Assembly (NCBI GenBank): GCA_027474245.1
Contig: CM049899.1
Coordinates: forward strand, 1,148,536 to 1,212,535
Direction: 5' to 3'
From: Spheniscus humboldti
Lineage: Eukaryota
Length of the DNA stretch: 64,000 bases
In this document: in pieces, positions 1 to 64,000 of the stretch
Position numbering within the stretch: the first letter of the stretch is position 1
Layout of the letters: each line of letters starts with the position of its first letter
The notes under the pieces: model-generated
What the model was told of the DNA's origin: nothing
The model's input: only the letters and a program-made list of their open reading frames with translations
Database searches by the model: none
Translations under genes and position numbers: made by a program

Positions 1-974
1 TATTTTCAGTGAAAAAACAGAGGAAGAAGGTAATTTTTTTAGTATGTTTTATTTTGGAGAGTTTGGTAATGTTTTTATTCATTGAAGAATGAATATAAAA
101 AGCCAGTGACTTTTTAATCTTTTTGGCAAACTTTTTACCTTGTCCATGCAGACAGGTAAGAAGACAATTGATTTTATGTGTACAACTAGGAACGGTAAAC
201 AAGGGATTTTGAGCACATTTGGAGAAACAGGGTAGAGTTCCTTCCACTAACAGCTGGCTTTGCAGCAGGCAATAGAACAAAATAATAAGTAATCAAGTGC
301 AATCGCTAAGCTGCCTTGGAGAATTTGTGTTTTCTGTTCTGCTTCCCTCTTCACCTCTCCATCTCCTTGTCTGTAAGGATTCAGCCACTAGCCTAAACAT
401 TGATGAAACCTTCATCCTTAAAATACTTCAAAGTAAAAAAAAGAGATTGCAGCAGCATTAAGTATAATCTAATAATTGTGAAGGGGAGGATTATTAAACT
501 GGAATGAAAATATCAACACACTATTTGAAAAAAAAAAATTTTTTTCTTGAGCTGACATGGTTTGAGTTCCCTGCCAGAAACACTACAAAGAAAATTAAGC
601 AGATTGGTGTGATTTGAGAACCAACCGCTAAGGAGAAGTAGGAGGCCTTCTATCTAGCCAGGAATTTGACATTTTTATTATAGATTTGATGAGTCATATA
701 GTGTGCTATTTTGGAAGTATGAAACATAAAGTTACAGGGAACATATTTAGTGAATGTCTATTTGGCATGAAGGAGCAGGTACTAAAGGAGGTTATTCAAT
801 CATTTATAGAAGCAATTCTCATCAACAATTCTGTACTACAAAGAGTGAAAAATTTATTTTTTTTAAAACAGAAACCACAAAGTGTTCTACATTCATGTAA
901 TGGAAATCATAAGAAGAAGATTGGTCAGAAGTATAAAATCATTTTACAGTACTGTACATAGGACATCTATTATT

Positions 975-1978
975 TGGTATTTGGTGACAAGTGGCGTCCC
1001 GTAGGGGTCCGTGTTGGGACTGATATTGTTTAATATCTTCATCAATGACATAGACAGTGGGATCGAGTGCACCTTCAGCAAGTTTGCAGATGACACCAAG
1101 CTGAATGGTGCGGTCGACACGCCAGAGGGATGGGATGCCATCCAGAGGGACCTGGACAAGCTCAAGAAGTGGGCCTGTGTGAACCTCATGAGGTTCAACA
1201 AGGCTAAATGCAAGGTCCTACACCTGGGTCAGGGCAGCCCCCAGTATCAATACAGGCTGGGGGATGAAGGGATTGAGAGTAGCCCAGCCGAGAAGGACTT
1301 GCGGGTACTGGTGGATGAAAAGCTGGACATGAGCCAGCAATGTGCGCTCGTAGCCCAGAAGGCCAATCGTATCCTGGGCTGCATCAAAAGCAGCGTGGCC
1401 AGCAGGTCGAGGGAGGGGATTCTGCCCCTCTACTCTACGCTGGTGAGACCCCACCTGCAGTACTGTGTCCAGCTCTGGAGCCCTCAGCATAAGGAAGACA
1501 CGGATCTGTTGGAGTGAGTCCAGAAGAGGGCCACAAAAATGATCAGGGGGATGGAACACCTCTCCTATGAAGAAAGGCTGAGGGAGTTGGAGTTGTTCAG
1601 CCTAGAGAAGAGAAGGCTTCAGGGAGACCTTCTTGCAGCCCATCAGTACTTAAAGGGGGCTTATAGAAAAGATGGCGGCAAACTTTTTAGCAGGGCCTAT
1701 TGTGACAGGACAAGGGGGAATGGCTTTAAACTAAAGGGGGGCAGATTTAGACGAGATATAAGGAAGAAATTTTTTACTCTGAGGGTGGTGAAACACTGGC
1801 ACGGGTTGCCCAGAGAGGTGGTGGATGCCCCATCCCTGGAAACATTCAAGGTCAGGTTGGACGGGGCTCTGGGCAACCTGATTTAGTTGAAGATGACCCT
1901 GCCCATGGCAGGGGGGTTGGACTAGATAACCTTTAAAGGTCCCTTCCAACCCAAACTATTCTATGATTCTATGATTAT
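975..1978 (+). mobile_element. CR1 LINE 3' portion (RT C-terminal domain through 3' UTR with ATTCTRTG tail)
   Basis: ORFs 1011..1517 and 1539..1886 carry CR1 ORF2 motifs ([40 protein letters not shown]). The 3' end is 'ggttggactagataacc...ttctatgattctatgatt'. Confidence 0.9.
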
Positions 1979-4900
1979 AACTAACATACGGAACCATGTG
2001 AAACTGCATAGTTAAGACTCTTCTAATTTCAGCTTGGAAGGCAACTGAATAGGACAAAATATGAATTGTCTTTGTGGTTGTCCTTATGGTTTCATAAACA
2101 AGAGACAGATGGCAGAAAATACAAGAAATGAACTTCTTGTGTGTGTCAGGAATACTGCGCTTTCACAAGAAAAACAGCTGAGTGAGGAGGCCAGCTGGTT
2201 CTCGTAGGAGAGCACTGATCTTCTCAGTGAGAAGTAAGCAGAAGCATCCTAGAGAATATGAAATAAACTAATCCTGTATAAATGCAAGCTCACAAAATTG
2301 TGAAGACAGTTTTTCATGTACTTTGTTATCAAGGTTAAATGTTTAAAAATATAAATAAATAGAAATTTTCAGTGGTAAGAAACACTTTATATAGCTGTCA
2401 TTATCAAAGATAATGATTGGGGTGATTCACGTGACCAGAATATTATAAACTGCTTTAGCTCATTCAGGCATTTAGAATACCTAAGTTTGTTTGCATGAGA
2501 AAGAGACCTTCTCTATTAAAGAAATCATTTAAAGCTGCTGAAAACTCAGAAGTGCTAGATCATAAATGCATCCAGATCAGTGTGCTAATCAGCATGGCTC
2601 AGGGTCTCTTGTATACTGGTCAAATCAAACTAGAGAACAAGATAAGCTATCCTTTTCAAGCATCTATTTATTATATATAGGGACTTCTATTTACAGATGT
2701 ATGCTGGAGAATGCCTGCAATAAGTATTGTAAGAGGGCTGGGTTTCAAGGATTGTGATACTTCAAAGCTAAGAAGAGCTTTGTGAGAAAAATTAAGAGAG
2801 GAAAAAATGACATCAGAATGTGAATGAAAATTGAGAATGTTTGGGAAGTCACAACATCACAGTCCAGGATGAATGCTTTAGATAAACTAGAGTAGAAATA
2901 CTTCCTTCTTGCATCATATTTGGCACTAGTAGATGCCAAATCTCTTTGTACAGAGGTGAAGTCTTTCTTCTGAAGTACTAAATTCAGATTCAAGACCTGT
3001 GTTCTTGAGTGGGCATTCCTCTTCTCAGTGATCTTGGTTAAGCCTGCCTATTCCTTCTCTATATAGCTCAATCTACTGAACAACACAAGCGGTGAAACGA
3101 AGGCAACAAATATTTATTAAAGGAAAGAGGAGATAAGAAAATAAGTCAGTAAAAATTAGAAGTTTGAAATGGTACAAAGTTGACAATCAGAGCTGAAGAT
3201 AACAGGAAAGAAATCCCTGACTCTTAACACAAATCCGTAAAATAATGGGGGGGCAGGGTGTGTGTGTTTGTTGTTTTGGGTTTTTTAACTGTATTGGGAA
3301 CATAATAAATTCTAGTAGGTCAAATGCCAGATGCCAGACGGAGATGATGAACCTTTGAATAACAATGTAGAAAAGGCACAGCTATTCACTAACAAGAAAT
3401 CTTGTTTTATAATTGGAAAGCTGTGAAATTATGTAGCTAAGTCTAATAATGTGGTTGACAAATGAAGCACTTTCTAGTCCATTAGTAATGGCAGATAGCA
3501 GACAGAATCTGCTAGGGATTCAACTTTTTAAATCAGTAGGTCTAGATAACTGTGGGGTCTTCGGAACTGTGCTTTCAGGGATGACATTTCTTAAACAGGA
3601 ATGGAACTTTTGTTCTTCTCGGTTTGGAGAAGGACAGAAATCAAATGAGATTTCTCAAAGTGATCTTAAATACTGAGTGAACCCTGAACACCACACACTT
3701 TCCCAAAAAGAATTGGCTGAAAATATATTTGTATTTTTAAATTTTTAATATATCTGCTGAAATAGATATACTGAGGTAGTTCCACAAAGCTGTTGTGCCT
3801 TTTTTCAGGAAAAGCAAGCAAGATGACCTCCTCCTGTAAACTGGTTAATCTGACAGGCTTCTAGTAAAACACCAGAAATTAACAATATGGGGGGGCACGG
3901 AAATCCCAGCCCAAACTGATAAAGAACCAAGAATGTAAAATATGCTATTTGTAAAGTCTGTCTTGTGGTGGAAACTTAGTTTCAGTATTTGAGAGTACAA
4001 GTTTGATGGATAAAGGTAGCTGAGTATACAGAGTACAATTCCCTTCAACATTGTGATAGGAAAATAGCACTATTCCTATCCCTAAAGCACATGTGAAAAT
4101 AATTAAGAGCCAGCTAGTTGAAAGATCTCAACAGTAGTTGTCACTGGAGGTGTTTTCCAGCAGAATCTTCAAGCAGTAAATAATAGATCTAACATTATTT
4201 AGTATTCCTTCAGCAGCCAAAAGTAAATATAAAATCACTTTAAAATCACTTGTAAAACTTGGTGGAGAGCTAAGTTATCAAGGTCAAGGAACCATTTAAA
4301 CTGACAGGTAAATTGCCCCTATTGAATGAGAAAATATATTTTAATGCAAAATTTTATACATAGTAACAAATAATACAGGTAGTGCCTCCATGAAGGGGTA
4401 GGAGCAGAAAGAAGAGGCTACATCCAGGAGACATTTAATATGAAAAAGATTGAGGATAAATAATTCAGCATGATCTCTCTATGTGATGTTGTGGCAAATG
4501 AGGGAGTAATGTGATCTGTGGCTGTAGAGTCAGGGAAGCACTCAGAAAACAAAAGGATTGTCTCCCTTTTCTAACCTTGTGAAAGGCAGTGATTTTACCA
4601 ATATTAGAGTACTGCCTCTGTTCTGGGGGACACAGAGGCTTTTTTTTCCACAAATTTCTTTGTTACAGATTACTAGAAATTACTATTAGAAAGGCAAGCA
4701 TATTTACGACTAGTAAAGCAACTGTACATTGCAAGTTACTGCAAAATTACTACCAAAAAAGCAAGTGTATATCTATATATACGCACACTTATGATTAATG
4801 ACTTACTCGTTAGTGCTGTTTCTTCATTCTGCAGGTTAGAGCATTTCTTTGCTTCGTGCTATTCAAGGGCATCCTGGGCTCTCACCTGCACTTGCCAAGG

Positions 4901-7900
4901 ATGCTCCAGATTCCCAGGCTGGGAGTTCGCGGGCTGGCAGACATTTTCCCCATTACAGCCAGGTCACCTTTTGGCTGCTCTGACATATTGCAAGAGGACA
5001 CCCTTCTCCCAGAGCAAAAGGAGCAAGCACAGAGTGCACACTTGGACAGAGTGAGTCCTGAAGCACTCCTGAGCAGAGGAGCGGCCAGCTCAGCTGGCAT
5101 GGGCCCAGAGAAGCAGACGTGCTCATGTTGGAAATGCAACGACATAGTCAGGAGAGGTGTGAGGATCCGCAGTTTCTCTGCTTGGTGTGAGGAATTTCCC
5201 TCATCTCTGGACTCTGCAACAGTGACAAAGAGACAGGAGGTGGTGCCGTCATTGCTCATAACAGCAGCCATCCTCTCCACTGCTCAGAGAAGACGTTGCC
5301 TCTCTCCAACACTGGAACAAAGGTCTCTGATGAGTAGAAGTGGCACAGCAAAGACTACTGAATGAGTTATAGCACTGCCCATCTCGAACAAAGCAGCTGT
5401 GCAGCCCCCAGCCCTGGGGCTGCATTGATTTGAGGCATTGCAGGGCCATTGTCTGGGTTTATTTCATGGCCAAAACCTGATGGTGTTGGTGGTGACAGTA
5501 GCAGAAAAATGAGACTATAGACCTGCAGAGGCAGAACTAAGAGCATTAGGGACAAGGGGACGTGGGTGGGGATCAAAGGGATGGTCCAAATTCCAGGCGG
5601 GAGACACTAACCACACTTGAGCCCTCTGTCTTCAAAAGAGATGCCTGAAGCCAGCACAGAGGTGACGGAAGTGTCTAAAGTGGTGCACAGTGTCTGAAGG
5701 CATGGTGAGCAATCACCAGCTCTTATGCCATCAAGACTCAGAGGCGTCAAAGACATTGCTGAACTCCCTGCCCTAGCATCACAGGCAGGCCCAAGAAGGA
5801 ATGGCTTCAGAGAGCACTGAGATCACCCTGTGCCTTCAACGCAGAAAGACACTAAACCACAGTGATCTGAAAGGCTAGACTGATCCTTGCTGTGACCAAA
5901 GACAGCTCTTCTTCACTTCTCCTGTGTGGCCACAGCTGCTGAAGGTGAGGCAAGGTCTCTAACGACCACGGGCATTGCTGTTGATCGCGTCCAGCCCACA
6001 TAGCTTGCTTGGTCATGGCAGACCAGCAAAAATTAGTTCTATCATCCTTTCATTTTGCATTTGGAACTATGTCCTCTAATAATTGCCTTTGGAAACACAG
6101 ACCCCTGAGGAAAGGAAAAGCTTACCCTCAACAGAGCTTTTCTGAGGTTCCCAGTCCTATCTACAGGTAGGAAAAACCTCTTGCAAAATCTCATCTTCAC
6201 TTCTTTCCTTCATACAGCAAGAATTCCCCAGACTTGAAAACAAAGCCTGCAGCCTTTGCTGTGGCAGGAGTGGGACCTCCTGTTCCTATGGTGGTGGCAG
6301 GAAGAGAAAGAGCCCAGGGTGTCTGGGCAGAACCCTTCAGTAGTCTCCAGTGAATGCAGATGGCCCAGGATGACTGGTTGTAGTTCAGCAGTTCAACTTG
6401 TCTGTTACCTGGAAGAAAGCAAAGGTCCCCAAGCACTCAAACAGTGTAAAAGCAAGTCTTTGCAGCTTTCAGGCCATCAGACAGGACAGTGCTACAGAGC
6501 TGTCTTGCTCACACCCCTGCAGCTCCTCTCAATGCTGACATAGTTCCTCTGTGGAAGATGCTGAGAGCATGCTGCAAAGGGAGAAACCTTCTAGGAGTTT
6601 GGTTACAAATGTATCTTTATGGGCACATTAGCAGGGGATCCGTCCCCCATCATGTAATGATTATATACAAGTAATCAAGTAGTCTCGGGAATGCTCACGG
6701 ATGGGCCAGATCCTGCCAACTATGAAACTGTTAAGGGATGTCAGCAGTGGCTGCCTCCTCCAGCAGCCCCAGGGCAGGACCCTCTTGCCTGTCTACTGTA
6801 GCCCAGCTGGCCCAAGGCCCAGGGACCTGGGGTGTCTGCCTCAGCTGAGGGACAGGGCTGCTGCTTTCCCTTTTGCAGGTGCAACCAGCAGTGAAGCTGC
6901 ACACGTGTCCCAGAGACACACAGACACACAGCCGGTCACACAGTCTGCCACAGCCAAGACACTGCCACCAGCAGCACGTACACAGGGCCTCCATCACACA
7001 CCAGCACCCACAGCCATGTCCCCTCCTCCTCTGGGGCTGGCACAGACAGATGGTCACTCCTGCAGGCACACACACATGCTCATGGGTCCCCTGAGCACCG
7101 GCACGGCCCCTCTGCCACCTGGGACCCCTGCCCGGGCCCCAGCCCTCTGACCCACCCCACAGGTCCCTGACTCTCCATTTGGTCCAACTCAGTGCTCACT
7201 GCAAACACGCAGCACTCACACACCTGTCCCATGGGCACCCCACATTGGCAGGTCCCCCTGAGTGCCTGCACAGACCCCTGCCCACCTGATACCCCAGCCC
7301 AGACCTGAGGGCCCCCTGCTCCCAGCTGGTCCAGCCTGAAATTTGCTGGTGAATACCCCCACACACCCGGTTTGGGGGCGACACAGACCCTCACCCCCCC
7401 CAGCAGCCAGCACCAGGCACATGGGCTGTGACCCACAGTCCCACTCCAGCCACCATGGTGGAGACCCTTACTCACCCTGTGAAGGGGAAACCCAAATGGC
7501 AACTGCCCAGCAATGGCACCTGGTGACCAAGGAGTAATCTGACAGGGAGGGCAGGAAGGGGTTAAGCTGGCAGGGAGTAGGAGCCGACAGAGTGACTCCA
7601 GGCCCCTGAGCTGGCTGGAGCAGTTTCCCTGGCTGGTGAGATGGGACGTGCCGCAGGATGGACTCCTGAGCGTCCTGCAATGGGGTGCACAGGGGCCACC
7701 CTGGCAGCAGAGCTGGGCTGGGGATGGACCCACGGCTGGGCTGAGGTGCCCCAGGCCAGCACTCACAGGACAGGTGCTGGCCCCAGTGTGGGGAAGGGAC
7801 CGGCTCCTGCCCCATCTGTGAGAAGTCGCAGAAGCCCTTGCAGCAGTAGGACTCTGCCCTGCACGTGGCCCATCACATCTCTCTGTTTAAGCACAAACAT

Positions 7901-8689
7901 GTGTTCAATTCACCTCAAGGGGTACAAGAAAAACTCCCCAACACCAGTCCCCTTGGTAGCTGGTTTTGGGGACACACAGTTCCTGCCCCACTGGCTGGAG
8001 GCCCAGACCTCCACTGATCCTGGTCTGACTCCTGTTGCTGGCCCCAAATCCATTCATGCCGCTCTTGGCAACAGCTGGCACTTAATCGTTGCAACACACA
8101 CCTACCCACACTCATGCAGACACACACCCTGAACACCTCCTACATCCCTGACCCTCTGGTTTTGCATCCTTATTGATGGCTGCCAAGTCCAGCTTTGCCT
8201 GCAGTCCCTTGACAGTCCCCTGTCAGTGCCACTGCCGAAGTGTGGTTTCCAAGTGTGGTCTCCTTACTGCCTCCCTTAGCACTTGTTGGTCAGGTCAGTG
8301 TCTCTGCACCTTCTTGTTTATGACTTCCTCCTTTTCTTATTATCTTCTGCATCAAAAAAGGCCCCTGGTCAGACACCCTTAAATGAACAGACAGTCTCTC
8401 CTTCCACGTGCCCCTACACACACACAACCAAGGAGGACAAAGAGGAGAGTGACACGAGGGTCTCTGCAGAGACCCTGAGCAGGGGAGACCCCTACCCCTG
8501 TGGTGCAGGACAGGAGGTACAGCTAGAGGCCACCCCAGAGGAGCACTGGGCCCAAGACAAGCCCTGCTACAGCAGGAGAAGATGGAAATTGGTGGCTTCT
8601 GGCACAGAAGGAAGGCTCCTTCTACTCCTGAAGAGCTGCAGGTACATGGAAAGTGCAGCCTCTGGAGAGAGGTGAGGAGGAGCCAGGCC

Positions 8690-8960
8690 ATCCAGGGGGG
8701 GACATCAGAGCCAGCTGAGCATGAACAGCCCATGGAACAGGACAGGCTGGGGGTGACTGTGCTGCAGAAACAGCTTTGCAGAAAAGGACCTGGGGGTCCT
8801 TGTGAACAAGAGGCTGAACTGGATTCATCAGTATGTCCTTGCAGCCAAGAAGGGGAAGAGCATCTTGGGCTGCATGACCAGGAGTGCAGGCAGCAGGGCC
8901 AGGGAAGGGTATCTTCAGCCTTTCTGAGACCACATCTGGACACTGTCCCTGGTGATGGTC
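8690..8960 (+). mobile_element. CR1 LINE internal fragment
   Basis: The translation contains EKDLGVLVNKRLN...AAKKGKSILGCM, which resembles the CR1 RT region 'EKDLGVLVD..LNMSQQCA..KKAN.ILGCI'. Confidence 0.55.
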
Positions 8961-9744
8961 TCTGGAGTGACTGCAGTAAAAGGACTAGGGAGCTGCAGTA
9001 CAGGACACAGGAGAAGAGGCTGTGCTCTTAGCCCTGGGAAGGCAGGGGGATGAGGGCTGGGGCAGGCCAGAAGGAGACAGACTGCTCTGCAGGGAGACTG
9101 TGCAAGACTACTGCAAAAGCCCTGGGTTGAACCAGGGATCTTCAGACCTTCTGACTAATGCCCTCCCAGCTGAGCTGCTTTGGCCTCGCTCTGCAAGTTG
9201 TTCTCCAGGGGCAGTCACAGCAAGTCACAGGCTGGCACACAGGAGGTGCGCTCCTCAGGGAGGTTTCTGGGGGAAAAGCTGTCCCCAGCCCAGGTAGAGA
9301 GGAGGTGGCCTCTCCCTGCATGCCCCTAACATGCTGGCCATGCCACGAGCCCACCTCACCATCCCACCTCAGCCTGCTCCTGGGAGGCTTCACACAGCCT
9401 TCCAAGGCTGCTGGAGCTGTCTCCCACTCAGAGGCTGCCTGGCAGTGGGAGGATTCAGCATCCCCAGAGCCTCAGCAGTGCTGGGAGCAGGGGCAGGAGC
9501 TGGAACATTGGGATGACATGGCAGGAGGAGCTGGGACATCGGGGCAAGCAGTGCAGAGTTCCCAGCTTGAGCTCAGCCCACTGGCTCACAGTCACTCTGG
9601 CTGGCCGGAGCAGCAGGTTAGATCCGAAGCTGAAAGGGTTAAACAGTGAGGTTTGCCCGGCTGCGCCTAAGGGTGAGTCATGCAGGAGCAATTGGCAGTA
9701 AAGAAGAATAAAGGGGCTTGATCATGGTGAGGTAGAGAGATGAG

Positions 9745-9776
9745 AAGGCAGGCAGGCAGGTAAGCAAGCAAGCAAG

Positions 9777-9808
<32 letters not shown>

Positions 9809-9815
9809 CAAGCAC
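9745..9815. repeat. (CAGG)n / (GCAA)n compound microsatellite
   Basis: The sequence gcaggcaggcaggtaagcaagcaagcaagcaggcaggcaggcaggcaggcaggcaggcaagc is read directly. Confidence 0.9.
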
Positions 9816-12800
9816 CCATGTACACACACAGAGGCAAGCTCACGCAAGCAAGCCAGCCAGCAGACAGGCAAGCAGGCAAGAAAAGCAAAGTAAGCCAGCG
9901 AACCGGCATCAGGGACCCAGACCCCACTCACTCCCAGACTGAAGGTATAATTGGCTCTTTGCTCACGCCAGAAAGCTGCTCTCTGTCCTCAGCCAGTCAT
10001 CCACACTGGAAGTCCCCCCAGGCTGTAACTGGGAAATCTTCCAGATGCCCGGGGGGGGGGAGAACACCCCTTTCTGGAGGGGCTCCTGGGGAGGTGGACC
10101 TGTTGGGTGAAAGCAAGAGTTGCCAAATTTACAACTGACTGGAGACAGGATTCCTTGTCTGTAGTAGGAATCCAGTTTCACCAGCAAGTGTTTTTGAGGG
10201 ACCCTATAACAAAATGCATGTTCTTGTACATTCATGCTCCTGAATTTTATTTCTGTCAAATAAGGCTCTGAATTTATGAATATCGTGACCTGTGTGTGCA
10301 TCTTGTTGGGAACTTAGCCTGTGCGTTCACTGCCTTTGGCCGTAGCGAGCCCAAGTGTGAGGGCACCATTTGAACTGATTTCCCCAAACCACTTTCCTTT
10401 TTGCACTTTTTACTGCTTTCTTGACAGAGTAGGGTTTTTTTCTTTTTTCTTTTTTTCTTTTGTGTTGGTCTGAGCTTATCCAGGGTTGGCCAGATTGCTG
10501 GGTATGTGTCTCAAAAAATGTGTATGTGCCAGAAAAAATGACAATTATAGGTCTGTGGGTTTTGAGTATTTGCCTTAACCCTTCACCCTCTGGTGTCTTT
10601 GAGACCCGCCCCACACTGCACTGGGTGGCATCTGGCAATGGGCTATCCCAGGTCTGGGTCACTGATTGCTTTTTAGCGCCTGGACTGATTGCAGTAGTAG
10701 TCCATAGTGTGGACTCCCCTGCCCCCATACTGTACAGGAATCGCACTAGGTGCGGTGTGTTGGACTGAAGGCAACCCTCTCTCCTCAATGCAGACACCAT
10801 TTGACAAATTAACCAATTTTATTCTGCTGCCCCAAACCTGGGAGACAAGCCCTGCAGCAAACGTGGAAGGCTTGTGAGGGAGGGTGGTCACTGCAAGGAC
10901 CAGAAATGCATCTGACCATCTGGCTCTCTTGGGGCTCAGAAGCAACTGAACTCAGAAAGAAAGGAAATCTGGAATTAGTTCTTACAAAAACCACACTTAA
11001 AACTCCTTTTAAGTCGGCCTGTTGGAGCAATAAAATTCTTGATAGCGTGTGTTTGTGTAAAGGCAGTGTAGGAAGTGCACAAGACAAAACAGACCAGCTG
11101 CTCTCGCTAACAGGATGTTACTAAATGCCATAAGGGGGTGATTAGACAAGGGAAAAGACTCTGGAGGACTGGCTGCTTTAAAGGAGCAGATCCCATCTCT
11201 GCAGGCTGTGAGGCTTATGTCAGTGACTGCAAATGGGCAAAATTGAAAGGCAGTAAAAAGGCAGCTTGTGCCATTTGGACCCTGTGCTATGCCTTACAGG
11301 AGTCACAGGGTCTGCTAACAAAAAAAGATGGGGAGGTAAAGAAGTGGCAAGAAGAAATCCAGAGACTAGAGGAGGAGGAAATTCCCAAAGTAGCAGAACA
11401 AAACATCTTAATCATAAGAGAGGAAGATCTTAGGGCCCACAGGCAGAGCCTCAATTTACAAGTTAACAAATTACACAACTAGTGTAGTGGAAAAGTACAA
11501 GATTTAGAAATAGGAGATTTTAGAAAGAGCTAGAGACAGCTAGCACAGCAGCCTAGCTTCTGGCAGAGCAACAGAAAGCCAGTAAGATAAGTCAGGATCA
11601 AGGGAATGCAATCACTGCAGATATAAGAGAAAAACTTCACTTGCACAAAGGGTTAATAGCTGCTGTGGAGGCAGAATGGTGTTTTCCTAACCCTGATCCT
11701 TCTTGCACAAGAATTTGTTCTGAAACTTGCAAAGATATACTGCCAAAAGTTCCCTTCTGTCTTTAACTGGAAGGACTCCACCCCATTAACCCAAAGTAAC
11801 CTGAAAGGTTGAAAGGACAGGGAATAGAGGAGCGACTGTTCAAGAACAATAAGGACAACTTTCAGTGCAAGCCCCATGAGGCTGAGGCCATCACAGACCA
11901 GTTAGGTCCCTTAAATAGAAGTGCTGTAATGGACCGGTGCACTTGAGCATGAAGCACACATCCATGCTTCAACAGAATACACTTAACCCAGCTGGCTCAC
12001 ACAAGTCCCTCTGATACAGATGTGCATATGTTTGGGGAAGATTTAAGAATTTTAGCCAATCCAGACATGAACTTTCACAGGTGATTTCAAGAGGTTTAGC
12101 CCTGTCTTCTCCTGGGGAAGAGTCTTAATGCTCTGTTTAAGAAACTCAGAGGCCAAATGAAAATCCTGAACCTTATATAGCCAGAGAGAAGCTTTCAGGT
12201 ATCCTCTCTGGTAAAGTTCCTCTCTGTGCTGGGACCCCTAATTATGATAGAAATGAATTTATGGCTTCTGTCCACAGAGGACTGAGTTCCTCGATGAAAT
12301 TAATCTGAGGACGTTTTGTCCTCACACAGAGCACGTGAGAGGAATTTTCCACCGGTTTGCACAGAGTGGCTGCACTGCTGCAGGACACTGGGACCAGCAG
12401 GAGACCCAATCAGTTGCAAGGCAGAAACTCCTCTGAACCTGTTCAAACTGTAATTTGTTCTGATCATGGCCCTCACTCCACTTCAGTACCAGGGTAGAAA
12501 ACCTCACAAACCCCAAATTTCAATATTCCTTCAAGGACCAAGTCTGACGTCTAGTCAGAGACCATTCCTTCATCAAAACCACTTTGTCAAAGAAAACCAA
12601 GGCCATGCAAAGGTGCAACTCAACTCCTCCTCTACTCAGAATCCCTGTCCAAAGTCTCATACATTCACACAAGATCCATCCAGAAACCAGCTCTGGAAGG
12701 AACTGAGTGATCTTGAAGAAGATATGACAATCTATCCTAACCAGTTTGACACCCAGGGTCTCTACTCTTCTGCTATCCTTCCGTGCTCCCCTGAACTTCA

Positions 12801-12999
12801 CTATTTCATGTTGCCTGCAGTCAAGGCAGTCACTGAATGTCCTTGCCCCAACTCTCCTGGTTATGAGATTCTCCTTCTTGCCATTTGGATCCACATTTTT
12901 GCCTTCACACCCCCAAAACCCCAGCACCAACGCCACCCATGAGAGTAGAGGGTCACCTCCCATCATACAGCCAGGACCAGCCCCAAGAAGTGAGGCCCA

Positions 13000-15270
13000 A
13001 GCTCAACACCCTCTCTGCCTGGGAGGTCTGAACCAGCTCTTCCCTCCTCCTTCCCTCAATTCTTGGTGAAGTAAGGAGGGGGGCCAGCAAAACTGCAACC
13101 ATGGACTTCCGGAGGGTGGACTTTGGCCTGTTCAGGATGCTGGTTGAGAGAGCCCCTTGGGAGACAGTCCTGAAGAGCAAAGGGGTCCAGGAAGGCTGGA
13201 CGATCTTCAAGAAGGAAGTCTTAAAGGCGCAGGAGCAGGCTCTCCCCATACACCGTAAGAAGAATGGGCGGGGAAGACGACCAGCCTGGCTGAACGGGGA
13301 GCTTTTGCTGGGACTCAGGAAAAAAAGGAGAGTTTACCACTTGTGGAAGAAGGGGCAGGCGACTCAAGAAGAGTACAGGGATCTTGTTAGGTCATGCAGA
13401 GAGGAAATGAGAAAGGCAAAAGCCCAGCTAGAATGCAATCTGGCCGCTGTCATTAAAGACAACAAAAAATGTTTTTACAAATATATTAATGACAAGAAGA
13501 GAGCCAAGGAGAATCTCCATCCTTTATTGGATGCGGGGGGGAACATTGTCACCGAGGATGAGGAAAAGGCTGAGGTACTTAATGCCTTCTTTGCCTCAGT
13601 CTTTAACAGTCAGACCGGTTATCCTCAGGGTACTCGGCCCCCTGAGCTGGAAGACAGGGATGGCGAGCAGGATGAACCCCCCATAATCCAAGAGGAAGCA
13701 GTCAACGACCTGCTACGCCACCTGGATGCTCACAAGTCTATGGGGCCGGATGGGATCCACCTGAGAGTGCTGAGGGAGCTGGTGGAGGAGCTTGCCAAGC
13801 CACTCTCCATCATCTATCAGCAGTCCTGGTTAACAGGGGAGGTCCCAGACAACTGGAGGCTTGCCAATGCGACACCCATCTACAAGAAGGGCCGGAAGGA
13901 GGATCTGGGGAACTACAGGCCTGTCAGCCTGACCTCGGTGCCGGGGAAGATTATGGAGCGGTTCATCTTGAGGGCGCTCACAAGGCATGAGCGGGACAAC
14001 CAGGGGATCAGGCCCAGCCAGCACGGGTTCACGAGAGGCAGGTCCTGCTTGACCAACCTGATCTCCTTCTGTGACCAGGTAACCTGCCTAGTGGATGAGG
14101 GAAAGGCTGTGGATGTGGTCTACCTGGACTTCAGTAAAGCCTTTGACACCGTCTCCCACAGCATTCTCCTAGAGAAGCTGGTGGCTCACGGCTTAGACAG
14201 GTGTACTCTGCGCTGGGTAAAAATCTGGCTGGACGGCTGGGCCCAGAGAGTTGTGATGAATGGAGTTAAATCCAGTTGGCGGCCGGTCACGAGCTGTGTT
14301 CCCCAGGGCTCAGTTTTGGGGCCGGTCTTGTTCAGTATCTTTATCAATGATCTGGATGAGGGGATTGAGTGCACCCTCAGTAAGTTTGCAGACGACACCA
14401 AGTTGGGCGGGAGTGTTGATCTGCTCGAGGGTAGGAAGGCTCTGCAGAAGGACCTGGACAGGCTGGATCAATGGGCCGAGGCCAACTGTATGAGATTCAA
14501 CAAGGCCAAGTGCCGGGCCCTGCACTTTGGCCACAACAACCCCATGCAGTGCTACAGGCTTGGGGAAGAGTGGCTGGAAAGCTGCCTGGCGGAAAAGGAC
14601 CTGGGGGTGTTGCTTGACAGCCGGCTGAACATGAGCCGGCAGTGTGCCCAGGCAGCCAAGAAGGCCAATGGCATCCTGGCCTGTATAAGAAAGTGTGGCC
14701 AGCAGGAGTAGGGAAGTGATCGTGCCCCTGTACTCGGCACTGGTGAGGCCGCACCTCGAATACTGTGTTCAGTTTTGGGCCCCTCACTGCAAGAAGGACG
14801 TTGAGGTGTTAGAGCGTGTCTAGAGAAGAGCAACGAGGCTGGTGAGGGGTCTGGAGAACAAGTCTTATGAGAAGTGGCTGAGGGAACTGGGGTTGTTTAG
14901 CCTGGAGAAAAGGAGGCTCAGGGGAGACCTCATCGCTCTGTACAACTACCCGAAAGGAGGTTGTAGCGAGGTGGGTGTCGGTCTCTTCTCCCAAGTAACT
15001 AGCAATAGGACAAGAGGAAATGGCCTCAAGTTGCACCAGGGGAGGTTTAGATTGGATGTGAGGAAAAATTTCTTTACTGAAAGAGTGGTTAAACATTGGA
15101 ACAGGCTGCCCAGGGAAGTGGTTGAGTCACCATCCCTGGAGGTATTTAAAAGACGTGTAGATGAGGTGCTTAGGGACATGGTTTAGTGGGCATGGTGGTG
15201 TTGTGTTGACAGTTGGACTCGATGATCTTAGAAGTCTCTTCCAACCTTAATGATTCTATGATTCTATGTT
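13000..15270 (+). mobile_element. CR1 LINE, 5'-truncated copy with a near-complete RT domain (536-aa ORF, then frameshifted C-terminus and 3' UTR)
   Basis: ORF 13101..14711 contains the CR1 RT block ([41 protein letters not shown]). ORF 14842..15186 is the CR1 C-terminus ([22 protein letters not shown]). The tail is 'atgattctatgattctatg' at 15249..15267. Confidence 0.92.
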
Positions 15271-17421
15271 CCCATCTCCATTTCAAGGCTCTCTACAGCC
15301 AGCTTTGACCTTCTTCTAAGTAGGAGAATATTAAGAGCCAGCATGAATGCTGGTGTTTGCCTTTACAAGGTCTGGTGGAGCATAAACATAGGCCAACAGT
15401 TTTAAATAATCTGATTAGAAGCAGCAGCCCCAATACAGCTGGTGTGTAGCCACCTATTACAGCAAGGGGTGGGGTGGGGGAGAGAAAGTGAGAGAGTATC
15501 ATTTTATTCTGCATTAAGAAGTCATGATAATTAAAATCAAACCCTGAAGGTGTTCTCAGGAGCTGGTGAAGGGGTTTTAGGTTTCTAAGAGTCACTGCTA
15601 AACAGCAATTATCCACAGCCCAGAGGCATCACAAGGGGAAGCAGAAGTTTCAGTGTCTTCCTACCAGCAACATGGTAAGCAGACATTCTTAGCCTACAAT
15701 TGGTGAGGCCATGAACCTCTACAATATTCAATATACTTGGAAATATAGAGGAAAATCTCTACAAAATACAATATAGTTGGAAAGACAAAATGTGGGTCTG
15801 CAGACAGTCAGAAAACCCTTCTTTCCATCACCTACTTGTTCTCATAGAACACTGAAGGTCCCGAGTTGAATAATTCCGACATCCTGAAAATAGGAAAGCA
15901 TGACTAGTCTGTTTGATGAACAAATACTGATGACTTGTTGGAGCATGGGGATGGTGCTCTGTGCCCTGTCCACTTCTGACCTACAAAGGGGCAAGACAGA
16001 GTACTCTGGAGAAACCATGGAGAAGCATTGGAGAAGTCCTTTTGAAAAGCATTCCAGATGTTTTCCTCTCCCGCTTCTTCACCCTCTCAAAAATGCATGT
16101 AAAACCAGAAAAATCATCCCTCAAATACATAAGATCATAAGAAGGGTTTCCAAGAATGAAGGTAACCTCAGAAAAATGCGCCAAGCTCTGTGTTTGATCT
16201 TTCCACTGTGACAGGTGGGTCTAGAGAAAGCCCAGAAAGCAACCATCACAACCATCTATTGAAGTTTTTTCATCTGTTTAGGGAGAGGCTTGTCCATTGC
16301 ATGTGCCATCTGCAGTGTCCTTCTGAAGGGCTTTTCTTTTGTTTTCTAAGGAAGGGAAGAACAATTGCACACATGGCACAGGGGTGTCAGGACTGCTGAA
16401 ACCATCAGAGTAGGAGGGGAGGGACAGGATGACAACCCACCTTGCTCAGCACCAGCTGCTCTGTGTCAAACGCTCCTCCCCAGATAGCAAGGGTCTTTGG
16501 AAAGCAAGTGAAAGGCATTTCACGGTCCAGGTTGGCCAGCTGACAACCATTCAGCACATGCCTAACCAAGAGGACAAATGCAGGTGTAATCAAATGGCAT
16601 CCCCCTCTCCAAACTTGACCTCATCCATGACAGGGGCTGCAGAGCTGAGCTGGGTAAGGCCTTCAGGCTATAACCTTTAATCTCACCTCAGGAGAGGTCT
16701 GAAGCTGAAGCAGAGGCACTGGGACATGGTCATCCTGCTACCTGACAGCCATGAGAACCTCAGGCACGTTAGAATGTAGTCACTTTCCTGCTATGACATC
16801 ACTCTTGTGATTTTATGAAGTTTGTCATCATATTGCAATGCATTGGTGGTGTAGGCTGTGAGGAGGGACGGTTCTGAGCAAGTAGTCGTGCGTAACTAAA
16901 CTGTGAATTTAAAATGTTTCAGGGCCAAGAGGGAACATCCCACCACTGAGATGGCCTGGCTCTGGGGATACTTGGTGCTAACCCACCTGTGGAGGAAGAA
17001 CTCAGGGCTCATCAGAGATGACAGAATCACTCAACCATCCAGGTGGAAAGGGACCTTGGGTGGTCTCCAGCCCAACCTCCTTCTCACATTAGGATCAACA
17101 CCGAGGCAAGACCAAGTTCCTCAAGACTTTGTCCAACAGTCCTAAAACCCTTGAAGAACAGAGAGTCCATAACCTCTCTGGATCTATTCAAATGCTTTGT
17201 TATCCTTACTGACTTCTTTACATCCAGTCTGACCTGTGCTTGTTTGATGACCATAATCTCTTATTCTCCACAAATCTTGTAAAGACTGCTATCCTTTTGC
17301 CTCAGTGGAATGTGAACATGCAGCATCAACACTGAGTCAGGATCCCATGTATATGTGAAGTCCATATCTGTATTCATGCTACAGGAAGGACGTATAGTCT
17401 GGGGAGAGGTGTCTGTGTGCT

Positions 17422-17996
17422 GTGGTCACACGTGTGGTTGTGTTATGTGTGCGTGTGTTTGTATGTTCCCTGGGCATCCTGGTGGACACCAAGTTGACCA
17501 AGAGCCAGCAATGTGCCCTTGTGGCAAAGAAGGCTGAGGATGTCCTGGTCTGCATTAGGACTGTTGGTCAGGGGAAGTCATCCTTCCCCTCAGCACTGGT
17601 GAGGCCCCACCTGGAGTGCTGTGTCCAGTGCTGGGCTCCCCAGTACAAGAGAGACATGGACATACTGCAGTGAGTCCAAAGATGATGAAGGGACTGGAGC
17701 ATCTTTTCTACAAGGAAAGGCTGAGAGAGCTGGGACTGTTCAGCCTGGAGAAGAGAAGGCTCGGGGATCTCATCAATGTATATAAATACCTAAAGGGAGG
17801 GTGCAGACAGGATGGAGCCAGGCTCTTTCCAGTGGTGCCCAGTGACAGGGCCAGAGGCAATGGGCACAAACCGAGAGACAGGAGGTTCACTCTAAACATC
17901 AGGAAACATTTTTTCACTGTAAGTGTGACCAAGCACTGGCACAGGTTGACCAGGGAGGTGGTGGAGTCTCTGTCCTTGGAGATATTTGAAACCTGA
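17422..17996 (+). mobile_element. CR1 LINE 3' portion, left part, interrupted by an LTR insertion
   Basis: ORFs 17422..17673 and 17616..17996 have a CR1 C-terminal signature ([31 protein letters not shown]). The copy stops abruptly at 17996, where the LTR begins. Confidence 0.85.
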
Positions 17997-18557
17997 TGTC
18001 CTGGTTTCAGCAGGGATAGAGTTAATTTCCTTCCTAGTAGCTGGTACAGTGCTGTGTTTTGGATTTAGGATGAGAACAAAGTTGATACACACCGATGTTT
18101 TAGTTGTTGCTAGGTAATGCTTACACTAGTCAAGGACTTTTCAGTTTCCCATGCTCTACCTACTGAGAAGGCTGCAGGTGCACAAGAAGTTGGGAGGGGG
18201 GCACAGCCAAACTGGCCAAAGAAACATTCCATACCTTGTGATGTCATGCTCAGTACATAAACTGGGGAAAGCTGGCTGGGGGGGCCTCTGCTCGGGGCGT
18301 GGCTTGGCATCGGTCAGTGGGTGGTGAGCAATTGCACTGTGCATCACTTGCTTTGTGTATTATTATTATTACATTATTATATTATTATTATTGTTGTTGT
18401 TGTTATTTTATTTCAATTATTAAACTGTTTTTATCTCAACCCACAAGTTTTTTCTCACTTCCACTCTTCCAGTTCCCTCTCCCATCCCACTGGGGCAAGG
18501 GGGAGTGAGCGAGCGGCTGTGTGGTACTTGGTTGCCGACTGAGGTTAAACCACGACA
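17997..18557 (+). mobile_element. Solo LTR (TGTCCTGGTTTCAGCAGGG...GGTTAAACCACGACA family) nested inside a CR1
   Basis: It is ~80% similar to the LTRs of the provirus at 29272 and has the same termini (tgtcctgg ... aaccacgaca). CR1 3' end sequence resumes at 18558..18660 ('actagacacagtcatggacaaccagctctaggtggccctgcttgagcagg'). Confidence 0.8.
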
Positions 18558-18660
18558 CCCAACTAGACACAGTCATGGACAACCAGCTCTAGGTGGCCCT
18601 GCTTGAGCAGGAAGTTGGACCAGATGATCTCAAGATATCCTTTCCAACCTAAACGACTCT
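18558..18660 (+). mobile_element. CR1 3' terminal segment, right part of the interrupted copy
   Basis: It matches the CR1 3' end at 37845..37930 ('ctagacacggtcatgggcaaccagttcaaggtggccctgcttgaacagg'). Confidence 0.75.
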
Positions 18661-18699
18661 AGCACATGTCCAGTTTACCCAGGTGACCAAGTGACCCAG

Positions 18700-20330
18700 T
18701 CACCCAGGCTTCACTTTCTGCATGACCCCATCAGTTTCTGAGGGACCCAGGCATCCAGGTGCCCCCTGCCCTCCAAACCCCCTCAGCTTGTGTCTGGGGG
18801 ACCCATTCCCCCAAGCCCCCTCTGCCCATGTCTGGTGGACCCAGGCCTCCAAGGGTCCCAGGCACATGGATGCCCTGGTCCTTGCTGTCCCAAGGACACA
18901 GATGTTCAGGCAGGAACAAGAGAAGGTTGGTGCCACTGGTGACAAGTGGTCTTGGGGTTGGTGGGGGCTGGAGGTGAAAGCAGTGTCCCTAGGGTGCTGG
19001 GCAGGTTGGCCTGCAGAGAGGAGGGTGGTGTGAGGTGGCAGTTGTCACCTGGGAACACCCTGAGCCTGGGGACATCTCCACCTTGGGGGTGGTAGGGTGG
19101 GGATCTGTCACCTGGAGACCCCCACACCGTGAGGACACACCAGGGGCACCATCATGTGTGACCTCAGCCCTAAAGACACAGGGGCACCTGCATCCCCACA
19201 CCCGTTGGACCCTACCCAGGCTCCAGGGTGGCACTGGTGGCAGTGGCACCTGGGGTGTGTGTGGGGTGTGTATGTCAGGGAGGGGCTCTCAAATACCCCC
19301 CATCTCATCCCCCACTGTGTCCCCACATTTTCCCCTGCTCCTGTGTCCCACTGTCCTCATCCTACATCCCCACGTGTCCCCCCCATCCTCCATTGGTTCC
19401 CATGTCCCCCCAGCCAATCTCCATGTCAATTCCCTTGTCCACAGTGCCCCCTACATCCCCTCACCCCTCCCCACTGTCCCCCCCAGTGCCCACCACCAGT
19501 CTTCCCTAAACCCCCCCTGGGTTCCCAGTGCCCTCACATCTCCCCCAGTGCCCACATCATTCCCCTTTCCCACACCACCCCAGTGCCACTCACATCCCCA
19601 TACCCACCTGAACATCACCACTACACCCCTTGTCCCCTGCTGGTCCCCACATCCCTGCTGCTGGTCTCCACGTCCCCTCCCTTGTCCCAAGGGCTCCCCA
19701 CCTCCCCTCACCCATCGCCAAATGTCCCCCACCTGTTCCCCCTGGTCCCCAGTGCCCCCCCCAATCCCCTTAATTGTCCCCACGTGTGTCTCCGCCCTGT
19801 GGCCACCAGGAGAAGTGGCAGCAGGGGCCACACCGACGTCTCTCCTCAGGGTCCTGGCACAACAGACACGTGAAGCTGGGGCGAGGGGTGATGTGGGTGG
19901 CCCCCAGGTGCTGCTGAGGAGCTCCAGGCCGTGCCGTCAAGGGGCTGGGCAGCACCTGCAGGTGAGAGGGGCATAGGGGTTATGGATCACCTGTGGGTGC
20001 TGGGCACACACCCCCTGGCTGTCCTGTACCCCCCACCAGGGCTCATTCACCCCCTTGGATCCATTCCCAGGGGGCTTGTGTCCCCCTTCCCCCAGGGCCT
20101 GTCCCCTCAGAGCTCACTCCAGCTCCTCGTTCTGTCCCCTCAGACCTCACACCCCCTCTCCTGGGCCTGTCCCCCCTGTCCTCTCCCCTGGGCCTGCCCC
20201 CTCAGAACTCACCTCACAGCCTGGCCTTGTCCCCTCAGGCCTCACCCCCCCATCCCGGGGCCTGTCGTCTCCCCCAGGCCTGTCCCCTCAGACACCCCCC
20301 CTTGCCTCCATGTATTGGGTTTGCTTGGCA
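18700..20330. repeat. C-rich (proline-codon-rich) minisatellite arrays, several related ~40-45 bp units
   Basis: There are many 'cccagtgcccacatc...gtcccc' units. Long ORFs are open in multiple overlapping frames (19035..19976, 19154..19873, 19228..19509), which is typical of low-complexity sequence rather than a coding signature. Confidence 0.8.
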
Positions 20331-20380
20331 AGGTTTTGGCAGCAGGGGAGCTGCAGGGGTGGCTTCTGTGAGAAGCTGCT

Positions 20381-20990
20381 AGAAGCTTCCCCTATGTCTG
20401 ATAGAGCCAATGCCAGCCAGCTCCAAGATGGACCCACTGCTGGCCAAAGCTGAGACAATCAGCAATGGTGGTAGCACCTCTGGGATAACACATTTAAGAA
20501 GGGAAAAATCAACCACTGAGCATTGGCAATTGCAGCCAGAGAGAGGAGTGAGAGTATGTCAGAGAAACAGCCCTGCAGACATCAAGGTCAGTGAAGGAGG
20601 GGGAGGAGGTGCTCCAGGCACCGGAGAAGAGATTCCCCTGCAGCCCATGGTGAAGACCATGGTGAGGCAGGCTGTCCCCCTGCAGCCCATGGAGGTCCAC
20701 GGTGGAGCAGATATCCACCTGCAGCCTGTGGAGGACTCTACGCCGGAGCAGGTGGGTGCCCAAAGGAGGCTGTGACCCCACAGGAAGCCTGTGCTGGAGC
20801 AGGCTCCTGGCAGGACCTGTGGACCCGTGGAGAGAGGAGCCCACGCTGGAGCAGGTTTGCTGGCAGGAGTTGTAACCCCATGGGAGACCCACGCTGGACC
20901 AGTCTGTTCCTGAAGGACTGCACCCCGTGGAAAGAACCCACGCTGAAGCAGTCTGTTTCTGAAGAACTGCAGCCCATGGGAAGGACGCGC
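20381..20990 (+). mobile_element. Avian LTR-like interspersed repeat, 3'-truncated (copy 1)
   Basis: About 600 bp align with 43412..44020 ('agcttcccctatgtc.gatagagcca..gccagctccaagatggac...ctgcagcccatggaggtcca.ggtggagc...cacgctggagcaggtttgctggcag'). Confidence 0.7.
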
Positions 20991-21189
20991 AAACCGTGCC
21001 CTGGGGGGCGGGGGTGTAAATGCAGCCCTGGGAGGGTAAATGCAGCCCTGGGGGGGGGGGGGCAGATTGTGCCCTTGGGGGCTAGATCTTGCCTGGGGGG
21101 GGGCGTAAATCTGAGCCTGTGGGGCGGGCCCCGGTGGGCTGGGCCCTGCCTGCCCGCAGGGCTGGGCCTGGGCAAAGGCTTTTCCGGGC

Positions 21190-21835
21190 TCTCCTGCCCC
21201 ACAGGGAAGCGTTCAACCCCTCAGCGAGGTGTTCTGCCCTGCGGCAAGGTGGTCTCCTGCCCTACGATGAGGTCTCCTTCCCCCCTGCCTCCACCTCCCC
21301 CCGTCCCCCCAGCCCTGTGGCAAGTTCGCCTGCCCCACAGCAAGCTTTTCTACCCCACGGCAGGGTCCCCAGGCATCCCAACCTGTGGTGAGCTCCTCTG
21401 TCCCATGGTGAGGTCTTCTGCCCCTTCCCCAGTGACCCCATCTGCCCAACGGCAAGCTTTTCCTACCCTGTGCCAAGGTCTACCCCACCATGAGCCCTGT
21501 GGTGAGGTCTTCTGCCCCACTCCAGCAAGCTTATCCGCCCCACAGTGACCTCATCTGCAGCTTTTCCACCCTGTGGTGAGGTCTCCCACCCCACCATGAG
21601 CCCCATGGTGAAGTCTGCTGCCTGTCCCCGCCCCCCCCGATGAGCTTATCCCCCCCACAGCAATCTCTTCTGCCCCACAACAACCTCGTCAGCCCCATAG
21701 CTAGCTTTTCCACCATGTGGCAAGGTCTCCCACCCCACAGTGAGCCACAACAAGTTGTTCTGTCCCACAGCAAGCTCATCTACGCTCTGGGAAGGTCTCC
21801 TGCCCCACAGTGAAGTCTCCTGCCCCATGGAAGAC
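21190..21835 (+). repeat. ~20-22 bp minisatellite (unit TGCCCCACAGYRAGGTCTYC), about 30 copies, ending in the MVP start-codon unit
   Basis: The read units are 'tgccccacagcaagcttttc', 'ctgtcccatggtgaggtcttc', 'tgccccacagtgaagtctcc' and 'tgccccATGGaagaccctg'. The final unit carries the MVP initiator ATG at 21827. Confidence 0.85.
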
Positions 21836-21945
21836 CCTGTGATCCGCATACCCCCCTACCACTATGTCCATGTGCTGGACCTCAACAGCAATGTCACTCG
21901 CGTGCAGGTTGGGCCCCACACCTACATCCAGCAGGATCATGAGAG
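21827..21945 (+). CDS. MVP: MVP coding segment 1 ([39 protein letters not shown] + ag)
   Basis: It matches the human MVP N-terminus [42 protein letters not shown]. The ATG is in 'ccccATGG'. The donor is AG|gtgggt at 21945/21946, phase 2. Confidence 0.9.
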
Positions 21946-22139
21946 GTGGGTGCTATGGGACGGGGGGATACCTATGGGTTGAGGGGGTCCATTTCCTACA
22001 TCTGGCAGGACCAAAAAAGGTGGGTGCTGTGGAACAGGAGGGGTTCTATAGGATGATGGGTGCCACCCCTATGTCTGGCAGGACTACAAAATGTGGGTGC
22101 TACAGGGCAGGGGGTGGATTTATATGGCTATAGGGCGAT

Positions 22140-22545
22140 CTAGATTTATAAGTGTGGGGTCTCTGTAGGGCTGTGGGGGGTGTTTGGGGGGGCTCTGTAG
22201 GGCCATGAAGGGCTTGAGAGGATCTGTGGGACCGTTGGCACTCTTTAGGGCTGGGGGGATGCTGGGGGGCTCTTTAGGACTATGGGGACTCTACGGACCC
22301 TGGGGGACATTGGGGTTGTATAGGGCCATGGGGGTGTTTGGGGGCTCTGTAGGGCCATAGGGTCTCTATAGGGTCACAGGGATTCCATAAGGCTGCAGAG
22401 GGTCATAGGAGAACTGGGGGACTTGATGGGCTTTATAGGGCCCTTGGGGGTTCTACAGGGCTTTATAGGGCTTTGGGGGTTGGGGAGGGTGGTGAGCTTT
22501 GTAGGGCCCTGGGGGCTCTATAGGTCCGAAGGGAGCAACGCGGGC
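22140..22545. repeat. MVP intron minisatellite, GGGCTCTRTAGGGCC family (reverse complement of the CTATAGCTCC family)
   Basis: Repeated 'ggctctgtagggccat', 'ctctatagggtcac' and 'ggctttatagggc' units are read directly. Confidence 0.8.
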
Positions 22546-22555
22546 CCGCCCGCAG

Positions 22556-22751
22556 GGTGATGTTCGCCCCCAGGTGCATGGTGATGGTGCCCCCACGGCA
22601 CTACTGCGTGGTGCTCAACCCTGTGGCCCGGGGCCCTACGGGGGCCGTGCTGGTCGATGGAGCAGGGCAGGCCCGTCTGCGGCACGCCGACCTTGATATC
22701 TGCCTGGCCCAGGAGCCCTTCCCCCTATACCCCGGGGAGGAGATCCAGCAG
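22556..22751 (+). CDS. MVP: MVP coding segment 2 ([65 protein letters not shown])
   Basis: The acceptor is cccgcag|G and the donor cag|gtacct. It matches human [23 protein letters not shown]...[22 protein letters not shown]. Confidence 0.9.
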
Positions 22752-22769
22752 GTACCTGTAGCCCCCTAT

Positions 22770-23460
22770 AGCAGCCCCAGGGCTCCCTATAGCTCCTCTA
22801 ACCCCACCATGGTCCCCTATAGGCTCCATAACCCCTCTCTGTAACCCACCACTGTAGTGTTCCATGGCCACTTATAGCTCCTCTAATCCCTGTCATCTCT
22901 CACAGATCCTATAGCCCATATAGCTCCCTGTGCCCCCTCCCAGCTCCTATAGCTGCCTCATCCTCCCCCCATTGCTCCTATAGCCCCCCCCCCCCCCAGC
23001 CTCCTATAGTCCCCAGCATGTTAACTCTGTCCCTTCTCCGAACCTGTGTACCTGTCCCCAGGGTGTCCCTGCAGTGTCCTCTGTTCCCAGGGTATCACCC
23101 GTGTCCCCCATAGTGTCCCCCCATCCCCAGGCTGTCCCTGACATCCCTTGTAGTGAAAACCTGTGTCCCAGTCCCCAGGGTTTCACCCCCCATGTCCCAT
23201 GCCATCACCCCTGTGTCCCCCTTGCCTCCGCAACCCTGTCATGACTCCCATGTCCCCACATCCCCCATTGTGACACCCCCAGATGCTTCCCCACATCCCC
23301 TGCAGTCACCCCCCCCATGGCACCCATGTCTTCGGCCATGCTGCCTGTGTCCCCAGGGCATCTCCCAAAGTGCCCCCCGCACCCCTTGTCCCCACGTCCT
23401 CCATACCTCTGCTGTGACACCCATGTCCCCAGCGGATTCTCCCTCAACCTCGCGTCCGTG
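22770..23460. repeat. MVP intron 2 minisatellites: a CTATAGCTCC family (22770..23005), then a poly-C tract and GTCCCC/ATCCCC-rich repeats
   Basis: 'ccctatagcagcccc', 'ctcctatagctgcc' and 'cctcctatagtcccc' are followed by ccccccccccccc (22987..23001) and 'tgtccccagggtgtccctg...' units. Confidence 0.8.
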
Positions 23461-23469
23461 TGTCCCCAG

Positions 23470-23593
23470 GGCGTCACCCCACTGCAGGTGGTGCTGGCCG
23501 ACACTGCTCTGCGCCTGTGGGCCCTGCTTGACTTCAAGGACGAGGATGGGAACAAGTTTGTGGCAGGAGACGAGTGGCTCTTCGAGGGTCCTG
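23470..23593 (+). CDS. MVP: MVP coding segment 3 ([41 protein letters not shown] + g)
   Basis: The acceptor is tccccag| and the donor cctg|gtgagc. It matches human [41 protein letters not shown]. Confidence 0.88.
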
Positions 23594-23666
23594 GTGAGCA
23601 TGGGGGTCACCCCCTTTTGGGGACACCCTGGGGGACCCATGGGCTGACGGTGCCACCTGCCTGCAG

Positions 23667-23798
23667 GTACCTACATCCCCCGCAAGGAGGTGGAGGTGGC
23701 TGAGATGCTGCAGGCCACTGTCATTGGGCACAACCAGGCCATCCGCCTGCGAGCACGCAAGGAATGTCTCGACCGCTATGGCACCCGCCGCGTCACAG
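23667..23798 (+). CDS. MVP: MVP coding segment 4 ([44 protein letters not shown] + g)
   Basis: The acceptor is cctgcag|gt and the donor acag|gtagca. It matches human [44 protein letters not shown]. Confidence 0.9.
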
Positions 23799-23799
23799 G

Positions 23800-24905
23800 T
23801 AGCACCCGGTGGCACCTTGGGCGCCTCCTGGGTTCAGCCCTCGCTCAGTGGCCTTGGTGTCAGCTGGCACGATACCACCCTGTACCATTGGTGCTACCCC
23901 TCGGCACACATGGGAACCCTCTGTTGCTTGAAGGCTCCCCTGGGACACCCTGTGCCACCCCACCCCGTACCCTGGGACCCTTTTCTCACTCTCCAGCACC
24001 TCTGAGACCCCTGTGTCACCCTCCAGCACCCATGGGAGCTCCATGTCATCTGACAGCACCCCTGGGGCCTCCAGCACCCCTATCCCATCCCTTGGGAGTC
24101 CTAGGACCCCCAGCACCCCCTTCCTACCCCACAGCATTCTCAGGACCCCTATCCTATACCTCAGTGCCCCGGGATCCCCAACACGCCCATCTCACCCCCA
24201 TAACCCCCCTCCACCCCACAGCACCCCTGGGATCCCCAACACTCACAATCCCAGCCCCCATAAAGCCCCTTCCACCCCACAGCATCCCTGGGATACCCAA
24301 TGCTCCCATCCCACCCACCCATATCCTCCCTCCCACCTCCCAGGATCCCTGTCTGATCCCCCTCCCTGCTCCCCTGGGATCCCCAGCTCTCCCATCCCAC
24401 CCTCCAAAAACTCCCTCCTACTCCCTAGCACCCCTGGGATCCCCAACATTCCCATCCCACCCCCATAACCACCCTCCCACTCTGCAGCACCCCCAGGATC
24501 CTTGTCTGATCCCCCCAGCACCCCTGGGATCCCCAACTCGCCCATCCCACCCCCCATAAGCCCTGTCCCACCCCGCAGCACCCCTGGGACCCCATCTTAT
24601 CCCCCAGCACCCATAGTACTCTCAGAACCATCAGTACCTCCAGGACCCCATCCCAGCACCCTTAGGATCCTCCCATTCCACCCTTAGGACCTCCCAACAC
24701 CCTCAGGGCTGCCATCCCACCTGTAGGACCCCTTGTCCTCAGTACCCCTAGGATGCTTGAGATCCATAGGACCCACAGTACCCCTAGGACCTCCGTGGCA
24801 CCCCATGCTGCATATTCCCCAGCACCCTCACGACCCATGTCCCACCCCAGCACCCCTGGGACTCCCAGTCCCCTCCCCCCCCAAGCATCCCAGTATCCTC
24901 AGCTC
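23800..24905. repeat. MVP intron 4 tandem array, ~60-bp unit (cagcacccctgggatccccaacaytcccatcccacccccataa.c...cag)
   Basis: More than 12 tandem units are visible. They generate the spurious proline-rich ORFs 23690..24559 and 24013..24468. Confidence 0.85.
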
Positions 24906-24932
24906 CCCCAGCACCCGTCACCCTGCTCCCAG

Positions 24933-25027
24933 GTGAGGAGTGGCTGGTGAAACAGGTGGGAGCCTACCTGCCCGGTGTCTATGAGGAGGTGGTTGACGTT
25001 GTGGACGCCTACATCCTCACTGACAAG
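24933..25027 (+). CDS. MVP: MVP coding segment 5 ([32 protein letters not shown])
   Basis: The acceptor is ctcccag|gt and the donor gacaag|gtactg. It matches human [31 protein letters not shown]. Confidence 0.9.
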
Positions 25028-25034
25028 GTACTGG

Positions 25035-44300: not shown

Positions 44301-47300
44301 ATATGCTTCTATGCGTGTTTTAGAGCACACTGTATCACTGCTTTCTATATTAGCATGTATAAACACCACTAAAACTCTTTCAATTAAGAAACAAACCATT
44401 TCAACTAGACAACTTTTTGCCTCTTGAACTCAACAGCCCTGCATTAAAAGCCACTCCAAGCTGAAGCCAGCCTTTACGAGGACACATTATTTTCTGGACA
44501 GTTGTTGTTCGACAGCTACTCAGCTTCACAACAGAAGTCCTACAGGGACTGCAATCAGTTACAGCTCCTCAGCAAACACCTGAACAGCATGGAAACCAGG
44601 AGGCCAGGAGCAGAGAGGCATGTATTGTTGCTATACTGAGCATCAGTCAGACACAGCTTTAAAAATTCAAGCATCAGGAACTCCAGTGTCACCACAGAGC
44701 AAAGAATGGAAGACAGCAGGTACCGATCCCCTGCCCTGAATTTCGAGTACTACAAATGTATGGCAAGAAAAGCAGAAGCAAAAGGGACATCCCTTCCCTC
44801 TCCTCCTTCCTTTCTTATGGTCACAAATCATAAGTCTGACTTTACCAACCAGGCTGTCTCAACATAACTGCAAAGCAGCATCTTTGGAATAAAACACAGA
44901 CCTCTGGACTTGAGCATGTTCTTAGAACATAACAGAATGGGTGATTTTTTCCCCCCAGATTTTCTTTTATAACAAACATATCTACAGCTGTACAATTTCT
45001 TGTTCTTGAATTATTGATTATTCTTTTGCAAATTTGCATACAGGACCTTGCAAAATGTATTGCTGGGATGGGCAGCTGCAGTTCAGTGCTGAAGACCAAG
45101 TACTGAGGTAACGTCAGGATCTTTCCATGGAAAGATTTGCATGGGGGGGAAAAAGTTACAGAAGTGCAAATTTCCGAAAGCCTTTAATAAAGGAACCATA
45201 ACTGAAGATTGAGAACAGCAGATTAATTACTGCAATGTTTCTAAATATGTAAGCTCAGAAATATCTTATCAAGAAATACATTTAACAAAATAGAGGTAGA
45301 CAATAGCAATGTATTCTGCACCACAATGACACAAGTCTTTTAACACACACATCAGGCAACTGATTTCTTTCACGGTACATTGAAAAAAAAAGTGATTTTG
45401 TTTGCTTAAGAAACTGCGATGACCCTTTACAAATACAGTATTCTTAAAACATCTGATGTAAAAAAAGTATGAATATTTGTAAGTTTTCAGTTTGTACACA
45501 TACTTCCTCTCCTTTAACCCATAAATCTTATAAGGAGACCTTTAAAAATCACAGCTGACTTCAGAAATGAAGTTAACCAGACCCCCTCCAGAGAAAAACT
45601 CCAATAATATTAATAGGATTTCACCCTACCATGGTCTACATTGTCATGCAGTATCACCCACATAGTAATTTCCACGGTGTCTCAGTTTACACTAGACCAG
45701 AGATTCTGAAGAGAATTTTTTTTATGTCTACACAACACAGAAAAAATATGGCAAATCACTGAGTGTGATTCCCTTGACAAAAAGAAGTGACACTTGGAAA
45801 GGTAACCTTGAATTAGAAAAAAAAATTAAAAGTTTCTCTTCAACTTTATGGATAAAGAACACCTGACCAGTGCTCATTCCCTTGCACACAAAGCCTACCA
45901 TAACATTTTTTTTTTAGTCTTGAAAAAGAAATTAATTCCAGAAGTCTCCAGGCAACTGGACAGCTGGGTCATTGTTTGACCTCATCTAAAAGCCTTTAGA
46001 GAAATAAAAGCTTAAAAAAAATGGTTAGAGGCATTTGAGCATTTAAATACACATTCTCTCTTTGAAATTACCTACAAGAAGAGATCTACCAAGATGTATT
46101 GTGCCCAGGTCTATCTTACTCACTGCTAACATGAATAGGTTGGACAAAACTAACCTGCCTGCTTTTAAAACTGTTTGAAACAACTTTAGACCTTCTTTAG
46201 GCATAAGTATAGAGATTATTAAAGACTTCTTCTCCTTTGCAATTATCGTTTAGTGTATATTTGAACTGGAATACCACCCAGTCTCAACCAAGGCGTACGA
46301 GATGCAAAGTAAGAGGCAATTTTAGGGCTCCTGTGAAGACAGAGAGGACTTCATCCTTCAGAAAACAAGTGTTTTCCATGGCTAGTTTTATTCTTAATTG
46401 CCAACACTTTATTAGATGTAATTGTCTTAAAAGCTATGACAGCAGGATTTCAACCCAGCAAATATAGGATCAACATGATAACAAGTCACCATCCTGTAGA
46501 TACTTTCTCCAGAGCGCTTAATGGTAGCAAGTTTCATGATATATACAGACCCAAGGTATGCTTTATTCAAAGTATCAGTGAAATCTTGTCTAAGATTTGA
46601 CTTGAACATTCAGAAAAAAATCCAAAGACCCATTCATTTAGATACAGATTAGAAAGGTTTCTACACCTCTTACATACAACCAAAGAGCATGTTACACTCA
46701 GATTATTAGAACAATTTATCCTATACAATTTACAAGGTGACAAAGCCCATGGTAAAGCTACTGCTTTACTATAGTAATGTAAACACATTTCAAAGAAGAA
46801 TATGCTAATGGTTTCAGAGATGACTTTCTAGCAGTAAAACCAAAACAACCTGGCATATCAACCTTTTCTCTCTATGAGACAGCTCAGGCTGTACATTTAT
46901 TCTTGAAGGACATCTTCTGGCATAACAAAAGACAGGATTGACAGTCTTCATTTGTTCTTCTCTTAATAAAGACAGTCCAGCAATTCCAAATAATGTGTGA
47001 AATGGAACCACCTGGGAGAAGAAAGAAAGTTTGTGTTCATCTCCAAAAGCCATCCAGCTTTCATTTGTATGGGATGAAGCTTTTGTTTGTTAGCAGAACT
47101 GCAAACCTCCATGGCTGAAGATGATGCTGCAACTGAATAAGCTTTGATTTGTCTTGCCCATCAAGATATATCAGAGCAATTTCCATGGCATGCATTTACA
47201 GCACTGTGATTTACTCGAAGATGCTTGTAGATCATTTGCTGCTAAGATAATTTTCAACTCTGCATTCAGCAGGAAGCACTCATGTGTCCCCAATAACATG

Positions 47301-48529
47301 TAATGGCATCAGACAGCAGAAGCAAACATAACACTGAAAAGGTAAATTTAATCACCTCCAAGTGGCTGTTCCATAAATTCCCCATTTGCTCTTCAGCAAC
47401 AGTATAATGCTCTTTAACAGTCTCTGAATACAGAGCTTTGCTATAAAAATCTTAAGAGGGGAGCAGCAACCTACTGTGCTATAAAACTGAAAGGAAAAAA
47501 ATACAAGGAAGAAAAAAACCCAAAGAGGCAGCAGCAGTTATCTGGTATCCAAGTATTCCTTCACTGCATGAACTTTCCCCAGAAGCACCTATCATCACAC
47601 AACTGCAAGAAGCTATTTAAAGTCTTACAACATGAGCATCCCATCAGTGGAGTTAGCCATTCTACAAAATCCTATCCAAAATTACCCATGGGGTCTGGTG
47701 CAGGGTACATCATGTTTGTATAAGTAGAACTTCTGGATCTTGTCACAAAGGTTGTATATTGCAGCAAACTGAGGGGAATTATCATGTTATAACCACACAT
47801 AGGAGCCCCAACCGTTGATCACAGCCTAGAAGCATAAAACTACACTAGCATACCAAATCCTGCTCCTCAGTGGTTTGGCAAACACATTACAGGTATGGTC
47901 AAAGAACACATATATATGTTTACTTGCTCCTTCTCAGAACCAATACGTGGCCATTAGAGGAGGGGTAAAATAAGTTAAGTAAATAACAAAATAATAATTG
48001 AAAAACCAGTACACTTTAGGAACAACAAGACAAACTTTCCTTGTACAGATGGGCATGCCCAGAAAGGGGAATGTTCCCCACTGGCAAGTGTGCAAATGCA
48101 GTTACTCGCTGCAGACTCAGCCTCTTGATGAACAGTATGTATTTTCAGGGAAGCCTGAATGCCTGGAAGATGTATCTATTGCCATGTCATCCTCTGCTCC
48201 TTTCTGCAATTCTTCTTTAAAAGCAAATACGAAAGGAAAAACCTGCTAATAAGAACAACTACTATATTAGGTTTCAAGCAACTAGTTCTTGATAATTTAA
48301 GAAAAAGACAGAGAAATCTTTATAGTCAAGTGATTCAAAACCTGAAATACAGTCACAGTGTCAAATCAAAAGACTACAGTCAAACTAATTTAAAAAAACT
48401 AACAGGATCTGTTAGGAATGAGTTTCTGCAGGAATAAAGCAAAGACCTGTAAGCACCAATGCTTCCACAGCTGTGCCCACTTCCACAATAGATATGATAG
48501 GTTAAAATAATATGAAGTTAATAATACGA

Positions 48530-48715
48530 GTGGTTAAACATTGGAACAGGCTGCCCAGGGAAGTGGTTGAGTCACCATCCCTGGAGGTATTTAAAAGACA
48601 TGTAGATGAGGCGCTTAGGGACATGGTTCAGTGGGCATGGGGGTGTTGGGTTGATGGTTGGACTCGATGATCTTAGAGGTCTTTTCCAACCTTAATGATT
48701 TTATGATTCTATGAA
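48530..48715 (+). mobile_element. CR1 LINE 3' terminal fragment
   Basis: 'gtggttaaacattggaacaggctgcccagggaagtggttgagtcaccatccctggaggtatttaaaagacatgtagatgaggcgcttagggacatggttcagtgggcatgg...gattttatgattctatg' is read directly. Confidence 0.9.
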
Positions 48716-51700
48716 ATGACTGCTAATGTAACACGCAAAAACCCCCAAAGGTGCTTGCATTAGGTATAGAAGAACTCTGCAAACTTGGTCTTCTAGCAAG
48801 ACACAAATAGCTCAAGTTTAATCCCAAGACCAGAAAAGCATTAGGACTTTAAACGTTAAGCTTTTCTTGGGGCATTCTGAAGAGAAAAAGGTCTTCCTGT
48901 GAGCTCCTTAGAAATTAAAAAAACTGTCCATTTTAACACCCCCAAAACACTTTCCAAGTGACAGAGCAGAATAAAGACATCCCCTACCCCACCAGTGCAA
49001 AGAATTTATCAGCTTACAAAGAAACAGAAAGCTACATCAGTTGTTAACACATCTGTGGAGAAAGGAAAAGACATGGACAGCTGTAATAAAAATAGCTACA
49101 ATTTCCCCCAACCTTTGACAAATCAGCAGCCAAGTGTTCTATAGGAGTTGCACTGAGGTCTCGTAACACTTTTAATTTTATCTGACCAGTGCCCTTGAAT
49201 GACATGATCTTAATTTGCCACTTTACTTGGACAATATCAATTATTTCCATTTGAAATTAGAACAGACCAACTAAATAAACTGTAACACGCTCTCAACCAC
49301 AGGGAAAATCCATACCCCCAGCCTTGTAATGTTACCTCAAAATGTTCTTCCTCCTTCATCTAGGCAAATGTGAGGATTTATTCAGTGGGTGGGCTGGCTG
49401 GCACAGAACAGACATTGGGGTGTAGAGATTCTTAATAGTAATTTCTAACTCATTTAGATCAGGCAAAAGCACCAAGGGTTGAAAAGTAATTAACCCACAG
49501 TGGTATCTAGAAGCTTACAAATTGTTGCTTTTTTTTAAATAGTATTTTCACAGAAATCTTCTAAGTGGTCTCGTGAGAAACAATTTGCATGGTATGTGTT
49601 TCAGGAACCAGAATTCTGTAAGGAACAGCAACTGACTACAGTGTGGGATGTCGCAGTGCAAGTGCAATGTAAAATATTGCAAGCTCCCCAAGTAAGCCTT
49701 CTAAAGCAACTCTACCCTATTCTTTCCCTCTAATTAAACTGCAGCTCTGCAAAACGCTTAAATCTGGGTCACAAGTTACACTCAGATGGGAAAAAACACT
49801 TTTTCAGCTGAAGATTTCCATTAAGGAAACTTTTAGTTAAGGTTTATTTACTACGTCTCCTGGTCTGTCAGCAAATCCTCCAGTCTCCCCATCAAGCCAC
49901 AATACAGCAGCACAGTTTCTCTCTGTCAATCCAATGTAACCTGCCAATCACCTCCAGAGATGCTAGCACCTACCATGAGTAATGTACATCAGGTAACTGG
50001 CAAACAGAGAAGCAGAACATTATCTGATTTTGTTTTAAACATGACCATGCTAGCTGTGCTACTGTAATACTGTTGCAAGAGAAACAACACTTAAAGAGTT
50101 TCTTCGCAGTAAAAGAAAAGTTTGTGGATGCAGTCTTTTTAGATGACCTCTTCCCTTCAAGAAACAAAAATGCAAGAATGTGATTTTGAAACAGCCTTCA
50201 CCTTCTATGGGAAAGGCTAAAAATCCACAGCACCTTTTTCATAAGTAATTTTTCATTTTTTTGGGGGAAAAAAGAATCTGTTGATTGATTATCCATTTGT
50301 CAGAGGAGTTTATTCCAGGTTACACAATTTCCTACTGTGACATGAAACACTTACACCTGGGATTAACATCCAGTAAAACAGTAATTTTTATAAGAATCCT
50401 AAAGATCTAATTCCCATAGACAAAAATATTCAGGCCCCGATTTAACAGGCTACTGGTTCAAGTGGTCAGCAAGACATACTTCAGTACATATACTTTCCTA
50501 AAGTGAGGCCTCAAACAAAGAATAGCTAAAGACTGGGTGACAAGCATTAGTGACAAAATGAAGAATCAAAGTAAAAGCTAGTTTACAAAGCATTTCATAA
50601 GAGTCTTAACATTTTCCACAGATTCTTCAAATTTGGAAAAACTAATCTCATAGTGAGCTCTGAACAAAAGCAACCATCTAACGCCTTCTCTGGTCACCCG
50701 TTAAGTCCTCCAGAAGGTACCTGATCTTCACAAAGCCACCAACCCAGAAAGTCAATATTTATTTGATGCAACCAGTCTGTTATAGCCAGTAATCCTGTGA
50801 CACAACAGATCCAAAATTACAGAAATAAGCTTGTATTGAAAAACTAAGTATAGTTTAGCAGAGTAAATGCAGGAAGGTTTCAAAGCAGGAATCCAGTCCT
50901 GCACACATGATGTAAAATAAGCACACATCTCACCTTTTAGTTTCAAGTGAGTTTTACTTTTCCATTAGATTAATGTTGCTTTTGTATAAAAGTTCCAGTT
51001 ACACAAGGTAATTATAGAATGGTAATGTTTAACTATTACACTAGTACAAAGTTCGGAAAAAGATCCTAGAAGATCAGGCAGAGCACTACTGTCTTCTTTA
51101 AACAAAGCCCACAGAGTACTCAAACTGCCTTCTGCAGGCTGGATATGGCCTTTAGGACGATTCTGCATCCAGCCTGTGGTTTGACCCTGTATATTCTCTT
51201 ACCCTAAGGCTTACGGAGGGCAAGCTACAGACCAAACGGACAGATTAACCCTGATCATTAGTGTTCTGGCAATCCCACATACATCTACCACCAGGCTTAT
51301 TTACAATGTGTCAGGGGCATTGACAAATCCCTCTATTTTCCCTGGGAAATAATGTTTGCAGTGTTTCAGGCCACATTTCAAGGCAGTCACTTGGAAACTA
51401 CAAACTGCAGGAAACCACAGTATCAACTGAAGCCTACTCATAATCATCTTCCCCTGATAAGACACCCCCCCCACACACCTCCCCCCAAAAAAACCCCAAA
51501 CAACCAACAGAAACAAAATGAAACACACCAACAGGGATATGCTTATCCAAGAACACGGCAAGGTACATGTAATATTCCCACAAGATTTTAACTGCTATGC
51601 AAAGTAGCTGCCATTTACAGCATTTTAAAGAGTATGTGAATATGCGTAACAAATCTAACCCTTCCAGGAAATACCAACTGCAAACACAAAGAAGAATGTA

Positions 51701-52697
51701 CAACCCCAACAGAAAATATCTCATCATTGCTTTTTCTCCTTAAAAAGCAACTCTGACCACCTGACTGCTCATTGCAATCAAAGGAAGATGTGACCTGACC
51801 CTTCAAGCATTCTGGATGCGTAGGTGGGACTAAACAGTGTTTGTGAATCAAGAACATGCATGCTCCTTGAGACAGGCAGGTCAAGTTTGCCACCAGGTCC
51901 CCACATCGGCATTTGCTAACACTGTTCAGCTTCGGGTACAACTGAGCTGCGTTCAGTTAACGTGAAAGCATCTCCTAGTAACAGCCAGTATCAACCCAAG
52001 AACTATAACGTAAATGGAAGAAAACTCAAACTGTGCCCCCTTCTCCTTACGCTGGGTTAGGATTTGTGACAGGAATTTGATTCCACAGTTTGGAAAAGCT
52101 CCACGGTTGCAGCCAAAAGGATCTGGAGCTTCCTGGGTCTCAGAGTAATTCTAGAGCTAAAGTAGTGATAGGCATCAACTTTAGATCAGATAATACATGC
52201 CAACACTCATCACTGACCCAAGGCGGCAACCTCCTCCTGTCCTACCCAAGGGTTTAAAATGCAACACACTTTCTTCCTAAAACAGGACACTACCTTATTT
52301 ATTTGTAACACCATTGACAAATTTCTTCCTTGAGATGGGACTAGGGATACATTACACAAGCAGTCAAGCCACTGGTTGGAAGCATTGGAGCCTTTTCGGT
52401 ACTGTTTTATCACCACGGTTGGCATGAGAAGGAAAATGAAGGACACGAGAGATGGTGAGACATTTAATCTACAATGGAGATAGCTATGGTGAACAAGTAA
52501 GGCTGAGACCAAGTCCTTTTTCTCAGGGGAAAAGTACACACCAACTAAATAACTGCTGAACAGACCAGTATAATTTAAAGTTATACAGGAAAAAAGATTT
52601 GAGGAACACAACATAAGAACTGACTACCGCAACACTTCTTTTGTATAGTACTAAAGTGGAAACACACTACACAAGTGTATGTACTGCATATATATTT

Positions 52698-52721
52698 TAT
52701 ATAGACATTAATGTCTATATA
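52698..52721. repeat. Perfect 24-bp palindrome TATATAGACATTAATGTCTATATA in an AT-rich block; duplicate at 59604..59627
   Basis: The sequence is self-complementary when read directly and is followed by a third 'tatatagacatta' half-site at ~52726. Confidence 0.8.
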
Positions 52722-54537
52722 TATTTATATAGACATTATGTATTATAATAGTCATATATTTCTGTGCATATAAACACCTATAAAATCCAAACCTTTACTC
52801 TTCCTCTGGCCATACACATCTTTCACGTCAATGTACACCAAGAAGAATTCATAAAATCCAAAAGTAATTATCTACAAGATTCCACTAAAACCTGTAGCTA
52901 AGAAATATTTCGGAGAGACCGCCACAAAATTCATGAAGAATGCAGACAAAAATCACCAGCAAAGGAACATTAAAAGCACAATGTTCCCAAATCTGAATAT
53001 ATATACACACATTTTTTTGGAGATGAATCCTTAAGTTTTGCCCGTTAGATTATTTTTTAATAATCTACTGAAATAGTTTTTGCCACTGGTATCAAACAGC
53101 ACCTGGTTCCCAAGTCTCCAATCATCAAGATCATTAATTGCAAGTAGTTGTTTCTACAATTACCCTGTTACATTTACCTGGACATGCTGAGGGTTGACAG
53201 CAGACAAGAATTGTGACCTGTGCTGGCACTTACTGCACCACTTCTGTACCGACATGATCAGATGAATGCCAGAATTTCATCCGTCTTCATTCGGTGCAGC
53301 CATCCCATGAGATCCATCGCTGTCCGCCCCCAGGAAACACTGCTCATCCTCAAATACTCCGACAGACTGCACCCCTAAGCAGGGCATTATTTTAGTTCTG
53401 AATCAGGTAAGCACAGCATCGAAGCAGAGCAATGAAAATGCCTTAGTTAACATTTACAAAGTTTGCAGCACACCAGGTGTTTTCCATCCCATTAACAACT
53501 TAGGACATACTCACCACTCTTGCATATTACGTGCTTTACGCGTGTCTGTGCATACGTACTGGCACATGTGCATGCATACCCCTACACTACTACATTTCTT
53601 TCCTCCCCTCTACTTTCTAGCACAGAGGTATCAAGCTCAATGTCAAGTTAAACACATGCAAGCAGTAAGGCACCAATTCACGTCAGACCATCAGATATTA
53701 TCTTGGCATCCAAGCTAACACGCACATCACCACCCCGAGTCTCAAAAATAACAAGACTAACGTTTCATGAAACTTACTGTCAAGTGCCAGAGCTGCCACA
53801 ATCTGAAGCGGCACTACGAAGGGAATTCTCATGTGCATCTCTCTCTCTCTTCCCCCCGCCCCCCACTACTGTTTACCTACACTACCCGTAAACATCATTT
53901 TCCTGATGCAGTACTTTAACCCACATGTTTTCAGCACAGCAACAACAATCATAAGCAATAGTGCCTCCAGTTCTTTTGGGGACACTAAAAATAATGCAAC
54001 TTTTTTTTCCCCCTCCAGACACCAGCGGTTATTGACGTTTCCCACCTCCTGGAACCAGAATCCAGTTGTTGTGGGCTACCTCTGGTAACCCACACCTATA
54101 AAACCAATGCTAGCTGCACCATTTATCAAGGCGAGCAAGCAAGAAGCAGTGCTGTGGCCAGATTCAGTACAGTGTCCTATCAAGGGAGCCATGTGGAAGT
54201 ACAGCTACAATCTCCCTGTAGATAAAGGAGCAGCAAGAAGGTCGCTTCCCAGGTCTCAGAGTAATTCTAGAGCAAAACCAAATCATCTTCAGATTTATGC
54301 TCAGATAATACATGCCAACACCCATCACAGACCCAGGGGAACTAACAAAGCAGCCCCCTTTGTACCTCACAGGGGACAGCAGGGCAGGAGAGGAGCAGCT
54401 GGGGAGCACACACCCAACCTCTAACTCTCAACAAGGGAGTGAGGGTTGTTACTCTTAATAAAAGCACAGCTGCGCTGAAATAAGCCCATACTTACACAGT
54501 CGCCTTTCCTTGTCCCATACAAAGCTATATGGGCCAC

Positions 54538-55073
54538 TGTCCTGGTTTCGGCAGGGATAGAGTTAATTCCCTTCCTAGTAGCTGGTACAGTGCTGTGTTT
54601 TGGATTTAGGATGAGAACAAAGTTGATAACGCACCCATGTTTTAGTTGCTGCTAGGTAGTGCTTACGCTAGTCAAGGACTTTTCAGCTTCCCATGCTCTC
54701 CCAACTGAGAAAGCTGCAGGTGCCCAAGAAGCTGGGAGGGGGCACAGCCAAATTGGCCAAAGAAACATTCCATACCATGTGACGTCATGCTCAGTACATA
54801 AACTGGGGAAAGCTGGCCAGGGGGGGCCGCTGCTCAGGGACTGGCTGGGCATCGGTCAGTGGGTGGTGAGCAATTGCACTGTGCATCACTTGCTTTGTGT
54901 ATTATTATCATATTATCATCATTTTATTTCAATTATTAAACTGTTTTTATCTCAACCCACGAGTTTTTCTCACTTGTGCTCTTTCCCAATTCTCTCCCCC
55001 ATCCCACCGGGTGGGGGGGAGTGAGCGAGCGGCTGCGTGGTGCTTAGTTGCCGACTAAGGTTAAACCACAAGA
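54538..55073 (+). mobile_element. Solo LTR (same family as at 17997) with a candidate 5-bp TSD GCCAC
   Basis: It runs 'tgtcctggtttcggcagggatagagttaattccc...ggttaaaccacaaga' and is flanked by 'gccac' on both sides (54533..54537 and 55074..55078). No PBS or internal region follows. Confidence 0.75.
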
Positions 55074-55617
55074 GCCACGTGTTTCTCCAAAAGTAACATG
55101 CTTGGCCATCAGGTTTTCTCACTGCGTCCTGTCACGGTGTCACCTTCAAAAAGCACCAACAAAGTGTCAGTTGTGGTGTCAGCTCAGGCGCTTTCCGTGC
55201 CCGAGGGTAATTTGGGCAACTCACCAGCAGTAAGTGCCCGTCTGGACACAGACCTTTCTCCATCGACCCCGACTTGCTTCCTGGCCTGACAAAACCTCCC
55301 GACAAGGCTGAGGTGAACCACCACTGGCCCCTCCGACCAGCAGAAGACCCAGACCCCGCTGAGGGGGCCCGACGCAGACCCCGAGGCCTCCCCGGGGGCA
55401 GGCAGCCACCCAGGGCCACTAAAGCAGGGTCCTGCCAGGCACTGCCTGCTACCCTGCCCCGCGGCATGACGCTCCAATGCCTTCATTAATAACCATTTCA
55501 AATTCTCTCAAAACCCTTCTGCTACCTATTCTGACACCACTGTCTGAAGAAAGTTCCTACTGTATTTGCAAGCTGAAACACAGTCCTACAAGTTGTTCCC
55601 CGATTTTCATAATTGAA

Positions 55618-55680
55618 CAGACTCACAGAATCATTTAGGTTGGAAGGGACTTCTTGAGATCATCTAGTCCAACCCCACGT
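55618..55680 (-). mobile_element. CR1 3' terminal fragment (minus strand); duplicate at 62524..62586
   Basis: 'cacagaatcatttaggttggaagggacttcttgagatcatctagtccaacccc' is the reverse complement of the CR1 3' end 'ggttggactagatgatctc...tcccttccaacc...attctgtg'. Confidence 0.7.
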
Positions 55681-58197
55681 ATGGAATTCTGCAATATTTT
55701 TTTTATTTTTATCAACGAGAGGATGTGTAATACATTCAATAATTATTTAATTTTTATTTCATGATCTCAGATCAAATTAATTTTGAAGGATTACATTGCA
55801 CTACCTACATACAATGACTTGTGATCTACGACTGCTGTGCCTAGGTACCCTTTTCAGCCAAAAGGGTACAAAGGCCACTAAAAAGTAAAGTCTGTAATTA
55901 GACACAAATACTGATTTCACACAACAGAATTCTCGATCATAAGCAGCCAAACGACAGCAGTTTTTTGGCTGTTGTGAGGACAAGTTACAATGAAATAATG
56001 TAACTCGCTCATTCATCAATCATATGAAGATACAACAGGAGAATTACATCAATACTATTTCCAAAACGGTCATTTTAGTCACATAATAGATTTGTAATAT
56101 TCACTTATCTTACTACACTGCTAATCTACTATTTTGTACTTGTGATAACAGAAAAGTCTCATTATATTTTCTCAAATTAATCTCTACATTTCAGTCTCCT
56201 GCTGAACTTCTCAGCTGGTTTTTGTTACCAGACCTCTCCAAAACCCTATTACTGGAGCTAAATAGCAAATGTATCAATGTAACATCAAGTACAAGCCTGA
56301 GCATGCAAGCTGAGCATACACTGCCATGACTCCCCCGCTACTCACCTGTTGTCAATTTAACACAAAGGACTCCACCTACTCTGACCAACTTCTCATGAAG
56401 TACCAAGATGGATCTGTAGCCAGAGGGATAACCAATTTCACTACTAACCTGTAAGACAGGGACATACAAACTTCAGAAAGGGACACAAGATCAAGTACGC
56501 CTCTAGTAATGAAAATTAGATGGGTAATATAAATAGGCTATGGTAAAATAGGCTATCTGGAAGGAAAACCAAGGTACAGACGTATACTTTTAAATTGACT
56601 TGCTAAAAAGGGGAAGGCCTTCTTTGGCATGAAAATTGGCCATCTGATTGGCTATGCCATGACTTCTAAAAAGCAAGCAGAAAAATTCTAGAGACAGGGA
56701 AATGCTTTAAGTCCAGAAGTGCCTCCTCTTTGCCTCGAACAGAGAAGAGGTTTGCCAGCTTCCCAAGTAACAGGGACTTTCCAGACTTCTCTAGGGTGGG
56801 AAGAAGGAAGGCTGCCTAATTTGGATTACTTAATACCTGTTTGGGTTGGGTTTTGTTCCCTGCCCCCCCACCCCCCACCAAATTATAACCTCCCAAGTCT
56901 CTGCCTGGCTTTCAGATCTCTCCACCTATTTGTTTGTTTACTTTAACTAAGGGACAGGCATTTGGCAAACAAGGAAGGTACATCAATGGGCATCACCGAT
57001 GGATTTCTGACCAGTACACCCTGGTGTGATACCGGGAACGCCTGCACCATGACGGAGTGGTAAGGGGGAACACCCTCACCATCAGCTAAAGCACAGTGAC
57101 ACCACCTCCACTGTTCTTCCTCCAAGGAAGACTGAGCAAGGGATGTGTGGACTTCTGAAAGTCAGTCTAGATTATTATTATTATTGTATCATGCACCAAT
57201 TATTAAGCATTTGGTCAGATCTGCAGAGGATCTAGGTGACTGAAAAGTCTAAGGAACTGAAAGTTTAGGCAATAGGAAAGCTATGCTCGTTGCTAGAAAA
57301 TTCTGCGTAGCAGTAAGCCACCCTGATTCCCATAGTCCTTCTAGAATAAAGCAGCTCTAAGTATAACTACAACCCTGTGGCCAGTTCTCATTCTACCAAG
57401 GAGCCTTAACATCAAGAGCCCGGCTGTCCCCATAGCAGCAGGTAGTGTCAGGTGACACAGGTGTCGGAAAGAAACTTTTATAGGCCATATGTGATGCTGG
57501 CTAATTTAAAATATCTCCACATAAAGAAAAACTCACCCATCCTGCATGTGATTCAGAACCAAATCCTCCATCTGAGCTCATACAGGCAAAAAACCAAATC
57601 CTACTGCTTTCCCCACATCAAGAGCTTCCAGTTTTCCCTGCAAGGCAGAATAGCAACTAATGCACTGTATATCCTAACCAAGCTCACTACTGCAGAAGCT
57701 TCAGTAGTGCTAATGAGAAGAATCTGTACTTGTACAAGCGATGATATAGGCCTTACCAGAAGTGCCAAGATTGCTGCAGCGCTGAGGGAGAACCTTGTAG
57801 CTGTTTCTCCTAGAACGTAGGGGGGTAGGGGATGAAATAAGTAGGTTGTTTTTTTTTAACAACAAAAATAAATTCAAATCACCATTGAAAATATGGAACA
57901 AAATGCTACAACCCCAGGTTTTACATCGAACAGAAAATAACCTAACTAAAAAGTGCCCCTGTACTGCTTCCTTTTCCATCCCACTGATAATTTCCTCAAT
58001 AATTGACAAGTGCACATTACAACTCCAGTGGTCTGTTTACTGCACATAAAAGAAAACAACTCCTTTTCAGCTGGTGTACATATCCAAATAAACTCAAATA
58101 GTGTAACTTGCAAAGAGCTATGTCAGCTTAAACTTTATCTGTAGTGCCCTACTGGATAACTGCAGAGCTGCGGATGCTCAGAAATACTGGGGCACAA

Positions 58198-61100
58198 CAG
58201 GCTTATTTACAATGTGTCAGGGGCATTGACAAATCCCTCTATTTTCCCTGGGAAATAATGTTTGCAGTGTTTCAGGCCACATTTCAAGGCAGTCACTTGG
58301 AAACTACAAACTGCAGGAAACCACAGTATCAACTGAAGCCTACTCATAATCATCTTCCCCTGATAAGACACCCCCCCCACACACCTCCCCCCAAAAAAAC
58401 CCCAAACAACCAACAGAAACAAAATGAAACACACCAACAGGGATATGCTTATCCAAGAACACGGCAAGGTACATGTAATATTCCCACAAGATTTTAACTG
58501 CTATGCAAAGTAGCTGCCATTTACAGCATTTTAAAGAGTATGTGAATATGCGTAACAAATCTAACCCTTCCAGGAAATACCAACTGCAAACACAAAGAAG
58601 AATGTACAACCCCAACAGAAAATATCTCATCATTGCTTTTTCTCCTTAAAAAGCAACTCTGACCACCTGACTGCTCATTGCAATCAAAGGAAGATGTGAC
58701 CTGACCCTTCAAGCATTCTGGATGCGTAGGTGGGACTAAACAGTGTTTGTGAATCAAGAACATGCATGCTCCTTGAGACAGGCAGGTCAAGTTTGCCACC
58801 AGGTCCCCACATCGGCATTTGCTAACACTGTTCAGCTTCGGGTACAACTGAGCTGCGTTCAGTTAACGTGAAAGCATCTCCTAGTAACAGCCAGTATCAA
58901 CCCAAGAACTATAACGTAAATGGAAGAAAACTCAAACTGTGCCCCCTTCTCCTTACGCTGGGTTAGGATTTGTGACAGGAATTTGATTCCACAGTTTGGA
59001 AAAGCTCCACGGTTGCAGCCAAAAGGATCTGGAGCTTCCTGGGTCTCAGAGTAATTCTAGAGCTAAAGTAGTGATAGGCATCAACTTTAGATCAGATAAT
59101 ACATGCCAACACTCATCACTGACCCAAGGCGGCAACCTCCTCCTGTCCTACCCAAGGGTTTAAAATGCAACACACTTTCTTCCTAAAACAGGACACTACC
59201 TTATTTATTTGTAACACCATTGACAAATTTCTTCCTTGAGATGGGACTAGGGATACATTACACAAGCAGTCAAGCCACTGGTTGGAAGCATTGGAGCCTT
59301 TTCGGTACTGTTTTATCACCACGGTTGGCATGAGAAGGAAAATGAAGGACACGAGAGATGGTGAGACATTTAATCTACAATGGAGATAGCTATGGTGAAC
59401 AAGTAAGGCTGAGACCAAGTCCTTTTTCTCAGGGGAAAAGTACACACCAACTAAATAACTGCTGAACAGACCAGTATAATTTAAAGTTATACAGGAAAAA
59501 AGATTTGAGGAACACAACATAAGAACTGACTACCGCAACACTTCTTTTGTATAGTACTAAAGTGGAAACACACTACACAAGTGTATGTACTGCATATATA
59601 TTTTATATAGACATTAATGTCTATATATATTTATATAGACATTATGTATTATAATAGTCATATATTTCTGTGCATATAAACACCTATAAAATCCAAACCT
59701 TTACTCTTCCTCTGGCCATACACATCTTTCACGTCAATGTACACCAAGAAGAATTCATAAAATCCAAAAGTAATTATCTACAAGATTCCACTAAAACCTG
59801 TAGCTAAGAAATATTTCGGAGAGACCGCCACAAAATTCATGAAGAATGCAGACAAAAATCACCAGCAAAGGAACATTAAAAGCACAATGTTCCCAAATCT
59901 GAATATATATACACACATTTTTTTGGAGATGAATCCTTAAGTTTTGCCCGTTAGATTATTTTTTAATAATCTACTGAAATAGTTTTTGCCACTGGTATCA
60001 AACAGCACCTGGTTCCCAAGTCTCCAATCATCAAGATCATTAATTGCAAGTAGTTGTTTCTACAATTACCCTGTTACATTTACCTGGACATGCTGAGGGT
60101 TGACAGCAGACAAGAATTGTGACCTGTGCTGGCACTTACTGCACCACTTCTGTACCGACATGATCAGATGAATGCCAGAATTTCATCCGTCTTCATTCGG
60201 TGCAGCCATCCCATGAGATCCATCGCTGTCCGCCCCCAGGAAACACTGCTCATCCTCAAATACTCCGACAGACTGCACCCCTAAGCAGGGCATTATTTTA
60301 GTTCTGAATCAGGTAAGCACAGCATTGAAGCAGAGCAATGAAAATGCCTTAGTTAACATTTACAAAGTTTGCAGCACACCAGGTGTTTTCCATCCCATTA
60401 ACAACTTAGGACATACTCACCACTCTTGCATATTACGTGCTTTACGCGTGTCTGTGCATACGTACTGGCACATGTGCATGCATACCCCTACACTACTACA
60501 TTTCTTTCCTCCCCTCTACTTTCTAGCACAGAGGTATCAAGCTCAATGTCAAGTTAAACACATGCAAGCAGTAAGGCACCAATTCACGTCAGACCATCAG
60601 ATATTATCTTGGCATCCAAGCTAACACGCACATCACCACCCCGAGTCTCAAAAATAACAAGACTAACGTTTCATGAAACTTACTGTCAAGTGCCAGAGCT
60701 GCCACAATCTGAAGCGGCACTACGAAGGGAATTCTCATGTGCATCTCTCTCTCTCTTCCCCCCGCCCCCCACTACTGTTTACCTACACTACCCGTAAACA
60801 TCATTTTCCTGATGCAGTACTTTAACCCACATGTTTTCAGCACAGCAACAACAATCATAAGCAATAGTGCCTCCAGTTCTTTTGGGGACACTAAAAATAA
60901 TGCAACTTTTTTTTCCCCCTCCAGACACCAGCGGTTATTGACGTTTCCCACCTCCTGGAACCAGAATCCAGTTGTTGTGGGCTACCTCTGGTAACCCACA
61001 CCTATAAAACCAATGCTAGCTGCACCATTTATCAAGGCGAGCAAGCAAGAAGCAGTGCTGTGGCCAGATTCAGTACAGTGTCCTATCAAGGGAGCCATGT

Positions 61101-64000
61101 GGAAGTACAGCTACAATCTCCCTGTAGATAAAGGAGCAGCAAGAAGGTCGCTTCCCAGGTCTCAGAGTAATTCTAGAGCAAAACCAAATCATCTTCAGAT
61201 TTATGCTCAGATAATACATGCCAACACCCATCACAGACCCAGGGGAACTAACAAAGCAGCCCCCTTTGTACCTCACAGGGGACAGCAGGGCAGGAGAGGA
61301 GCAGCTGGGGAGCACACACCCAACCTCTAACTCTCAACAAGGGAGTGAGGGTTGTTACTCTTAATAAAAGCACAGCTGCGCTGAAATAAGCCCATACTTA
61401 CACAGTCGCCTTTCCTTGTCCCATACAAAGCTATATGGGCCACTGTCCTGGTTTCGGCAGGGATAGAGTTAATTCCCTTCCTAGTAGCTGGTACAGTGCT
61501 GTGTTTTGGATTTAGGATGAGAACAAAGTTGATAACGCACCCATGTTTTAGTTGCTGCTAGGTAGTGCTTACGCTAGTCAAGGACTTTTCAGCTTCCCAT
61601 GCTCTCCCAACTGAGAAAGCTGCAGGTGCCCAAGAAGCTGGGAGGGGGCACAGCCAAATTGGCCAAAGAAACATTCCATACCATGTGACGTCATGCTCAG
61701 TACATAAACTGGGGAAAGCTGGCCAGGGGGGGCCGCTGCTCAGGGACTGGCTGGGCATCGGTCAGTGGGTGGTGAGCAATTGCACTGTGCATCACTTGCT
61801 TTGTGTATTATTATCATATTATCATCATTTTATTTCAATTATTAAACTGTTTTTATCTCAACCCACGAGTTTTTCTCACTTGTGCTCTTTCCCAATTCTC
61901 TCCCCCATCCCACCGGGTGGGGGGGAGTGAGCGAGCGGCTGCGTGGTGCTTAGTTGCCGACTAAGGTTAAACCACAAGAGCCACGTGTTTCTCCAAAAGT
62001 AACATGCTTGGCCATCAGGTTTTCTCACCGCGTCCTGTCACGGTGTCACCTTCAAAAAGCACCAACAAAGTGTCAGTTGTGGTGTCAGCTCAGGCGCTTT
62101 CCGTGCCCGAGGGTAATTTGGGCAACTCACCAGCAGTAAGTGCCCGTCTGGACACAGACCTTTCTCCATCGACCCCGACTTGCTTCCTGGCCTGACAAAA
62201 CCTCCCGACAAGGCTGAGGTGAACCACCACTGGCCCCTCCGACCAGCAGAAGACCCAGACCCCGCTGAGGGGGCCCGACGCAGACCCCGAGGCCTCCCCG
62301 GGGGCAGGCAGCCACCCAGGGCCACTAAAGCAGGGTCCTGCCAGGCACTGCCTGCTACCCTGCCCCGCGGCATGACGCTCCAATGCCTTCATTAATAACC
62401 ATTTCAAATTCTCTCAAAACCCTTCTGCTACCTATTCTGACACCACTGTCTGAAGAAAGTTCCTACTGTATTTGCAAGCTGAAACACAGTCCTACAAGTT
62501 GTTCCCCGATTTTCATAATTGAACAGACTCACAGAATCATTTAGGTTGGAAGGGACTTCTTGAGATCATCTAGTCCAACCCCACGTATGGAATTCTGCAA
62601 TATTTTTTTTATTTTTATCAACGAGAGGATGTGTAATACATTCAATAATTATTTAATTTTTATTTCATGATCTCAGATCAAATTAATTTTGAAGGATTAC
62701 ATTGCACTACCTACATACAATGACTTGTGATCTACGACTGCTGTGCCTAGGTACCCTTTTCAGCCAAAAGGGTACAAAGGCCACTAAAAAGTAAAGTCTG
62801 TAATTAGACACAAATACTGATTTCACACAACAGAATTCTCGATCATAAGCAGCCAAACGACAGCAGTTTTTTGGCTGTTGTGAGGACAAGTTACAATGAA
62901 ATAATGTAACTCGCTCATTCATCAATCATATGAAGATACAACAGGAGAATTACATCAATACTATTTCCAAAACGGTCATTTTAGTCACATAATAGATTTG
63001 TAATATTCACTTATCTTACTACACTGCTAATCTACTATTTTGTACTTGTGATAACAGAAAAGTCTCATTATATTTTCTCAAATTAATCTCTACATTTCAG
63101 TCTCCTGCTGAACTTCTCAGCTGGTTTTTGTTACCAGACCTCTCCAAAACCCTATTACTGGAGCTAAATAGCAAATGTATCAATGTAACATCAAGTACAA
63201 GCCTGAGCATGCAAGCTGAGCATACACTGCCATGACTCCCCTGCTACTCACCTGTTGTCAATTTAACACAAAGGACTCCACCTACTCTGACCAACTTCTC
63301 ATGAAGTACCAAGATGGATCTGTAGCCAGAGGGATAACCAATTTCACTACTAACCTGTAAGACAGGGACATACAAACTTCAGAAAGGGACACAAGATCAA
63401 GTACGCCTCTAGTAATGAAAATTAGATGGGTAATATAAATAGGCTATGGTAAAATAGGCTATCTGGAAGGAAAACCAAGGTACAGACGTATACTTTTAAA
63501 TTGACTTGCTAAAAAGGGGAAGGCCTTCTTTGGCATGAAAATTGGCCATCTGATTGGCTATGCCATGACTTCTAAAAAGCAAGCAGAAAAATTCTAGAGA
63601 CAGGGAAATGCTTTAAGTCCAGAAGTGCCTCCTCTTTGCCTCGAACAGAGAAGAGGTTTGCCAGCTTCCCAAGTAACAGGGACTTTCCAGACTTCTCTAG
63701 GGTGGGAAGAAGGAAGGCTGCCTAATTTGGATTACTTAATACCTGTTTGGGTTGGGTTTTGTTCCCTGCCCCCCCACCCCCCACCAAATTATAACCTCCC
63801 AAGTCTCTGCCTGGCTTTCAGATCTCTCCACCTATTTGTTTGTTTACTTTAACTAAGGGACAGGCATTTGGCAAACAAGGAAGGTACATCAATGGGCATC
63901 ACCGATGGATTTCTGACCAGTACACCCTGGTGTGATACCGGGAACGCCTGCACCATGACGGAGTGGTAAGGGGGAACACCCTCACCATCAGCTAAAGCAC
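58198..64000 (+). repeat. Tandem segmental duplication, unit copy 2 (runs off the window end)
   Basis: It matches copy 1 through the window end (57002..57094 ≡ 63908..64000). Only ~4 substitutions were seen (53420 c/t, 55066 and 55106 t/c, 56336 c/t). Confidence 0.9.
61444..61979 (+). mobile_element. Solo LTR, duplicate copy inside segmental duplication unit 2
   Basis: It is identical to 54538..55073 at offset 6906. Confidence 0.75.

Follow-up and report, generated by a model that had tools for sequence, protein, structure and literature searches.

Minisatellites that span a splice junction, and reiterate the splice donor, are known from several human genes: F7 (intron 7, 37-bp units), 6-16/IFI6 (intron 2), and CBS (intron 13) (PMC1557585). 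The first monomer of such an array spans the exon-intron boundary; LMNB2 and PDGF have also been described (PMC1557585). Neighbouring pseudo-sites are used in IFI6 (6-16) and CBS (PMC1557585). Among the reiterated donors of F7, the most upstream one wins.

A second precedent comes from MVP itself. A human splice variant of the MVP 5' leader contains an inhibitory small uORF (Holzmann et al. 2001, FEBS Lett 494:99, PMID 11297743, as cited in PMC3875758 and PMC3483550). The parallel with the locus examined here is that, in the same gene, alternative splicing 5' of the coding exon affects upstream open reading frames. Chicken MVP leaders also hold upstream ATGs, and a translational effect in birds is putative. 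The human variant reportedly involves no tandem array; it arises through use of an alternative splice site within intron 1.

The window (the whole 64-kb stretch of DNA analysed here) contains an MVP gene whose start codon ends a long 20-bp minisatellite. The bird MVP array is the same kind of object as the splice-site-spanning minisatellites of the F7/IFI6 type: it lies on a splice junction, and the authentic site is one of many near-identical pseudo-sites. As in IFI6 and CBS, neighbouring pseudo-sites are used, here as chicken MVP acceptors. There are also differences from F7, IFI6, and CBS. Donor and acceptors of a single intron all lie in one MVP array, which terminates at the start codon; it occupies the 5' UTR rather than coding sequence; its units are diverged (~66%) rather than identical; and it is common to living birds, whereas theirs is a polymorphic human locus. 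In the literature searched, no paper linking MVP with a minisatellite was found.

The array could be a natural test bed for spliceosome choice among reiterated 3' and 5' splice sites: it holds both ends of the intron, and birds have settled on different units, whereas F7, IFI6, and CBS cover reiterated donors only. It also explains the inconsistent N-terminal extensions of bird MVP gene models, which is useful for annotation.

A minisatellite in front of the MVP start codon

Searched by tblastn with human MVP and then with potoo MVP, the window shows one MVP gene, on the + strand; the locus is neoavian. The model comprises 16 coding exons from 21827 to 41346 (854 residues), with an intact frame and GT-AG boundaries at 15 of 15 introns. 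Among full-length proteins, neoavian ones come closest (93% for potoo, ~92.5% for gull and hoatzin), and none is identical. The 13-residue N-terminus matches every listed neognath MVP protein with an intact N-terminus; 21827 is the true start. A search with the 105-residue N-terminus returned no spliced bird fragments, only exon-3 reading frames.

Upstream of this start lies a degenerate tandem array (Table 1) with consensus CCCCACAGTGAGGTCTCCTG and ~66% identity to that consensus. Its wraparound alignment score is 120, as against 20.5 +/- 3.4 (maximum 33) in 200 dinucleotide-preserving shuffles. Self-identity at lag 20 is 0.458, the best lag of any shuffle reaching 0.368; the periodicity is echoed at lags 40 and 60 over a background of ~0.27, and weaker self-similarity appears at lags of ~93 and ~112 nt. 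Unit subtypes include ..GTGAGGTCT.., ..GCAAGCTTTTC.., and ..GTGACCTCATC.., and the stretch from 21190 to 21835 is C-rich (41% C). Tandem Repeats Finder recovers two short pieces only (21386-21424 and 21653-21701), because the unit copies are too diverged, and wraparound alignment to the consensus was adopted in its place for calling the array.

With head-to-tail units of 20 bp, inside the ~10-100 bp range of minisatellites, the array agrees with the initial annotation, which had described a ~30-copy minisatellite ending on the MVP ATG: there are 32 units, the coordinates hold, the array runs into the start codon, and every example unit that was quoted is present. The final CCCCA (21823-21827) falls exactly 20 nt past the preceding one (21803) and its A opens the start codon; the MVP ATG is therefore in phase with the array. 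Elsewhere within the 64-kb window there are no further arrays of the CCCCACAGTGAGGTCTCCTG-type unit, and an Rfam search gave no match inside or near the array. A canonical quadruplex built from the C-runs would not agree with their 16-nt spacing.

Table 1. Features of the MVP 5' region (positions are those of the window)
Feature	Position	Strand	Basis or remark
Interspersed LTR-like repeat fragment, 674 nt, in place of the exon-1 segment	20311..20984	+	collinearity break with gulls
GC-rich segment with GTAAATNCAGCCCTGGG repeats	20985..21189	+	homologous to 3' part of chicken leader exon
Degenerate 20-bp minisatellite, 32 units	21190..21827	+	wraparound alignment; lag self-identity; collinear orthologous arrays in gulls and hoatzin
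ATGAGG at the conserved leader-intron donor (GTGAGG) position; donor lost, ATG created	21267..21272	+	alignment; orthologous donor used in chicken contigs and implied by hoatzin X1, gull, Rissa, Larus, and Cuculus models
Hoatzin X1 acceptor orthologue (ccccatAG|ctagc), 126 nt before ATG	21699..21700	+	RefSeq model, alignment
Chicken major acceptor orthologue (ggcaAG|gtctcc), possible alternative, 102 nt before ATG	21723..21724	+	six chicken contigs, alignment
AG of predicted 3' splice site (gttgttctgtcccacAG|caagctc)	21769..21770	+	invariant in 8 species; duck L014, chicken L010, RefSeq N-termini
Predicted 5'-UTR part of first coding exon	21771..21826	+	last 2.8 array units, 56 nt, no ATG
AG of earlier-assumed acceptor (ccccacAG|tgaag)	21809..21810	+	not conserved
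Coding part of first coding exon	21827..21945	+	10-residue start...QDHER, donor GAGAG|gtgggt

Three more minisatellites flank the array, at 20090-20266, 20998-21129, and 22341-22474. The first has 33/95-bp units, and the gull paralog carries an expanded version of it (L001 9500-9920). The second (GTAAATNCAGCCCTGGG), which birds conserve, falls in the stretch that is homologous to the leader exon of chicken.

Nine other bird loci have, directly 5' of the MVP start, an array belonging to the 20-bp unit family of the window: black-headed gull, main copy (L019) and paralog (L001); bustard (L002); chicken (L003); duck (L013); ostrich (L016); hoatzin (L017); emu (L018); and potoo (L020). Against the 32 recognisable units of the window, there are 34-36 in the gulls, 25 in hoatzin, 31 in potoo, 27 in duck, at least 12 in bustard (where the array apparently is cut short by an unrelated, AT-richer insert upstream), ~3 in chicken, 54 in ostrich, and ~193 (3.9 kb) in emu. 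The cross-species comparison proposed in the initial annotation thus reveals large variation in copy number, from ~3 to ~193, and between species the array behaves as a minisatellite of variable copy number. The window and gull sequences are collinear through the array. Near-identical neighbouring units occur in runs in the hoatzin, potoo, and ostrich arrays, which points to continuing local duplication.

The emu array occupies L018 6324-10196. There the canonical MVP start (L018 10197) reads ACG in the assembly, and the RefSeq model starts at an in-array ATG. Black-headed gull carries, besides the main MVP gene, several decayed MVP-like copies on another contig (L001, L019; P0003, P0122-P0125); these show R-to-W/C/H changes and frame-shifted ends, and the array is kept in each copy fetched.

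The turtle MVP locus (L021) has no 20-bp array: the score is at noise level, and a plain acceptor, ccccccccag|ccgacATGG, precedes the start. Unrelated G-rich arrays lie upstream of turtle MVP. Sequence comparison thus indicates an array that is old and bird-specific, present in both palaeognaths and neognaths, with one turtle as the non-avian comparison. Ordinary GC-rich minisatellites in introns of gene-dense avian regions offer a partial parallel, given the other minisatellites that flank the MVP array and the G-rich arrays of turtle. In contrast to these, the MVP array is kept at one position in palaeognaths and neognaths and has real splice sites inside it.

Splice junctions within the array in chicken and duck, and a predicted acceptor in the window

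Transcript evidence comes from chicken and duck contigs that were assembled from public RNA-seq and mapped to the genome; nine are from chicken (L004-L012). The chicken leader exon runs from L003 7301 or 7434 to 7673. Its donor, cccacg|GTGAGGTCC (cccacg|GTGAGGTC), at 7673|7674, lies within the first recognisable array units, and the leader intron is 195 nt long. Six contigs use the major acceptor, 7868|7869, 93 nt 5' of the ATG, and contig L010 uses cttcacag|cacg, at 7912|7913, 49 nt 5' of the ATG. The remaining two (L009 and L012) are unspliced, colinear with the genome from inside the intron into the coding region. At L003 7869 and 7896, all six contigs that use the 93-nt site read G/G, and the two unspliced contigs read the reference A/A. 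Position 7869 is the first exon base after the AG, so chicken splicing may be allele-specific.

Duck contig L014 joins an upstream exon to ctgttctgtcccacag|cgagct, 57 nt 5' of the ATG. A second duck contig (L015), in which 36 unplaced 5' nt are joined at an AG-less site, was treated as an assembly chimera and set aside. The first exon of L014 is an alternative one (L013 8557-8734), ~270 nt upstream of the conserved ATGGCGGCGGCGGTCGCC motif (~9009); the 200 nt on its 3' side resemble an LTR end and include an AATAAA signal.

For other birds, junctions were inferred from the protein N-termini of RefSeq models, which are predictions, and not from exon tables. The N-termini of gull, Rissa, Larus, and Cuculus imply a GTGAGG donor joined to a site 56 nt before the ATG; Lagopus implies the 49-nt site of chicken, and Numida the 93-nt site. 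Hoatzin isoform X1 (the longer isoform, used here) implies the conserved GTGAGG donor and an acceptor 127 nt before the ATG. In the models of hoatzin X2, Podargus, and ostrich, the sequence continues unspliced across at least 150-200 nt of array.

In the birds with transcript data, then, array units serve as donor and acceptors of the leader intron, and the unit that provides the acceptor varies between species and between transcripts. Three properties of the splice-site-spanning minisatellites recur. Comparison of contigs with genome puts the authentic junction inside a repeat unit in chicken and duck. Pseudo-sites are reiterated in the window array (seven CACAG, three GTGAGG), as diverged rather than identical copies. 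Finally, pseudo-sites are used in orthologues: two acceptors in chicken, with other units implied in duck, gull, and hoatzin. Alternative acceptors within the array, raised as a possibility in the initial annotation, are accordingly in use in chicken (93 and 49 nt) and duck (57 nt) contigs.

The array does not fit recursive splicing at zero-length exons, in which a 3' splice site directly adjoins a 5' splice site (YnCAG|GTRAGT). In the consensus unit, AG and GT overlap (cAGTGAGG); the caAG|GTCTCC junctions have a poor donor, and no intermediate occurs among the RNA-seq contigs.

Which unit serves as acceptor in the window? An eight-species alignment of the last 200 nt shows that AG|C at 21769-21771 is invariant, along with several positions of the pyrimidine tract (gttgttctgtcccacag). 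RefSeq N-termini of gull, Rissa, Larus, Cuculus, and Lagopus imply the orthologous site. From the invariance of this AG in 8/8 species and its use in orthologue transcripts, the window acceptor is predicted at 21770|21771, with the first coding exon starting at 21771. The stretch that would precede the ATG contains none in a search for further ATGs. Its 56-nt length is exact in gull main copy, gull paralog, hoatzin, and bustard (57 nt in duck), and it matches the two gull copies, gap-free, at 89-91% identity, as against 83-85% in the next intron. A weight matrix built from the 15 acceptors and 15 donors of the gene itself gave 21770|21771 no high rank; it was overfitted and was discarded as evidence.

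The initial annotation had instead taken 21810|21811 as the acceptor, which would make all but 16 nt of the array intronic and irrelevant to the mRNA. This site looks good in the window (ctcctgccccacAG|t), and its AG is common to gull paralog and hoatzin. However, the AG is missing from four other loci (which read CACTG in chicken and the gull main copy, and CACGG in duck and bustard), the site is used in neither transcripts nor models, and the invariant AG used in transcripts, 40 nt upstream, would be met first. Splicing at 21810|21811 is thus unlikely. The broader idea of an acceptor inside the array fares better: junction mapping with RNA-seq, proposed in the initial annotation and run here on the chicken and duck orthologues, finds acceptors inside the array and not at the 21810|21811 equivalent, and orthology predicts the same for the window.

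Two further units are candidates for alternative use, at 21724|21725 and 21700|21701 (Table 1). Only 21700|21701 would put an array ATG in the leader: that at 21715, which opens a 32-codon uORF ending 14 nt before the MVP start. On the donor side, strong GTGAGG sites remain in the window array at 21408, 21502, and 21576.

Could the array instead encode an N-terminal extension of MVP? The window frame is open for 126 nt upstream of the ATG, and 29-129 additional residues, translated from array or leader, are present in the RefSeq proteins of hoatzin, ostrich, emu, gulls, Cuculus, Numida, and Podargus. However, from one order to another these residues show no sequence relationship; a 20-nt unit does not preserve the triplet frame; and the pre-ATG stretch measures 56, 57, or 49 nt among birds. 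The open stretch has no in-frame ATG, and the in-frame ATGs further upstream (21596 and 21605) reach a stop at 21643. Because the frame is not conserved and there is no usable in-frame ATG, a coded extension is rejected as highly improbable.

The reading that we consider probable, with moderate confidence, is that a bird-specific minisatellite forms the MVP leader intron together with the proximal 5' UTR and supplies the splice sites, the window splicing at 21770|21771. Within its units a run of pyrimidines leads into CA(C/T)(A/G)G, and GGTGAGGT is present in many of them as well, so that look-alikes of 3' and 5' splice sites recur along the array. According to this model, an old, C-rich, 20-bp minisatellite would sit between a non-coding MVP leader exon and the start codon, and acceptor choice would drift among its units. 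Splicing at 21770|21771 would leave ~580 nt of the window array intronic, and the last 56 nt, ATG-free, would form the leader next to the start codon. The eye-catching ATGs of the window array are then probably intronic and spliced out.

Upstream ATGs and acceptor-like motifs

The array contains seven ATGs (21267, 21405, 21490, 21596, 21605, 21640, and 21715), as against 5.3 +/- 1.8 in shuffles (P = 0.26). There is thus no enrichment, and the nearest of the seven is at least 112 nt 5' of the MVP start; to call the array full of upstream ATGs, as the initial annotation did, was an overstatement. The number is not conserved either, ranging in neognath arrays from one (potoo) to nine (gull paralog). 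With an ATG count that is both at chance and not conserved, a many-uORF architecture built from the array, also suggested at the outset, is unlikely.

Splice-like motifs are another matter. Against shuffles, the array has 7 CACAG (1.4 expected), 6 CCCCACAG (0.17), and 3 GTGAGG (0.16). The repeated acceptor-like sites of the initial annotation are therefore truly enriched, but this enrichment arises only from their being parts of the repeat unit.

Both kinds of motif appear to have a common origin. In alignments, CACGG, CACAG, and CATGG alternate at homologous unit positions across species; the window array has one CACGG to seven CACAG, and hoatzin, potoo, duck, and gull main copy have 4-6 CACGG. 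Such patterns identify CACAG and CATGG, on sequence grounds, as the two deamination products of the single CpG in the unit (CACGG). Decay of this CpG would convert CCCCACGG to CCCCATGG on one strand, and to CCCCACAG on the other. The interchange at homologous positions marks the start-like ccATGG and the acceptor-like CACAG motifs of the array as largely a mutational by-product of the one CpG in each unit, and not as a designed set of uORFs. CpG decay within a repeat can thus yield start-like and acceptor-like motifs without any function, and we infer an absence of function for the intronic array ATGs.

Upstream ATGs nevertheless are a feature of the chicken transcripts. All nine chicken leaders contain them, at least one or two each, and 8/9 include a uORF of 52 or 57 codons that extends into sequence derived from the array. 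The canonical chicken leader has its upstream ATGs in exon 1, 5' of the recognisable array units. A regulatory idea is therefore reasonable for the MVP gene, but the array's own ATGs are not its support.

Much of the array could be present in the mature leader of the window gene if transcription started in or just upstream of the array, or if the intron were retained; up to seven ATGs then would repress MVP translation. The ancestral exon 1 and the orthologous donor are gone in the window, chicken contigs L009 and L012 are unspliced, and the hoatzin X2, Podargus, and ostrich models read through the array, showing that array sequence can occur in RNA; the human leader variant with its inhibitory uORF provides a precedent. 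Set against this, several strong GTGAGG donors persist in the window array, as does the invariant acceptor; the number of ATGs is neither above chance nor conserved; and the unspliced contigs may be pre-mRNA. Retention of the array in the leader seems rather unlikely.

A bolder view, which we regard as speculative and improbable, is that the MVP leader intron is a self-renewing array of two-sided splice modules, giving lineage-specific leaders and hence lineage-specific translational settings of vault abundance. If so, unit turnover and CpG decay would keep making and destroying donors, acceptors, and ATGs; the start codon itself could move into the array, with emu as the extreme case; and persistence in palaeognaths and neognaths would reflect selection for an intron made of such modules.

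An abnormal 5' end in the window copy

In other birds, a GC- and CpG-rich exon-1 segment lies ~0.45-1.1 kb upstream of the ATG and carries AAGATGGCGGCGCCGGTTGC, a motif that we take to resemble a YY1 site. Chicken transcripts begin ~25 nt 5' of the equivalent sequence. The motif is present in four other birds, and was not found in the entire 64-kb window even with three mismatches allowed. The window ceases to be collinear with both gull copies at 20301/20311 and is collinear with them again from 20984/20989. The interspersed repeat fragment that occupies the interval (Table 1) has other copies in the window (43401-43949, continuing to ~44300), gull, bustard, and hoatzin; ~300 bp of ancestral sequence, including AAGATGGCGGCGCCGGTTGC, are missing. 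The initial annotation had been unable to locate the non-coding first exon, and this is the reason: the conserved exon-1 segment is absent, with a repeat fragment in its place. What follows the fragment is the homologue of the chicken leader sequence covered by contigs from L003 7301/7434 to 7673.

The window MVP copy thus has an abnormal 5' end. Because the exon-1 segment is missing and the donor reads ATGAGG, the window leader must be made differently from those of other birds, if the gene is transcribed at all.

Other features of this copy are also unusual. CpG observed/expected is 0.24 in the array and 0.29 upstream, as against 0.42-0.65 and 0.45-0.74 in other neognaths, among which only the decayed array of chicken is lower. 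The protein shows 19 private amino-acid changes at sites invariant in 11 other birds (0-8 in other neognaths); eight of the 19 are arginine losses (seven R to C/W/Q, one R to L). Together, the private substitutions and the low CpG at the 5' end suggest relaxed constraint or germline methylation of the window MVP copy. Taken as a whole, the oddities point to relaxed constraint, to a copy that is silenced or duplicated, or partly to a problem of the assembly.

It is conceivable, though we think it less than likely, that the window MVP copy is losing function or is a silenced duplicate, its array decaying and without a current role here. The replaced exon-1 segment, the mutated donor, the low CpG content, and the excess of private changes all fit this possibility, as do the retrovirus in intron 9 (below) and the several decayed MVP-like copies of gull. 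However, the 854-codon frame and its 15 GT-AG introns are intact, the flanks are collinear with the gull locus, and the missing promoter could be an assembly error. A failing copy in the window does not exclude the explanation favoured above for birds in general, an array that forms the leader intron and supplies its splice sites; the two are compatible.

Retroelements are frequent at this locus. A full-length endogenous retrovirus (29272-35959) lies in sense orientation in MVP intron 9. Over the 300 nt compared, the two LTRs (29272-29571 and 35660-35959) show 100% identity. Its open frames span 705 and 1043 codons, the latter being pol, in which reverse transcriptase, RNase H, and integrase domains are present; the insertion looks very recent. 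At 13101-14711 and 1011-1517, open frames that contain reverse-transcriptase domains mark a retroelement-rich region 5' of MVP.

Downstream of MVP, four SNORD45 matches lie on the - strand: 52134-52218, 54250-54333, 59040-59124, and 61156-61239. They form two pairs, with identical scores within each pair and a separation of exactly 6906 nt in both, which suggests that a snoRNA host gene has been duplicated, either as a 6.9-kb tandem repeat in the genome or by the assembly.

Follow-up and report, generated by a model that had tools for sequence, protein, structure and literature searches.

Mammalian tandem snoRNA arrays such as the SNORD115/116 clusters and the SNORD113/114 clusters at 14q32 are built from exon-intron-snoRNA units, combining non-coding exons with intronic box C/D snoRNAs. 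The repeat unit found in the window, i.e., the whole stretch of 64,000 nucleotides of Spheniscus humboldti DNA analyzed here, likewise consists of non-coding exons and intronic C/D snoRNAs arranged head to tail. In contrast to the mammalian arrays, however, two units are visible in the window, the predicted guides are of the canonical rRNA type, and nothing at the locus points to imprinting or a long array. In the RABGGTB/SNORD45 (U45A-C) host locus of chicken, the U45 homologue GGgCD5 is present in two copies, residing in introns 1 and 2 of RABGGTB and acting as guides for 18S-A158 and U171 (Shao et al., 2009, PMC2653536). The penguin locus shares this exon-intron layout, with SNORD45-bearing introns flanking the exon for aa 39-105, and its guides do not differ from those of intact canonical copies in birds. 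Unlike the host gene, the copy in the window no longer keeps its reading frame, being disrupted by stops, a 12-nt deletion, an LTR inserted into an exon, an internal deletion of 3-4 kb and a misplaced block; it adjoins MVP and is partly tandemly duplicated. With conserved intronic box C/D snoRNAs but no usable exon ORF, it also resembles the non-coding snoRNA hosts GAS5, UHG/SNHG and chicken gas5-like (PMC2653536), from which it differs in being a putative host that is recognizably derived from a protein-coding gene via DNA-level duplication and decay.

False duplications on the same scaffold make up 0.2-2.1% of long-read VGP assemblies, with heterozygosity as the main cause (Ko et al., 2022, PMC9516828). 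The commonest false kind are heterotype duplications, in which the differences are allelic SNPs with a CpG-rich spectrum, and an assembly gap between the pair is a primary characteristic of false duplications (PMC9516828). The window repeat is similar to false heterotype duplications in that adjacent, near-identical copies show few SNP-like sites, but its copies lack an intervening gap.

Results

From 51292 to 57094, the last comparable position, the sequence equals that located 6,906 bp downstream except for three mismatches in 5,803 bp and without any indel (5,800 of 5,803 positions the same, 99.948% identity), bearing out the two head-to-tail copies of about 99.9% identity (51292..58197 and 58198 to the end) proposed in the first-pass annotation. 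The copies have the same orientation and abut without a spacer, the offset of 6,906 being equal to the unit length and copy 2 beginning right after copy 1. Positions left of 51292 match their counterparts 6,906 bp downstream at random level. Altogether, 1.84 copies are visible, with 57095-58197 of copy 1 having no visible partner as the window ends. Identity is even across the 5.8 kb, without a mosaic of diverged and converted tracts, and a further diverged copy of the unit was not found in the 51 kb left of the repeat. The whole window consists of A, C, G and T only, with neither an N nor a gap separating the copies; the assembly of the region is otherwise good, the GC-rich MVP gene being no exception. 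By adjacency of the copies and by the junction described below, the structure present in the sequence is a tandem (head-to-tail) segmental duplication (Table 1).

Table 1. Positions of the tandem repeat, the RABGGTB-derived features and the snoRNA genes in the window (L001 and L004, canonical bird RABGGTB loci used as parental reference).
Feature	Position	Strand	Basis or remark
Unprocessed, rearranged RABGGTB pseudogene	46039..64000	-	downstream of MVP; continues beyond window; exon and intron homology
3' pseudogene exons, outside repeat	46880..50810	-	tblastn; collinear with L001 9599-16383 across 51291/51292
Exon aa 284-329	46880-47017	-	tblastn
Exon aa 235-287	49846-49999	-	in-frame stop
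Exon aa 194-241	50667-50810	-	in-frame stop
Copy 1 of 6,906-bp tandem unit	51292..58197		offset-6906 identity begins at 51292
Older internal deletion junction	51686..51688	-	missing ~5859/9068 in L001, 2873/6986 in L004
SNORD45 sno1, second-intron type, copy 1	52134..52218	-	Rfam RF00279, 68.3 bits, full length
Decayed exon aa 41-100	53186..53365; twin 60092-60271	-	in-frame stop; tblastn 63% identity, E 2e-19
Difference 1	53420	+	C in copy 1 (aTCGaa), T in copy 2 at 60326 (aTTGaa); CpG/TpG
SNORD45 sno2, first-intron type, copy 1	54250..54333	-	RF00279, 56.5 bits
Solo LTR, 536 bp	54538..55073; twin 61444-61979	+	inside former exon aa 1-38
GC-rich island	55080..55500; twin 61986-62406	-	exon aa 1-38 remnant and eroded 5' CpG island
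Difference 2	55123	+	T in copy 1 (caCTGCG), C in copy 2 at 62029 (caCCGCG); CpG/TpG, not polarizable
Insertion of ~1.3 kb versus parental intron	55551..56941	-	L004 alignment gap (6495 to 6597 versus 56942 to 55550)
Difference 3	56336	+	C in copy 1 (ccCCGct), T in copy 2 at 63242 (ccCTGct); CpG/TpG, within ~1.3-kb insertion
Decayed exons aa 137-157 and aa 158-194 with ~93-bp intron (block A)	57534..57816	-	tblastn; blastn to L001 7876-8597
Novel junction	58190..58205		58197/58198, GGGGCACAA/CAGGCTTA; L001 ~9.6 kb joined to 7876, pseudogene sense
Copy 2 of tandem unit	58198..64000		cut by window end; complete copy would end at 65103
SNORD45 sno1, copy 2	59040..59124	-	identical to 52134-52218
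SNORD45 sno2, copy 2	61156..61239	-	identical to 54250-54333

Across 51291/51292, the sequence is collinear with the parental gene (51313-50281 aligning to L001 9599-10682 and 51686-49541 to L004 6986-9350). At 58197/58198, reading GGGGCACAA/CAGGCTTATTT, two positions in parental introns, separated by about 1.7 kb, are joined in reverse order, as 58198-57468 aligns to L001 7876-8597 and 58577-58429 to L001 9068-9223 (blastn), with L004 giving the same pattern. A collinear left boundary together with this backward jump is the pattern proper to a tandem-duplication junction. The alignments thus identify 51291/51292 as ancestral continuity and 58197/58198 as a novel, non-homologous join. The latter had been placed correctly before, albeit with one A dropped from its letters, and the claimed absence of a breakpoint repeat also holds: the left flank, ending in TCTACCAC, and the unit end, terminating in GGGCACAA, have just 'CA' in common, which stands off the boundary by one mismatch. 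Identity between left flank and unit end is at random level at the visible breakpoint, the right one lying outside the window, and no repeat family was found at the repeat boundary. Accordingly, a duplication mediated by NAHR was rejected, as left flank and unit end do not possess homologous repeats at the visible breakpoint.

The pseudogene and SNORD45 context of the 6.9-kb unit was absent from the earlier reading. Identity to the canonical RABGGTB loci of Amazona, Phainopepla, Penelope and Antrostomus amounts to 67-79% in exons as well as introns (blastn), with kilobases of parental-type intron retained and aligned to all four loci in this range. With RABGGTB as query, tblastn gave collinear exons, three of them bearing in-frame stops, and a deletion of four codons (12 nt); the top protein identity among 5.8 billion proteins was 63%. 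Moreover, 12% of the exon sites invariant among canonical genes are changed. Seven of the eight splice sites inspected are kept (not significant); further downstream, one acceptor has disappeared. The internal deletion at 51686..51688 (3-4 kb) takes exons aa 104-195 out of the terminal copy, and a second older rearrangement connects parental ~8774 backward with ~2941. With introns retained and the coding sequence disabled, the locus is an unprocessed RABGGTB pseudogene, tens of My old. A separate, intact parental RABGGTB is probably present in the same genome, as suggested by the strong conservation of this gene in all birds seen.

Two further components of the unit, a solo LTR and a GC-rich island at 55080..55500, had been recognized before and were recovered in the present analysis. 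The LTR has its own 5-bp target-site duplication (GCCAC at 54533-54537 and 55074-55078), identifying it as a solo LTR, and is flanked by RABGGTB exon sequence, interrupting exon aa 1-38 between ...PSMLLLEKHVA and VAHIALYG. It shares 86.6% identity with another LTR, located at 17997-18561, and its 3' terminus is degenerate (AAGA, not ACA). The island shows a GC content of 0.59 and a CpG o/e of 0.51, compared to 0.40-0.44 and 0.1-0.4, respectively, in its surroundings; 55078-55212 aligns to L001 2941-3073 (blastn). The 1 kb upstream of canonical RABGGTB has values of 0.64-0.69 and 0.7-1.1, respectively, and the island represents the eroded 5' CpG island of the pseudogene. In the ~1.3-kb insertion, the sole recognizable element is a 58-bp CR1 3' end at 55619-55676.

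Each unit holds two intact SNORD45 genes, so that the repeat doubles the SNORD45 genes seen at the locus from two to four; all four loci match positions 1-72 of the RF00279 model (gathering score 42 bits). The boxes of sno1 are C box UGAUGA (GUGAUGA), D' CUGA and D CUGA, with GGUC/GACC as terminal stem. Its guides are UGUUGGCAUGUAUUAU before D' CUGA and UUUAGCUCUAGAAUUACU before D CUGA, and its specific spacer is GCCUAUCACUAC. Sno2, with C box UGAUGG and a guide that one mismatch shortens, is located at a position orthologous to canonical L001 3248-3330. Guide and box sequences are the same as in intact canonical copies, with the sno1 guides matching the intact Penelope copies. Compared to the Penelope orthologue, changes in sno1 are confined to the spacer and the C-box edge, leaving guides, D'/D boxes and terminal stem unchanged. 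The snoRNA cores are 86-92% identical versus 68-73% for the 300-bp flanks, and the pseudogene snoRNAs look selectively maintained. The copied SNORD45 genes appear functional, predicted to direct 2'-O-methylation of 18S rRNA at A158/U171 (chicken numbering), these targets being adopted from PMC2653536. In the parental gene of parrot, passerine and nightjar (three Neoaves), the second-intron SNORD45 is decayed, with a common insertion splitting the D box. The canonical gene of Penelope has its own local SNORD45 duplication of 1.39 kb.

All three differences between the copies are CpG/TpG exchanges, each C/T on the plus strand. Sites 53420 and 56336 had been called correctly in the first-pass annotation, the one given as 55106 is actually located at 55123, and no difference exists at 55066; as 55106 and 55066 are alike in both copies, the CpG tally is three of three and not three of four. 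At 53420, outgroup comparison shows a plain CpG-to-TpG change with C (CpG) as ancestral state (G/C state in all three canonical genes compared). With 184 of the 5,803 positions lying in CpG, three such transitions out of three have a probability of ~1.2e-6 under uniform random errors, and random base errors are excluded. To this extent, the earlier argument from CpG transitions to a genuine duplication stands. It fails against a false duplication, however, as allelic SNPs between haplotypes show the same CpG-rich spectrum, and methylation-linked miscalls are compatible with the pattern as well. The proportion is also somewhat above the real-mutation expectation of roughly 25-40% (P ~0.01-0.06 at a 10-20-fold CpG rate, n = 3), leaving room for methylation-linked base-calling errors. 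The ERV LTR pair of the window served as an internal clock: it shows 4 differences in 586 positions, among them two CpG transitions, which puts its divergence at ~13 times that of the repeat.

Discussion

Taking the sequence evidence together, the repeat is probably real in the animal and represents a young head-to-tail duplication of a RABGGTB pseudogene segment. In this view, an old RABGGTB copy, unprocessed and non-coding, would have had 6,906 bp of its sequence duplicated; the non-homologous join speaks for end joining or replication template switching rather than recombination between repeats. Each unit contains decayed exons aa 137-194, the remains of the 5' CpG island together with the first coding exon, which the solo LTR splits, and then one SNORD45 gene, decayed exon aa 41-100 and a second SNORD45 gene. 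Since then, three C-to-T changes would have occurred at methylated CpGs across both copies. If the duplication is real and the differences are independent mutations, its age would be ~0.1-0.2 My. The duplication may still segregate as a polymorphism and is itself most likely selectively neutral.

Alternatively, a 6.9-kb segment present as a single copy might have had its two haplotypes assembled in series, turning heterozygous SNPs into differences between copies, an artefact considered unlikely, albeit far from negligible. The range of avian heterozygosity includes 0.05%, into which the three differences in 5,803 bp (0.05%) fit, and their CpG nature suits allelic SNPs. In addition, the junction found no independent support in metagenome contigs or protein collections: its 24-mer does not occur in the JGI metagenome contigs, no exact records exist in protein collections for three ORFs of the unit, including the one spanning the junction, and seven ORFs of the unit, concatenated into one query, gave no match in a homology search. 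On the other hand, the absence of a gap or N between the copies is contrary to the criterion for false duplications (PMC9516828), the region, including GC-rich MVP, is otherwise well assembled, and typical long reads exceed the unit in length and should span it. Base calling offers another source of the differences, as systematic errors at methylated CpGs in a real duplication would imply identical copies and an event younger still. Three of three CpG differences exceed the share expected from true mutations, the ERV LTR pair has CpG transitions in just two of four differences, and methylation-dependent consensus errors are documented in nanopore data from bacteria (PMC6591954), a precedent that might carry over to vertebrate CpG. 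Nevertheless, with n = 3 the excess is not compelling, and the outgroups at 53420 show what real deamination gives, making this explanation quite improbable.

Somewhat less improbable, though still poorly favored, is an older duplication or an array of more than two units extending beyond the window and homogenized by gene conversion or unequal crossing-over, in which case the divergence could not be used for dating. The pseudogene already bears similar rearrangements (the backward join and the 3-4 kb deletion), indicating a locus prone to such events, the canonical Penelope gene has its separate SNORD45 duplication, and the window ends within copy 2. However, neither the even identity over 5.8 kb nor the lack of a diverged extra unit over the 51 kb preceding the repeat is in line with this scenario. 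A retroviral structure, LTR-internal-LTR or tandem provirus, was suggested by the LTR spacing of 6,906 bp (54538, 61444), which is near the 6,388 bp of the true provirus at 29270-36246. This structure is refuted, as identity spans the full 5.8 kb beyond the LTRs, the sequence between them is RABGGTB intron and exon without gag or pol, and the solo LTR has its own GCCAC duplication.

Returning to the young duplication of a pseudogene segment, selection at the locus follows the pattern of a putative snoRNA host, with snoRNAs conserved and exons without constraint; seven of eight splice sites inspected are kept (not significant), and the CpG island is half eroded. Only tentatively, and with considerable doubt, the RABGGTB pseudogene by MVP can be proposed as a ~70-90-My-old non-coding host of putatively expressed SNORD45 kept in Neoaves, with the tandem repeat as the first step of an expanding snoRNA array. 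After gene duplication, parental RABGGTB would have lost its second-intron SNORD45, while the pseudogene would have lost the protein but kept that snoRNA. If true, a coding gene and its 'dead' copy would here exemplify reciprocal retention (duplication-degeneration-complementation), and the 6.9-kb tandem duplication would open the expansion of a tandem snoRNA array.

Structure of the Repeat

Shifting the window by 6,906 bp against its own sequence gives identity from 51292 to the last comparable base, with 3 mismatches and not a single indel over 5,803 bp, while left of 51292 it is at the random level. Identity of this extent cannot be due to chance. The head-to-tail, near-identical repeat described in the first-pass annotation is thus borne out, and the solo LTR and GC-rich island assigned to it are likewise found. 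Among the difference sites listed there, 53420 and 56336 stand, the one placed at 55106 lies in fact at 55123, and 55066 is not a difference site; one A was missing from the junction as quoted there, the correct reading being GGGGCACAA/CAGGCTTATTT. As written, that finding is an ordinary one with partly wrong coordinates. A provirus or tandem provirus was ruled out as the repeat unit, as identity extends far past the LTRs, retroviral ORFs are missing and the LTR is flanked by a target-site duplication of its own.

At all three sites, one copy has CpG and the other TpG. For 53420, outgroups indicate that CpG is ancestral and copy 2 derived; at 55123 the canonical genes conflict and do not polarize the change. 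Assuming CpG to be ancestral throughout, copy 1 has undergone one change and copy 2 two changes. All three differences are C/T on the plus strand, hence G/A on the pseudogene sense strand, a bias that is not significant (n = 3, P = 0.25).

Relation of the Unit to RABGGTB

RABGGTB exons were sought by tblastn, and introns and exons were compared by blastn with four canonical bird loci. The decayed exons detected in this way bear in-frame stops in three cases and a four-codon deletion in one. Best protein matches to the pseudogene reading are ordinary RABGGTB proteins, the best avian ones being 61–63% identical, and among 5.8 billion proteins none exceeds 63% identity. At the DNA level, identity to the four canonical loci amounts to 67–79% across introns as well as exons. 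Because introns align as well as exons, the stretch between about 46.0 kb and the end of the window is an unprocessed (DNA-level) RABGGTB pseudogene, arranged tail to tail with the gene for major vault protein (MVP). A tRNA scan did not reveal any tRNA, and CDIPT, the human neighbor of MVP, was rejected as a gene at 44–64 kb after tblastn with a CDIPT query gave no match.

Features of the repeat, the pseudogene and their surroundings (window coordinates unless a canonical RABGGTB locus is named: L001, Amazona; L002, Phainopepla; L003, Penelope; L004, Antrostomus)
Feature	Position	Strand	Remarks
Decayed exon aa 41-100	53365-53186, twin 60271-60092	minus	tblastn with RABGGTB
Decayed exons aa 137-194	57816-57534	minus	tblastn with RABGGTB
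Decayed exon aa 194-241	50810-50667	minus	tblastn with RABGGTB
Decayed exon aa 235-287	49999-49846	minus	tblastn with RABGGTB
Decayed exon aa 284-329	47017-46880	minus	tblastn with RABGGTB
sno1 (second-intron type SNORD45)	52134-52218, twin 59040-59124	minus	68.3 bits
sno2 (first-intron type SNORD45)	54250-54333, twin 61156-61239	minus	56.5 bits
Canonical second-intron SNORD45	L001 5362-5439; L002 ~5100-5150; L004 2328-2412		decayed
Second-intron SNORD45, galliform Penelope	L003 6590-6673		intact, 64 bits
Copy difference 1	53420		C/T, CpG in one copy, TpG in the other
Copy difference 2	55123		T/C, CpG in one copy, TpG in the other
Copy difference 3	56336		C/T, CpG in one copy, TpG in the other
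Solo LTR	54538-55073		target-site duplication GCCAC
GC-rich island	55080-55500		GC 0.59
Block A	L001 7876-8774		exons aa 140-195 and ~1.3-kb insertion
Block B	L001 about 2.9-5.86 kb		5' end, first coding exon, sno2, exon aa 39-105, sno1
Block C	L001 9068 to about 9.6 kb		
Backward join inside unit	parental ~8774/~2941 (L001)		common to both copies
3-4 kb deletion inside unit	parental ~5859/9068 (L001), window ~51687		common to both copies
MVP exons	~26800-42000	plus	very GC-rich, up to 68%
Full-length ERV in MVP intron	29270-36246		LTRs 29272-29857 and 35660-36245; target-site duplication TGGGT

Named in pseudogene sense and mapped to the parental gene of Amazona (L001), the unit consists of three blocks, A to C. 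Past the last unit, collinearity between pseudogene and parental gene is maintained up to a point 1.1 kb past the stop codon. The backward join and the 3–4 kb deletion inside the unit are old, because both are present in the two copies. When a CR1 identity was sought for the insertion in block A, only a 58-bp CR1 tail was recognizable. The solo LTR splits the former exon aa 1–38 (...PSMLLLEKHVA, LTR, VAHIALYG...), the doubled VA on either side corresponding to the target-site duplication. The GC-rich island consists of this exon together with the sequence that corresponds in position to the CpG island of the parental promoter and is now half eroded (CpG o/e of 0.44–0.51 versus 0.7–1.1 in canonical genes); its alignment to the CpG island upstream of the canonical genes was not significant beyond L001 2941.

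Across 51291/51292, parental homology is unbroken (51313–50281 corresponds to L001 9599–10682, and 51686–49541 to L004 6986–9350) and, therefore, this boundary merely marks the end of the copied segment. The junction 58197/58198, reading GGGGCACAA/CAGGCTTA, joins parental ~9.6 kb to 7876 (L001), a backward jump of the kind that tandem duplication produces. Homology between left flank and unit end was not found, therefore recombination between repeats is excluded at the visible side. Judging from this visible breakpoint, the other one being outside the window, the junction probably formed through end joining or a replication template switch.

SNORD45 Genes in Pseudogene and Canonical Loci

An Rfam scan gave four full-length SNORD45 matches above the gathering score of 42, all on the minus strand and two per unit. 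SNORD45 genes are intronic in RABGGTB, as known for human. In chicken, GGgCD5 is present in two copies, in RABGGTB introns 1 and 2, and guides modification of 18S-A158 and U171 (PMC2653536). The copies in the window carry pseudogene-specific spacers (...GAUGCCUAUCACUACUUUAGC... in sno1 and ...GAAGAUGAUUUGGUUUUGC... in sno2), and their snoRNA cores are 86–92% identical to the canonical copies versus 68–73% for the 300-bp flanks. Between sno1 and its Penelope orthologue, nearly all differences fall into the spacer and just 3' of the C box, except for the last C-box base, which is A in the pseudogene, as in the consensus UGAUGA, and G in Penelope (UGAUGG). Elsewhere in the C box, and in D', D, the two guides and the terminal stem (about 63 nt altogether), there is no difference, for which the chance is about 3e-4 at 12% neutral change on the pseudogene lineage. 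In sno2, the C box reads UGAUGG and one guide is shortened by one mismatch. Taken from these patterns, the pseudogene snoRNAs look maintained.

The canonical second-intron SNORD45 is decayed in all three Neoaves compared (parrot, passerine and nightjar; 27–30 bits), where the C box is lost or the 5' half deleted and the D box is split by a common insertion of ~9 nt, while the galliform Penelope retains an intact copy, and so does the pseudogene (68 bits). This distribution may point to reciprocal retention between parental RABGGTB and the pseudogene.

Splice-site conservation was rejected as a sign of selection on the host, since the retention of seven of the eight sites inspected is not significant at 12% divergence. 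The acceptor of pseudogene exon aa 195–237 is mutated from AG to GG (50811–50812), and the six splice sites in the duplicated unit are intact. Positions 44000–64000 show a persistent strand asymmetry (plus-strand GC skew about -0.1, AT skew about +0.1), as expected for a unit transcribed from the minus strand; the asymmetry may be a legacy of the parental gene instead of reflecting present-day transcription. In the first intron of the canonical Penelope RABGGTB, two near-identical SNORD45 copies (L003 3256–3338 and 4646–4728) lie 1.39 kb apart, another local duplication at this locus, either real or an assembly effect.

Estimated Ages of Pseudogene and Probable Duplication

Of 718 exon sites at which the three canonical genes agree, 87 are changed in the pseudogene (12.1%, JC 0.13). 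When five sequences were aligned and about 5 kb of well-aligned columns compared, the dominant informative split grouped pseudogene and Penelope against Amazona, Phainopepla and Antrostomus (110 sites versus at most 49 for any other), and pairwise distances give terminal branches of 0.12–0.18 for the pseudogene and 0.16–0.19 for Penelope. Two Neoaves-type residues, in CAAAT and VGKAV, are nonetheless found in the pseudogene. Most simply, the pseudogene would have arisen tens of My ago, on the Neoaves stem or close to it, and would soon have lost its coding constraint.

Divergence between the repeat copies is far lower (K = 5.2e-4), about 13 times below that of the ERV LTRs. With a rate of roughly 2e-9 substitutions per site per year, calibrated from the pseudogene and Penelope branch lengths, the duplication would be about 0.1–0.2 My old (Poisson range roughly 0.03–0.4 My), provided that it is real and that the copies evolve independently.

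Genomic Neighborhood

The window holds vertebrate, bird-like DNA with CR1 LINE fragments, ERV LTRs and the MVP gene. A protein search for MVP returned no annotated bird model, and its matches were all short ORF fragments of read or metagenome origin, which fits the 'hidden' GC-rich bird genes. Orthologous loci sought via MVP yielded only ORF fragments of related birds (97% identity, contigs <2.5 kb), too short to include the pseudogene. The ERV in the MVP intron has open gag-like (705 aa) and pol (1,043 aa) ORFs, with no space for env, and its LTRs differ at 4 of 586 positions. Upstream of MVP, 19000–25900 is C-rich and proline-coding-like, with imperfect tandem repeats of ~59–62 bp at 24167–24612 and 25061–25877, and could represent either a minisatellite or a gene resembling PRRT2. 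CR1-derived inverted repeats, 94–97% complementary, flank the MVP region (14899–15266 versus 42660–43027, and 48528–48711), one arm sitting in the last intron of the pseudogene.

Real Duplication or Assembly Artefact

Young segmental duplications are numerous in bird genomes, and false ones occur in assemblies. Only 184 of the 5,803 compared positions are in CpG, and with uniformly distributed errors the probability of three CpG transitions out of three is about 1.2e-6; hence, the differences are not random errors. Their CpG bias also exceeds that expected of real mutations (P of 0.014–0.06 at a 10–20-fold CpG rate), albeit this excess is weak evidence at n = 3; of the 4 differences between the ERV LTRs in this window, 2 are CpG transitions. 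Since allelic SNPs have the same spectrum, a false duplication derived from two haplotypes would look identical in sequence to a real one. Such a false duplication is marked by halved depth, a gap separating the two copies, read pairs that map discordantly and k-mers at single-copy level (Ko et al., 2022, PMC9516828). A gap between the copies was looked for and is absent. Independent evidence for the junction was not obtained: the junction-spanning ORF and two other unit ORFs have no exact protein record, a homology search with seven concatenated unit ORFs gave no match, and both the junction 24-mer and the sno1-type pattern are absent from JGI metagenome contigs. On balance, a real duplication is considered fairly probable. 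As a practical lesson, CpG-type differences must not count as proof against assembly duplication.

Significance

The feature is thus a segmental duplication in tandem, or perhaps an assembly artefact that mimics one, inside an unprocessed pseudogene resembling a non-coding snoRNA host, all of which are known kinds. A bare tandem duplication is ordinary; its value comes from the context, with two seemingly functional snoRNA genes doubled in a host that died as a protein-coding gene tens of My ago. If the snoRNAs are expressed, the locus exemplifies the transition from a protein-coding to a non-coding snoRNA host as well as the onset of tandem arrays. Moreover, the findings suggest that Neoaves, whose RABGGTB has apparently lost one SNORD45 copy, may make up for it at another locus, which bears on snoRNA annotation and studies of rRNA methylation in birds.
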